Origin: Macrostomum lignano | Taxonomy: Eukaryota | NCBI GenBank assembly: GCA_002269645.1 | Contig: NIVC01001070.1 | Coordinates: forward strand, 1 to 64,000 | Length of the DNA: 64,000 bases | Direction: 5' to 3' | Shown here: positions 1-64,000 of the stretch, one piece after another | How the letters are laid out: each line of letters begins with the position of its first letter | Position numbering within the stretch: position 1 is the stretch's first letter | The notes under the pieces: model-generated | What the model was told of the DNA's origin: nothing | The model's database searches: none | Seen by the model: the letters and a program-made list of their open reading frames with translations, nothing else | Program-made: the position numbers and the translations under genes

Positions 1-819
1 TGGAGCTGAAAATTTGCATGAATTTCAAGTGATTGCGCCACAACTTTTCCCTATCTCTGCAGTGTATTTTCTCTCAGTGGGGGATGGGGCGTTCTAAATG
101 GCTGCCTGTGTACAATCGGACCCTGGCTCACTGGCTGACTGTATAGACAATTGCGCAAAGATTTGTGTTCTAATTTTCAATAGGCAGCCCTGTGATTTTG
201 TTGAACGTTGAAATTCAATGCATAAACTTGCGGGCCTCTTTAGCAGGCAGTGAACGTACAATCGATATTTCAATGCTTTAAATCAGAAAGTTTCAAACGC
301 AAACTGTTGCTCGAGTTTTTAACTTTGAGAGAAAAAATTTATATTGCTGGAAAGAACTTGCAAAGCTGATTTCAGGGGATATAAATTGTTTGCTTCAAAT
401 ATGAAAACTAAAAGCTCTGCATTGCAAAAACTATTTCCATACTTTAAACTTTCTGCAAAGATTGTACTCATTTTGGCGAGAGTGAGAGATAAAGTTGGGG
501 GTTTCGACTTCCAACTGGCGCTGTGTATAGGAAGGGGGTCAGTTGCTTTGTATTGGAGGGTTGATTTAGATTGCGCAATGTTTTTGTTAACTTTAACTGA
601 GACTGATACTGACTGACTGTGAAATCGGTTGCGCAATGAATTGATTCAATTAGTTCAATAGTTTATCAGTGCCTTTTAACACGAAGCTGTGCGTAGTTCT
701 AACCCTAACCCTAACCCTAACCAATGAATCCGGAGAGTTGAGTTGTTTGACGGAAAAAATTGATTGAGTCCAGTTTAGCGGAGACGATTTCAATGTTTTA
801 ATTTTGACAAGAGGATTTC

Positions 820-1235
820 TGTTTCGTGGAGAGGATTTCGATGGTGCTCAGTTTCACGGAGAGGATTTTGATGATGTTCAGCTTCACGGAGAGGATTTCT
901 GTTTCGCGGAGTTAAATTTATGATTGATTTCTGCTTTATGGAGACGATTTTGATAGATTTAAGTTTCAAGGAGAGGATTTCGAAGGTGTTCAGTTTCACG
1001 GAGAGGATTTCGAAGGTGTTCAGTTTCACGGAGAGGATTTCGATGATGTTCAGCTTCACGGAGAGGATTTCTGTTTCGCGGAGATAATTTATGATTGATT
1101 TCTGTTTTATGGAGACGATTTTGATGGATTTAAGTTTCAAGGAGAGGATTTCGAAGGAGTCCAGTTTCACGGAGAGGATTTCGATGGTTTTCAGTTGCAC
1201 GGACAGGATTTCTGCTTCGCGGAGAGGATCTTGAT
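820..1235 (+). repeat. Degenerate 30-bp subrepeat (TTCAGTTTCACGGAGAGGATTTCGATGGTG) array inside the units; recurs in most units
   Basis: Directly visible tandem copies, which give the TFEILSVKLN periodicity in the minus-strand translations. Confidence 0.9.
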
Positions 1236-1254
1236 GGATTTGGCATCTTCAATC

Positions 1255-2345
1255 AGTCAGAGAAGAGAGTAAAGAGAAGAATGAAAAGAGAAGAGAGATG
1301 AGATGATAGAAAACAGAGTAGAAATGAGTGGAGAGATTAGACATGACAGATGGGAGAGAAGAGGAAAGTAAGGCGGGAACGAAGAGAGAGAGAAGAGAAG
1401 AGGAGAGAGGAGATGAATGGAGAGGATATGAGAGAGGAGATATGAGATTGCAGAGAGGAGACAGGATGGAGAAGAAAGGAGGGACAAGAGCGTACAGAGG
1501 CAATAGAAGAGAGGAAAGAGAGGAGAGAGGTGAGAGGTGAGAGGAGAGAGATGAAAGATCAGAGATCAGAGATTTAAGAGAAGAAAGTAGTGAGGAGAAA
1601 GAAGAGGGTAAAGATGAGAGTGCAGAGAGGAGAGAAACGAGAGGAGACAGGTGGTAGAAAGGAGTGTAAAAACAGCAGATAAGAAAGGGGAGGGTGAGAG
1701 TGAGAGCATATAGGAAAGTGTAAAAGGGGAGCAGAGGAGAGAGAATATATAAGTGAGTAGAGAAGAGATATGAGAGAGGAAAGACGAGGGGAGAGAGGAG
1801 ACAGGAGAGAGTAAATTTGAAAGACCTGGGAGAAGAGATAAAAAAGATAGTACAGATGAGAGGAGAGAGAGAGAGGAGAGATGAGAGATGCAATGAGAAA
1901 AGAGATGAGTGAGAAAATAAGAGAGAGAAGAGATTAGAGATTAGAGAAGAGATGAGGGGAGAGGAGAGAAAAGAAAAGAGAGGAGACAGGTGATGCAGTA
2001 GAAAGGAGGGAAGAAAGATGGGAGATAAGAAAGGAGAGGGTGAGAGCGTATAAGAGATACGAGAAATGAGAGCAGAGAGAAGAGAGAAAAAAGAAGAGAG
2101 AAAGTAGAGCGGAGACGATAGATAAGTGATTAGAGATTAGATATGAGAGAGGAGAGAAAAGGGGAGAGATAAGATAGAAGATAGGAGAGTAGACAGGATA
2201 GGGTACAGACGAAAGACGAGGGAGAAGAGATAAATAAGGGAGTAGAGATAAATAAGAGAGTAGGGGTAGAGATGAGATGAGAGAGAGGAGAGAGAAGCGA
2301 GTCACGATAATAGCGAAGAGAGGAGAGAGTAGATATGAGAGACGT
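1255..2345 (+). repeat. Polypurine (AG-rich) low-complexity tract within the long Helitron-like units; homologous tracts at ~5195-6310, 7975-8690, 10150-10860, 12670-13480, 18120-18830 and 21870-22960
   Basis: The plus strand is overwhelmingly A/G (GAGAGAGGAGAG-like). These tracts produce the Leu/Ser-rich minus-strand ORFs of the ORF track. Confidence 0.95.
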
Positions 2346-5300
2346 AAGAGTCTTTGAGCTATGGTCTTTGAAAGATTTTGTAAAGAATTTGGAGACGATT
2401 TGGAAGATAGGGTTAAAGACATGGAATTTCAGTTGATGGATATTTCAGGGAATAGAATTCCGGTGATGGGAGTTCTTCCCCTTTCTCCTCCGAAGGAGGA
2501 GTTCCACTCGTCTCTCTTAATACTAAAGTTGGTGCGTTGTTTGTTTGTTTGTTTGTCTGTTTGTTTGTAGGATATCTCCTCCTAGACTACGTGCAACTCA
2601 GCGTTGAAACTTATATGGGAAACTGCAAATTTTCCGGAATCGGCTTTAGGCTTTTAATCTTTCATTTTTAATTTTAAGATCCCTAAAAAAGCAGAAATCT
2701 GATTTCCTAACCTTCTCTGGACACTTTTTCTGCTCGGAGCTGAAAATTGGCATAAATTTTGAGTGATTACGCCACAACTTTTTCCTATGTCGCCAGTGCA
2801 TTTTCTCTCCTGTGGGGGAATGGGCGCGTTCTCATTGGCGGCGTGTGTACAATCGGACCCTGGCTCACTGGCTGACTTTATAGACAATTGCGCAACTATT
2901 TGTGTTCTGTTTTTTAACAGGAAGCCCTGTGTATTTTTTGCACAGTGAAATTCAGTGCATTTTAATGCATAAACTCGCGAGCATCTTTAGCAGGCAGTGA
3001 AGGTACACTCGATATTTCAATGCTTAAAATCAGAAAGTTTCAAACGCTAACTGTTGCTCGATTTTAACTTTGAGAGACGAGACTTTTATTGCTGGAAAGA
3101 GCTTGCAGCGCTGAGTTCGGGGATATAAGTTTTTTGCTTTAAATATGAAAATTAAATTCACAGCATTCAAGAAAAGATTTTCATACTTTTAGCTTTCTGC
3201 AAAGATTGTTCTCATTTTGGAGTTCAATGGGGGTTCGACCGACCCCCCAATAGTTGGTGGGGGGGGGGTTCAATTTCTAGCTGCACTGCGTATTGGAAGG
3301 GGGGTCGGTTGCTGTGTATTGGAGGGTTGATTTAGATTGCGCAATCTTTGTGTTAACTTTAACTGCTGATACTGACTGCCTGAGAAATAAGTTGCGCAAT
3401 TTAATTGGTTCAATGTTTTTACGGCGCCTTTCAACACGCAGCTGTGTGTAGCTCTAACCCTAACCCTAACCCTAACCAATGAATTCTGAGAGCTAGGCTG
3501 TTTGACGTAGAAATTTCGATTTAGTCCAGTTTCACGGAGAGGATTTCTATTTCGCGGAGAATATTTCGATGGTGTTCAGTTTCACGAGAGGATTTCGATA
3601 GTGTTCAGTTTCACGGAGACGATTTCTGTTGCGCGGAGAGGTGTTGGAAAATGGATTCCGCTGATGGAGTTCAGGGAATGGAATTCCGCTGATTGGAGTT
3701 CTTCCCCTTTCTTCTCCGAAGGAGGAGTTGGCCTCGTATATACTAAAGTTGACGCGTTGTTTGTCTGTCTGTCTGTGTGTCTGTCTGTCATTTCGACAAC
3801 TCCTCCTTGAATAGTGCCAACTCAGCGTTGAAACTTATATGGGAAGATTGGAAATTATCCGAGGTCGGCTATAGGCTATTTTAATTCTGAAATTTTAATT
3901 TCTAAGATCCTCAAAAAAGCAGAAAACGGCGGTCTTGACCTTTGATAATCTTAATTGTCCCCTCTTTCTGCTTGGAGCTGAAAATTTGCATGAATTTCAA
4001 GTGATTGCGCCACAAATTTTCTATCCTGCAGTGTATTTTCTCTCCAGTGGGGGGATGGGGCGTTCTAAATGGCTGCCTGTGTACAATCGGACCCTGGCTC
4101 ACTGGCTGACTGTATAGACAATTGCGCAAAGATTTGTGTTCTAATTTTCAATAGGCAGCCCTGTGATTTTGTTGAACCTTGAAATTCAATGCATAAACTT
4201 GCGGGCCTCTTTAGCAGGCAGTGAACGTACAATCGATATTTCAATGCTTTAAATCAGAAAGTTTCAAACGCAACTGTTGCTCGAGTTTTTAACTTTGAGA
4301 GAAAAAATTATATTGCTGGAAAGAACTTGCAAAGCTGATTTCAGGGATATAAATTGTTTGCTTCAAATATGAAAAGAAAAGCACAGCATTGAAAAAACTA
4401 TTTCCATACTTTAAACTTTCTGCAAAGATTGTACTCATTTTGGCGAGAGGTGAGAGATAAAGTTGGGGGTTTCGACTTCCAACTGGCGCTGTGTATAGGA
4501 AGGGGGTCAGTTGCTTTGTATTGGAGGGTTGATTTAGATTGCGCAATGTTTTTGTTAACTTTAACTGAGACTGATACTGACTGACTGTGAAATCGGTTGC
4601 GCAATGAATTGATTCAATTAGTTCAATAGTTTATCAGTGCCTTTTAACACGAAGCTGTGCGTAGTTCTAACCCTAACCCTAACCCTAACCAATGAATCCG
4701 GAGAGTTGAGTTGTTTGACGGAAAAAATTGATTGAGTCCAGTTTAGCGGAGACGATTTCAATGTTTTAATTTTGACAAAGAGGATTTCTGTTTCGTGGAG
4801 AGGATTTCGATGGTGCTCAGTTTCACGGAGAGGATTTTGATGATGTTCAGCTTCACGGAGAGGATTTCTGTTTCGCGGAGTTAAATTTATGATTGATTTC
4901 TGCTTTATGGAGACGATTTTGATAGATTTAAGTTTCAAGGAGAGGATTTCGAAGGTGTTCAGTTTCACGGAGAGGATTTCGATGATGTTCAGCTTCACGG
5001 AGAGGATTTCTGTTTCGCGGAGATAATTTATGATTGATTTCTGTTTTATGGAGACGATTTTGATGGATTTAAGTTTCAAGGAGAGGATTTCGAAGGAGTC
5101 CAGTTTCACGGAGAGGATTTCGATGGTTTTCAGTTGCACGGACAGGATTTCTGCTTCGCGGAGAGGATCTTGATGGATTTGGCATCTTCAATCAGTCAGA
5201 GAAGAGAGTAAAGAGAAGAATGAAAAGAGAAGAGAGATGAGATGATAGAAAACAGAGTAGAAATGAGTGGAGAGATTAGACATGACAGATGGGAGAGAAG

Positions 5301-8300
5301 AGGAAAGTAAGGCGGGAACGAAGGAGAGAGAAGAGAAGAGGAGAGAGGAGATGAATGGAGAGGATATGAGAGAGGAGATATGAGATTGCAGAGAGGAGAC
5401 AGGATGGAGAAGAAAGGAGGGACAAGAGCGTACAGAGGCAATAGAAGAGAGGAAAGAGAGGAGAGAGGTGAGAGGTGAGAGGAGAGAGATGAAAGATCAG
5501 AGATCAGAGATTTAAGAGAAGAAAGTAGTGAGGAGAAAGAAGAGGGTAAAGATGAGAGTGCAGAGAGGAGAGAAACGAGAGGAGACAGGTGGTAGAAAGG
5601 AGTGTAAAAACAGCAGATAAGAAAGGGGAGGGTGAGAGTGAGAGCATATAGGAAAGTGTAAAAGGGGAGCAGAGGAGAGAGAATATATAAGTGAGTAGAG
5701 AAGAGATATGAGAGAGGAAAGACGAGGGGAGAGAGGAGACAGGAGAGAGTAAATTTGAAAGACCTGGGAGAAGAGATAAAAAAGATAGTACAGATGAGAG
5801 GAGAGAGAGAGAGGAGAGATGAGAGATGCAATGAGAAAAGAGATGAGTGAGAAAATAAGAGAGAGAAGAGATTAGAGATTAGAGAAGAGATGAGGGGAGA
5901 TGAGAGTAGAGAAGAGAGAATGGAGAGGAGAGAAAAGAGAAGAGAGGAGACAGGTGATGCAGTAGAAAGGAGGGAAGAAAGATGGGAGATAAGAAAGGAG
6001 AGGGTGAGAGCGTATAAGAGATACGAGAAATGAGAGCAGAGAGAAGAGAGAAAAAAGAAGAGAGAAAGTAGAGCGGAGACGATAGATAAGTGATTAGAGA
6101 TTAGATATGAGAGAGGAGAGAAAAGGGGAGAGATAAGATAGAAGATAGGAGAGTAGACAGGATAGGGTACAGACGAAAGACGAGGGAGAAGAGATAAATA
6201 AGGGAGTAGAGATAAATAAGAGAGTAGGGGTAGAGATGAGATGAGAGAGAGGAGAGAGAAGCGAGTCACGATAATAGCGAAGAGAGGAGAGAGTAGATAT
6301 GAGAGACGTAAGAGTCTTTGAGCTATGGTCTTTGAAAGATTTTGTAAAGAATTTGGAGACGATTTGGAAGATAGGGTTAAAGACATGGAATTTCAGTTGA
6401 TGGATATTTCAGGGAATAGAATTCCGGTGATGGGAGTTCTTCCCCTTTCTCCTCCGAAGGAGGAGTTCCACTCGTATATACTAAAGTTGACGTGTTGTTT
6501 GTCTGTCTGTCTGTGTGTGTGTGTGTCATTTCGACAACTCCTCCTTGAATAGTGGCAACTCAGCGTTGAAACTTATATGGGAAGATTGGAAATTATCCGA
6601 GGTCGGCTATAGGCTATTTTAATTCTGAAATTTTAATTTATAAGATCCTCAAAAAAGCAGAAAACGGCGGTCTTGACCTTTGATAATCTTAATTGTCCCC
6701 TCTTTCTGCTTGGAGCTGAAAATTTGCATGAATTTCAAGTGATTGCGCCACAACTTTTCCCTATCTCTGCAGTGTATTTTCTCTCCAGTGGGGGGATGGG
6801 GCGTTCTAAATGGCTGCCTGTGTACAATCGGACCCTGGCTCACTGGCTGACTGTATAGACAATTGCGCAAAGATTTGTGTTCTAATTTTCAATAGGCAGC
6901 CCTGTGATTTTGTTGAACCTTGAAATTCAATGCATAAACTTGCGGGCCTCTTTAGCAGGCAGTGAACGTACAATCGATATTTCAATGCTTTAAATCAGAA
7001 AGTTTCAAACGCAAACTGTTGCTCGAGTTTTTAACTTTGAGAGAAAAAATTTATATTGCTGGAAAGAACTTGCAAAGCTGATTTCAGGGATATAAATTGT
7101 TTGCTTCAAATATGAAAACTAAAAGCTCTGCATTGCAAAAACTATTTCCATACTTTAAACTTTCTGCAAAGATTGTACTCATTTTGGCGAGAGGTGAGAG
7201 ATAAAGTTGGGGTTTCGACTTCCAACTGGCGCTGTGTATAGGAAGGGGGTCAGTTGCTTTGTATTGGAGGGTTGATTTAGATTGCGCAATGTTTTTGTTA
7301 ACTTTAACTGAGACTGATACTGACTGACTGTGAAATCGGTTGCGCAATGAATTGATTCAATTAGTTCAATAGTTTATCAGTGCCTTTTAACACGAAGCTG
7401 TGCGTAGTTCTAACCCTAACCCTAACCCTAACCAATGAATCCGGAGAGTTGAGTTGTTTGACGGAAAAAATTGATTGAGTCCAGTTTAGCGGAGACGATT
7501 TCAATGTTTTAATTTTGACAAAGAGGATTTCTGTTTCGTGGAGAGGATTTCGATGGTGCTCAGTTTCACGGAGAGGATTTTGATGATGTTCAGCTTCACG
7601 GAGAGGATTTCTGTTTCGCGGAGTTAAATTTATGATTGATTTCTGCTTTATGGAGACGATTTTGATAGATTTAAGTTTCAAGGAGAGGATTTCGAAGGTG
7701 TTCAGTTTCACGGAGAGGATTTCGAAGGTGTTCAGTTTCACGGAGAGGATTTCGATGATGTTCAGCTTCACGGAGAGGATTGCTGTTTCGCGGAGATAAT
7801 TTATGATTGATTTCTGTTTATGGAGACGATTTTTGTTATTTTGATGGATTTAAGTTTCAAGGAGAGGATTTCGAAGGAGTCCAGTTTCACGGAGAGGATT
7901 TCGATGGTTTTCAGTTGCACGGACAGGATTTCTGCTTCGCGGAGAGGATCTTGATGGATTTGGCATCTTCAATCAGTCAGAGAAGAGAGTAAAGAGAAGA
8001 ATGAAAAGAGAAGAGAGAAGAGATGATAGAAAACAGAGTATAATTGAGTGGAGAGATTAGACATGACAGATTGGAGATGATAGGATAGAGAATAGATGAG
8101 GGATAAGAGCGTACAGAGCAATAGAAGAGAGGGGAGAGTAGAGGAGAAAGAAAGAGTGAGATGAGGAGATGAGGGATGAGAGAGGAGGGGAGAGAGGAGA
8201 CAGGAGAGAGTACAGACGAAAGACTAGGAGAAGATATAAATAAGGTAGTAAAGATGAGAGGAGAGAGAGGAGAGAGAAGCGAAAGGAGAAGAGAGTGAGG

Positions 8301-11300
8301 AGAGAGGAGAGAGATGAAAGGAGCAAGGAAAGGAGAAAAGAGAGAATGGAGAGAATAGAAAGAGAGAAGAGAAGAGACAGGGGATAGTGAAAAGGAGGAA
8401 GAAAGATGGGAGACAAGAAAGAAAGTAGAGTGTGAGAGCGTATATGAGATATCAGAAATGAGAAGCAGATAGGAGAGAAAAGAGAAGAGAGAGAGGGTTA
8501 AGAGAGACGATAGATAAGTAAGGAGAAATGACATATGAGAGAGGAGAGAAGAGGGAGAGATAAGAGTGAAGAGAGGAGACAGAAGACAGGAGAAGGTACA
8601 GACGAAAGACGAGGGAGAAGAGATAAACAAGGGAGCAGGGGTAGAGATGAGATGAGAGAGAGGAGAGAGGAGATATGAGAGACTTGAGAGTCTTTGAGCT
8701 ATGGTCTTTGAAAGATTTTGTAAAGAATTTGGAGACGATTTGGAAGATAGGGTTAAAGACATGGAATTTCAGTTGATGGATATTTCAGGGAATAGAATTC
8801 CGGTGATGGGAGTTCTTCCCCTTTCTCCTCCGAAGGAGAAGTTCCACTCGTATATACTAAAGTTGGTGCGATGTTTGTGTGTTTGTTTGTCTGTTGCATA
8901 ACTCCTCCTAGAATACTTGCAACTCAGCGTTGAAACTTATATTGGAAAAATGCAAATTTTCCGAGGATGGCTTTAGGCTATTTTAATATTGCATTTTTAC
9001 ATTTTAAGATCCATAAAAAAGCAGAAATCTGTATATACTAAAGTTGGTGCGATGTTTGTGTGTTTGTTTGTCTGTTGCATAACTCCTCCTAGAATACTTG
9101 CAACTCAGCGTTGAAACTTATATTGGAAAACTGCAAATTTTCCGAGGATGGCTTTAGGCTATTTTAATATTGCATTTTTACATTTTAAGATCCCTAAAAA
9201 AGCAGAAAACGGTGGTCTTGACCTTTGATAATCTTAATTGTCCCCTCTCTCTGCTTGGAGCTGAAAATTTACATGAATTTTGAGTGATTGCGCCACAACT
9301 GTCTCCTATCTCTACAGTGTATTTTCTCTCCAGTGGGGGATGGTCGCATTCTCAGTGGCTGCGTGTGTACAATCGGACCTAGCTCACTGGCTGATTGTAT
9401 AGATAGACAATTGCGCAACGATATGTGTTCTGATTTTCAATAGGCTGCCCTGTGTAGTTTGGACAGTGAAATTCAATGAATAAACTTGCGAGCCTCCCTC
9501 TGCTGCAGGCAGTGAACGTACACTCGATATTTCAATGCTTTAAATCAGAAAGTTTCAAACGCTAACTGTTGCTCGATTTTTGAACTTTGAGAGACGAGAC
9601 TTTTATTGCTGGAAAGAGCTTGCAGCGCTGAGTTCGGGGATATAAGTTGTTTGCTTTAAATATGATAATAACTAAAAATACGGCATTCAAAAAACGATTT
9701 CCATACTTTGCAAAGATTGTACTATTTTGCCCGGACAGGTCAGAGATAAATTTGGGGGGTTCAACGTCTACTTGCCACTCGTATTGGAAGGGGGGCGGTC
9801 ACTGTGTATTCGATGGTTGATTTAAATTGCGCAATCATTTTGTTAACTTGAAACTCAGACTGATACTGACTTATTGAGAAATCGATTGCGCAATCTGTTG
9901 CTTCAATTAGTTCAATTTTTATTATCGCTGCTTTCAACACGCAGCTGTGTGTAGTCTACCCTAACCCTAACCCTAGCCACTGAATTCCTGAGAGTTGAGT
10001 TCTGTCTGACGAAGTAAATTTCGATTGAGTCCAGTTTCACGGAGAGGACTTTTTGTCTTCGGAGAGGACTTGGATGATGGAACTCGGCGTCATGGAATTC
10101 AGCTAATGAAGTTCAGGGAATTGAATTCTGGTGATGGGAGATTCTTCAATGGAGAGAAAAGAGAGTAGATATGAGAGAGGAGAGATTAGAGATGACATAC
10201 GGGAGAGAATAGGAGAGTAAGGCGAGAATGAAGAGGGAGAGAGAAGCAAAAGGAGAAGAGAGTGAGGAGAGAGGAGAGAGATGAAAGATCAGAGATAAGA
10301 GAGTGTAGAGAGGAAAGTAGTGTGGAGAGGAGAGATGAGAGATGCGATGAGAAGAGATGAGTGAGAACATAAGAGAGAAGAGATCAGAGATTAGAGAAGA
10401 GAGGGGAGAACATGAAAGGAGCAAGGAGAGGAGAAAAGAGAGAATGGAGAGAATAGAAAAGAGAGAAGAGAAGAGACAGGGGATAGTGGAAAGGAGGAAA
10501 GAAAGATGAGAGACAAGAAAGTAGAGCTTGAGAGCGTAAATGAGATATGAGAAATGAGAGCAGAGAGGAGAGAAAAGAGAAGAGAGAGAGAGGGTTAAGA
10601 GAGACAATAGATAAGTGAGTAGAGATGACATATGAGAGAGGAGAGAAGAGGGAGAGATAAGAGAGAAGAGAGGAGACAGGAGACAGAAAAGAGAAGGAGG
10701 GATGCGAGAAGAGGGGAGACAAGAGACAGGAGAAGGTACAGACGAAAGACGAGGGAGAAGAGATAAATGAGGGAGTAGGGGTAGTGATGAGATGATAGAG
10801 AGAGAGAGAGAAGAGTCACGATAATAGCGAAGAGAGGAGAGAGGAGATATGAGAGACGTGAGAGTCTTTGAGCTATGGTCTTTGAAACGTTTTGTAAAGA
10901 ATTTGGAGACGATTTGGAATATAGGGTTCAAGGCATGGAATTTCAGTTGATGGATATTTCAGGGAATGGAATTCCGGTGATGGGATTTCTTCCTCTATCT
11001 CCTCCAGAGGAGGAGTTCCACTCGTCTATCTATCTATCTTCTCTATATACTAAAGTTGACGCGTTGTTTGTCTGTCTGTCATTTCGGCAACTCAGCGTTG
11101 AAACTTATATGGGAAGATTGGAAATTATCCGAGGTCGGCTATAGGCTATTTTAATTCTGAAATTTTAATTTCTAAGATCCTCAAAAAAGCAGAAAACTGC
11201 CTTTTTGACCCCCAATAACCTTCTTTTGCTACTCTGCCTGGGGCTGCAGCCAGTTTGTAAAAATAGCCACCCCAACCTCTGCCCGCAGGCCGCTGTGTAT

Positions 11301-14300
11301 TAAGGGGTGGTGGGTGCGCGTGTTCTGGGTTCAATGCAAATAAAACCCCCCGCGTGTTGGGGGGTTGAGTTAAATTTAATGATTCCCCCGGAACGGGGGG
11401 GTTGGGCTTGGACTGAGTGTACATAGCTGTTTTAAACAGATAGAACTGTGCCGAGATTCAATTGGTTTTATTATCGGCCCTGTGTATTAGCTGGGCAGTG
11501 AATTTCAATGAATAAACTTGCGAGCATCTCTAGCAAGAAGTCGGGAAATCGGTAAATTTCAAACGCTAACTGTTCCTCGAGTTTTAAACTTTGAAAAGAG
11601 AAACTTATATTGCTGGAAAGATCTTGCAACGCTGAGTTCGGGGATATAAGTTGTTTGCTTTAAATATGAAAAGAAAAAGCACAGCATTTAAAAAAACTAA
11701 TTCCATACTTTTAACTTTCCGCAAAAATTGTACTCAGTTTTGCGAGACGTAATAGATAAAGTTGGGGGAGGGTTCAACTTCTCACTGCTGCTGTGTATTG
11801 GAGGGTTGATTTAGATTGCGCAATGTTTTTGTTAACTTTAACTGAGACTGATACTGACTGACTGTGAAATCGGTTGCGCCATCAATTTGTTTTATTATCT
11901 GTGCTTTCTATAGGCTGCCCTGTGTAATAGCCGGCCGGTGTAATTAATGAATAAACTTGCGAGCCTCTTTGGCAGGCAGTGAACGTACACTCGATATTTC
12001 AATGCTTTAAAACGGGAACTTTCAAACGCTAACTGCTCTTCGAGTTCTAAACTTTAAGAGAAGAGACTTATACTGCTGAAAAGATCTTGCAACGCTGAGT
12101 TCAAGGATATAAATTGTTTGCTTTAAATATAAAGACTAAAAGCACAGCATAAAAAACTATTTCCATACTTTTAGCTTTCTGCAAAGATTGTACTCATTTT
12201 TAGTTCAATGTCCCCAACAGTTGGGAGTTCAATTTCTAACTGCCACTGCGTATTGAAAAGGGGTCGGTCTCTGTGTATTGGAGGGTTGATTTAAATTGCG
12301 CAATCTTTTTGTTAACTTTAACTGAGACTGATACTGACTGACTGAGAAATCGGTTGCGCAATCAATTGATTCAATTGTTTCAATTTTTTTTATTTGGACA
12401 CGCAGCTGTGTGTAGCTCTAACCCTAACCCTAACCCTAACAATAACCCTAACCAGTGAATCATGATATTTTATTCTTTTTGACGGAGAAAATTTCAATTG
12501 AGTCCAGTTTTAAAGAGAGAATTTCGATGGTTTTCAGTTTCACGGACAGGATTTCTGTTTCGCGGAGAGGATTTCGATGGTTTTCAGTTTCACGGAGAGG
12601 ATTTCGATGGTTTTCAGTTGCACAGACTGCTTCGCGGAGAGGATCTTGATGGATTTGGCATCTTCAATCAGTTAGAGAAGAGAGTAAAGAGAAGAATGAA
12701 AAGAGAAGAGAGATAAGATGATAGACAACAGAGTAGAAATGAGTGGAGAGATTAATCATGACAGATGGGAGAGAAAAGGGGAGTAAGGCGGGGACGAAGG
12801 AGAGAGAAGAGAAGAGGAGAGAGGAGATGAGAGGGGAGATATGAGATAGCAAACGGAGACAAGAGAGATGAGAGGAGAGAGAGGAGAGAGGAGAGAGATG
12901 AAAGATCAGAGATGAGAGAGTGTAGAGAGGAAAGTAGTGAGGAGAGGAGAGATGAGAGATGCGATAAAAAGAGATGAGTGAGAACATAAGAGAGAAGAGA
13001 TTAGAGATTAGAGAAGAGAGGGGAGAAGATGAAAGGAGCAAGGAGAGGAGAAAAGAGACAATGGAGAGGATAGAAAAGAGAGAAGAGAAGAGACAGAGGA
13101 TAGTGAAAAGGAAAAAAGAAAGATGGGAGACAGGAAATTAGAGTGTGAGAGCGTATATGAGATATGAGAAATGAGAGCAGAGAGGAGAGAAAAGAGAATA
13201 GTGAGAGAGGGTTAAGAGAGACGATAGATAAGTGAGTAGAGATGACATATGAGAGAGGAGAGAAGAGGGAGAGATAAGAGAGAAGAGAGGAGACAGGAAA
13301 CAGAAGTGAAGAGGAGAGATAGGATAGATGCGAGGAGACAAGAGACAGGAGAAGGTACAGACGAAAGACGAGGGAGAAGAGATAAATAAGGGAGTAGGGG
13401 TAGAGATGCGATGAGAGAGAGGAGAGAGAAGAGAGTCACGATAATAGCGAATAGAAGAGAGAGGAGATATGAGAGACGTGAGAGTCTTTTAGCTATGGTC
13501 TTTCAAAGATTTTGTAAAGAATTTGGAGACGATTTGGAAGATGGGATTCAAGTGGAGTTTCAGCTGATGGATTTCAGGGAATGGAATTCCGGTGATGGGA
13601 GTTCTTCCCCTTTCTCCTCCGGAGGAGGAGTTCCACTCGTATATACTAAAGTTGACGCGTTGTTTGTCTGTCTGTCTGTCATTTCGACAACTCCTCCTTG
13701 AATAGTGGCAACTCAGCGTTGAAACTTATATGGGAAGATTGGAAATTATCCGAGGTCGGCTATAGGCTATTTTAATTCTGAAATTTTAATTTCTAAGATC
13801 CTCCAATTTCTAGCTGCACTGCGTATTGGAAGGGGGGTCGGTTGCTGTGTATTTGAGGGTTGATTTAGATTGCGCAATCTTTTTGTTAACTTTAACTGAG
13901 GCTGATACTGACTGCCTGAGAAATAAGTTGCGCAATTTAATTGGTTCAATGTTTTTACGGCGTATTTTCTCTCCAGTGGGGGTGCTCGCGTTATCAGTGG
14001 CGGCGTGTGTACACTTGGACCTTGGCGCACGGGCTGACTGTATAGACAATTGCGCAACGATACGTGCTCTGATTTTCAATTAGGCAGCCCGGTGTATTTT
14101 TTGCACACTGAAATTCAATGCATCAACATGCGAGCCTTTTTAGCAGGCAGGTGAACGTACACTCGATACTTCAGTGCTTTAAATCGGGACATTTCAAACA
14201 CTAACTGTTGCTCGAGTTTTGAACTTAGAGAGGAGAGACTTATATTGCTGGTAAGATCTTGCTGCAATGAGTTCGGGGATATAAGTTTTTTGCTTTAATT

Positions 14301-17300
14301 GCCACTGCGGAAGGGGGTCAGTCGCTGTGTATTGGAGGGTTGATTTAGATTGCGCAATCATTTCGTGTGCACTTGGACCTTGGCGCACGGGCTGACTGTA
14401 TAGACAATTGCAATTCACTGTTGCAGGCAGTGAACGTACACTCGATATTTCAATGCTTAAAATCAGAAAGTTTCAAACACTAACTGTCTCTCGAGTTTTG
14501 AACTTAGAGAGAAGAGACTTATATTGCTGGAAAGATCTTGCTGCAATGAGTTCGGGGATATAAGTTTTTTGCTTTAAATATGAAAATTAAATTCACAGCA
14601 TTCAAGAAAGGATTTTCATACTTTTAGCTTTCTGCAAAGATTGTTCTCATTTTGGAGTTCAATGGGGTTCGACCGACCCCCAATAGTTGGTGAGGGGGGG
14701 GTTCAATTTCTAGCTGCACTGCGTATTGGAAGGGGTCGGTTGCTGTGTATTTGAGGGTTGATTTAGATTGCGCAATCTTTTTGTTAACTTTAACTGAGGC
14801 TGATACTGACTGCCTGAGAAATAAGTTGCGCAATTTAATTGGTTCAATGTTTTTACGGCGTCTTTCAACACGCAGCTGTGTGTAGCTCTAACCCTAACCC
14901 TAACCTTAACCAATGAATTCTGAGAGCTGGGCTGTTTGACGTAGAAATTTTGATTTAGTCCAGTTTCACGGAGAGGATTTCTATTTCGCGGAGAATATTT
15001 CGATGGTGTTCAGTTTCACGGAGAGGATTTCGATAGTGTTCAGTTTCACGGAGACGATTTCTGTTGCGCGGAGAGGTGTTGGAAAATGGGATTCCGCCGA
15101 TGGAGTTCAGGGAATGGAATTCCGCTGATTGGAGTTCTTCCCCTTTCTTCTCCGAAGGAGGAGTTGGCCTCGTTAATACTAAAAGTGGTGCGATGTTTGT
15201 TTGTTTGTCTGTATGTATGTGTGTTGCAATTTTTCTCCTAAACTACTGGCAAGTCAGCGTTGAAACTTATATGGGTAAACTGCAAATTTTCCGGACTGGG
15301 TTTATAGCAATTTTAATCTTTCATTTTTACATTTTAAGATCCCTAAAAAAGCAGAAAACTGATTTCCTAACCTTCTTTGGCCCTTCTGTGGCCACTCTGC
15401 CTCTCCAGTGGAGGGTTGCAGTCTGTTTGTAAAAATAGCCACCCCAACCTCCGCCCGCGGGTCGCTGTGTTTTGGGGGGTGGGTGCGCGTGTTCTGCGTT
15501 AAATGCAAAACCCCGCGTGTTGGGGGTTCAATTAAATTTAACGATTCCCCCGGAATGGGGGGTTGGGCTTGGGCTGAGTGTACATAGCAGTTGTACAGTG
15601 TAAGGAGATAGCTAGGATTGTGTCGAGATTTAATTGGTTTTATTATCGGCGCCATTCAATAGGCAGCCATGTGTATTTGCTGGGCAGTAAACTTCAATGA
15701 ATAAACTTGCGAGCCTCTTTAGCAGGCTGTGAACGTACACTCGATACTTTAATGCTTTAAATCAGGAAATTTCAAACGCTAACTATTCCTTGAGTTTTAA
15801 ACTTTCAGAGGAGAGACTTATATTGCTGGAAAGATCTTGCAATACTGAGTTCGGGGATATAAGTACTTTGCTTTAAATGTGAAAACAAAAAGCACAGCAT
15901 TTAAAAAACGATTTCCATACTTTTAACTTTCGGCAGTGTACTCATTTTGGAGTTCAATGGGGGTTCGACCAACCCCCCAACAGTTGGTGGAAGGGGGGGG
16001 GGGTTCAACTTTTAATTGCCACTGCGTATTGGAAGGGGGTCAGTCGCTGTGTATTGGAGGGTTGATTTAGTTTGCGCAATCTTTTTGTTAACTTTAACTG
16101 AGACTGATACTGACTGACTGTGAAATCGGTTTCGCAATAAATTGATTCAATTAGTTCAATTTTTTATCGACGCCTTTCAACACACTGCTGCGTGTAGCTC
16201 TAACCCTAACCCTAACCCTAACCCTAACCACTGAATCCTGAGAGTTGATTCTTTTTTACGGAGAAAATTTCGATTCAGTCCAGTTTTATGGAGAGAATTT
16301 CTGTTTCGCGGAGACGATTTTAATGGATGTCAGTTTCACGGAGAGGTGTTTGATGGAGTTCTCTTTTACGGAGAGGATTTCGATGATGTTCAGTTTCGCG
16401 GAGAGGAGTTGGATGATGGGTTTCATGGAATGGCATTTCAGGGAATGGAGTTCCGGTGATGGGAGTTCTTCCCCTTTCTCCTCCAGAGGAGGAGTTGGCC
16501 TTGTCTCTCTCTCTCTCTTTACTAAAGCTGACGTCGTGGTCCGGTGGTAGGGTTGGCCGGTGGGCCGGGTTTGTCGACGATCTCCTCCTAGGATTCTTGC
16601 AACTCAACTTTCAAACCGGTACCAAAACATGTCAAATGTCCCGACGATGCTACAATTTAAAATTCATTTTCAAATTTCAATTTTAAGTGCTTCAAAAAAG
16701 CAGAAAACAGCACAAACCAGACAGCCAGATGTCTATATATCGCATTCCATGGACTTCCCACTTGACGCTATTTTGTATGGTTGCGCCACAACTTTTCTCC
16801 TATCTCTGCAGTGTATTTCATTTCAGCTGGGGGAGGGTCGCCGGCACTTGAGAATTGGCGGCCTACTTGCTCAGTGTTAAAAAGGGGTGGAGGTGCACAC
16901 TGCGCGAGAATGGATGGCTTGATTTTTTTAACTCATCACAGAGTGTACATTGCGCTCTGCAAGTAAGAAACGGGAAAACTTGCACCTTAATTTCTGCTTT
17001 TAATTTTCAAGCTACAGAAAAGTGAATCACACCGTTGGAAAGAGTTTGAAAAACTGAACAGAATGGTATAATTTTCTGTTCCGAAATCTCAACTGCATCA
17101 GAGCAATTTGTCATAGAAAATTTCTTGATTTCAATTTGTCAACCCTGGCTCACTGGCTGACTTTATAGATAATTGCGCAATGATATGGCTACTGATAAGT
17201 TTTCCTGCCTTTCAATGGGCAGTCCTGTGTATTTGTTGGACATTGAAATTCAATGCATCATCTTGCAAGCAGGCAGTGAACGTACACTCGATACTTCAAT

Positions 17301-17694
17301 GCTATAAATCAGACAGTTTCAAACGCTAACTGTTCCTCGAGTTTTAAACTTTGAGAGGAGAAACTTATATTGCTGGCAAGATCTTGCAACGCTGAGTTCG
17401 GGGATATAAGTTGTTTGCTTTAAATATGAAAAGAAAAAGCACAGCATTTGAAAAACTATTTCCATACTTTTAACTTTCTGCAAAGATTGTACTTTAATCT
17501 GCAAAGATTGTTGGGGGGAGGGTTCAACTTCTCACTGCTGCTGTGTATTGGAGGGTTGATTTAGATTGCGCAATGTTTTTGTTAACTTTACCTGAGGCTG
17601 ATACTGACTGACTGTGAAATCGGTTGCGCAATGAATTGATTCAATTAGTTCAATATTTTTATCTGTGCCTTTTAACACGAAGCTGTGCGTAGTT

Positions 17695-17734
17695 CTAACC
17701 CTAACCCTAACCCTAACCCTAACCCTAACCCTAA
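17695..17734 (+). repeat. Interstitial telomeric-type (CTAACC)n tract, the longest of ten; others at 699-722, 3454-3477, 4667-4690, 7410-7433, ~9958-9975, ~12418-12452, ~14888-14911, 16200-16229 and 21393-21416
   Basis: About 3 to 6.7 copies of the TTAGGG complement, mostly in the flanking context GTAG(T/C)TC...AATGAAT. Two short opposite-orientation copies lie at 20278-20291 and 24019-24032. Confidence 0.95.
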
Positions 17735-20700
17735 TGAATCTGGCGAGTTGAGTTGTTTGACGGAAAAAATTCGATTAAGTCAAGTTTAGCGGAGACGATT
17801 TCAATGTTTAAATTCTGACGGAGAAGATTTCTGTTTCGTGGAGAGGATTTCGATGATGTTCAGTTTCACGAAAGGATTTCCATGGTGTTCAGTTTCACGG
17901 AGAGGATTTCGATCATGTTCAGCTTCACGGAGAGGCTTTCTGTTTCGCGGAGATAATTTATGATTGATTTCTGTTTTATGGAAACAATTTTGATGGATTC
18001 AGGTTTCAAGGAGAGGATTTCGAAGGAGTCCAGTTTCACTGAGAGGATTTCGATGGTTTTTAGTTGCACAGACAGGATTTTTGCTTCGCGGAGAGGATCT
18101 TGATGGATTTGGCATCTTCAATCAGTCAGAGAAGAGAGTAAAGAGAAGACTGAAAAGAGAAGAGAGAAGAGATGATAGAAAACAGAGTATAATTGAGTGG
18201 AGAGATTAGACATGACAGATTGGAGATGATAGGAGAGAGAATAGATGAGGGATAAGAGCGTACAGAGGCAATAGAAGAGAGGGGAGAGTAGAGGAGAAAG
18301 AAAGAGTGAGATGAGGAGATGAGGGATGAGAGAGGAGGGGAGAGAGGAGACAGGAGAGAGTACAGACGAAAGACTAGGGAGAAGATATAAATAAGGTAGT
18401 AAAGATGAGAGGAGAGAGAGGAGAGAGAAGCGAAAGGAGAAGAGAGTGAGGAGAGAGGAGAGAGATGAAAGGAGCAAGGAAAGGAGAAAAGAGAGAATGG
18501 AGAGAATAGAAAAGAGAGAAGAGAAGAGACAGGGGATAGTGAAAAGGAGGAAGAAAGATGGGAGACAAGAAAGTAGTGTCAGAGCGTATATGAAATTTGA
18601 GAAATGAGAGCAGAGAGAAGAGAAAAGAGAAGAGAGAGAGAGGGTTAAGAGAGACGATAGATAAGTGAGTAGAGATGACATATGAGAGAGGAGAGATAGG
18701 GAGAGATAAGAGTGAAGAGAGGAGACAGAAGACAGGAGAAGGTACAGACGAAAGACGAGGGAGAAGAGATAAACAAGGGAGCAGGGGTAGAGATGAGATG
18801 AGAGAGAGGAGAGAGGAGATATGAGAGACTTGAGAGTCTTTGAGCTATGGTCTTTGAAAGATTTTGTAAAGAATTTGGAGACGATTTGGAAGATAGGGTT
18901 AAAGACATGGAATTTCAGTTGATGGATATTTCAGGGAATAGAATTCCGGTGATGGGAGTTCTTCCCCTTTCTCCTCCGAAGGAGGAGTTCCACTCGTATA
19001 TACTAAAGCTGACGTCGTGGTCCGGTGGTAGGGTGGGCCGGTGGGCCGGGTTTGTCGACGATCTCCTCCTAGGATTCTTGCAACTCAACTTTCAAACCGG
19101 TACCAAAACATGTCAAATGTCCCGACGATGCTACAATTTAAAATTCATTTTCAAATTTCAATTTTAAGTGCTTCAAAAAAGCAGAAAACAGCACAAACCA
19201 GACAGCCAGACCAGATGTCTATATATCGCATTCCATGGACTTCCCACTTGACGCTATTTTGTATGGTTGCGCCACAACTTTTCTCCTATCTCTGCAGTGT
19301 ATTTCATTTCAGCTGGGGGAGGGTCGCCGGCACTTGAGAATTGGCGGCCTACTTGCTCAGTGTTAAAAAGGGGTGGAGGTGCACACTGCGCGAGAATTGA
19401 TGGCTTGATTTTTTTAACTCATCACAGAGTGTACATTGCGCTCTGCAAGTAAGAAACGGGAAAACTTGCACCTTAATTTCTGCTTTTAATTTTCAAGCTA
19501 CAGAAAAGTGAATCACACCGTTGGAAAGAGTTTGAAAAACTGAACAAAATGGTATAATTTTCTGTTCCGAAATCTCAACTGCATCAGAGCAATTTGTCAT
19601 AGAAAATTTCTTGATTTCAATTGTGAAAACGTTAAGTGGCTGGGGAGGGGTTTCATTAATTTCAATTCTGACTGTGCAATGCACAAGTCTAGACTCTCCC
19701 TGTGCATTTGGGGAGGTGCATGGGCTATAGACTGATTTTCATATTGAGTGATTGGCTGGAGATAATATTGAGATTAAATAAATGAATCACCGCAGTGTAC
19801 ACAGTCCAAATAGCGAAAGCTCATTGATTTTTCAACTCTCCTATGATTGAATTCCATATAAACTGATGCTTCTCAAGTCAAAGTCTTCATAACTTTTTTT
19901 TCATTTAGGTTCTAGCTTTCTCATAGCTTCTCATTTCTTCTTTAATTATTCCCGATGTCAATTTCAAACACTGATGTGCTTTTCATGGTCTCTACTGCTT
20001 TTCGTCTTGACAGGTTGCTTCGGATTGTGCTGTCTGATTATTTTATGTATATAATATGTAAATATAATTTTATTAAACACTGCCATTAGTTTTGCATTGA
20101 ATAGACTTGATCTTTACACTGTACGCCTGCAAGTAACAAGGCCGACATAAATGAATAAATTCGGCTAAATGCAGTGTACATTTGTGAGAACCGGGCTGCG
20201 ACAGTGATGGCGCAATGCATATGCATCAACGGGGGCAGGCGATCGTTTCAGTAGCTCAATTTCGCTGGCCCAAGAGCTAGGGTTAGGGTTACGATATGGA
20301 GTTCTGCAGATTCAACATTCCAACCATGGGATTCCGGGGATTTCAATTCAGCGGATTTCTCCTCCAACGGAGGAGTTCCACTCGTCTAATATATCTAAAG
20401 TAGCAACCCCCCCTCCACCGGCCCTGTCTGTCTGTGGGTATGTAACAGGTTATCTCCCAATCTCTCTATATACTAAAGCTGACGTCGTGGTCCGGTGGTA
20501 GGGTGGGCCGGTGGGCCGGGTTTGTCGACGATCTCCTCCCAGGATTCTTGCAACTCAACTTTCAAACCGGTACCAAAACGTGTCAAATGTCCCGACGATG
20601 CTACAATTTAAAATTCATTTTCAAATTTCAATTTTAAGTGCTTCAAAAAAGCAGAAAACTGCTTTTTTTAACCCCCAATAACCTTCTTTGGCTAATCTGC

Positions 20701-23700
20701 CTGGGGCTTCAGCCAGTTTGTAAAAATAGCCACCCCAACCTCCGCCCGCGGGCCGCTGTGTATTGAGGGGTGGTGGGTGCGCGTGTTCTGGGTTCAATGC
20801 AAATAAAACCCCGCCGCGTGTTGGGGGGTTGAGTTAAATTTAATGCTTCCCCCAGAACGGGGGTTGGGCTTGGGCTGAGTGTACATAGCAGTTGTACAGT
20901 GTAAATAGATAGACTGTGTCGAGATTCATTTGGTTTTATTATTGGCGCCTTTTTTTCTCCATAGGCAGCCCTGTGTATTAGTTTGGCAGTGAAATTCAAT
21001 GAATTGCGAGCTTCTCTAGCAAGCAGTCGGGAAATCGGTAAATTTCAAACGCTAACTGTTCCTCGAGTTTTAAACTTTGAGAGGAGAGACTTATATTGCT
21101 GGAAAGATCTTGCAACGCTGAGTTTAGGGATATAAGTTGTTTGCTTTAAATATGAAAATAAAAAGCACAGCATTTGAAAAACTATTTCCATACTTTTAAC
21201 TTGCTGCAAAGATTGTACTCAGTTTTGCGAGACGTAATAGATAAAGTTGGGGGGAGGGTTCAACTTCTCACTGCTGCTGTGTATTGGAGGGTTGATTTAG
21301 ATTGACTGACTGACTGTGCAGTTGCGCAATGAATTGATTCAAATAGTTCAATATTTTTATCAGTGTCTTTTAACACGAAGCTGTGCGTAGTTCTAACCCT
21401 AACCCTAACCCTAACCAATGAATCCGGAGAGTTGAGTTGTTTGACGGAAAAAATTCGATTGAGTCCAGTTTAGCGGAGACGATTTCAATGTTTTAATTTT
21501 GACGAAGAGGATTTCTGTTACGTGGAGAGGATTTCGATGGTGTTCAGTTTCGTGGAGAGGATTTCGATGGTGTTAAGTTTCGTGGAGAGGGTTTCGATGG
21601 TGTTCAGTTTTGTGGAAAGGATTTCGATGATGTTCAGTTTCACGGAGAGGATTTCGATGATGTTCAGCTTCACGGAGAGGATTTCTGGTTCGCGGAGATA
21701 ATTTATGATTGATTTCTGTTTTATGGAGACCATTTTGATGGATTTAAGTTTCAAGGAGAGGATTTCGAAGGAGTCCAGTTTCACGGAGAGGATTTCGATG
21801 GTTTTCAGTTGCACGGACAGGATTTTTCTGTTTCGCGGAGAGGATCTTGATGGATTTGGCATCTTCAATCAGTCAGAGAAGAGAGTAAAGAGAAGAATGA
21901 AAAGAGAAGAGAGATGAGATGATAGAAAACAGAGTAGAAATGAGTGGAGAAATTAGACATGACAGATGGGAGAGAAGAGGGGAGTAAGGCGGGAACGAAG
22001 GAGAGAGAAGAGAAGAGAAGAGAGGAGATGAAGGGAGAGGATATGAGAGAGGAGATATGAGATAGCAGAGAGGAGACAGGAGAGAGAAGAAAGGAGGGAT
22101 AAGAGCGTACAGAGGCAATAGAAGAGAGGAAAGAGAGGAGAGAGGTGAGAGGTGAGAGGAGAGAGATGAAAGATCAGAGATCAGAGTTTTAAGAGAAGAA
22201 AGTAGTGAGGAGAAAGAAGAGGGTAAAGATGAGAGTGCAGAGAGGAGAGAAACGAGAGGAGACAGGTGGTAGAAAGGAGTGTAAAAACAGCAGATAAGAA
22301 AGGGGAGGGTGAGAGTGAGAGCATATAGGAAAGTGTAAAAGGGGAGCAGAGGAGAGAGAATAGATAAGTGAGTAGAGAAGAGATATGAGAGAGGAAAGAC
22401 GAGGGGAGAGAGGAGACAGGAGAGAGTAAATTTGAAAGACCTGGGAGAAGAGATAAAAAAGATAGTACAGATGAGAGGAGAGATGAGAGATGCAATGAGA
22501 AAAGAGATGAGTGAGAAAATAAGAGAGAGAAGAGATTAGAGATTAGAGAAGAGATGAGGGGAGATGAGAGGAGAGAAGAGAGTATGGAGAGGAGAGAAAA
22601 GAGAGGAGAGGAGACAGGTGATGCAGTAGAAAGGGAAGAAAGATGGTAGATAAGAAAGGAGAGGGTGAGAGCGTATAAGAGATACGAGAAATGAGAGCAG
22701 AGAGAAGAGAGAAAGTAGAGCGGAGACAATAGATAAGTAAGTAGAGATGAGATATGAGAGAGGAGAGAAAAGGGGAGAGATAATAGAGAAGATAGGAGAG
22801 TAGACAGGAGAGGGTACAGACGAAAGACGAGGGAGAAGAGATAAATAAGGGAGTAGAGATAAAAAAAAGAGTAGGGGTAGAGATGAGATGAGAGAGAGGA
22901 GAGAGAAGCGAGTCACGATAATAGCGAAGAGAGGAGAGAGTAGATATGAGAGACGTAAGAGTCTTTGAGCTATGGTCTTTGAAAGGTTTGTAAAGAATTT
23001 GGAGACGATTTGGAAGATGGGGTTCAAGACATGGAATTTCAGTTGATGGATAATTCAGGGAATGGAATTCCGGTGATGGGAGTTCTTCCCCTTTCTCCTC
23101 CGAAGGAGGAGTTCCACTTATATACTAAAGCTGACGTCGTGGTCCGGTGGGCCGGGTTTGTCGACGATCTCCTCCTAGGATTCTTGCAACTCAACTTTCA
23201 AACCGGTACCAAAACATGTCAAATGTCCCGACGATGCTACAATTTAAAATTCATTTTCAAATTTCAATTTTAAGTGCTTCAAAAAAGCAGAAAACAGCAC
23301 AAACCAGACAGCCAGATGTCTATATATCGCATTCCATGGACTTCCCACTTGACGCTATTTTGTATGGTTGCGCCACAACTTTTCTCCTATCTCTGCAGTG
23401 TATTTCATTTCAGCTGGGGGAGGGTCGCCGGCACTTGAGAATTGGCGGCCTACTTGCTCAGTGTTAAAAAGGGGTGGAGGTGCACACTGCGCGAGAATGG
23501 ATGGCTTGATTTTTTAACTCATCACAGAGTGTACATTGCGCTCTGCAAGTAAGAAACGGGAAAACTTGCACCTTAATTTCTGCTTTTAATTTTCAAGCTA
23601 CAGAAAAGTGAATCACACCGTTGGAAAGAGTTTGAAAAACTGAACAGAATGGTATAATTTTCTGTTCCGAAATCTCAACTGCATCAGAGCAATTTGTCAT

Positions 23701-24854
23701 AGAAAATTTCTTGATTTCAATTGTGAAAACGTTAAGTGGCTGGGGAGGGGTTTCATTAATTTCAATTCTGACTGTGCAATGCACAAGCCTAGACTCTCCC
23801 TGTGCATTTGGGGAGGTGCATGGGCTATAGACTGTACTGTAGATATTTACTGTACGCTTGCAAGTAACAAGGCCGACATAAATGAATATAAATGAATAAA
23901 TTCGGCTAAATGCAGTGTACATTTGTGAGAACCGGGCTGCGACAGTGATGGCGCAATGCATATGCATCAACGGGGGCAGGCGATCGTTTCAGTAGCTCAA
24001 TTTCGCTGGCCCAAGAGCTAGGGTTAGGGTTACGATATGGAGTTCTGCAGATTCAACATTCCAACCATGGGATTCCGGGGATTTCAATTCAGCGGATTTC
24101 TCCTCCAACGGAGGAGTTCCACTCGTAATATATCTAAAGTAGCAACCCCCCCTCCACCGGCCCTGTCTGTCTGTGGGTATGTAACAGGTTATCTCCCAAA
24201 AGGCTCAACCGATTTTCTCCGTTTCTTCGCCAAAAGATGTCAAATGTGCCCGGGACGGTACATGTAATTTTATTAAGCTCTAGCTCAATGCTAAGGGGAT
24301 TAAATATTCGAAAAACTGTTTTAAATGGCCTTTTTAGTGTATTTTTTTATCAGCCTGCGCGCAGCGAGAAACTTCACAGCCAATTTTAATGATTGCGCCA
24401 GAGCCAACTGATAAGAAAATTCACTTTGCCCCACTGCCCAGATAATTACTCTATTTAACTTGCGTAACCAATTAAGGGGGGGGTATAATAAAAATTCTGG
24501 ATGCTTCCAATATACTAAAAATCAAAACTATGTACCTATAGGAACCTTCGCTTAACTTAACTCTACATGGTCGGAATTTCGTGGGGTTTTCTGCATTCGA
24601 TGCGTACTAGCCATTTAGCCCCCTCCGGGTGGCTTCTTAGCAGTTTAGCGCTTGTCTATAAGCAGTTTTGCACAGTCGCTGAGCAAATCTCACTAATCTC
24701 CGAGAAGTTCTGCAGTAGCAAATCTAAGCAGTTGTACACCAATTTTACTGAGACTAAAAAGTTCTAAAAAGTTACATTTCTGAATGTTTGAAACTTTGCA
24801 ACGTCAATTCATTTATAGTTCTTTTATGATTATTCGTTATTTTCAAATCCTCAC

Positions 24855-25830
24855 CAGATTAGCACTATTCTCTCACATTAGCCCTACACCCCCAGATTAG
24901 CCCCACTTCCCCCAGATTAGCACTACCCCCCCCCATATTAGCCGCAAACCCCCAGATTAGCCCCACTTCCCCCAGATTAGCACTACCCCCCCATATTAGC
25001 CGCACACCCCCAGATTAGCCCCACTTCCTCCAGATTAGCACTACCCCCCCATATTAGCCGCACACCCCCAGATTAGCCCCACTTCCTCCAGATTAGCACT
25101 ACACCCAGATTAGCACTGCGCCCAGATTAGCACTCAGCCCAGATTAGCACTCAGCCCAGATTAGAACTCAGCCCAGATTAGCACTCAGCCTAGATTAGCA
25201 CTCAGCCCAGATTAGCACTCAGCCCAGATTAGCACTCAGCCCAGATTAGCACTCAGCCCAGATTAGCACTCAGCCCAGATTAGAACTCAGCCCAGATTAG
25301 CACTCAGCCCAGATTAGCACTCAGCCCAGATTAGCACTCAGCCCAGATTAGCATTCAGCCTAGATTAGCACTCAGCCCAGATTAGCACTCAGCCTATATT
25401 AGCACTCAGCCCAGATTAGCACTCAGCCCAGATTAGCACTCAGCCCAGATTAGCACTCAGCCCAGATTAGCACTCAGCCCAGATTAGCACTCAGCCCAGA
25501 TTAGCACTCAGCCCAGATTAGCACTCAGCCTAGATTAGCACTCAGCCCAGATTAGCACTCAGCCCAGATTAGCACTCAGCCTAGATTAGCACTCAGCCCA
25601 GATTAGCACTCAGCCCAGATTAGCACCGCTCCACAGATTACCGCCGCTTCCCAGATAGTTTCACCTCCCCAGATTAGCACTACTTCTCCAGATTTGCACC
25701 ACTCCGCAAAAATTCGCACCGCTACTTCCTCCAGATGAGCCCCAATCCCCCAGATTAGCCCCCCTCCTTTATATTAGCCCCACTCCCTTAGATTAGCACC
25801 GCTCCCCAGATTAGCACCACTCCCAAACTG
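24855..25830 (+). repeat. 17-bp minisatellite (CAGATTAGCACTCAGCC)n; homogeneous core ~25125-25625 (about 30 copies) with degenerate flanks
   Basis: Period 17 measured directly (AGATTAG at 25141 and 25158). The flanks keep the CCCAGATTAGC core with longer, variable spacers. Confidence 0.95.
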
Positions 25831-26717
25831 CTAAAAGGTGACTACTATTATCGCCTCAGAAGTTTAAAGTTAAACCCTCCCCAGAAATTGGCAGTTATCC
25901 CCACAACAACCTGAAATTATCCCTTCTAATTCCGCAAAACAGACTGCAGTCATACAGCTCATTTGCACTCTACAACTTTTATTATTATTATTCATTTATC
26001 CCTCAGAGACCCAGAATTGTCCCTTCTGCAAGCTACAATTATTCACACTTAAAATATCCGCCTCAGAAGTCTGCCATTATTATCCTAGCAGTCTGCAGCT
26101 ATCCACTCGGCAGTTTGCAGCTTATACGCTCATAAGTCTCGAGAAACTAACCAACGTCAGCAGTTTGCAGTTTGTCCCCTTTGCAGTCTGCAATGATCCC
26201 TTCAACAATCTGCAGTTCCCCTCAGTAGTCTGCAGTCAATTCATTTGCAGTCAGCAAGTGTTTCCTTAATAATTCTCATTTATCCCCTCAGCAGTCTGCA
26301 GTTCTCTCAGCTGGCCCCTCAGTATTCTCAGCAAACTGCAATGATCTTTTCAATGATTTAAAAATTTGCTCAGCATTTACGACGGCGCACTAATCGATTT
26401 TCGATACATATTGGCAGTCTTGCACCACTCAGCATTTAGCAATACCTCAGCAGTTTAGCAGCATCGTCTGCAGTTTAGTAATTTAATCCCCTGCAGTTTA
26501 GTAATATCTACTTCTAGCTCGTATAGACCTAGATAATAACAATTAATGGGATCTTAGGATTTTACAAATCAAATCAAATTTGCTTAGTGGCTTGTGCGAG
26601 TAGCAAAAATAAATTATTGTAATTTAAAAAAAATTAATTACAATTAATCAAAAAATGTTCAAAATAGTCGAGGCAGAAGCTACTAATGAATGAATTTATT
26701 TAATTTTAATTATCCGC

Positions 26718-26795
26718 TGGGGAGGCAGACTCGAACCTTGGACCTTATGCCTAGCTTAAACCTAGTCCTAGTGCCTACACTGCGGCTATTCCGCC
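26718..26795 (-). pseudogene. Degenerate tRNA-like / SINE-head remnant
   Basis: The minus strand has an A-box-like TAGCCGCAGTG, B-box GGTTCGAGTC, a GGCGGA/TCTGCC acceptor-like pairing and a terminal CCA. The T-stem and anticodon arm do not fold properly. Confidence 0.3.
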
Positions 26796-27099
26796 TACTG
26801 ATCGGAGGGCGCAAAAATCAGCCATATATGCTTCGGCACTGCAGTCAAATACATAGCAGTGATAGGCTGCTCAGTGTGCACAGGTTGTATGCAGGCAGAG
26901 CCAATGCACAGTTGAGTGAAATCTATTAATAGCAATTGTCTATGCAGTCCGCCAGTCAGCCAGGGTCAGAATGTACACACGCAGCCACTGAGCATTATTT
27001 TCCTCTCCCTTATTGCAGCCAGTATTGAGGCGTACACAGTGAACAGAGAAAAGTTGTGGCGCAATCTTAATTGGAATTGAAATTCAGTTAGTGAGATTT

Positions 27100-27323
27100 T
27101 GACCTTTTCTAGCCGCCCATTGAAAGCATTGGGAAAACTCGTTTTTCGAATATTTAACCATCTTCCCATTCGAATTTTTTAAATGCAATTACACCCACAC
27201 AATCTCACAAGAATTTGCAATTGAATGAAGCAAGTTTGAAAAAAATCGGTTCAGGCATTCAGGCTGTAGACTGGAATACCGGTCAGACAGACAGACAAAC
27301 CTTAGAGATTTAGTATATTGTGA
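27100..27323 (-). mobile_element. Inverted 5' end of a related non-autonomous Helitron
   Basis: The minus strand reads TCACAATATACTAAA...GTTTGTCTGTCTGTCTG...GAACCGATTTT, the same 5'-end architecture as the array units. Confidence 0.55.
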
Positions 27324-27599
27324 TTGATGGTGCGCTGGTACACAAAATTTTGCTAAGAAATTGCTTCATTTTTTCGGGCTTAAATATTCGAAAAACTCGA
27401 TTTTTGCACCGTTTTTTAAAGTTCAAACAGTTCTTTCCAATTGAGAAGCATTCTGACTGCCGATGGAATTCTATTGCATCATAACTCAGTTCTCTACACT
27501 CGCGTGGAGAGCTACAAGGGTTGAAAGGTTGCGCAACACCTTTTAGTTATTGAAATTGAGGGGCGGGTGTCGCTATTCAATTTGTCTTGGGCATTTCCT

Positions 27600-28020
27600 T
27601 GGTTGTTAATTTCAATGCATCAACTTGCAGGCCTCTCACTGTAGCTGGTGTTGAATGTACACCTTATGAATTTGAATGCTTTAAAGCAGGAATGTTCAAT
27701 CGTTGTTTGCGCTTCGAGTTTTTCACTTTCAGAAGAGAGCCTTGTATTGCTGGAAAGAGCTAGAAACGCTGAGTTCGGGAATATAATTTGTTTGCTGAGA
27801 TTCGAAAAATTAAGAGCACAGCATTGAAAAGAAGATTTCTATGCTTTTCACTTTATATACTTATTGTACACTCTCCCATATCGCAAACCCCTACTCCACG
27901 ATTCAAGCCAGCGCCATTTGATTTAGATTTAGATTGCGTAACCATTTTGTTGACTTTAATTGTTGACTTTAATAATTGAAACTGATATTGACTGCTGCCT
28001 GAGAAATTGATTGCTTCGAG
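27600..28020 (+). mobile_element. Diverged copy of the internal module of the 1-24 kb array units
   Basis: Shares ordered blocks (AATTTCAATGCATCAACTTGC, AATGCTTTAAA, TATTGCTGGAAAGAGC, ACGCTGAGTTCGGG, GATTTAGATTGCG) with e.g. 210-640. Confidence 0.8.
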
Positions 28021-28098
28021 TGATTTCTATTCTATGCTTGGAGTTTTCAGTGTTGAATTATATTATAAGTGCTAAAATTCATGTCATCAAAGCGATGA

Positions 28099-28154
28099 GA
28101 GCTAGCCTAGAGGTGAACAGACTGAACTGCTAATGCAGCGACGTGGGTTCGAAT
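28099..28154 (+). pseudogene. tRNA-derived (SINE-like) Pol III promoter remnant
   Basis: A-box-like TAGCCTAGAGG at 28103 and B-box GGTTCGAAT at 28146, with tRNA-like spacing. There is no 3' acceptor arm. Confidence 0.35.
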
Positions 28155-28346
28155 TTTTAGAGAGTAAAAGTTTTTTATTAAAAAGTTTAATTTCAAGACA
28201 GTTAAAGGAAACTTAAAAAAACGTCAGGTAAATCAGGTAAAAGAGAAGAAGCTACGAGCGTTCATATAGTATATTCAATTTTTTTATTAAACTTTCAATT
28301 TTGAAAAGGATTATTGCACTAGATAAGAAATTAATTATTGTACTAG

Positions 28347-30950
28347 CTGAGGAAATCGTTTTACTATCTCGCTTGGGGTACTTTCTATCAGGGGATGCTT
28401 GCTATCGGAAGGACGCTTGCTCTTAAGGGAGGGATGCTTGCTCGGGGGAGATTGCTAAGATGTCAAAACATACTGGGGAATTATTCAGATATGCAGGCTT
28501 ACTGGGGGAATTACTGAGATGTCAAGGCTTAAGAGGAAATTGCTGAGATTTCAAGGCGTGGGGGGAATTTCTGAGTTGTCAGGGCTTTGGACTGGGAGAA
28601 ATTGCTAAGATGCGAAGACTTACTGGGGGAATCACTGAGATGTAAAGGCTTATAGGGGGAATTGCTGAGATGTTAAGGCTTGGGGGGATTTCTGAGATAT
28701 AAAGGCTTAAGGGGGAACTGCTGGCGTGGGGGGAATTTCTAAAATATCAAGTCTTGGGGGAGGGGAATTGCTGAGATTTCAAAGCTTAAGAGGGAACTGC
28801 TGAGATAGCAAGGCTTTGGACGGGGAAAAATTGGTAAGATGTCAAAACTTACTGGGAGAATCACTGAGATACAAAGGCTTACTTGGAGGACTGCTGAGAT
28901 GTCAAGGCTTGGGGAAAATTTATGAGATGTCAAGTCTTGGGAGGGGGGAATTCCTGAAATTTCAAGTCTTGAGAGCGTATTGCTGGGATAAAGCTTAAGA
29001 GAGAATTACTGAGGTGTCAAGGCTTGGGGGGAATTGTTGAGATGTCAATTCTTGGGGGGAATTCTATGGATTGGGGATTCTTTCCACAAGGGCTGCTTCT
29101 AATGGATATCTTTAGATAGGTGATTCATTGGGAAATTCCTTCGATGGGGGATTCTTTCGATGGAGGGTTCTTTGAATGGGGGATTCTTTAGATGAAGGAT
29201 TCATTCGATAAAGGGATCCTTTTGGATATGGGATTGTTTGGACGGGGACTCTTTAGATGAGTCTTCGGATAGGGGATTCTATCGATGGGAGGTTTTTTGG
29301 ATGGGGGATTCTTTGCATGTGAGATTCTTTGTATCGTGGATTCTATGGGTGGTGGATTCTTTGGATGGGAGATTATTTATATGGGAGATTCAGTTGGGTG
29401 AAATTTTATTGTGTGGGAAAACTGTGGTTGGAGTTTGGATGAAAAGCCCAAACGGGGGTTGGAATTGGCTAGCTGAGGAAATTGTTTCACTCATCTTGCT
29501 GGGGGTACTGTCTATCAAGGGATGCTTGCTATCAGAAGGACGCTTGCTCTTGGGGGATGCTTGCTCGGAAGAGAATTCTATGATGTCAAGATTTACAGGG
29601 GAATTATTGAGATACATGTATAAAATCTTACCTTAAGAGAGACTTGCTGAGATGCCAAGGCTTGTGAGGGGAATTGCTAGATGTCAAGTCTTAGGGGTAA
29701 ACTGCTGAGATGTAAGTCTTAGGGGTAAACTGCTGAGATGTCAAGTCTTAGGGGTAAACTGCTGAGATGTCTAATCTTGTCGCCGTCGGGGAATTGCTGA
29801 GATTCCAAGGCTTAAGAGGGACTTGCTCAAATGTCAAAGCTTGGGGGAATCAAGGCTCAAGAGGGAGTTCCTGAGATGTCAACTTTTGGGAAGGAGAATT
29901 ACTCAGATGTCAAGGCTTGGGGGATTGCTGAGATGTGAAGGCTTAAGAAGGAATTGCTGCGGTGTCAAGTATTGGGAGGGAAATCGCTGAGATGCCAAGG
30001 CTTTGGACGGGGAGAAATTGCTAAGATGTCAAGACTTACTGGAAGAATTACTGAGATATGAAAGCTTACTGGGGGATTACTGATATGTCAAGGCTTGGGG
30101 AGGGGAATTACTGATATGTCAAGTCTTGGGGAGGGGAATTACTGATATGTCAAGGCTTGGGGAGGGGAATTACTGAGAAGTCAAGGCTTTGGACGGGGAG
30201 AAATTGGTAAGATGTCAAGGCTTGCGCCGGAATTGCTGAGATGTCAATGCTTGGGGGAAAGTTCTGAGGTGTCGAGGCTTGGGGGAATGGCTGAGATGTT
30301 AAGTCTTGGGGGCAATTCTATGGATTGATGATTCTTTGGATGAAGGATGCTTTTAATGTATATCTTTGATTCATTGAGGAATTCCTTCGATGGGGCATTG
30401 TTTCGATGGAGGATTTTTTGAATCGGGGATTCTTTAGATAAAGGATTCTTTTGATGGGGGATATTTGGACGGGGTTCTTTAGATGGGGAAATTATTTGGC
30501 CAAGAATTCTATTGATAGGTGGATTATCTGGATGGGGATTATTTGGACGGGGTTCTTTAGATGAGGAAATTCTTTGGCCAAGAATTCTATTGATAGGGGG
30601 ATTATTTGGATGGGAGATTCTTTGGATTATTTGGATGGGGATTTGTGGATGGGGATTATGATATGAATTATTTGGGGGGATTCTTTGGATATGGATGGAT
30701 GGAGGATTCTTTGAATGGGGATTCTGTGGATGGGGATTTCTTGAGTAGGGGATTCATTGGATGGGGAATCCTTCAGATGGGAGGATTCCTTGAAAGAGGA
30801 ATTCTTCGGATCGGTGATTCTATCCATGGGGGTTCTTTGGATAGGGGATTCTTTGCATGTGAGATTTTTTGCATCGGAGATTTTGTGGATGTGGAAAACT
30901 GTGATTGGAGTTTGGACGCAAAGCCCCAACGGGGGTTGGAATTGGCTAGT
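28347..30950 (+). mobile_element. Two diverged tandem segments (28347-29472 and 29473-30950), each ending in a Helitron-like hairpin plus CTAG
   Basis: Both start CTGAGGAAAT..., contain GGGGAATTGCTGAGATGTCAAGGCTT-like and GGATTCTTTGGATGGGG-like subrepeats, and end AAGCCC(C/A)AACGGGGGTTGGAATTGGCTAG. Confidence 0.6.
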
Positions 30951-31006
30951 AATAATAACTAACTGAGAGACCTAGTCAAGCCATACACATAACTAACTAT
31001 CTGACA

Positions 31007-31492
<486 letters not shown>

Positions 31493-31985
31493 CTCTAGTG
31501 CGCGTTCAGCTACACGCGCTACTCTGTGTGAGTTGCTGCCTCTCTCTCGAATGTGGGAACTCTGACTATGGACCTGGGGTCTCAGCTTCCCAATAGGTTA
31601 GGCTGCAGGCGAGCGTTTCTAAGTAAGAGGCGCACAACAATATCCATCTAGCTGTTGATATTTTCGTCTGCGCAGGTATGATTTCATTAGCATTTTAGAC
31701 CGAAAAATTATTTTGATCAAGAGCTCAGGAGAGCTGCCAGTATCAATAGCGGCAATGGATGCAGCTGATGGATTTCATCCGGGGCCGATTCAGCTGTGAC
31801 GGCCCGCTGGCTCACACAGGCAGCGAAGCAAAGCAGCTCCGCTAGACTGAATCAATCGGCTTCTCCCTGCCAGATTCTGCCTCACCTGAGCTTCCGCCTG
31901 CAGTCTCAGGGGCTCGATTTGTAAAAACAGTCGAAGTTAATTAGCTTTCGGTTGATTTCTTTTTGAGATTCAAATATTACCTTTT

Positions 31986-32807
31986 CAGGGCTTGCACCGC
32001 TCCTGAGTGTCCTTTAGGACTGGCACTGCTCCTGAGTGTCCTTCAGGACTCGCACCGCTCCTGAGTGTCCTTCAGGACTGGCACCACTCCTGGGTGTCCT
32101 TTAGGACTGGCACTGCTCCTGAGTGTCCTTCAGGACTGGCACCACTCCTGGGTGTCCTTTAGGACTGGCACTGCTCCTGAGTGTCCTTCAGAACTGGCAC
32201 CGCTCCTGAGTGTCCTTCAGGACTGGCAACGCTCCTGAGTGTCCTTCAGGATTGGCACCGCTCCTGAGTGTCCTTCAGGACTCGCACCGCTCCTGAGTGT
32301 CCTTCAGGACTGGCACCGCTCCTGAGTGTCCTTCAGGACTGGCACTGCTCCTGAGTGTCCTTCAGAACTGGCACCGCTCCTGAGTGTCCTTCAGGACTGG
32401 CAACGCTCCTGAGTGTCCTTCAGGATTGGCACCGCTCCTGAGTGTCCTTCAGGACTCGCACCGCTCCTGAGTGTCCTTTAGGACTGGCACTGCTCCTGAG
32501 TGTCCTTCAGGACTGGCACCGCTCCTGAGTGTCCTTTAGGACTGGCACCGGTCCTGAGTGTCCTTCAGGACTGGCACCGGTCCTGAGTGTCCTTCAGGAC
32601 TGTCACCGCTCCTGAGTGTCCTTCAGGACTCGCACCGCTCCTGAGTGTCCTTTAGGACTGGCACCGCTCCTGAGTGTCCTTTAGGACTGGCACCGGTCCT
32701 GAGTGTCCTTCAGGACTGGCACTGCTCCTGAGTGTCCTTTAGGACTGGCACCGGTCCTGAGTGTCCTTCAGGACTCGCACCGCTCCTGAGTGTCCTTCAG
32801 GACTGGC
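31986..32807 (+). repeat. 29-bp minisatellite (GGACTGGCACCGCTCCTGAGTGTCCTTCA)n, about 28 copies
   Basis: Period 29 measured directly (GGACT at 32046 and 32075). There are no unique spacers. Confidence 0.97.
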
Positions 32808-34076
32808 TCCAGGGAACTCCAAGAGAATCGACCGTATTCCAGGGTCATTCATTCTTCCTCTTCGCTGTTGAGGGTGCGGAGCAGATCTCCTTGCTATTAC
32901 TCGGCACAAGTTCATCTCCCTCGGCACACACCGGATTTCTCCAACGTTTTCGGACCCGAGAACTAACGGCGCTACCCGCTACCTAAGGGCAACCGGGCGA
33001 GCGACCATCCACCCCCTGGACCACCGGATCTACTTGTTTCCAGCTAAGCCCTTTCTGGACTTCTGATTCAAGATTTCAAGCATGTACTAAAAGCCTTCGA
33101 TGCTCAACGGTGTTTTAAAGTCTTCAGATCGATTTCATCAAGTGAGCACTTGTTCTGCATCATGACCGCACAAACAGCTTCCCAAACAACATCAAAACCA
33201 ATAGGTCGAGCAGACAGCTGATCCGGTCACCCGTGGCGAGTTCGCGTGTGCAGCTGTAACGGATTTATCTAGAGTCCCTTTTGGCGTCATGTAGAGGCTC
33301 TGCAGCTGGGCTCCGCTAATACAGGGCCTGGGTCTTGACGTCTTTGATTGCTGCATAACTATATTAAAAGAGAATCCAAATTGTACAACATCCAACACAC
33401 AAAAATAAATGGCACAAAATCTTTTCAATCAATCATTCAATCTCGTGAAGCATTCATTTCACACATCCACTGAAAAAAACTTGAGTACTTAAACTGGCAA
33501 AAAAACCAAGATATTATTTAATCCAACGAATTACATTATTCATTACATTATTCATTATCTGCCAGAGAACAGTATGATTAGGTCCACAAAATGACTAAAA
33601 AACTTTCATTTCTTTGAAACAAGGAATTACATTGAATTAAAAGGTACATTGAAAGGTGAGTAAGTATCAGGACTCTAAGCCAGAATTCAAAGAGAGAACT
33701 GCGTGCTTTGCCAAAACTTGAACATGCGCAGCTTACGGCCAGCCGCTCATATCCGAACAGCATGAAATTTGAGTCTCCAACAGGACGCAAAGCTTTCGGG
33801 AGGAAAGCAGAGGGCAATAAATAATTGTGACACGACAAATTTCTCTGGCTGACTTCCGCTTCTACAATGTCTTGAACACAGAAGCGCATTCGCAAAGACT
33901 ATCAAGGAAAGATTACGAGGTATTGAAACGTTTTGATAAAAAAGGTTGTTAAATTTCTGGACAAGAAAATTGAAGCGAAAAAGTTTAAATTCTTTGACAT
34001 GATTTTTACCTCTAAATTGGGCTTCTTAAAGTTCGTCTTCTCTGCACAGTCGCAGCAGCACCTGTCGCATTCGCAC

Positions 34077-34846
34077 TCAGCGGCGGACAAAGAAGTCGCC
34101 GCTGCTGGCGCTGCTGAGCGCGGCCGGGACCGCAGCGAACTCCAGCAGGTGGCACAGGCGCTGCAGCTGGCTAAAGATCACCGCTTGGCAACCGGAGCGA
34201 CACCGGTACAAGCACTCGGGCAGCCCAGCACACTGCAGTGTTCTGAAGGCGGGCGCATCCGGGAAGCTCAGCTCAACGAACGTCCGGTTACCGGGGACGA
34301 ACACGTTCCGGTCTGCAGATGTAGAATGGGGCCAGTTGCATTAACACCAAAGATTTCTACACAAAAAGCAAATTTTACTTTTAACCTACTCATGCAAGCG
34401 TCTTCTGAACTGCCCGTGTAACTCAGCCGGAGCACCCGGTTTCGAAATTCGCCTCCGCAGTTCTGGCCCCAGTTCCCACCGCAGACATGGCCGCACTCCC
34501 AGTAAGGAGCAGCGCCCAGCGACCCGTAGGAGTTGCCGCAGTGGCACCAGAATGCCGACTGCAGTGCCGCGAACTGGAAGCCGCCCAGAGCGCAGACGCT
34601 GCTGCACAGCTCGTGAGTCATCTGGCTGCTGCCGACAAAAGCGGTACCGGATTCGTATACCGGAGATACCTCGGAGCTGCCAATCCGGGTGATGCCAACG
34701 TTCTTCATGTCACTGACGGCTCTCGTTCCATTCGTGTATTCAAAGAAGCAGCCGAGATCCGAGATGTGGAACTGGCGGCAGAGAGCGGCGCAGATGAGGC
34801 AGCTCATGATCGGAGCGCAGAAGCAGGTCCTGTACAGAGCCGGCAT
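34077..34846 (-). CDS. Secreted WSC-domain plus PAN/Apple-like domain protein, 230 aa; complement(join(34077..34312,34390..34846))
   Basis: Hydrophobic, Cys-rich N-terminus, then WSC motifs (LGCFFE...MTHELCSSVC...FAALQSAFWCHCGN...CGHVCGGNWGQNCGG). A 77-nt GT-AG phase-1 intron (34313-34389) joins in frame to a C-x3-C...C-x2-C...VIF...CHL PAN/Apple-like exon. Confidence 0.8.
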
Positions 34847-36181
34847 GGCAGGCTGATTTCCAGTGCGATTTTCAGAGAAAATTGGCGGAGTTCGGACTCA
34901 AAGTAGAGAGAGAGCGGATTCGCAGCGAGAGGCCTCATCGCAGCTGTTTCAAGCGTATTATATTTGCTAGCACAGAGACAATGGGCCTTCAATACAGAAC
35001 CCATGACGGGTTCGCACAGCCGCGCGAGCCCTGATTGGAATCCGTTGGCTGCAGCCATTGCGTCAAAGCCAACAGGTGTGAATGAAAAATAGATTTAAAT
35101 CCATGAATTCCTGGGCTGCAGTTTCAGAAATATTTGCAGCAACAAAGCTTGCTGTGGGCCCTTCATCAAGGATGAGTTAGCACATATGAAATAACTGAGC
35201 GTCTAATTCAGACGCACAAGGATTTGTTGCACACCTTTGCGGCTCGCATATACTCGCGTTAGACGAGGCCAAGTAAGAAAAAAAGGGAAGTGAAGTGGCG
35301 CGCTTTATTCACTATAAATAATTTACATAATATAGAGAGAGCGATCGAGACAGTCCAATCAGAGGCTTCTGACGGACTGGTGCAAGGATTTTGCTAGAAC
35401 TAGAACCTGGACTAGAAACTTTTTTGTGGGGGCGAACTATCTTAGAAATAATAGGAAATTACTCGATCATATACGGCCCTGTTTGCACTTGCAAAACAAG
35501 TTCATTAGGTACCGAACCAAATGGTAGGGTATTCTACAGGTATACTTACACAATCCATACTGATACCCACAAAGAACGGAAGAAAAGACCCCAACTTGGA
35601 TCAACCAAGTTCTTCGAAAACTCTTCGATATATTTCTGAATTATAAGAATAGAATAGAGGCAAAATTTGTGTTGCAAACCGCCGTAGACAACACGAGTAA
35701 TATTCAGGGCACAACACATTTTGTTGACGAGGCCCACAACCAAGAGCATGCACTAAAAAGAATCGGATGCTACCACCGCGAGTCAGCTTGAAATACAATT
35801 AAAACAGCACCCAAATACCACAGTGACTCGTTCGATGGTCCTGAAAAGCACATCGACTGTAGGACTGTAGGTCCGAATTCGAAAATCCCCACATTTCCGT
35901 CCTATTCACCGTCTAATATTTTCGGGGGGACTTAAACTAAGCGATTCAAAATATTCCACGATTCGTCTTCCGCGACGACCAAACTCGTTTGCTACTCACC
36001 CCTTACTATCCAATGCCTACAAGGAAGCTTCGAAGTGTCTGTATCTAAGGTAATCGTCGAAGACCTCTGAACGTGTCCTGAGGATGCACACCCAAAAAGA
36101 CAACACCAAACAATCCCATACATAGATTTTTAATAATTGACCGCAAAAATCTATCACTGACACCCTGCAACATATTCAGCT

Positions 36182-36503
36182 TCACTTCCATGCTGTACCC
36201 GGCACGACGTCGCGAAGCTCCGTGATCTGCAGCTGCTTGTCAAATAGACAGCCGAATATTAAATTGTAGACAACGCTTGTTGCTTGAGCGAAGCATCCCA
36301 TCATGACACCCATCATATCGTCCTTGCAGATACAAGCCCAACTGCTGCAGCAGATAGGCATATTCTTTGAGACAACTACCTGCACCAAAATTCGTCTGCA
36401 GATCTGCAGTCTGCGAAGGGACGGACGCTTTATTCACAAACACACCAATGCTGTTGACATTTGCATGTTCAAAATTGAACTGATTTGTATCCATACTTAA
36501 CGC
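36182..36503 (-). pseudogene. Decayed C-terminal fragment of a second, divergent Polinton major capsid gene
   Basis: TNQFNFEHANVNSIGVFVN...EYAYLLQQLG aligns with HNPFNFEPFGADSVALYKD...EYAMLLKSLG of the intact MCP. After a deletion/frameshift, FAQATSVVYNLIFGCLFDKQLQITELRDVV* aligns with FSAALAAGINVLVFGYFDNTVQITRGRQVI. Confidence 0.7.
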
Positions 36504-36529
36504 TCTCCTCAGCTTGAAAGGCTGTACAC

Positions 36530-36965
36530 CGAGTTTAACTGCCGCTCCAGCGTAGCCGTCAGCGTCCAAGTCTCGGCGTAGGACGGTTTCGACCACCGCC
36601 TGCCACATCACTGAGCCTTCTGGCGGTCGGGCAGCGCTTCGGACTGGAGGACGGCTCGGATCGAACGGAAAGCCGCCCAGGCAAGTCCTCTGCGCCGCCG
36701 GACGTCCTTTCTAATCGTGGGGCACCACACCGCCGAGGTAGGTAACCGCTGGCAGCGTGCGAGCTTGATCGTTTGCCCGTCTGCGCCGCGGCAAGTCAGG
36801 TCCGCTGGGATGTCGGCCGGCAAGAACATTCAGCACCTCAATCTTCAGGGTGATGAAAACCAGACCGACGCTCGATGCCACCTCGACCAGCCTGCCGATT
36901 TGCTGCTGAGCGTCTTCAACGGACGAGGACAGGAGGGCGAGGTCGTCGGCGTAGCCAAACACGTT
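36530..36965 (-). pseudogene. Non-LTR retrotransposon (RTE-like) reverse transcriptase fragment, frameshifted
   Basis: YADDLALL catalytic motif, YLGG motif, then DVRRRRGLAWAAF...QAVVETVL thumb-region motif, spread over three frames. Confidence 0.85.
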
Positions 36966-37552
36966 CGGAGCGCTTTTCGCCGTGGTGGCGACTGATGCGT
37001 CTGCGCAAATAAAGCAAGCTAGAAAACTAAAAGGGAATTAAGAGAGTAGAAAATGAGATAAAATTGCAAAATTGGCCCGTTTACAGTGGGTTTGTGCAGA
37101 TGAGCAAAAGTGGAAGGGACAGCTAGCGGTCCCATGTACTGGAAGGGTACGTATCCAGCGGTTGGACCCGACATTTAGTCCAGGTGGAGCAATCAGATGA
37201 AAGGGAGGCCAACCCGAAGCAAAATAAATTCACGCTTTACGGGTCCTCAGTTAATGTAGGCCCTGAATAAAGAGCCATTGACCTGCGAGTTTTTGTCATT
37301 TTGTAATTCATAAATTATTTATGATTCATTGTTTATATCTCATCTCCGCCCTCTTAGAAACACCGCGGCTTCGGCGGCAAGGGGTCAATATAGGGGAGCA
37401 AACAAACACTTAGCATCAAATTTACTCCTACTAAACATTGATTGATTTCGATTTTAAACCGCACGCTTCACGGGTCCCCGAGTAAGTGTAGTGGCCCTTA
37501 AAAGGGATGTTTGAAGGATTTACCCGTTGCTTCTTCAAGCGAGTTTTTCAAA

Positions 37553-37684
37553 AGGTTCATGTTGAGAAGGATTCACATTGAGAAGGCTTCATGTTGAGAA
37601 GGTTTCATGTTGAGAAGGTTTCATGTTGAGAAGGTTTCATGTTGAGAAGGATTCATGTTGAGAAGGTTTCATGTTGAGAAGGAT
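37553..37684 (+). repeat. 16-bp satellite (CATGTTGAGAAGGTTT)n, left part (about 8 copies)
   Basis: Period 16 (GAGAAGG at 37564, 37580, 37596); interrupted by the Polinton-like element. Confidence 0.95.
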
Positions 37685-38279
37685 ACTACGTAACGCGTAG
37701 ATTGTTGTTGATTTTGGAGGTGAGGTGGGTGTCAGAGCCAATGCAAATTCAACGCCTATCTAAATACATTAGACCGATTCTAATTGGTCCAGAGTCATTA
37801 TGTGAGACATTTATACTCTCATGTAAAATCTATACATGTAATCAGTGTACACTGTATCGTACAGCAGCGACGAGTACAATATAGTACGCATAATTAGCGC
37901 TTCACAGTTGTTGTACGCAGAAGCGCGCGCGCCCCCATCCCCACACAATGCAGCATTGGTGTACGCAGAATTAACTGTCCATATTAACTGTCCATATACC
38001 AAAAATTGGCAGAATTAGAGCGCCCACCCACCCCATAACTGTCCATATTATTACTTGTCCATATTTACTGTCCATCCCAAAATTGGTGTACGCGCAGAAT
38101 TGTAGCGCCCGCCCACCCCATAACTGTCCATATTATTACTTGTCCATATTTACTGTCCATATATACACCCAAAATTGGTGTACGCACAGAATTGTCTGTG
38201 ACCCCCACAAAATTGGCGGCCCCACGCGGAGGCATGATGAGTCAGTCAGCCAGTAAATCGCCGCTGTCCACCCCTCTGC
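37685..38279 (+). repeat. Left terminal inverted repeat (595 bp)
   Basis: Reverse complement of 47318-47827, plus an internal ~85-bp tandem duplication (~38010-38186). Confidence 0.95.
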
Positions 38280-38868
38280 CCTGCGCTGGCCGCTATAGCT
38301 ACCTGCAGCAGTGTTACGCAACAACCCGGTCGAGCCACAATGCTAACTTTATAGCCAGACACGTCATCAAGGTCTGAAAACACAAACTTCTATGCATGAA
38401 ATATTCTCGTTTAACAAGATGCCAAACCAATTTTGTTCAGACAGCAAACTATAAATAAGAAAATTTGGATTCTCGGCCGTTTATCTAAATTCACCAAGTT
38501 CAATTAACAACCCAATCATGTGGAAAACGCAGTGTTGACAAGCAATTTTTGGTTGCCAAAGCACAAGAGGATCAGACCGACAAAGCATGAACTGCCAACA
38601 ACTTGGAGCAAGGATTTCAACACACCTCCAACGCCAGCACCGAAAATAGGTACAAGTCTCATTTTTTCTGGAATCCTCGATAACGACAACACCGTAAAAA
38701 GCTCGTTAACATGTAATTAAAACAAAAACTTATTGAGACTCTCGGGTATATAAGCACCAACCCGGAGCACCAAGCACCCGTACCTGCAAATTTTTCTCGT
38801 ATTCTCGGCAGTTTTTCAAGCTCGAATAACATCCCCACCACTAGTAGTGCGAACAACGCAGCAAGTGC

Positions 38869-39375
38869 TTGACAAGAAATGAGCTGGATTTCCAGAGACT
38901 ACCCCTATTATCGAACGAGGAAAAAGACGAATATGAGGCCTTGAAAAAATCTGCTGACTGGTTGTGCATTTGCCACAGCAAACCGATTTCCGAGCGATTA
39001 GTCACCTTCAATGCCAAGGTCGAGGAAATTGATCAAGGCCCCTACGACAGCCAAGACTACGCAGCAGCCAGGATAAATGAGCAACTACGGGACAAAATGA
39101 GATTCAAAGCTGATTTAGCACGAATGGAGAGATTACTGGCTCCGATACTAAGTGAAGAGCATCGCCAAAAAATACGTTTTCGGAACCATCAAGATCTGTA
39201 TAATCCGTCGTGGGAGGAGCAACAAAAGATTTGGAATTTTTGGCTGCCAAAGCACAAGAGGAACAGGCCGCCAAAGCTTGAACTACCAGCAACTTGGAGC
39301 AAGGATTTCAGCACACCTCCAACGCCAGCACCCGAAAATAGGAACAAAAGGTTCATTTTTCCGGAATCTCGATAA
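38869..39375 (+). CDS. Element ORF1, unknown function (no in-frame ATG start; possibly a fragment)
   Basis: 168-codon open frame with protein-like composition inside the element; its 3' part is duplicated at 38544-38700. Confidence 0.45.
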   Translation: MTRNELDFQRLPLLSNEEKDEYEALKKSADWLCICHSKPISERLVTFNAKVEEIDQGPYDSQDYAAARINEQLRDKMRFKADLARMERLLAPILSEEHRQKIRFRNHQDLYNPSWEEQQKIWNFWLPKHKRNRPPKLELPATWSKDFSTPPTPAPENRNKRFIFPESR

Positions 39376-39507
39376 CGACAACTCTGTAAAAAGCTCGTTA
39401 TCGTGTAATTAAAACAAAAACTTATTGAGACTCTCGGGTATATAAGCACCAGCCCGGAGCATCTGCAAGCGCCCGTACCTGCAAATTTTTCTAAACAGAC
39501 AAGAGAC

Positions 39508-40259
39508 ATGGAGACAGTGCAAGACTTCAACTGCGTCAAGCGAGAGCTGCTGGCACTCAAACCGCGAGGTCCGAGCTTCAACGGGGTTGAAACGTTTGAC
39601 ATTGAATATGACGAACAGGGACCTCTCTACTTGGCCAATGCGGTCCCTGTTTTGATCGTCAAGGGCGTGCGTACTGACAACGAAGGTCGCGAATTCATCA
39701 TCATTGCACAAAAACACATTGAAGCTGCATACCCTACACTTTCAACACTGTGGCGGAGCACCTTTCCAGCGAAAGTCTAGCTCTGCTGGGCTACAACCCA
39801 GCGTTTGGAGGTGACAGTGCAGCGTTTGGGCTGGCTCACGACTTTAAAATGTACGACCAAAACGGACTGCCTGTAGAGGATTACAAAAACAAGAGCGGCT
39901 ACTACAGGATTCTGTTTACTCTCGACACGGCCGTGATTCGAGACGCTGTTTTGACCGCAATGCCAAAAATTCAACAGCTACAGTTTGTCGAAGAAGCCAA
40001 ACAGGCATTCGATCGTTGCTATTGGACGCCACCTCCAAAAATCAAGGTAGGCGCCAAGAAAGTAAGCAAGAAAGCAAAGAAACCACCAAAGCTTGTCAAG
40101 GAGAAGCAGCCAAAGGTGCCTAAAAATCAGGCCAGAAAGCGACAGCATCAATCGAAACTAGTAGCAGCCAACGAATCAAAGAAGCGGTCGAAAGCCCCCA
40201 AGAAGGATACGAAAGTAAAAACTGCCGAAAAATCTACTTGCAGAACGTCGAGTGTGTGA
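39508..40259 (+). CDS. Element ORF2 split by a -1 frame change (39508-39780 and ~39723-40259); possible OB-fold ssDNA-binding protein with Lys-rich tail
   Basis: ATG 70 nt after a TATATAAG box; the two frames overlap at 39723-39780. The C-half FKMYDQNGLP...KSGYYRILFTLD...PKIQQLQFVEE has a beta-strand pattern resembling T7 gp2.5/NCLDV-type SSBs (by eye only). Confidence 0.45.
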
Positions 40260-40717
40260 ACCGAGTGTTTTGCGCGAAATGGAGCCGCATGCCTGACTTG
40301 GACTGGGCGAGCGCACGGACATTTCGCAGACCAAGAGCTCTTATCAATTTGCGAATAGGAAAATGTACAATCAACTTTTTTCAGCGTTCTTTGTCTGCAA
40401 TTGTATTCGGTTGTCGCTCAGTCAACCAAGTTTTGCGTCTTTTTCCTCAATGTAAACCAATTTCTGTTGTTGTTACCACTAGTACTTACCGCGCTGAAGT
40501 AGACAGATGGCCAAACTTTTTCCAAATTGCATACTCCGGGTCCCGCTGGGTGAAGTGGGAGTGTGAAGTTTTCAATGGAATAGTAATAAAGTCTCCATTT
40601 CGCAATGCTAAATGTTTATTATGCGGAAAGAATGGCCGCCTTGTTTTCCTTGGAATACGAAACTTTAAAGAGCTCTGTCAAATGTACGATCATGTGACTA
40701 GCGTTTTGCATGTCTAA
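40238..40717 (+). CDS. Divergent TATA-binding-protein-like (two-repeat TBP fold) protein
   Basis: Collinear match to the TBP core: LQNV~LQNI; [28 protein letters not shown]~[41 protein letters not shown]~[38 protein letters not shown]~[26 protein letters not shown]. First ATG at 40289; the frame is open from 40124. Confidence 0.7.
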   Translation: [159 protein letters not shown]

Positions 40718-40857
40718 TCCATGTAGCTGTTGCGTAACTTTACTGCTTTACCACTGTACCGAATTTGTATGTACGTACAAGCTGCTATGAAATTGTCTAT
40801 AAATATATTGTGCATAAATTGCAGTGCACTGCAACCAACATCTTTTTGCTAAACAAA

Positions 40858-41214
40858 ATGACAAACGGAATCTCCAGACTATGTTCTTGTCGCGGCGAGC
40901 TCGCAGAGCTCGCCAAAGCCCGTCCCGCTCTTCGGCGGGCCATTATTCGAGGTGCAGGCAAGGAACTGATTCATTGTCTCTGTGAATTGAGTCACAACGT
41001 GCTCCGGGGAAATATCGATCTTTCTCCGAAACAGTATCTGCGATTAAAGCGATACAGAAGATCGTTGCGTGAATTGGCAGACACAAAATTGTCTATAAAT
41101 AGGAAGAAGAATATGCTTCTCTCGAATCCTCAAGTCGGTGGCTTTCTACCCATCCTTGCATCTGTTGCTGCACCGCTAATATCAAGCCTGTTTGGCGGAC
41201 TACTTGGTCGCTAA
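40858..41214 (+). CDS. Small basic virion-associated protein with Gly-Gly adenain-type cleavage sites (118 aa)
   Basis: ATG at 40858 after CTATAAATA; Arg/Lys-rich middle; C-terminal QVGG|FLPILASVAAPLISSLFGG|LLGR hydrophobic peptide of the kind seen in Polinton small core proteins. Confidence 0.75.
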   Translation: MTNGISRLCSCRGELAELAKARPALRRAIIRGAGKELIHCLCELSHNVLRGNIDLSPKQYLRLKRYRRSLRELADTKLSINRKKNMLLSNPQVGGFLPILASVAAPLISSLFGGLLGR

Positions 41215-41215
41215 A

Positions 41216-41866
41216 ATGAATAAATACGTTGTTGTACCAGAAGAAGAATTTAATAGACTAAGTCAAGGCGCACCCCGAGAAATTGCATCCAAAACAGAAT
41301 ATGAAAAACTCATTGAATACAACACTCAACTCCAAAATAAACTAAGTCAGATCAAGCAAAAGAAGAGTAATCGTTTTCCTGAACGACAACAACGTGTTTG
41401 GGACATGCTGACAGAAAGATACCCAAATTTGGAGTACAACAAGTCGTGGGAAATTGTATTTGATGGAAAAACCTGGCCAGGAAGCAATATTTTCGATCTA
41501 TTGAAGGAGATTACATCGAATGAAAGGCGCGACCGCCCAAGCCCAAAATATAGTACCGCTTTTTGGGCCCTGGCCGAAGAGGCAGATATTGCAAAAGCTC
41601 TACTAGGACGACGCCAACAAGAAGAAGTCAGTGTGAAAAAAGAAGTCGGCACGGATCCGGATCGAGACGATTTTTTAGTCGAGCAAGCAATTGGAACTAA
41701 TGATTTCTACAACGACTTCCACAAAGACCAAGCCAGTGGCCTGAATGAAATTAAAAAATATGAAGATCGTGGCAGCAATGCCTACAGGCATGCTTCATAC
41801 CAACTTCGCGAACCAAAGAGGCGGCAGAAACCAGCAGTAAAATACGAGACGTTAAAAAAACTATAA
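41216..41866 (+). CDS. Polinton-type accessory protein, unknown function (216 aa)
   Basis: ATG 2 nt after the previous stop; KYVVVPEEEF N-terminus, coiled-coil, and a PGSNIFDLLKEIT motif of the kind seen in Maverick accessory ORFs. Confidence 0.7.
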   Translation: MNKYVVVPEEEFNRLSQGAPREIASKTEYEKLIEYNTQLQNKLSQIKQKKSNRFPERQQRVWDMLTERYPNLEYNKSWEIVFDGKTWPGSNIFDLLKEITSNERRDRPSPKYSTAFWALAEEADIAKALLGRRQQEEVSVKKEVGTDPDRDDFLVEQAIGTNDFYNDFHKDQASGLNEIKKYEDRGSNAYRHASYQLREPKRRQKPAVKYETLKKL

Positions 41867-42003
41867 ATAGAAATCATTTTCATGATTTATAATCTGTTTT
41901 TGGATCATGGGTGCCGCAGCTGTAACTTCAAAGCTTTGCTCAGACAAACCGTCTGTGGAGTTCAAGTGTAATTACTCATGCTGTGCATCGAATCTAGTTG
42001 CGA

Positions 42004-43071
42004 ATGAGGGTGAAAACCGCTCTTCGGAGAGTGTACGAACAGGGGGACGCCGCTTTTACAAATGCTGCCCGTGTATATCAGGAGGCCAAACGGCTGGTCC
42101 CCTCCCTGACGAGACGCCAAACAGACGAATGGCTGAAGACCCAATCGAGCTACACCCGGCACAAGAGGGTTAAAAGAAAATTCCGAACCGGAAAAGTAAT
42201 GTCGGGAGGCTTCATGGAAACTGTGCAAGCGGATTTGATGGACATGTCGCGATACGAACAATGGAATGATGGTCATCGATATATTCTAGTTGCAATTGAC
42301 GTGCTTAGTAAATTGGCTTTTTGTCAGTCAATAAAATTGAAAAGCGACACTCCAAAGGCTTTTGAAAGCATGATCAAAGACTTCCCCATTAAGCCTTTAT
42401 ATCTACACGTTGATCGAGGTACCGAGTTTTATAACAATCGCATGCAGAACTTACTGAAAGCCCATAATATCAAAATGTACAGTACAAACTCTGTATACAA
42501 GGCAAATATGGCTGAAAGGCTGATTAGGACTCTCCGAAAACGTTTAGCTCGCTACTTTGAGCATAAAAACACGTGGCGTTGGATCGACTATTTGCCAATA
42601 TTGGTTAAAAGTTACAACAACACAGTACACTCTACTATTGATATGAAACCTTCGAGTGTCGGTCTGCACAATCAAAAAGAATTGTGGGAAAAGCTCTACA
42701 AGGATCCTGAATATGATGAACCAGTTTACCAAAAAGGGGACTTTGTCAGAATTTCAAAATCTCGTCGAGCCTTTGACAAGGAAGCATACGATATGTACAG
42801 CGAAGAAGTTTACGTTGTGTCTCAAGTATGCCCGGGACCGCCTCATTTTTATCGCATTTCCGACCTATCTGGAGAACAAATCGAGGGTCGATTCTACTAT
42901 AATGAACTTTCAAAGACGGTTCGACCGGACCGCTTTGTTATAGACAAAATTCTGCGTCGCAATGTCATCATCAATGGTGTCGCTCATCATTTCGTTAGTT
43001 GGCGCGGCTATCCCGAGTCGTTCAATGCATTTGTACCAGTTGAGGAAGTTATAAATATAAGACAAGGATGA
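42004..43071 (+). CDS. Retroviral-like (RVE, DDE) integrase with C-terminal chromodomain-like region (355 aa)
   Basis: Catalytic QADL..., HVDRGTEF and AERLIRTLR motifs; YNNTVHSTI; C-terminal IDKILRR...FVSWRGYPESFNAFV. Confidence 0.95.
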   Translation: MRVKTALRRVYEQGDAAFTNAARVYQEAKRLVPSLTRRQTDEWLKTQSSYTRHKRVKRKFRTGKVMSGGFMETVQADLMDMSRYEQWNDGHRYILVAIDVLSKLAFCQSIKLKSDTPKAFESMIKDFPIKPLYLHVDRGTEFYNNRMQNLLKAHNIKMYSTNSVYKANMAERLIRTLRKRLARYFEHKNTWRWIDYLPILVKSYNNTVHSTIDMKPSSVGLHNQKELWEKLYKDPEYDEPVYQKGDFVRISKSRRAFDKEAYDMYSEEVYVVSQVCPGPPHFYRISDLSGEQIEGRFYYNELSKTVRPDRFVIDKILRRNVIINGVAHHFVSWRGYPESFNAFVPVEEVINIRQG

Positions 43072-43105
43072 ACACACATACACTCGAAACGTGTAGTATA
43101 TTACA

Positions 43106-44260
43106 ATGCATCTATTCCTACCTAGCAATGCGTGCGTTGAGCACTATCCTGAGAATAATTCGGCACATTATAGCATTAATTTGCCCGACACCCTCCACTT
43201 TCCGAATCATGAAGTCTGCATCGAACGGATCTACTTTTGTAAAGAATTCAAAACCGTCCCCGATAATCGAATGGTTGATGTCCTGACCAACGCTCCCGAG
43301 GATGAAGTGATTGACATTGAGGTGAGAGAAAAACCCGCCTCCACGTATAAACAGTTTGCGTCGGTTTCTCTCGCCGCGGGGCTATCAACAGCCAACGAAG
43401 TGGTTGATGCAATCATCGCCGATCTAAAATATGAGCAAGACGATAATGCGATGATTTGCATTGAGCGTTCACAGGAAGGCCAAATTTCAATTGTGAACAA
43501 ATCATGGTATGGTGCGAACATTAGGCTGTCCAGTAATGTGCGTAGCATGTTTAAAAAGGTTGATGACGCTGGAAATAAATCAAATATCGAAGTAACGACT
43601 TTTTTATTAAACCCAAGAAATTCGTTAGTATTCGCTATAGAATTGGAGTCCTCCTCCTCCATAGAGAGTCCGATGACTCTAACGTTTGAAAAGAGTGTCT
43701 GGCCTTCTAGAACGTCACTGCGGATTGCTAAAGGATTCTACCGCACGCCTGATGAGCTCTTAAATTATGTTAATGGAGCGCTTTGGGGCGTCGTTTCAAA
43801 GCTCCCAATAAGTCCAGCGACGAGAGTGGATGCATTCCGCTACAACCCTTTTCTGAACCGGTGTGAGTACAAACCCATTGAAAACATTTTATTCGACATT
43901 GGAGAGCTTGCTGCCATTCTCGGCTTTCGCGAAGATGTTTTCAATGAAACTCCAAAGACCGCTAAACGACCAATCGATTTAACAAATGGTGTACAAACTA
44001 TGTACATCTATTCAAATATTGTCGACTCTGCCATTGTTGGAGACGTCAAAGTCCCCCTGCTTGGGGCAATTCCTTTGAATGAAAAGGTATACGGCGAACG
44101 AGAGTACTACGAGTTTGTCAATCCATCCTACTTACCGTTGGTGAAACACCCATTCAAAACCATTGAGGTGCAAATCTGTGACGATATGGGCAAGTTAATG
44201 GATCGGATTCTTCGAGGCAAAACTGTTTTATCGATCAACATTCGTGAAATTAAGCTATAA
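43106..44260 (+). CDS. Minor capsid protein (penton, single jelly roll), 384 aa
   Basis: N-terminal LFLPSN...YPENN...YSINLP and C-terminal YIYSNIVDSAIVGDVKVPLL...YLPL...IEVQICDDMG motifs typical of Polinton pentons; sits between integrase and MCP. Confidence 0.85.
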   Translation: MHLFLPSNACVEHYPENNSAHYSINLPDTLHFPNHEVCIERIYFCKEFKTVPDNRMVDVLTNAPEDEVIDIEVREKPASTYKQFASVSLAAGLSTANEVVDAIIADLKYEQDDNAMICIERSQEGQISIVNKSWYGANIRLSSNVRSMFKKVDDAGNKSNIEVTTFLLNPRNSLVFAIELESSSSIESPMTLTFEKSVWPSRTSLRIAKGFYRTPDELLNYVNGALWGVVSKLPISPATRVDAFRYNPFLNRCEYKPIENILFDIGELAAILGFREDVFNETPKTAKRPIDLTNGVQTMYIYSNIVDSAIVGDVKVPLLGAIPLNEKVYGEREYYEFVNPSYLPLVKHPFKTIEVQICDDMGKLMDRILRGKTVLSINIREIKL

Positions 44261-44304
44261 ATAAAGAAGTTTTCACGAATAAAAGGTAGCAACTGATCGA
44301 CAAT

Positions 44305-44673
44305 ATGCCTTCAATCTTGATCGGAGGAGCTTTACCGGTATTTTCCGGTGCACAGCGCGGCAACGGCCTGTTTGGCAGCATTGCCCGATTTGCCCTGCCA
44401 ATTTTAAAGAGTTTTGGCAAAAATATTCTTCGCCACGGAACACGAGCCCTAGCTACAACAGTTAGCGACACACTCGATCAAGGCGGGAACTTGAAAGAAG
44501 CGGCATTGCGTAACTCTGTCCAGGCAGCTAAAGATGCTTTCAAGGACACAGTCGCACAACGAGGTAGCGGCAGACAAAGACGAAGAAAGATGACTAACAA
44601 AAAAACGAGAAAAAGACTGCAGCATTCTGATATTTTCGACTCTATAAATAAAAAAACCCGTGCCAATAACTGA
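44305..44673 (+). CDS. Small core / membrane-active precursor protein (122 aa)
   Basis: LIGG|A and QRGNG|LFGSIARFALPILKSFGKNIL amphipathic segment; Arg/Lys-rich C-terminus QRGSGRQRRRK; lies directly upstream of the MCP. Confidence 0.75.
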   Translation: MPSILIGGALPVFSGAQRGNGLFGSIARFALPILKSFGKNILRHGTRALATTVSDTLDQGGNLKEAALRNSVQAAKDAFKDTVAQRGSGRQRRRKMTNKKTRKRLQHSDIFDSINKKTRANN

Positions 44674-44716
44674 TCTGTCTATTAGAGCACCACACTAAGC
44701 CGCTGTTGAATGAAAA

Positions 44717-46000
44717 ATGACTGAGTGCCTGTGTACAAAGTCGGAATTCGAGCTTTTTGCTCCTCGCGCACACCAAATTGCTGCAATTAGCGCCACCACT
44801 GAAGAAGTTCACCCTGTTGCCAGTGTTGAAAATGCCAGCGTGGTCGAATTTAGGATTGTTGGTGGTGAGACGTTTATCGATCTTAACGACATTGACCTCG
44901 AGATTAAGGCCCGCGTTAAGCAGTCTAATGGTACAAATCTTGCTGCTGATTCGAATGTTGCGCCGGTCAATTACGTCCTTGAAAGCATGTTTAAAAACGT
45001 CACGTTGACAATCAACGGGACACACGTAGAGTCGAGCAATAACAACCACGCTTACAAGGCCTATATTCTCACGTGTTTGAATTACGGACACGATTCAAAA
45101 ACTAATCAACTGAGAATGATGGGCTACGCAAAGGACGCTGGAGGTCAAATGGCTGTGGTTGGAAATCCTGGCTTTGTAGCCCGCAAGGCGATGGCGGCAA
45201 ACTCACGCACCTTTCACCTTTATGGACCTCTTAGTTTAGACTTTTTTGTTACCAACGACCGAATGCTACTGCCATACACTGATATGGTAATTACGCTGAC
45301 CATGCACAATTCCGGCTTCGTTCTGGAAAACCACGCGGACGGGGTTGATGCGCGGCTAGTACTCGAGAGTGCCAAACTACATGTGCGCCGCGTCAAGGCA
45401 AACCCCCAATTGGCATTGGAGATTGAAGAACAACTAGGCAAACAGAATGCAATCTATCCGATTGAGCGACTTGTTGTGCACAATACTTCAGTGGCTGGCG
45501 GTGTTCGGGACATGTCAATCAATAATATATTTCCTGAACAAAAGCCTAAACTAGTGGTTGTTGGCATGGTGAACAGCGGCGCATACAACGGTGTGGCTAC
45601 ACATAACCCGTTTAATTTTGAACCGTTTGGGGCAGACAGTGTCGCTCTGTATAAGGACGGAGTCAGTCTGTGTGGACAACCGTTTACTCCTCGATTCGGT
45701 GTTCATAACTATGCTCGCGAGTATGCCATGCTACTAAAAAGCCTAGGAAAGATGAATCGGGACCTTGATATTGACGTATCATATTCCGACTATGGAGCTG
45801 GCTACTGCTTCTTCGCCTGGAATCTCATGCCCGACATGGAGCTGGGCGGGCATAGCATGCCTCGCGAGCGAGGGAATCTGACGCTACAAATAAAGTTTTC
45901 TGCTGCCTTGGCCGCAGGAATCAACGTGTTGGTGTTTGGCTACTTTGACAATACTGTGCAGATCACTCGCGGTCGTCAGGTTATTCTAGACTACGTGTAG
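44717..46000 (+). CDS. Major capsid protein (double jelly roll, hexon-like), 427 aa
   Basis: SEFELF...HP...VEF...FIDL N-terminus; PKLVVVGMV...AYNG...NPFNF...YAREY...GYCFFAWNL...G.L.L.IKF motifs of Polinton MCPs; uninterrupted ORF. Confidence 0.92.
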   Translation: MTECLCTKSEFELFAPRAHQIAAISATTEEVHPVASVENASVVEFRIVGGETFIDLNDIDLEIKARVKQSNGTNLAADSNVAPVNYVLESMFKNVTLTINGTHVESSNNNHAYKAYILTCLNYGHDSKTNQLRMMGYAKDAGGQMAVVGNPGFVARKAMAANSRTFHLYGPLSLDFFVTNDRMLLPYTDMVITLTMHNSGFVLENHADGVDARLVLESAKLHVRRVKANPQLALEIEEQLGKQNAIYPIERLVVHNTSVAGGVRDMSINNIFPEQKPKLVVVGMVNSGAYNGVATHNPFNFEPFGADSVALYKDGVSLCGQPFTPRFGVHNYAREYAMLLKSLGKMNRDLDIDVSYSDYGAGYCFFAWNLMPDMELGGHSMPRERGNLTLQIKFSAALAAGINVLVFGYFDNTVQITRGRQVILDYV

Positions 46001-46050
46001 AAACAAACATCTCTTTTTTATTCTCGAATAACGACCATATTCATGCCGAT

Positions 46051-46500
46051 ATGAATAGTCTAGATATATTAGAACGTCTAATACTACCTGTCCCTGTTCG
46101 AGTAACACCAGTTGACAGGATTCCGCAGCCTGTTTATCCTGCTGCATACGTGATTAACTTTGACACTGGCAATCTACCAGGCACTCACTGGGCTTTAATT
46201 TGTCTTCATGCCGATGAGAGCGTGACATTTTTTGACCCCTTGTGTATCGATCCTGTGCCAGATTTATTAAAGTTGTGGATCGCAAAGTATGTCCCTGTGG
46301 AGGTGGCCATGAACCGGCATCCTGTACAGCATCAGCTAAGTGTGACCTGCGGGGCTCATGTAATATTTGTGGCTGAAAAACACTTTCTGGAGGGTCTGTC
46401 AATTGAAAAAATATTGCGCGACTGTTATAGCACAAATCTTTACGAAAACGACTTGATGGTGCAGAATCACTGTCTACAAATAAAGCAGCATCATCCATAA
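46051..46500 (+). CDS. Adenain-like (clan CE) cysteine maturation protease, 149 aa
   Basis: INFD...GTHW (His), FFDP (Asp), QHQLSVTCG (oxyanion Gln, catalytic Cys). Confidence 0.92.
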   Translation: MNSLDILERLILPVPVRVTPVDRIPQPVYPAAYVINFDTGNLPGTHWALICLHADESVTFFDPLCIDPVPDLLKLWIAKYVPVEVAMNRHPVQHQLSVTCGAHVIFVAEKHFLEGLSIEKILRDCYSTNLYENDLMVQNHCLQIKQHHP

Positions 46501-46502
46501 AT

Positions 46503-47153
46503 ATGATTGGGCTGCCTATCAAAATGTATCAAACAATAGACCCCGACTCTTTAAAATTTGCCCCCAAAACGTCGGCAATTTTTGCTGGGGTGGCTCAAAG
46601 CGGCAAGACCACACTTGTGAAAAACCTATTGAGACAAGAATTTTTTCAAGATCCGAAGCCGATTCGCGTAGACTGGTTTGGCCACTATCCGGATCCTGAA
46701 CTGTTTGAATTGCCGTACCCTGTAAATTTTCGTTCGTGTACATTTGATCCTGAACAATATGTCCCTGAACCAAATATTCTGCTTGTCGTCGACGACCAAA
46801 TGCATGCCATGGAAAAGAGTGGCGCTTTTACAACTTTTTTCACGCGCAAAGTCTCCCACGTGGGGTTCCGACTTTGGTATCTTGTGCAAAACCTGTTTGC
46901 AAAGGGTAAGGAGCACCGAACTCAGTTGCTCAATTCGAACTACCTTGTTTTATTCCGCAATGTACGGGATGCCAGCACAGTGTCTCATATTGCAAGGCAG
47001 CTGGTCCCCACTAATCCAAAAAGTTTTGTCAAAACGTATGAGGATGCTACTCGCGACCCCTACTCATACTTGATTGTAAACTGTTTGCAAAATGCTCCTG
47101 CTCGCTATTATTCAAACGTTTTGGGTCGTCACCCAATTGTGTATGCTAAATAA
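46503..47153 (+). CDS. A32/FtsK-like genome-packaging ATPase, 216 aa
   Basis: Walker A GVAQSGKTT, Walker B LLVVDD, YLVQN and LFRNVRD motifs, and a terminal PYSYLIV motif. Confidence 0.93.
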   Translation: MIGLPIKMYQTIDPDSLKFAPKTSAIFAGVAQSGKTTLVKNLLRQEFFQDPKPIRVDWFGHYPDPELFELPYPVNFRSCTFDPEQYVPEPNILLVVDDQMHAMEKSGAFTTFFTRKVSHVGFRLWYLVQNLFAKGKEHRTQLLNSNYLVLFRNVRDASTVSHIARQLVPTNPKSFVKTYEDATRDPYSYLIVNCLQNAPARYYSNVLGRHPIVYAK

Positions 47154-47317
47154 ATATACGTATCAAAGTTCGGCCGGCTTTTTGTGTAAATATATATACG
47201 CCTTTTGAAAACTTATTTGGGAGAGGGGTTGGGGGATGACGTAATTGTCTCGGAGTGTCGACGAGGGCTGAATTCTAGAGGGATGGAGTATGGTGTGAGT
47301 GGAAATAACAGGCTGCA

Positions 47318-47827
47318 GCAGAGGGGTGGACAGCGGCGATTTACTGGCTGACTGACTCATCATGCCTCCGCGCGGGGCCGCCAATTTTGTGGGGGTCACA
47401 GACAATTCTGTGCGTACACCAATTTTGGGTGTATATATGGACAGTAAATATGGACAAGTAATAATATGGACAGTTATGGGGTGGGCGGACGCTACAATTC
47501 TGCCAATTTTTGGTATATGGACAGTTAATATGGACAGTTAATTCTGCGTACACCAATGCTGCATTGTGTGGGGATGGGGGCGCGCGCGCTTCTGCGTACA
47601 ACAACTGTGAAGCGCTAATTATGCGTACTATATTGTACTCGTCGCTGCTGTACGATACAGTGTACACTGATTACATGTATAGATTTTACATGAGAGTATA
47701 AATGTCTCACATAATGACTCTGGACCAATTAGAATCGGTCTAATGTATTTAGATAGGCGTTGAATTTGCATTGGCTCTGACACCCACCTCACCTCCAAAA
47801 CCCAGCAGTTTTGGCGCGATACGTAGT
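47318..47827 (+). repeat. Right terminal inverted repeat (510 bp)
   Basis: Reverse complement of the left TIR without the 85-bp duplication. Confidence 0.95.
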
Positions 47828-48648
47828 AAGGATTCACATTGAGAAGGCTTCATGTTGAGAAGGATTCATGTTGAGAAGGTTTCATGTTGAGAAGGCTTCA
47901 TGTTGAGAAGGATTCACATTGAGAATGCTTCATGTTGAGAAGGCTTCATCTTGGGAAGGTTTCATGTTGAGAAGGTTTCATGTTGAGAAGGCTTCATCTT
48001 GGGAAGGTTTCATCTTGAGAAGGTTTCATGTTGAGAAGGCTTCATGTTGAGAAGGTTTCATCTTGGGAAGGTTTCATGTTGAGAAGGTTTCATCTTGGGA
48101 AGGTTTCATGTTGAGAAGGTTTCATGTTGAGAAGGTTTCATGTTGAGGTTTCATCTTGAGAAGGTTTCATGTTGAGAAGGCTTCATCTTGGGAAGGTTTC
48201 ATCTTGAGAAGGTTTCATGTTGAGAAGGTTTCATGTTGAGAAGGCTTCATGTTGAGAAGGTTTCATCTTGGGAAGGTTTCATGTTGAGAAGGCTTCATCT
48301 TGGGAAGGTTTCATGTTGAGAAGGTTTCATGTTGAGAAGGCTTCATCTTGGGAAGGTTTCATGTTGAGAAGGATTCATGTTGAAAGGTTTCATGTTGAGA
48401 AGGCTTCATCTTGGGAAGGTTTCATGTTGAGAAGGTTTCATGTTGAGAAGGTTTCATGTTGAGAAGGTTTCATGTTGAGAAGGTTTCATGTTGAGGTTTC
48501 ATCTTGAGAAGGTTTCATGTTGAGAAGGCTTCATCTTGGGAAGGTTTCATCTTGAGAAGGTTTCATGTTGAGAAGGTTTCATGTTGAGAAGGCTTCATCT
48601 TGGGAAGGTTTCATGTTGAGAAGGCTTCATGTTGAGAAGGTTTCATCT
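47828..48648 (+). repeat. 16-bp satellite, right part (about 51 copies)
   Basis: Same unit as 37553-37684, with CATCTTGGGAAGG variants. Confidence 0.97.
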
Positions 48649-49260
48649 GTGTTGCGAGGATCTTGAATCAACTCCCATGGACTGAATGGCATGGCTGAAG
48701 TCGAGTGAGAACTGCTTCAGAGAGCCCGTGGCTCTGGCTTGCTGTCACAGCTATTAATCACATAATACCTGGCATAAAAAGCCACTCCAACTGCCTGGCT
48801 GTAGTTGACATTGTTTTCTACTGGTCTGGCCAAGGCAGAGTGAAAAGATTTTAATTGAATTTCAGTGATAATATTCTTAATTGAATCATTTGTTAAGTCG
48901 TATTTTTGATATAGCTTCAGAATTTTCGAAGTCGATTCTTCTAAGACAATTTAATACTGATAGTAGTACGCTCGTACTTGAGACGCATTGCATGCAGAGC
49001 TATATGCAGTCAGCAGATGCACAAATAAAATCAGTGGTAAATTTTCTTGTCCTCAATTTATTTCAAATTGTTTTATCTAACCATAAGTTGGAAAATATGG
49101 GAAGCTACTCAGACGAGCGTAAATAGAGAAATTAAAACGTAACGCTATAATGAGAAAATTCTGATTAACAGTAGGAATACCAAGCCATTTTCCCATCCGT
49201 CAAACTACCAAGAGGGGGGATTCCCTGACAATTTTTTTGCTGTGCAGCAACGGAGCAACG

Positions 49261-50675
49261 GGTCTATGAAATTTGCTAGCAGGAAATCTGCTAGCCGAAG
49301 TTTGCTAGCGAGAAATTTGCTTGCCGAAATCTGCTAGCCGAAGTTTGCTAGCCGAAATCTGCTAGCCGAAATTTGCTAGCCGAAGCTTGCTAGCGAGGAT
49401 TTTGCTAGCCGAGATTTGCTAGCGAGAAATTTGCTTGCCGAAATCTGCTAGCAGGAATTTTGCTGACCGAACTTTTTGCAACTGGCGTCAAAAGATTGCT
49501 TGTTTTCTGGCAATGGCAATGCATTGTTTTAGCTAAAAAAAATCCAGAGAAGTGGGTAAAAATCCCAAATATTTTATAACTAAAAGCATCAGCATCAGTT
49601 CAAGTGCTTGGAAAGTCAGTTTGTCATTGTGGGGGACAGAATACTCTCAAGTCGCAATCAGATAGCTCGTAGTTAGGACAGTATTTGAATTCCTTACTGA
49701 ACTGTCATGGCTAAACGTTAGCAGAGAAGGCTATAAAAAGTTATTCCAAAACACTGTACATTTGCTATGTACATTGAGCCCTATCACCTGATCCTTGGTC
49801 TGGGGGAATGAGTGAGTGAGTAGCACAAACAACAGAAAAAGCAGACAAACTTCACATGCCTATAGTTTCTGTTCTAACTGAGGTACAAAGTTGAGACTAT
49901 ATTTAGACAGAGAATGAGTCAATGAAGAATTGTATCAAGTTTGAAGTCAATCGCTGTACGTGGAGCAAACTTATGGCAGCTGAAAGTTAGTTAATTTTAA
50001 ACCCCCTTCACAAATCTGTCCATTGGTCAGGAAGGAGAGAGGCGGAGGTTGGGATGGCTGTCTCGCTGACGAAAAGCAGACTAACTTTAAAAGTACACAG
50101 ACCATTTTCCAGCGGGAGTGCCGTTAGGAATTAACTTCGAGACTCGAAACTTTATACACGCGGATTATCAAAATGGTTGAAAATTGGATTGTGTCCAATT
50201 TGAAGAGGATTGGTAAAGGTAAAAATGGAGCGACGCTATGGAGGATTTAGTGAAATTCTTGCGAAACTGGACAAGCAAATTGTCTCTAAGCTAATTACTA
50301 CTTCCTGAGTTCGGCTAGCCAAATTGCTGCTTGCCGGTTTTGGTTGGATTCCTGCTAGCAGATTTCGGCTAGCTAAATCCTCGCTAGCAAAATTCCTGCT
50401 AGCAGATTTCGGCTAGCTAAATCCTCGCTAGCAAAATTCCTGCTAGCAAGCTTCGGCTAGCAAATTTCGGCTGGCAGATTTCGGCTAGAAGATTTCGGCT
50501 AGCAAACTTCGGCTAGCAGATTTCGGCAAGCAAATTTCTCGCTAGCAAACTTCGGCTAGCAGATTTCGGCAAGCAAATTTCTCGCTAGCAAACTTCGGCT
50601 AGCAGATTTCGGCAAGCAAATTTCTCGCTAGCAAACTTCGGCTAGCAGATTTCCTGCTAGCAAATCTCGTACTCC
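49261..50675. mobile_element. Non-autonomous Mutator/foldback-type element with repeat-built TIRs
   Basis: GG...CC ends; inverted arrays of (AAATTTGCTAGCCG)-like units at 49268-49470 and ~50320-50666; flanking direct repeat CGGAGCAACG / TGGAGCAACG (9 of 10 identical). Confidence 0.75.
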
Positions 50676-51226
50676 TGGAGCAACGTAAGGACAGAAAGTC
50701 CTGCCTCAGCATATGTGGTGCGACTGCATGCCTTGGGGGACCGCAGAAAAGAGGGGCATGGGTTGCAAAAACGAAGAACGGTACCACCTGATTATGTTCG
50801 GTTAAACGTCCATACAGTATATATCAACGGTGGATATTTTGTTTCGAGGCATGCAAACTCAGAAAAGGATAAACCTGGCACAATTACTAAAAATAAAAAT
50901 GCATCCATGCAACTGCAAATAATAAAGATCAATCGGTCTGCTTAATTATAGGCAATAAATACATTTGGGTTTAATTCTAAATATAATAATCCTTGATATA
51001 ATATAGTCTTTGGATTGGATTCATGATCGATCGAATTTGCAGGGCATCCATGCACGATCGGAGCTAGAGAATGGCATTGCAATGTGTCATAAGATCTAGA
51101 GATGGGCCTTAACTGGGTTACGAAAGCATTACATAGAAAAAAGAGTGTTGCCTTAATTACAATGTAATGTTGGCCTCATCCAGTTCCCAGAAATGTAAGG
51201 AGTAACAGTCACTATACAGACCCAAT

Positions 51227-51398
51227 CATACATGCGCAACCTTGGGAATCACCCGGCCGTTTCTATTGGCAACACACACATGTAAGTCGCCATTGGCTGA
51301 GAGCAGTCACGTGACCACTATTCCGTCCAATAGCGACTTACATGTGTGTGTTGCCAATAGAAACGGCCGGGTGAATCCCTAGGTTGCGCCCAAGCATG
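51227..51398. mobile_element. 172-bp palindromic MITE, hAT-like
   Basis: 63-bp inverted arms (51234-51296 and 51327-51389, 3 mismatches) around a 30-bp spacer; CAT...ATG ends; 8-bp direct repeat GACCCAAT at 51219-51226 and 51399-51406. Confidence 0.75.
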
Positions 51399-54300
51399 GA
51401 CCCAATTACTGCATTGTACCTCTAGACCAATCAGTTATCGTTAAAAATACAAAACTAAAGTATATTTTATTGCATAGGTTGGCAATATAAGCTAAAAACT
51501 ACCATGATCTGATCAAAACTATTTTTGTTTAGAGTAAAGACTTCGGGTAAAAGTTAATGTTACGGTTGTTATAAATGACGTTTGATGTACGAAATCAATT
51601 CTTGAAAAAATCTCTTTTTTATTTGACTATTTATTTAATTTTTTACTATTTATCCAAAGTCCCAGACAGAGTTCTCCGACTCCGCAAGTACAAGTGTACA
51701 ACACACATGAATGATCGGTCGAAATTATCAATGTCTTTCAGAAGCTCTACAAATTACAGGGGTTGAGCGTTGCACAATGCACATGGCTACCCACGTTATA
51801 AAATGTTTTGAATATAAATGTGCCATTGTGCCTAACTGGGTCGGGTCGCTGGCCCTAGTCTAGGATCTAGATCTAGGATGCAAAGTCGCATCCTGGTATA
51901 ATTTTAGTAAGCGATTTTAGTATATTTAGATAGGATTTGATATGTCAGAATGCTAGCCTATCTATAGCACTACCATTCCACAAAAACTTAGGCCTAGCCA
52001 TTTAGACTTTAAGTTAGTATTATTCATTTCATATTAAGTATTATTACTATTGACATTGTATTATATTAGGTTTAAGGAAATTAGAGGCCTACCTAGTAAT
52101 GTAGTGACTGCAATGACAATGATCTATTTTTAATGATTAGGCCCTAAATTCAAATTGTATCTTTGCCTTTTGGCAAACTAGTATAACCTAGTAGTTAGGC
52201 CCTAGTGTTCTATATTACTGCCATACCTTTGTACTTCTATAGCCATAGCTGTACTAAATTTTATTATGCCATATCCATAGCTGCAATTTGTTATGATTTA
52301 GATTGTCAAATCTCTATATTCTATTTTTTGTAGCAATATTATAATTTAATGTTTTGCCATAAGGAGGGTCTATGTACTGAAGCCATAGCCATAAGCAAAA
52401 CTATGCCTATGGCTTATTCCAATTTTCCGTATTCCATAGCCATAGAAACCCCAAAATTACCATATTCCTATAGTTCCCATAGCTGTAGCCATAGTTTTAA
52501 CAAAAAGTCTAAAAACTAAAATATTTTGAATCAAGATGATAAGCTAGAGCTTAAATAACTGCAAATTAAATAAAATTAGAAAATAAAAGAAACACTCAAT
52601 TGCCTTTATAAGACTATATTTTGTTTTTTTCAGAGCAATAATACTTAATTGTTACTAAAAGTACTAATACTAAACTTTTTCACATTAATAAAAATTTGAG
52701 TTTGTTAGTATTTTATTGTACTTTTTTAGGTATATTTTCTAAGTTTCTAGGTTGATAATACAGTTTATTAAAAGTAAAGTGGGGGTAGAGAAAGTTTTTC
52801 TTAGAAGTGGGTCAGTTTGAATTAGTTGAAGACACCAGTGAGGTAGCGTGGATTCCACGTTTAAATTGCCGCCAGCATTGTGTTTGCACAAATAAAACCG
52901 TAAAATTGTGCAAACGAATCACATTGAAATCTTTCTCCTGTTTTACTCCGACTGCCAGGTTCTCAAGTCCGGGGAAGGGTAGTCATAGTTGTAGCAGAGT
53001 GATCATTAGTGGCACAGTCATTCAAAGCAATGAAACACCAGAGGTCTCTAACTCTGTAAATAGCACCTTGATTTACTGAGCTTGTTACTTTCAGTAGGGT
53101 AGTTGCTGCCACCATCGTAATTTATGTATTATGGAACAAATAAGTCTCAGAGCTTTCTTTGATATTTGAACTTGGTTATTTTATGCCCCATGGGCAATGA
53201 CTTAAGAGAGACTATGGCTTAATGTCAGCAGAGATATTAATTAATAATTCTTAAGTTATGGTTTACTTCAGTTTATTATTTATTGATAGTTTGCAGGCTG
53301 AATATTACTTGACAAGATTTCCTCCACAGGTGCTGGAAGCACAAGCTATTAAAAGAAAACAGCTAACTTAGCAACTAAGCTACTCAAGAACTGAATGAAT
53401 TATAACTAATCACGCAAGTAAATAATTAATAGTAAGATTGCTAAAACAGAGAATAAGTATGACAGGACAGGACAAGTCAAGACAAGTAAAGCAAAAATGT
53501 GCTAAGTGCAATATTTAAATATTACATTGAGAGGGGCAGTGAAAGGAGAAAAGGTGACAAGGGTAGGACACCAGGGATGGACCAGATAGAAAGCATAGGG
53601 ACAAATGGGGAGAAAATGCAAAACAGCAACAAGACAAACAGGGCCAGGGACAGGAGAAGGAAAACTCGCACCTGAGGCTGGAAAATGACAACAAAAATCC
53701 TGGGTTTAGAGGGGTAAAATCCTGGGGATGTTACATAAAATTCCAATCAATGTTTTTACCAATCAGTGGTATCCCCCTGCCACAAAAGTATCTTTGTTTT
53801 ACTTTACCTGTTTCTAATATTTTTTTCAATTTTTAACAATAATAACTACAGCTATGGGAATCTACGGAATGTGACAGCAATTACCATATTTCCGTAGTTG
53901 TAGCCATAAGAGCAGCTAGCTACTGTAGGCGTATCTGTAGCTGTCATAGGCACTTATTTTACTGTTTTGCTGTAGGATCCCATAGCCATAGCTACGGCTA
54001 TGGCAGAACACTATTATAATTTATCAAAATTAACAAAATCCCTTGGCTTGGTTTCCAAAACTTCGAAAGTAAAAAACAAAAATAGGCCTAATCAAATGAA
54101 AAACCATAAAATCTTTCAAATTTAGTGATTTGTTTAGTTTTGTTTAACAAATCTGAATGCATTTTATACAAAATAGCTAATAGCATAATATTTATTTTTA
54201 TTTTGCCAAGAATATAAAAATTTAAATGTAATTTGTAAATATATAAAAATAACTTTTCCTTATAAAAACATTTTATTTAGTTTAAATTTTTATGGCAAAT

Positions 54301-54959
54301 TTGGCTTATATATAGTGCTCCAAATCTCTGTAATCTATAGTGGCCAATAGTGCATATTAGCAAGATCTCTATATCTATAATATGTAACCAAATTGTGTTA
54401 ACAAATGATAACTTTTAGTTTTATAAAGAGCTTGCATACATGGCAGCTATCTATCTAGTGTTTTAATTGCATGCATAGCAGCTGGCAGTTGGCTACAATA
54501 TAGGCCTAGTACATTGGACCCTTTCCTTCAAATCTGTGCATTGCTACTAACTAAACCTAGTTAAAAGTTACTATTACTATATTAATATTGGATGTTATTT
54601 TTTGTGTTATTGTTATTGTTATTACTGGATGTTAATACAAAATATTGTTTTATAATGTTTTATCCTATGTATAGTAGGCTTATATACCTAATATATATAT
54701 AATCTCAATTCATTACTATTTTTTGTTAATTTGAATATTAACTTAAACAGTATACAACTTATTATCAATAAGATATGGTTGCCATTCATGCAAGTGGAGC
54801 TGCAGCTATAGCCACCCAGCAGTGCAGCTTTTTATGCCAGGACCAGGAATCTGCCAGAAGAATTGAGGATGGACTTTTAGTAAATTTAATTGTATAACAC
54901 TTAATTTATATTCTGCAACCAAATTCCAATATTATTGATTTTAATTTTATCTCAGGAGT

Positions 54960-56400
54960 GCCTAGAAGAGCTGGTTGAAATTAATCAGCATACTCTTGTT
55001 CAATGTCACACCTTTTAATCAGGTGACAGTCAATCTCACACTTCTCAACAACCTTAACAAAGTTGTCAGCATTCTGGACAATAGCGTTGTGAGTTTTGAC
55101 CTCGCATTAGGCAAAGCACTTCAGTGTCCTACTAAGGCCATTGATAGCCCTCCTTGCCATGGGATGTGGCAAAGAATTCCAACAACAGCTCAGCCAGCTT
55201 GAACTTGCGGCATGCCAATTCAGTGAAGTGGAACATGAACTTGTTCTTACATTGGCTCATAGGGCCATTACTCTAGAACTGGACCTGCTGGCCTGGTGTA
55301 GGGAACCTCTGGATAAGGGGAGAAATTTGTGTTTTTGAATGGTTTTGTGTAGCACAAAAAGGGTTTTAAAAGGTTTTGAAATGAGTTTCTAAGTTATCAT
55401 ATTACCCAAAGTAGGTAGGACAAAAACACCAAAACTGTGCTTGGTTGAGTTGCTTGCCAAGGCCAACATAATTGAGCAGGACTTGCAATAGATAGAAACA
55501 GTGAATATCATAACCTGGCTTAGGAACCAGTATGCTTGCTGTATTGCATCCTATGTGCGCATGTATAGTTTTCACTGAAATCAAAATAGAAAATTTGCTT
55601 GTCTTCAGTGAGAACAGCCTTCCTATTGCAAAAAGTAGCCGACTGGTATACTCTGGTCCTCTTGTAGACAATAAATTTGGGCAGTAATGCCAGCTAGAGC
55701 TTGTGAGCTATGTCTACTGTGATGGCTTGGGCATCTTGCTCCATTTGCTGCAACTGCTCATTGCACTGCCAAAAGCAGAAGGTGACCCCATCCTCTAGAA
55801 CCTCGGGGGTTAGGATTAGGGATGCAATGATTATCCAAGCTGCTGCATGCATCACACAAGCAAATGGCACACTATGGGGTGGCAGGAGTACAGTAGATAA
55901 CTCTGGCTAGCCAATCTGTTGAATAGGCTAGAAGTCTGGTGACCTGCGACAATGTATTTCAGATACTAGAAAAATACAGGGGTTACAAGAAACATTAAAT
56001 TTTTGTTTCATAGTTTTCTTTTACTGATTGATTAGCAATGCAAGCTGTGAAGTAACTTTTAAAATTCTTGTGTTCAAGGCAATAGCACAAATAGACTGGT
56101 ATGTTGCCTAAAGGCACAATGTGCTTTGAGTGCAGCTCACAAAGCTTTGACAGCAATAAGCTATGTCCTGATTTGTGAACAACCAAGTTATGCACTTCCT
56201 TAAGGCTCATTAAGAGGTAATTATTCTAGATAGATTCATTATAGACATGCATATAGTCCTTCTGACCAGGAGAACACTATGAAATGTCATCCTTCATGAA
56301 GAAATTTGTGACATCCATGATGACCTCATTGGGTAGATGGCACTTCACAATGGCCTTTGGGAGTGGCAAACTGTTCTCTTGAACGAGGCACATCAGAATT
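54960..56400 (-). pseudogene. Decayed DDE DNA-transposase gene (CMC/EnSpm-like animal family; superfamily uncertain)
   Basis: Minus-strand fragments in order: FFMKDDIS*CSPGQKDY...SLKEVH...SKLCELHSK...CYCLEHKN; FDFSENYTC...AIQQAYW..QV.IFTV; VQF*SNGPMSQCKNKF...FFATSHGK..AINGLSRTLK. Many stops and frameshifts. Confidence 0.8.
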
Positions 56401-58460
56401 ATCTGTCACCTTACTGGGGTCTTTGGGAGTGCATGGCGAGCCCTGTGATTAAGAAATGTAGGTAAACAAAAATGACATGACAGACATGACATGGCTTGGT
56501 TAAAGACTTAAAGTCTAGTTTAGACTAATGAGACTAATGCTGAAGATTGGGGCATGTGTTAAGGTAGAGTGCAAGATTCATGGTTAGTAATTTGAACATT
56601 TTAAATAGTGCAGGTTGAAAATTATTTTAAGGTATAAAACAAGTCAACAGTATCTATAAAAGACTTGAATTCCAACCACATGTTTGTCTTTATATAATTG
56701 AAACTTTACAAACTTTTATAAGAGAAATTTAATTAAAAGGCATGATTTTAAAATAGTACAATTCATTTTTTGTATGAATTTTTAGGAATTTTGGGAATAC
56801 ATGATAATAATCAAGTTTTATGAAGATCTACAGATTTTAGGAATACCAGAAAATGATGTTAATTAGGTAACTTTGCAAGGTTTTGTAGCTTGTTACACTT
56901 ATCATACACTAACAAAAATGACTATAACTTAAATCAAGGCTAAAATTTTTTTTTACCAAAAATATCACTTTACAAGCATCTTGAAAATTGATACAACAAC
57001 TTTTTGTAAAAAATGATGGTTGTTTTTAACACTAAAAAGGGGAAGTCCAACTTTTTCAATTTGAAAATTATGATAAATAGAAATATATATTAGATCATAA
57101 AAAAATTATAATTCCAGTCTTTAGATATAATAAAGAAATATTATTATTATATTTATGTACTAGATGAATTACATTTATGACTTAATTTTCCTAATGAAAA
57201 CCAGATTAACTTTTTATAATGTCCCACAGAACATAAAAATCATGCAGGGGTACTATGATCAAAACAATAATATAAACCTAGAAATAGATAAATATGTATA
57301 AAACTACATAAACATGAAACTATATATAATTATATGCAAATAAAAATATTCACATATGCAAAAAATGAAAAAAAATTCTATCCCTTTGATAACCCTATCA
57401 TGGAATTACCCAGATAGTCTACTAGAGCCATCTTAATAGTTATATCTATTATTTTGCTCTAATTAGGCCAAGGAAAGAAAATGCAACCCATTTTAACAAA
57501 GGAATTTTTGGCAAAAAGCTTGATCACATCAGTTTGGTAAAAAGATAGTTATAATTGCAAATTTGCAAATAGTAGGCTTATTTATTTCTAAATACTACTT
57601 TAATAATTGTAGTTATAATTTTTTATGATTTTATTCTTTTATTAACACCTATTCTTAAAACTATGCTGGTGTTGCATCATTAATAAAATATCTATATTAA
57701 AATTGCTCTATTCAAACCAACAAGGATGTAGAATAGTGGTTCTTAACCCTTTTCCAGATGACCCTAATTTATTCACTTGCATCATTTTTTAATGTTTGAA
57801 ACCTTTTTTCAAATTCAATATAATGTATCATCTCATCAAGTTTTTGATTATTATTTCTTAGTGCTTCAACCCCCAGAAAATCATCATGCAACCCCACTGG
57901 GGGTTGGTCTCAAATCAGCAATCAATATTTTAATAGTATAGAATAGAATCAGCAATCAGACAGTCACTCAAATATGCTATATCACTATAGCTCAAAATTT
58001 ACAGTTAAATACTTGAAACTCAGTCTGAGTCTATTAAAAATGTGCTGGACTGCACTCATGACAAACTATTGATGAGAAAATTTATTTAATAAAGTCTAAA
58101 TATTTACTAAATTATTAGCTATTGACAATAAGTCATTCTCTAACTTTTATTAAATAGAAAAAACTCATTCATAAAAGTTCTTATGAAAAATTACATTAAA
58201 ACTGAAAAATAGCTGGTCATTAATTTGTCTTATTTTTGCTTTCTTCAATGTATCAAAACATTAAACGTCATTATAGACTAAGTAGTCATACATGCATGTT
58301 TCAATTAAAATTTTATCCCGGTAAATCATTGTAAATCTGAGTTTAATTTTATTATAGATACCAATAATAATGCATACTCATTCCATGGCTTGATAAGGAA
58401 TTATATTAAATTATATTAATAACATTCACATTATCTGTGTTGCTGCAGCAAAGCACTGCC

Positions 58461-60739
58461 ATGGCCGACCCAGAGCTGCTGGACTATGATGATGAGGAGC
58501 AGGAGGCTGAGGCCGGAACCAACGTTGCCAAGGTATCGGAAGGCAAGAAGGCAGGTCACAAGGGCTCCTACGTGACAATCCACAGCTCAGGATTCAGGGA
58601 CTTCCTGCTGAAGCCGGAGCTGCTGCGGGCCATCGTGGACTGCGGCTTTGAGCACCCCAGCGAGGTGCAGCACGAGTGCATTCCGCAGGCCATCCTGAGC
58701 ATGGATGTGCTCTGCCAGGCCAAGTCAGGCATGGGCAAAACTGCCGTGTTTGTGCTGGCCACTCTGCAGCAGCTGGAGAGCGTTGATGAGGCCGAGCCGA
58801 GGGTTCTTGTGCTGTGCCACACCAGAGAGCTGGCCTTCCAGATCTCCAAGGAGTACGAGAGGTTCTCCAAGTACATGCCGGGGGTGAACATTAGCGTGTA
58901 CTTTGGCGGAGTGCCGGTCAAGAAGGACATCGAAGCGCTGAAGAAGTCGATGCCCCACATCGTTGTTGGCACACCTGGCAGGGTGCTCGACCTCGTGCGC
59001 AACAAAGCGCTGAGCCTGAAGTCCGTGAAGCACTTTGTGCTGGACGAGTGCGACAAGATGCTGGACCAGCTGGACATGCGCAGGGATGTGCAGGAGATCT
59101 TCAAGATGACGCCTCATCAGAAACAGGTGATGATGTTCAGCGCCACGCTGAGCAAGGAGATCCGGCCAATCTGCAAGAAGTTCATGCAGGACCCGCTGGA
59201 GATTTACATTGATGACGAGAGCAAGCTGACCCTTCACGGTCTCAAGCAGCACTACCTGAAGGTGAAGGAGAATGAGAAGAACCGCAAACTGTTTGAGCTG
59301 ATCGACGTTCTGGAGTTTAACCAGGTGAGAACAAAGCGGACTGGCAGCTGGGGTCTGCACAGATGAGGCTTGCTCAGCAATGCAGACAGCTGCTGACTCA
59401 GTGAGCACAGATGAGGCCTGCTCAGCAATGCAGACAGCTGACTCAGTGAGCACAGATGAGGCCTGCTCAGCAATGCAGACAGCTGACTCAGTGAGCACAG
59501 ATGAGGCCTGCTCAGCAATGCAGACAGCTGACTCAGTGAGCACAGATGAGGCCTGCTCAGCAATGCAGACAGCTGCTGACTCAGTGAGCACAGATGAGGC
59601 CTGCTCAGCAATGCAGACAGACAGCTGACTCAGTGAGCACAGATGAGGACTGCTCAGCAATGCAGAGAGCTGACTCAGTGAGCACAGATGAGGCCTGCTC
59701 AGCAATGCAGACAGCTGGTGACTCAGTGAGCACAGATGAGGCCTGCTCAGCAATGCAGAGAGCTGACTCAGTGAGCACAGATGAGGCCTGCTCAGCAATG
59801 CAGACAGCTGGTGACTCAGTGAGCACAGATGAGGCCTGCTCAGCAATGCAGACAGCTGGTGACTCAGTGAGCACAGATGAGGCCTGCTCAGCAATGCAGA
59901 CAGCTGGTGACTCAGTGAGCACAGATGAGGCCTGCTCAGCAATGCAGACAGCTGGTGACTCAGTGAGCACAGATGAGGCCTGCTCAGCAATGCAGACAGC
60001 TGCTGACTCAGTGAGCACAGATGAGGCCTGCTCAGCAATGCAGACAGCTGGTGACTCAGTGAGCACAGATGAGGCTCAGCAATGCAGACAGCTGACCTGC
60101 CGGCCCCAATTCCCGCAGGTGATCATCTTCGTCAAGTCCGTGCAGCGCTGCATGGCTCTGTCGCAGCTGCTTGTTGAGCAGAACTTCCCCGCCATCGCCA
60201 TCCACCGCGGCATGACTCAGGAGGAGCGGCTGGAGAAGTACCAGAGCTTCAAGAACTTCGAGAAGAGGATCATGGTGGCCACGAACTTGTTCGGCAGAGG
60301 CATGGACATCGAGCGGGTGAACATCGTCTTCAACTACGACATGCCCGAGAACTCGGACACCTACCTGCACAGGGTGAGCAGCTGGGATGATGGGGAATCT
60401 CGGACACCTACCTGCACAGGGTGAGCAGCAGGGATTATGGCATCTCGGACACTTCATAAACCTAAATTTTTGGTTTTAAGCACAAAAATGCACAGAAATG
60501 TATTACTGGCTACTTTCCAATTCTCTCAGTAGTGCAGTTCGGACACGCAATCTAAATTATTTCCAATCTCTTCCCAGGTGGCCCGCGCAGGCCGTTTCGG
60601 CACGAAGGGCCTGGCCATCACCTTCGTGTCTGACGAGGCCGACGTGAAAATCCTCAACGATGTGCAGAACCGCTTCGAAGTGAACATCACTGAGCTGCCC
60701 GAGGAGATTGAGATCTCGTCCTACATCGAGGGCCGCTAG
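58461..60739 (+). CDS. DDX39B: DECD-box RNA helicase UAP56/DDX39B, 426 aa; join(58461..59324,60119..60373,60578..60739)
   Basis: [49 protein letters not shown] and [10 protein letters not shown] motifs; both introns are GT-AG and phase 0, giving a continuous frame. Confidence 0.97.
59357..60096 (+). repeat. 45/48-bp minisatellite (about 16 units) filling UAP56 intron 1
   Basis: Unit TGACTCAGTGAGCACAGATGAGGCCTGCTCAGCAATGCAGACAGC, with optional CTG/GTG; occupies ~740 of 794 intron bases. Confidence 0.97.
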
Positions 60740-61961
60740 GCCGCCGACTGGGTGTGTTGCAAGTCAGTCGCTTGCCTAATAATAACAAAACTACTTTCTA
60801 GTTCCATTTTTTCCGGTGGGTTCGCCAGAGCTGCCTGCTTTAATAAATAGGATGTGTTTGTTATGGGGGTGAACTTAATATAAATTAATTAGCTTTACAT
60901 AGCAGTACTTATAATGCAATTGTATCTTGTTTGGCCTGTGCGTTTGTTTTTACTGTCTAATCTGTGTTGGCTTTTTTTACTAAACATTATCTCTCATAAA
61001 CTGAAAGTTCTTGTTGTACTTTTAATCTTGTTTTCGTTTTAGTGGCGGCTGCTGTGTAGGCAAAGCCGATGCCCAATTCTAAAATAAAATAATTTCAAAT
61101 CGCTCGAGCCCAGCTGGCAGTTTGGCAACTCTAATTGAGTATGAAATTGACAAAAAACTGTAAAGCTTATATATTTATTTTATTTACTATATATCTGGTG
61201 CAAGCTGTTAAACTGCCAGTCTACAGGATAAAACTTTAAAATAGCAGAGCTTTGGAATGGTTGATTAATTTAAGCAGATATCAGTTTAGGCTTTAAATTA
61301 AACGACTTCGATCATTATGTTTGGTTAGGGGTGTTCAAAAAACAGTGATACTTTTGTTGGTATAGCTTGAATGCAGGGCTCGGCAAACTTAAAAATAAAA
61401 ATGTTTGGTCTTTAAAAAGCGGAAAATACGCTCGTAGCAGCTTTAATGTGTCAAAACATCCATTCTGATACGTTGGTTTAAACGTTTAAAAAACCCTCGT
61501 AAATCAGAATTTTTACTATCGATTTTTATGCGCTAGTTGAGACAACTTGCCATCAATTGAAGACAATTGGCAGACAGAGCCTGATGTCTATGGCCAAAAC
61601 TTGTGTTTAGTGGACCCATAGACATGACAACTTAAACGTTCCATAGACAATATGCGCTTACTGATAGAAAATGGGCTCATTATTGCCATAGACAATTGAG
61701 AAATCAAAGCAGCACACAACTGTTGTTAAAAAAGCTCTCCATTGTTTCATTCATAATGATCTAACGCCCGAAGTTTCATCTCAACTCGTCGGAAATTTTC
61801 CTCATCCTGTGTCTCCATGGCAACGCAACCCTGGTCCTTGACAATTTGAAATTGATTCATGCAGAACTGCAAATCGCTTGACCTGTCGCTGTAGTGAGCC
61901 AGAGTGAGCAGCTCCTCCAAGTCGGGGTCCTCTATCAGGTCTGGCAGCCAAGTTTCGAACT

Positions 61962-64000
61962 TTAATGCTCCACAGTTTTGGAGCAGCTCAGACAGCGGAA
62001 GTTCACGTACAGGTGGGAGGACCGGGGCTGCGACAGCCTGGCTCTGAGCAGCGTCTGCGTGAACTTCGGCAGGAATTCAAAGCGAGGCTGTGCGCTGATG
62101 GGGAAGCAAAACCTCCATGCCCAGTCCACGCCCAGCGGGCACTTAAAGCTTTTGAGGCCGGATGTTTTGTTCCACTGGGTGTGCTGCTCCATCTGCCAGC
62201 CTGAGGATATGCTGCAGTACTGCAGGTTAACGCTGATTCTCTTAGCCTTCTCAGTTTCTCCGAACTTCAAGTGCGTCATGACCATCAGGCACGTGGTGGC
62301 GCATCGGCACCACTGCAAGCAGTCCAGATGACCCAGCTGCCTCGTCAGGGTTTCCTTATCGGCGGTGTCTGACTGCAGCTCTCGCAGGCAGTCGTGAATC
62401 ATGCTGAAGCCATCGATTAGGTGCTGGCGCGATCTGTAATCTGGCTCTCGAATTTGAGCAGTCACAGCTGGCAGCGGCTTCAGCGGCAGCAAAGTGAACG
62501 GGTGACAATAGAAACAGTCGGACTGCAAAGGTTGCACATGGCTCAGTAGGTGACCAACCACGATATTAATTGCATTTCTAAGCTCGTGCAGTCTGCTTCG
62601 AACTCTCGTCTTCGTGTCCTTAAAGTGTCTGCCGATGCCAGCATTCTTAAAGTACAACGGGGCGTCCTTCATAAAAAAGTGCGGCATGCACTCGTCAGGA
62701 GAGCGGCTCGAATCAATGAAGCGCAGCATCATTGTGAGCGAATCCTTCAACAGTTGGACGAGATTGTCCGGCTGCCAGGCTGCAGCGTTGGAGACGCCGT
62801 GCTTTTCCAGCATGAAGAAGAGCAGAGTCTTGGCATGGTAGGTCTTCAATCCGGGTGTCGCGAAGTTGTCTGGCAGAAGGCGCTTGAATATAAATTTGAT
62901 GATCGTGAACAGCTGGCCCTGAACTGTGCTGAGGTTTCTTAGAATGACCTTCTCTTGGAAGCTGAAACTCAATCTAAGCTCATTATCCATCTGGGGCCGC
63001 GTGGCGCTGACGAGATGCACTTTGCACTTCTCAGCCGACTCCACCAGTTGGATGCCGCCGTCTGTGAAGCCGCTGCAGCACTGGAATGCGTGGCACCTGT
63101 CCTGGGAGGGCCTGACGCCACTGGCTGGGGATCTGACAGCTGGCTGACTGCCTGTGTGAAATTGCATGACCACTCTGACGCGTTCAGTGCTTCACTTACA
63201 TATATGATTGTTTCTAAGGATTGCTGTGGCGGTAGTTTCTAATCCGTATGAAATTAGATTGTGCATCTTGTATCTGACAGGACATTAGAGACATATTGAT
63301 GTTGTGTTGTGTCTGACGGGACATTAGAGACATATTGATGTTGTGTTGTGTCTGACGGGACATTAGAGACATATTGATGTTGTGTTGTGTCTGACGGGAC
63401 ATTAGAGACATATTGATGTTGTGTTGTGTCTGACGGGACATTAGAGACATTAATGTTGTGTTGTGTCTGGCAGGACATTAAGGACATTAATGTTTTGTTG
63501 TGTCTGGCAGGACATTAGAGACATTGATGTTGTGTTGTGTCTGGCAGGACATTAGAGACATTGATGTTTTGTTGTGTCTGGTAGGACATTAGATCGAGAC
63601 ATTGATGTTGTGTTGTATCTGATAGGACATTAGAGACATTGATGTTGTGTTGTGTCTGGCAGGACATTAGAGACATATTGATGTTGTGTTGTGTCTGGCA
63701 GGACATTAGAGACATTGATGTTGTGTTGTGTCTGATGGGACACTAAGGACAACCGGAATATTCAGAAGCCTTTAGCAGTTATCAACAATCAATAATGATC
63801 AACTTCTTCGTTCACCCGTACCTGTTTCAACTGGCACCTGCGCGTGGCCCTGTATGACGGCGAGTTTTCTGGCATCTCTGCACTCGACGCCTCTGTTAGT
63901 GCAGCCGCCCTCAATGTGAAACTGCCTCCCAGAGACCATGACCGTCCAGTCAATGTCCGAGTCGGCAGCTGTTCTGCCGTTCAGCTGCACCAGACTGCTG
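61962..64000 (-). CDS. Mab-21 / cGAS-like nucleotidyltransferase (cGLR), 5'-truncated by the window; complement(join(61962..63151,63822..>64000))
   Basis: SDID (DxD) motif in the upstream exon; HLV...ELRLSFSFQEK.IL, IIKFIFK, LKTYHAKTLLFFMLE and CMPHFFM Mab-21 motifs. A 670-nt GT-AG intron (63152-63821) has matching phase 1 at both ends. Confidence 0.85.
63271..63745 (+). repeat. 37/39-bp minisatellite (about 13 units) in the cGLR intron
   Basis: Unit GACATTAGAGACATATTGATGTTGTGTTGTGTCTGACGG, with a 2-nt shorter variant. Confidence 0.95.

Follow-up and report, generated by a model that had tools for sequence, protein, structure and literature searches.

Polintons are defined by a polymerase and an integrase carried on a single molecule. 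Intact vertebrate Mavericks are described as single molecules with eight intronless ORFs (PMC8097293). Among related systems, Polinton-like viruses (PLVs) are described as mostly lacking pPolB and the RVE integrase and as having another replication protein, and Tlr1 as having an RVE integrase together with its own replication gene (PMC11071308). A two-part genome is described for Bombyx mori bidensovirus, whose two non-homologous linear segments have inverted repeats and only 53 nt of common terminal sequence, one of the segments encoding a Polinton-derived pPolB (PMC4938981; PMC4061559).

Analysis of the window, i.e. the whole 64,000-nt stretch of Macrostomum lignano DNA, showed an element of 10,143 bp (37685-47827; Table 1), assigned to a family here termed A. 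Its borders were exact (AAGGAT/ACTACG at 37685 and CGTAGT/AAGGAT at 47827), the host sequence at the insertion site was a 16-bp satellite, and terminal inverted repeats and a 6-bp target site duplication (TSD) were present, as in Polintons/Mavericks. Of 508 aligned bases, 500 were identical between the left and right repeats, and 85 further bases were present in the left repeat only; the earlier note, which had called them near-identical, was right for the aligned bases but not for the outermost 31, at which the two ends differed in 11 positions. These 11 differences reflect two alleles from a variable pool and not decay. The rest of that description (both repeats, a perfect TSD, six uninterrupted core ORFs, exact coordinates and retained CpGs) was confirmed by the sequence; the uninterrupted ORFs are those of INT, minor capsid, ORF122, MCP, protease and ATPase, and the CpG observed/expected ratio was 1.02 in the element vs. 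0.68 and 0.51 in its flanks.

Table 1. Features of the capsid-bearing element, in positions of the window.
Feature	Position	Strand	Basis or remark
Left TSD copy AAGGAT	37679..37684	+	Sequence read
Left terminal inverted repeat	37685..38279	+	Self-comparison
Left terminal 31 nt, of the kind common to P-A ends	37685..37715	+	Positions 9-27 hypervariable
Seven TATAAATA boxes	38450, 40798, 41094, 41862, 43050, 44256, 44643 (span 38450..44650)	+	All on the coding strand
Duplicate of 39235-39492 (ORF175 3' end and next promoter)	38544..38797	+	90% identical
ORF175, accessory gene	38848..39375	+	Conserved in family B (62% aa); no function assigned
Accessory gene, split here into two overlapping frames	39508..40259	+	Sibling comparison
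TATA-binding-protein (TBP)-like gene	40229..40717	+	First ATG 40289; similarity to family B starts upstream of ATG
ORF118	40858..41214	+	Conserved Polinton gene; directly after ATPase in complete relatives
ORF216	41216..41866	+	Polinton gene; precedes integrase in complete relatives
Retroviral-type integrase (INT)	42004..43071	+	PF00665 above cut-off
Minor capsid protein (putative)	43106..44260	+	Position; tblastn similarity to the complete relatives' gene located between INT and MCP
ORF122, conserved small gene before MCP	44305..44673	+	Comparison with relatives
Major capsid protein (MCP), double jelly-roll	44717..46000	+	Structure model
Adenovirus-type maturation protease (PRO)	46051..46500	+	His, Asp, Gln-Cys motifs; similarity to the complete elements' gene
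Packaging ATPase	46503..47153	+	Walker A GVAQSGKT, Walker B LLVVDD; similarity to the complete elements' gene
Right terminal inverted repeat	47318..47827	-	Self-comparison
Right terminal 31 nt	47797..47827	-	Identical in every letter to P-A ends on contigs C997 and C4573
Right TSD copy AAGGAT	47828..47833	+	Sequence read

The gene content was that of a Polinton/Maverick (polintoviruses, adintoviruses) with respect to the RVE integrase, double jelly-roll MCP, putative minor capsid protein, maturation protease and packaging ATPase. The integrase had candidate D-D-E motifs near residues 77, 137, and 171 and a weak C-terminal chromodomain match. The MCP model (pLDDT 87.9) matched iridovirus, PBCV-1, mavirus, and Sputnik capsids in Foldseek (E 1e-17 to 1e-13); relatives of this protein at 78-80% were present in other datasets, and the named ones were animal. 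The order ORF118-ORF216-INT-minor capsid-ORF122-MCP-PRO was the same in complete metagenomic Polinton relatives, in which PolB and the ATPase precede it. By position, ORF118 is probably the PZ gene and ORF122 probably PW, and the minor capsid protein, a single jelly-roll in Polintons, was tentatively assigned from synteny and similarity.

The earlier note had described the element as fully tiled by identified ORFs, which did not hold for the left 3.2 kb: this part consisted of the repeat, a duplication of ~250 bp and accessory genes, two of which carried frame breaks in the window copy. In ORF175, the ATG equivalent to the start codon in family B is near 38880 and in a different frame, indicating a frame break near the 5' end of the gene in this copy. 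Of 14 siblings checked, 11 had the accessory gene downstream of it as a single ORF of 236-258 aa; this gene gave no Pfam match and no usable Atlas match. The model of the TBP-like protein (pLDDT 70) had 44 Foldseek matches at E ≤ 0.001, with TBP or TBP complexes in every row among the matches listed, and its relative P0072 scored above the Pfam TBP cut-off; the Atlas search gave no usable match and a PDB sequence search no match. The seven TATAAATA boxes compare with a mean of 0.17 and a maximum of 2 in 200 shuffles, and six of them lay 49-142 nt upstream of ORF starts.

With a longest stop-to-stop frame of 428 aa, the element has no room for a pPolB. No match at E ≤ 1e-3 was obtained with 16 PolB queries of several types against the whole 64-kb window, and a Pfam scan of 12 ORFs of the element detected no polymerase and only sub-threshold P-loop matches, all on the ATPase, which bears out the earlier observation that no space is left for pPolB. 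No replication gene was found in the ORF list or the Pfam scan, and extending the 16 queries to the window plus 70 capsid-half loci added a single 56-residue match only. The polymerase that characterizes autonomous Polintons (PMC5499653) is thus absent from the element. It further differs from Polintons/Mavericks in its size (10 kb vs. about 17 kb, and below the usual ~15-20 kb), its ACTAC...GTAGT ends in place of (AG)3 or (AGT)2, the shifted place of its ATPase at the 3' end, the TBP-like gene, and in that the polymerase is intron-bearing and located on a separate element, as detailed below.

The M. lignano assembly comprises 5269 contigs, and counts from searches of it are lower bounds. It contained 64 A-type ends, including 24 pairs 7.6-14.4 kb apart; the paired-end elements were 7.6-12.0 kb long, plus one rearranged copy of 14.4 kb. 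No polymerase gene was present in those read, eight of the 24 being judged by length alone. Sibling copies with pPolB were the counter-evidence that the earlier note had asked for; the search found none among the copies read, and its reading was not refuted. Of 11 coding copies in which both ends were read, 10 had a TSD, at nine distinct sites, and many sibling copies had frame breaks, whether through decay or assembly error. In the genome search with the MCP (best 98 of 539 candidates scored, so that counts are lower bounds), identity was 79-100%, with one degraded fragment at 60%, and then dropped to 31-33%.

A sister family, B, was colinear with A at 68-79% DNA identity and had the same polymerase-less layout, which led to its rejection as a helper of A. 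Between A and B genes, pS was 0.61-0.87 and dN/dS 0.04-0.15 where finite (0.33 for the minor capsid); on these estimates, the two families are near synonymous saturation and under purifying selection. A layout common to families at such a distance is old and not a one-off deletion. In the MCP and INT trees, A and B formed a clade without supported sister group. Three long B copies were rejected as complete elements: one (C4) carries a THAP/P-type transposon, the extra length of another (C2210) is a non-coding insert, and the third (C56) is gene-less. Gene-less elements with A-type and with B-type ends exist in the genome, and two of three with A-type ends had TSDs, indicating that an element needs no more than these ends to be mobilised in trans. 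Outside this genome, a scan of viral contigs with the MCP gave four pattern matches and none confirmed. A metagenome scan gave 180 confirmed loci, of which 80 were kept, all 28-38% identical; of 26 loci of at least 5 kb that were mapped, 11 had a PolB match and none was a provably complete polymerase-less element.

The missing polymerase sits on separate elements, P-A and P-B, which have inverted repeats and ACTAC ends and are 8.8-10.1 kb long (P-A ~9.5 kb). Integrase, capsid, protease, and ATPase genes were not found on those read, and 40 core-gene queries had no match in 31 loci of 16 P elements, with four of six complete-element loci matched as a control. Despite the absent integrase, a 6-bp TSD was present in 12 of 12 P-A and 6 of 6 P-B copies. 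The P-A polymerase (best 40 of 468 candidates scored in the genome search) looks functional, with pN/pS of 0.11-0.13 in six of six comparisons within P-A; pS between the P-A and P-B polymerases was 0.69, similar to that of A vs. B genes. Its exonuclease and polymerase motifs are spread across public gene models, no single model having all of them. The gene has four GT..AG joints of 74-81 nt, and the introns of the P-A and P-B genes occupy homologous places; the joints were spliced in contigs of runs X1, X5, and X6 and none of the four in X14, the RNA status of these runs being a guess. Comparison with polymerases of complete relatives whose capsid cassette is syntenic to that of the window gave ~40 bits, and with those of complete elements in the M. 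lignano genome <30 bits; sequences so barely alignable make fission of a single ancestor at most a candidate origin.

The sequence common to A and P-A, and likewise to B and P-B, was limited to the terminal 31 bases, similarity ending at base 31, and each pair shared one pool of hypervariable end alleles. The mean 31-nt distance was 7.7 from A to P-A, 7.2 within A, and 8.0 within P-A, and 15.1-15.9 in the four cross comparisons; positional 6-mers in common numbered 85 for A/P-A and 66 for B/P-B vs. 1-4 for cross pairs. Statements on P-B ends cover 100 of 226 ends. By eye, the left 31 nt of the window element differed at one position from the P-A end on contig C157. A ends open with ACTACG and B ends with ACTACT, and neither has the (AG)3 or (AGT)2 ends of Polintons; in one fish, defective copies are mentioned as having an AC-type end (PMC8097293). 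Complete AGTAGT elements have hypervariable end windows too, so that these are not peculiar to the split system. Hairpin (flip-flop) ends were dropped as a source of the variation, since more than two alleles per column were seen by eye.

A and P-A have complementary gene sets. Each half is found with 6-bp duplications at many independent sites and is under purifying selection, and B with P-B is a second pair that repeats this pattern. We consider it likely that A and P-A constitute a bipartite Polinton, in which P-A replicates both halves, and the half found in the window serves to integrate, and probably also to package, the two. Within this assembly and the copies read, the segments are complementary and no self-sufficient full-length form was found, as in a segmented virus. 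Of the two possibilities raised in the earlier note, a distinct integrating and packaging lineage with a helper polymerase gains support from the multi-copy layout and from family B, and a young deletion derivative loses it, no sibling read having pPolB and the layout being common to the diverged family B. On this reading the helper, whose identity the earlier note had missed, is P-A and neither the host nor a complete Polinton. As P-A itself lacks integrase and capsid, satellite is too weak a term and the dependence looks mutual.

In a bipartite Polinton, the common 31 bases would act as replication origin and integrase attachment site. The P-A polymerase would copy excised linear forms of both halves via protein priming; panhandle copying would keep the two ends of one copy alike, and co-replicating molecules would exchange end alleles. 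The window-type integrase would insert both halves and the window-type capsid would probably package both, either one ~10-kb molecule each time or the two together. The TBP-like protein may, to judge from fold and motif, act on transcription from the TATA boxes of the element, by driving or diverting it. We see about even chances that this is a genuinely bipartite, genome-integrating double jelly-roll dsDNA animal virus, with a replication segment and a virion/integration segment of ~10 kb each, one capsid packaging both, bound only by a fast-evolving 31-base end code, and with two co-diverged pairs, gene-less parasites, an intron-bearing polymerase, and a captured TBP fold.

Dependence could also run one way, with A using the P-A polymerase and P-A spread by other means, e.g. 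the integrase of complete Polintons, and never packaged, the two being associated elements. Integrase-bearing complete Polintons are present in the genome, P-B ends exceed B ends about 5:1, and over bases 24-50 the A end agrees with P-B, not with P-A, so that pairing is reshuffled or non-exclusive. However, five of five complete elements with ends read start with AGTAGT, and complete elements have the form AGTAGT...ACTACT, vs. ACTAC...GTAGT in P elements as in A and B; the sole integrase found on ACTAC-ended elements is that of A/B, the end-allele pools follow the cognate pair in two lineages, and the halves are both ~10 kb. We therefore regard one-way dependence as unlikely.

Still less probable is that A owes its replication to host polymerases or to complete AGTAGT Polintons, with P-A a passenger mimicking A ends for integration and packaging. 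Complete Polintons whose polymerase frames are long and open abound in the genome (119 PF03175 matches), and the link between the P-A polymerase and A ends is one of sequence; A repeats, however, match complete-element loci only through short chance-level words. Host enzymes are not known to use protein-primed jumping back. The ends open with a short repeat fit for this mechanism (PMC8097293). Moreover, the letter-identical hypervariable ends, and a P-A fragment captured at 78% identity in four A copies, indicate that A and P-A replicate together.

A and P-A might instead have arisen as complementary defective forms from a complete ACTAC-ended Polinton or virus, extant but absent from the assembly, whose fragmentation and lower-bound counts would accommodate such a parent. 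A common parent would leave the same long repeats, whereas A and P-A have nothing alike past base 31; no contig was common to the lists of A ends and of P-A ends (40 and 45 contigs, compared by eye), and B/P-B show the same split at near-saturated distance. The homologous introns also point to long evolution apart from the complete elements' single-frame polymerases. We regard this origin as highly improbable. Single polymerase-less Polinton insertions, with LINE/gypsy cargo beside or instead of polB, are described in a butterfly (10.1101/2025.02.07.637071), but recent deletion within an ordinary Polinton, or its mis-assembly, is scarcely credible as the source of a layout found at nine distinct insertion sites with TSDs, bounded by the above gap in MCP identity (best 98 of 539) and repeated in family B at pS of about 0.7.

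Compared with known systems, the proposed bipartite Polinton resembles Bidnaviridae in its segments with a short common end (here 31 nt) and pPolB on one of them (here P-A). Bidnaviridae differ in being ssDNA viruses with a parvovirus-derived capsid and no integrase listed, as opposed to the double jelly-roll capsid here; in having polymerase and major capsid on the same segment (VD1), which are split here; and in that A and P-A are both genome-integrated. PLVs and Tlr1 likewise have a capsid module without pPolB, but PLVs are characterized by a replication protein of their own, such as a helicase or primase, and no RVE integrase (PMC11071308), whereas A has an RVE integrase and no replication gene was found in it. 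Transpovirons rely on self-sufficient giant viruses. Unlike these and linear pPolB plasmids, P-A is integrated with 6-bp TSDs, has retained exonuclease motifs, and appears to pair with a capsid element itself unable to replicate. Non-autonomous Polinton derivatives are also mobilised in trans via common ends, but in A the virion and integration module is complete and under purifying selection, and none of the copies examined is an autonomous parent of it.

No report of a Polinton split into mutually dependent halves was found in the literature searched. If true, the arrangement would add genome segmentation to a virus group whose members are otherwise known to have one molecule each, and would be a natural example, recorded in a genome, of a multipartite genome originating from complementary defective forms, an origin that is an open question (PMC10159356, PMC10223652). 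The cis signal for protein-primed replication and integration would be narrowed to ~31 bases, and polymerase-only and capsid-only 'defective' Polintons elsewhere would be possible partners worth re-reading. Because each integrated copy records its own end allele, segment ratio, partner fidelity, and reassortment would be readable from the genomes of a laboratory flatworm.

The element in the window had inverted repeats in which 500 of 508 aligned bases were identical, with every gene on the plus strand (see table). The integrase was recognised by a PF00665 match, the major capsid protein (MCP) as a double jelly-roll by structure model and fold search, and the protease and ATPase by motifs; minor capsid, PZ and PW are names given from gene position. 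The longest open frame was 428 aa. The earlier note had described a complete integration and virion module without a polymerase, and this held: terminal inverted repeats, target site duplication (TSD) and core genes were present, and 16 polymerase queries found no match in the window. CpG was undepleted in the element (1.02 vs. 0.68 and 0.51 in the flanks). Two accessory genes of the window copy had frame breaks, one of them being a single ORF of 236–258 aa in 11 of the 14 siblings checked. Seven TATAAATA boxes were located on the coding strand of the capsid half (shuffle mean 0.17); a role of these boxes and the TBP-like gene in late transcription is our guess. The parts are those of a Polinton, but the defining pPolB is missing and neither the size nor the end motif is that of one; taken alone, the window element is therefore not an autonomous Polinton. 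Nor is it a PLV, going by the description of PLVs in the accessible text of PMC11071308.

Elements and neighbouring features of the window
Feature	Position	Strand	Description
Window element (family A copy)	37685-47827		on contig C1070; flanked by AAGGAT on both sides; sits in a 16-bp satellite
Gene order of window element		+	accessory genes, TBP-like, ORF118, ORF216, integrase, minor capsid, ORF122, major capsid, protease, ATPase
Tandem duplications	1-23100		big, 2-4 kb units, purine-rich tracts
WSC-domain ORF	34268-34897	-	host-type
Decayed capsid and protease fragments	35754-36554	-	1.1 kb left of the window element; from a different, polymerase-bearing Polinton family (like that of contig C4619)
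Inverted repeat array	49250-50690		14-bp units
DEAD-box helicase gene	58410-60424	+	host-type, broken up by a 48-bp tandem repeat
Mab-21-like ORF	61962-63191	-	host-type

An end-pattern search of the genome returned 64 A-type ends (reversed control, 0), consisting of 24 pairs and 16 single ends. Paired ends were spaced 7.6–12.0 kb apart, in addition to one rearranged 14.4-kb copy (C1313; L013–L015) in which two right halves lie head to head and which has two capsid genes. Interiors were read wholly or partly for 16 of the 24 paired elements, the remaining 8 being ≤10.4 kb long. A 6-bp TSD was found in 10 of the 11 coding A copies with both ends read, at 9 distinct sites. Searching the genome with the MCP revealed a second family, B, at approximately 88% identity; among the best 98 of 539 candidates, which were scored, identity below B fell to 31–33%, with degraded fragments (79% and 60%) as exceptions. 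Family B was colinear with A (approximately 10.5 kb; DNA identity 68–79%), had 46 ends (48 matches minus 2 overlapping), and contained no polymerase matched by PolB queries. Between A and B, pS was 0.61–0.87 and dN/dS, where finite, 0.04–0.15, the minor capsid reaching 0.33; within A, pN/pS was 0.11–0.40 for core genes and 0.43–0.64 for left accessory genes. Because of the colinear family B, the A–B divergence and the constraint on the genes, the polymerase-less layout is, on sequence comparison, old and maintained. A young deletion derivative, one of two origins offered in the earlier note, is contradicted by a multi-copy family at nine TSD-bearing sites and a layout common to the diverged family B. 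Family B had as extra genes a Fic/DOC-domain gene (PF02661; L041:2823-3599) and a 117-aa ORF, at the position of a duplicated promoter stretch in family A, and a THAP/P-element-type transposon lay within one B copy (L072:256-3198).

The genome contained 119 matches to PF03175. Polymerase models that databases label as the flatworm Macrostomum lignano were at least 90% identical to a gene found here. All five complete elements with ends found started with AGTAGT; one polymerase locus had the end ACTACT instead, its first 23 bases being identical to a family B end. The two families of polymerase-carrying elements, P-A and P-B, were 8.8–10.1 kb long and had, besides the polymerase gene, long inverted repeats, many copies being shorter and internally deleted. 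There were 69 P-A ends (72 matches minus 3 overlapping) and 226 P-B end matches, 2 of the 100 listed being A ends. None of 40 queries for integrase, capsid, protease or ATPase, taken from several types of Polinton, had a match in 31 loci of 16 P elements (5 covered whole, the others in part; in the positive control, 4 of 6 complete-element loci matched). A 6-bp TSD nevertheless flanked all 12 P-A and all 6 P-B copies, which argues that integrase acted on these integrase-less copies in trans. Comparison of the end lists by eye gave no contig on which A and P-A ends occurred together, and no P-A polymerase adjoined an A capsid gene among the scored matches. The two halves have complementary gene sets, were inserted independently and are both under selection.

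The left half of P-B contained two minus-strand ORFs of ~338 and 177 aa (L112, L113) and that of P-A had short ORFs unlike these, located upstream of its polymerase (L110, L111); those of the ORFs that were scanned had no Pfam match above the cut-off. P-B ends were approximately five times as numerous as B ends (226 vs. 46), and P-A ends about as numerous as A ends, indicating unequal segment ratios. ACTAC-ended elements were clustered or nested in places: C157 carried four P-A polymerase genes, C261 an A copy and a P-B copy 826 bp apart, C382 ends of three types inside 9 kb, and C1485 a P-A nested in another P-A. Gene-less elements also occurred, namely largely palindromic A-ended ones of 7.6–8.7 kb on C356, C816 and C1705 (L083, L084, L085; 6-bp TSD in two of the three), probably also on C1588, and a B-ended one that spans 18.4 kb, has tandem repeats inside and is flanked by a 6-bp TSD (C56:643541-661960; L070, L071). 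Their existence shows that such ends are enough for an element to be moved in trans.

The P-A polymerase looks functional, judging by its sequence. Its pN/pS was 0.11–0.13 in all six within-family comparisons, and exonuclease and polymerase motifs were present across public gene models, no one model having all. The gene was interrupted at fixed places: four GT..AG stretches of 74–81 nt were skipped in contigs of sequencing runs X1, X5 and X6 (three studies, presumed RNA), two of them in each of the three runs, a third in two runs and the fourth in one, and contigs of run X14 had none of the four joints. Both P-B copies checked had retained GT..AG at two of the same sites. The polymerase of complete elements was a single frame of 1,000–1,478 aa, and intact vertebrate Mavericks are described as intronless in the consulted part of PMC8097293. 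P-A and P-B polymerases differed at pS 0.69 (amino-acid identity 63–64%), a synonymous depth equal to that of A vs. B, as expected if the pairs co-diverged.

End sequences were compared for 36 A, 30 P-A, 19 B and 13 P-B ends. Bases 9–27 were hypervariable (diversity 0.36 vs. 0.02 for bases 1–8 and 0.14 for bases 53–120), and all four gametes occurred in 83 of 136 column pairs. Both ends of a copy mostly had the same allele (12 of 12 P-A), exceptions including the window copy, with 11 differences between its ends. The mean A to P-A distance was 7.7 of 31, compared with 7.2 within A, 8.0 within P-A and 15.1–15.9 in cross comparisons; positional 6-mers in common numbered 85 for A/P-A, 66 for B/P-B and 1–4 for cross pairs. 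A and P-A draw their end alleles from one pool, and likewise B and P-B (mean distance 9.8), so that a shared, co-varying 31-base end recurs in a second cognate pair. Four of 26 A haplotypes were identical to a P-A end, in a non-random sample, as four P-A elements had been picked after matches were seen in the full lists; inspection of those lists by eye gave 4 A haplotypes out of 32 that recurred among P-A ends. The right end of the window copy was identical to P-A ends on C997 and C4573. A/P-A similarity stopped at base 31, the remainder being unrelated, except in four A copies that have captured a segment of the P-A polymerase region in inverted orientation (78% identity in the two copies aligned); in this subgroup (L030, L022, L079, L081), the segment formed part of a 650-bp insert. 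Against a neat pairing, A bases 24–50 resembled P-B rather than P-A, and complete AGTAGT elements (L056–L069) varied too, at roughly bases 8–25 of their ends. Hypervariability just inside the ends may therefore be a general trait of Polintons.

We propose that excised linear molecules would be copied from the shared end by the P-A terminal-protein/polymerase; the ends begin with a short repeat of the kind needed for jumping-back initiation (PMC8097293, in part). Panhandle copying would make both ends of a copy equal, and end alleles would be exchanged between co-replicating molecules; the A integrase would insert either half and the A capsid would package ~10 kb. A fission origin fits, since ORF118-ORF216-INT-mCP-ORF122-MCP-PRO was syntenic with the cassette of complete metagenomic Polintons, where PolB and ATPase precede it. 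As the P-A polymerase was barely similar to the polymerases of those Polintons or of resident complete elements, the system may derive either from fission followed by polymerase exchange or from two elements that were reduced separately and then became allied.

In its working, the proposed system resembles bidnaviruses, which are bipartite and whose two segments have a 53-nt common terminal sequence (PMC4938981; PMC4061559), but these are ssDNA viruses that carry the polymerase on the same segment as the capsid. In the sections available of the following sources, polymerase-less single Polinton insertions with retroelement cargo are reported from a butterfly (10.1101/2025.02.07.637071), integration genes acting in trans are suggested for an insect PLV (PMC11296320), 'bipartite' is applied to bidnaviruses only (adintoviruses; PMC8502044), Vesanto virus is multi-segment and bidna-like (PMC8363768), and a split Polinton does not appear (10.1101/2025.04.19.649669; 10.64898/2026.10.13.758929). 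The literature searched, to which most subscription journals and Repbase do not belong and which was seen in part, contained no report of a split Polinton; either half may already be catalogued.

The other origin in the earlier note, a distinct lineage using a helper, was supported where the deletion derivative was not, so that the interpretation given there was upheld in part; the polymerase-only partner elements extend it. We consider it quite probable that a Polinton system in M. lignano consists of two integrating halves, each dependent on the other; the chances are even that it is in truth a bipartite virus whose particles contain both halves.

Follow-up and report, generated by a model that had tools for sequence, protein, structure and literature searches.

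The locus described here raises three linked questions: whether a mobile element of the Polinton type encodes a TBP of its own, how translation of such a gene is started, and what the protein would do for the element. An initial annotation of the window (the whole stretch of Macrostomum lignano DNA analysed, 64,000 nt) had read the frame at 40124-40717 as a TBP-like gene carried by a Polinton-like virus. The frame is real, running open from stop to stop over 197 aa, and profile, Foldseek and VIA comparisons agree that it encodes a whole two-repeat TBP saddle.

The carrier element

The frame lies within an element whose limits and genes are listed below. C114 denotes a contig with a pPolB-bearing Polinton of the same genome, and A and B are the two subfamilies of the window element; both are described further on.

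37685..47827, no strand: whole Polinton-type element, 10,143 bp, with the 6-bp duplication AAGGAT on both sides and termini ACTACGT...ACGTAGT
37685..38279, no strand: left terminal inverted repeat, arms 96-99% complementary to 47318-47828 (481/568 columns identical)
38879..39375, + strand: ORF1, protein of no known family, broken in the window copy (open 21 codons from its ATG)
39508..40259, + strand: ORF2, 180 conserved codons up to a donor-like site, then a basic tail differing between subfamilies; frameshifted near 39720 in this copy
40858..41214, + strand: small basic protein, 77% identical in subfamily B, dN/dS 0.06
41216..41866, + strand: ORF for a 216-aa protein with no family assigned
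42004..43071, + strand: retroviral-type integrase (Pfam rve, E 2.5e-8; weak chromodomain match)
43106..44260, + strand: probable penton, named for its position and size only, the position being as in passages of PMC4028283
44305..44673, + strand: ORF for a 122-aa basic protein with no family assigned
44717..46000, + strand: probable major capsid protein, matching the ORF that occupies the capsid position in the C114 Polinton (29% identity, E 6e-31)
46051..46500, + strand: probable adenain-type protease, placed by gene order, with no Pfam match of its own
46503..47153, + strand: packaging ATPase with recognizable Walker A and B, matching the C114 ATPase at E 7e-20
47318..47827, no strand: right terminal inverted repeat, pairing with the left arm

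All main genes are on the + strand, between inverted repeats about 500-600 bp long, and a 16-bp satellite encloses the element (37552-37682 and 47828-48646). Polinton ends are typically AG-rich. The window element, with its ACTAC termini, its length of 10.1 kb, its TBP gene and its lack of pPolB or any other replicase, differs from Polintons, Mavericks and adintoviruses (passages of PMC4028283 and PMC8502044), which it resembles in having inverted repeats, a 6-bp duplication, an rve integrase, an ATPase and a probable capsid, penton and protease in the usual order. Of the features by which Polintons are recognized, the inverted repeats with their 6-bp duplication, the retroviral-type integrase and the packaging ATPase were all found and pPolB was not, the window being without a tblastn match (E<=1) to a pPolB of the same genome. 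Tlr elements and helicase-type MELD viruses likewise have integrase, ATPase and capsid genes without pPolB, but they carry a superfamily 1 helicase, which in Tlr elements takes the place of pPolB (passages of PMC4028283); a Pfam scan of the element ORFs gave no such helicase, and no ORF is left for one, the longest + strand ORF between the inverted repeats being 428 aa. The Polinton-like carrier first proposed therefore stands in a qualified form: judged by its gene content, the element is a pPolB-less Polinton derivative rather than a canonical Polinton, and appears to keep the whole integration and particle-building module. Present in about 40 near-identical copies and lacking a polymerase, it would have to replicate with help in trans or spread without DNA synthesis of its own.

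Pfam and other family searches gave no match for the probable penton, and Pfam, PHROG and PDB sequence searches none for the probable capsid. ORF2 matched nothing in Pfam, PHROG, PDB or ESM Atlas, and its model has a pLDDT of 31. ORF2 may be akin to OB-fold single-strand DNA-binding proteins, the small basic protein at 40858..41214 may be PW-like, and 46051..46500 appears to carry motifs of an adenain-type protease. The C114 gene in the position of the probable protease has a weak Peptidase_C5 match (E 0.0026), and an ORF similar to the small basic protein is recognizable by eye in the C114 Polinton.

Ninety matches to the TBP region were found in the genome among 95 candidates. Subfamily A comprises 21 near-full copies at 96-100% identity, two of them with a stop in the TBP region, and subfamily B comprises 21 near-full copies at 78% identity, none with a stop; the remaining matches are fragments. 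Capsid and ORF2 matches lie on the same contigs as the TBP region, at constant spacing. In the window copy, ORF1 and ORF2 are broken and the TBP region is open; ORF1 is open for 134-179 codons in the 16 other subfamily A loci in which its ATG was found, the ATG being unmatched in 4 of 21. Twenty runs contain the stretch, none of them recorded as RNA and 14 guessed to be RNA, and the four followed here are assembled contigs, which drop rare forms and show neither level, strand nor start. Since all four differ from the window at the ORF2 break, the window copy is either dead or misassembled at that point. Two runs also show a joint going back 629 nt at an internal duplication (38544-38797 and 39235-39492, identical in 234 of 261 columns) that in subfamily A copies the TATATAAG promoter considered below.

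The rest of the window is of mixed content. Long degenerate repeats occupy 800-23100, with GA-rich blocks, 30-bp units and short interstitial (CCCTAA)n at 12418, 16200 and 17695, and a foldback-like element with 14-bp subrepeat arms about 1 kb apart lies at 49250-50686. Other coding matches are a WSC-domain ORF (34268-34897, - strand, E 3e-11), a weak reverse-transcriptase fragment (36240-37037, - strand), pieces of a DEAD-box helicase split by a 48-bp tandem array (58410-60424, + strand), and a 408-aa ORF with a Mab-21 C-terminal match (61962-63191, - strand, E 1.6e-6), possibly a cGAS-like receptor.

The TBP-like protein and its relatives

40244..40717, + strand: TBP-like coding region, 157 codons, full saddle by profile, AlphaFold, Foldseek and VIA; intact in the window copy

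Single-sequence searches with the TBP region gave nothing in Pfam, PDB (phmmer) or ESM Atlas. A profile of six relatives of the window TBP returned 35 distinct PDB sequences, and all 35 are TBP or TBP-containing fusions (best E 2e-6). AlphaFold modelling of 40244-40714 gave a best model of pLDDT 75 among five, the remaining four having values of 39-48. Foldseek matched the AlphaFold model to TBP over both repeats (E 2.7e-8, query TM-score 0.65-0.75 in TBP rows), and VIA placed model residues 1-157 on yeast TBP 64-236 with a Z of 13.2 and an rmsd of 3.5 A over 151-155 of 157 residues, the next unrelated fold having a Z of 6.5. The TBP saddle expected at the outset is thus what both fold comparisons returned. 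Pfam TBP gives no match for the window protein and 22.4 bits (E 1.1e-4), against a cut-off of 22.9, for a subfamily B copy. Relatives occur in four outside records at 67% (P0002 and P0003), 64% (P0004) and about 40% identity (P0005), and of these P0004 alone passes the Pfam cut-off; P0006, a repetitive 552-aa chance match, was rejected as a relative and kept out of every alignment. Viral contigs yielded no relatives for queries A1, A4, capsid, host TBP or ORF2, and metagenome contigs none for A1 or P0005. Among viral TBP-fold proteins in BFVD there are 17 matches at E<=0.001, the best being the Heterosigma akashiwo virus TBP (1.5e-8), and herpesvirus BcRF1 and UL87 are among the weak fold matches of the model.

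The window protein shares with the cellular TBP family (Pfam PF00352: TBP, TRF2/TLF, archaeal TBP) the two-repeat saddle over the full core, the acidic repeat-2 stirrup and two of the four intercalating Phe. It differs in being 15-21% identical to family members (17-20% to host TBP) and about 16 residues shorter, in having lost two Phe, in lacking an N-terminal extension and a start of its own, and in being borne by a mobile element. In repeat 2, the F of EVFNG aligns with the first TBP Phe and the second is replaced; in repeat 1, the Phe of INFF is kept and the other is lost, an assignment made by hand alignment to the model strands because MAFFT misaligned this repeat. The retention of two intercalating Phe and replacement of two, as claimed initially, is borne out with this difference in method, and the canonical four-Phe set of a TATA-binding TBP is therefore incomplete, one Phe remaining in each of the pairs described in passages of PMC3142196. 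On the TFIIB side, the two Glu (E-x-E) of the repeat-2 stirrup are invariant in 13 of 13 rows, including host TBP; acidic stirrup residues are critical for TFIIB according to section 16 of PMC12529657.

Collinearity with both TBP repeats also holds, but the point at which it had been said to begin, LQNV against LQNI, is uncertain. That strand-1 register is the best against host repeat 1 (scores of 16 and 21 versus 3 and -3), whereas a register five residues further on is favored by the internal-repeat score (13 versus -23 and -21) and by the structural range, in which model residue 1 corresponds to yeast residue 64 and the model does not include LQ.

Between subfamilies A and B the dN/dS of the TBP region is 0.086 (dS 1.65), alongside 0.081 for ORF2 and 0.036 for the capsid, with synonymous sites near saturation. 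A ratio near 1 and disruption in the other copies had been named beforehand as the signs of a spurious gene; the ratio is not near 1, and the near-full copies are mostly open. We conclude that this Polinton-type element encodes a true, very divergent TBP-fold protein under selection.

Other TBP genes are present in the same genome. Pfam TBP gave 150 scored matches out of 330 candidates, twelve of the rows being host TBP and a TRF2-like gene at three loci each. These two genes (L031-L042) are intronless over the core, in three copies each. Of 13 other TBP places read, 12 fall into a single multi-copy family and the remaining one into a third lineage. Seven contigs have a TBP row and a pPolB row no more than about 3.5 kb apart. 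The pPolB-bearing Polinton at C114:461400-473283 (L079, L052, L044) contains an integrase, a probable penton, a probable capsid, a protease-like gene, an ATPase, two small genes, an ORF and a TBP-like gene, followed by pPolB head-on. The TBP of this Polinton starts at an ATG of its own and is aromatic at each of the four Phe positions, and the ORF ahead of it, which may be a DEDD exonuclease, has no Pfam match. The third multi-copy TBP-like lineage, represented by L058 (C1769:130391-130981), has about 24 near-full matches at 81-100% identity. At L060 (C3017) and L061 (C4486), which belong to two different families, an upstream ORF and a TBP-like ORF form one continuous frame, of 391 and 375 codons respectively; both are single copies and may be assembly errors. 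The attribution of a TBP to a Polinton is upheld, then, but it is not peculiar to the pPolB-less element, as pPolB-bearing Polintons of the same genome carry a second lineage.

In a tree of 21 rows, which left out three of ten archaeal TBPs, five of the ten loci L048-L057 and the giant-virus TBPs, all 12 non-cellular rows fall on one side with support of 95/96 and a long-branch warning; because long branches meet, the shared side is not proof of common origin. Of the proposed comparison with host and giant-virus TBPs the tree addresses the host part, and the joining of the window family to host TBP is weakly rejected (p-AU 0.04). Profile A1 matches the profile of the pPolB-bearing family at E 3.5e-8 and host TBP at E 2e-4, the one value being profile versus profile and the other profile versus single sequence. 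That a single genome has three lineages of TBP-like genes, two or more of them carried by Polintons, suggests a lasting regulatory module in some Polintons and not a one-off capture. Giant-virus TBPs and poxvirus VITF-3 are also viral TBP-fold factors; VITF-3 serves a viral RNA polymerase (PMC12917281), whereas the window element encodes none and so must use that of the host.

The start of the TBP-like frame

The first ATG of the frame, at 40289, is unfit as a start, as had been suspected, the codons upstream of it being conserved and subfamily B having no Met before codon 147. Within codons 1-15, which lie upstream of this ATG, there are 5 synonymous differences among the 11 residues shared by A and B. 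Because these 15 codons are conserved as protein and subfamily B lacks a Met until codon 147, translation must start upstream of the first ATG, where the following features are located (a slash marks a junction):

40044..40051, + strand: donor-like site AAG/GTAGG at the end of ORF2 homology, in 31/31 loci examined
40047..40243, + strand: spacer, candidate intron or outron, 197 nt here and 66-206 nt in other copies
40238..40243, + strand: acceptor-like site TTGCAG, also a candidate TTG start (TTG at 40238), in 31/31 loci

The 31 loci are 30 taken from the genome matches to the TBP region, together with L061, which was picked for its long frame. In all of them, and in both subfamilies, TBP homology begins at TTGCAG/AAC in phase with the end of ORF2 at AAG/GTAGG. 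The identity of these sites is not beyond background (p about 0.12 for the donor-like and 0.06 for the acceptor-like site), and with the strand-1 register scores this weakens a reading of LQ as a splice site only. The spacer is purine-rich, has no pyrimidine tract, and is open and lysine-rich in the ORF2 frame. In all four runs, the RNA status of which is guessed, contigs cross the spacer unspliced, and none joins 40046 to 40244 or has a loose end at 40244.

A spliced leader ending in AUG has been published for Macrostomum lignano, and TTGCAG fits the host trans-splice motif [T/C]TNCAG (passages of PMC8629364), although words of this type occur 13 times in the 9,038-nt element interior. The leader pattern has 121 matches in the genome (control 0), and leader genes end in ATG/GTAAG in three of four places read, a fifth place having no donor. 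Leader sequence without a donor after it is found at L062 and L067, which are probably retrocopies of trans-spliced RNAs, as perhaps are many of the 121 matches.

Cis-splicing, a leader-donated AUG and initiation at the TTG are each predicted to give an in-frame product. Cis-splicing would join ORF2 to the TBP region in a protein of about 337 aa, the unspliced RNA encoding ORF2 with its basic tail. In both subfamilies ORF2 homology stops at the donor-like site and TBP homology starts, in phase, at the acceptor-like one; cis-splicing is the expected fate of an acceptor that has a donor upstream (passages of PMC8629364); and L061, with the selection noted above, reads straight through. These points are offset by the missing joint in 4/4 runs, by a spacer that is open and lysine-rich in the ORF2 frame, and by the absence of any longer protein with a fused TBP domain among 6,852 candidates (weak evidence), while the background-level site identity and the lack of a pyrimidine tract count against splicing of either kind, so that we put cis-splicing forward tentatively, as somewhat short of an even chance. 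Trans-splicing of the host leader onto TTGCAG, with its final AUG initiating a bare TBP core of 158 aa, is possible but doubtful. The leader ends in ATG, the acceptor-like site fits the motif, and the join is in frame and has the entire core (yeast residues 64-236) downstream of it; in Schistosoma, AUG starts supplied by the leader are on report (passages of PMC9851317), and operons are common in this host type (passages of PMC8629364). Yet a leader-like loose end is absent in 4/4 runs, the upstream donor-like site would compete, and the motif is found 13 times in the element interior.

Near-cognate initiation at TTG 40238 on an unspliced RNA agrees with the contigs, all of which were seen unspliced. 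Both subfamilies retain the TTG, the start called for the relative P0002, by an unstated gene caller and at an unstated codon, falls at this position too, and LQN is a TBP motif in the register first proposed. The TTG is however 730 nt behind the ORF2 ATG with no TATA word between, it has a pyrimidine at -3, and the ORF2 stop falls before or after it depending on the copy, and we regard such a start as improbable. A programmed frameshift from ORF2 could draw on the overlap of the frames and on a short A-run kept just upstream, but spacer length falls in all three frames across copies: modulo 3 it is 1 in 17 loci, 2 in 13 and 0 in 1, and the shift needed is +1 in 17, -1 in 13 and none in 1. The frameshift was rejected on this ground and is very improbable; of the starts named in the initial annotation, TTG and splicing remain as candidates and the frameshift is disfavored.

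Promoter words and a possible role for the protein

39439..39446, + strand: TATATAAG box, candidate early promoter of the ORF2/TBP unit, with GGGTATATAAG kept at the matching place in subfamily B
40798..40805, + strand: TATAAATA box, one of seven (38450, 40798, 41094, 41862, 43050, 44256 and 44643)

The ORF2/TBP unit is preceded by GGGTATATAAG in both subfamilies, and a further copy of TATATAAG lies at 38747, within the local duplication. TATAAATA is absent ahead of the TBP unit. Six of its seven copies lie 49-142 nt ahead of the ATG of two small genes, the integrase, the penton, the 122-aa basic gene and the capsid; subfamily B has counterparts of all seven, six of them 43-141 nt ahead of the matching genes. 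The protease and ATPase genes have no exact TATAAATA, and several copies overlap AATAAA. The wider word YTATAAATA occurs eight times in the window, seven of them inside the element (shuffle mean 1.28, maximum 5), and in the element interior it is found seven times on the + strand and never on the - strand (shuffle mean 0.15). TATAAATA is the top 8-mer of the element, yet its count of seven lies within what the most frequent word, of whatever kind, reaches in shuffles (mean 4.9, maximum 10). Both element boxes fit the cellular consensus TATA(T/A)A(A/T)(A/G) (PMC2396422), and host TBP alone could therefore drive both.

In the sampled pPolB-bearing family TATAAATA does not mark genes. There, in L079, TTAAGA(A) occurs nine times on the gene strand, four copies lying 38-109 nt ahead of the first ATG of the integrase, capsid, ATPase and PW-like genes, a count not beyond that of the best 7-mer in shuffles. 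The TBP loci L048-L057 of that family, 10 of 10, have the same word near position 400-450, and it recalls the baculovirus TAAG late motif.

By analogy with viral TBP mimics, we think it somewhat more probable than not that the TBP-like protein is an early factor for the late promoters of the element, recruiting host TFIIB and polymerase II. Host TBP, acting at the TATATAAG box, would drive early transcription of ORF2 and the TBP region as a single unit, and the spliceosome would use TTGCAG to provide the TBP region with a start. That start would come either from a join to ORF2 or from the added host leader, the last three bases of which, AUG, would be in frame with the TBP region. The TBP-like protein would bind the TATAAATA boxes, its kept acidic motif would recruit host TFIIB and polymerase II, and expression of the capsid, penton and integrase genes would be raised late, in the manner of herpesvirus TBP mimics at TATT promoters; for DNA replication a polymerase would have to act in trans, for example one from the pPolB-bearing Polintons of the same genome. 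The earlier suggestion that the element redirects or replaces host TBP at its own promoters is no more than plausible; both boxes fit the ordinary TATA consensus. The herpesvirus likeness, a virus-encoded TBP fold together with a distinct AT-rich late promoter word, is an analogy only: KSHV ORF24 contains additional domains, acts together with five more viral factors, recognizes TATT and is without the acidic TFIIB residues (PMC12529657), whereas the window protein is a bare 157-aa core that has kept its Glu, its box is canonical, and it does not have the marks of the ORF24 family.

The late-promoter role draws on the fold, the dN/dS of 0.086 and the conserved codons 1-15, on the invariant stirrup Glu (13/13), and on TATAAATA being kept in subfamily B despite near-saturated synonymous sites while absent ahead of the TBP unit; its splice step draws on the in-phase donor- and acceptor-like sites of 31/31 loci and on the ATG/GTAAG of leader genes. 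It has to contend with an early class consisting of one promoter, with a TATAAATA count within the shuffled range and no exact copy for the protease and ATPase, with the different behavior of the sampled pPolB-bearing family, and with the lack of a splice joint or loose end in 4/4 runs. Two of the observations against it, that both boxes fit the cellular TATA consensus and that two Phe are missing, which a TBP unable to bind TATA would also be expected to show, are those from which a rather unlikely alternative starts, namely that the protein is a decoy or TRF2-like factor, binding TFIIB or other TBP partners and not TATA, and damping or redirecting host transcription while host TBP reads both boxes. 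The loss of two Phe with the acidic stirrup kept would suit such a factor, and TRF2/TLF binds TFIIA and TFIIB but not TATA (passages of PMC3142196). A decoy nonetheless leaves unexplained why, in both subfamilies, one promoter word goes strictly with the TBP unit and another with six other genes, and KSHV ORF24 binds DNA with a remodelled surface (PMC12529657). There is hardly any likelihood that the gene plays no role, whether as a passenger in decay or as a host TBP captured recently: the two broken upstream ORFs of the window copy and the stops in 2/21 subfamily A matches could be read in that way, but the dN/dS of 0.086 refutes it in the main, and the 17-20% identity to host TBP, the weakly rejected host grouping (p-AU 0.04) and the relatives at 40-67% identity in four other records also stand against it.

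A bolder extension of the late-promoter role, and as a whole quite improbable, has the replicase-less Polinton controlling the passage from early to late expression by itself, through a minimal TBP that takes its initiator codon from the host spliced leader. TBP and promoter word would then form a matched pair in every Polinton lineage, the word being TATAAATA in the window element and possibly TTAAGAA in the pPolB-bearing one. In Starrett et al. (10.1101/697771; PMC8502044) the legend of Fig. 5 includes the abbreviation 'TBP', indicating a TBP gene in a related virus group, without discussion in the available passages of that paper, and one of its supplements has no match for TBP or TATA. TBP genes are described in mirusvirus-like elements, not Polintons, in passages of PMC10675990, and PMC12220804 contains nothing relevant to a Polinton TBP. 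No other precedent for a Polinton TBP, and no leader-donated start codon in a DNA virus gene, was found in literature searches that left aside figures, bioRxiv supplements and most subscription journals. Neither viral TBPs nor Polintons are new in themselves; the literature searched gave no description of a TBP module that belongs to animal Polintons, sits in a replicase-less family and lacks a start codon of its own.

If the leader-donated start and the switch were both true, activation of the capsid genes would depend on trans-splicing by the host, for which enrichment in stem-cell genes has been reported in this host type. For Polintons themselves, the matter at issue is the timing of capsid expression, and hence whether and when particles form, and a TBP gene with a matching conserved promoter word makes this question testable. 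A bare 157-residue TBP with half its Phe is also a natural probe of what TATA recognition needs.
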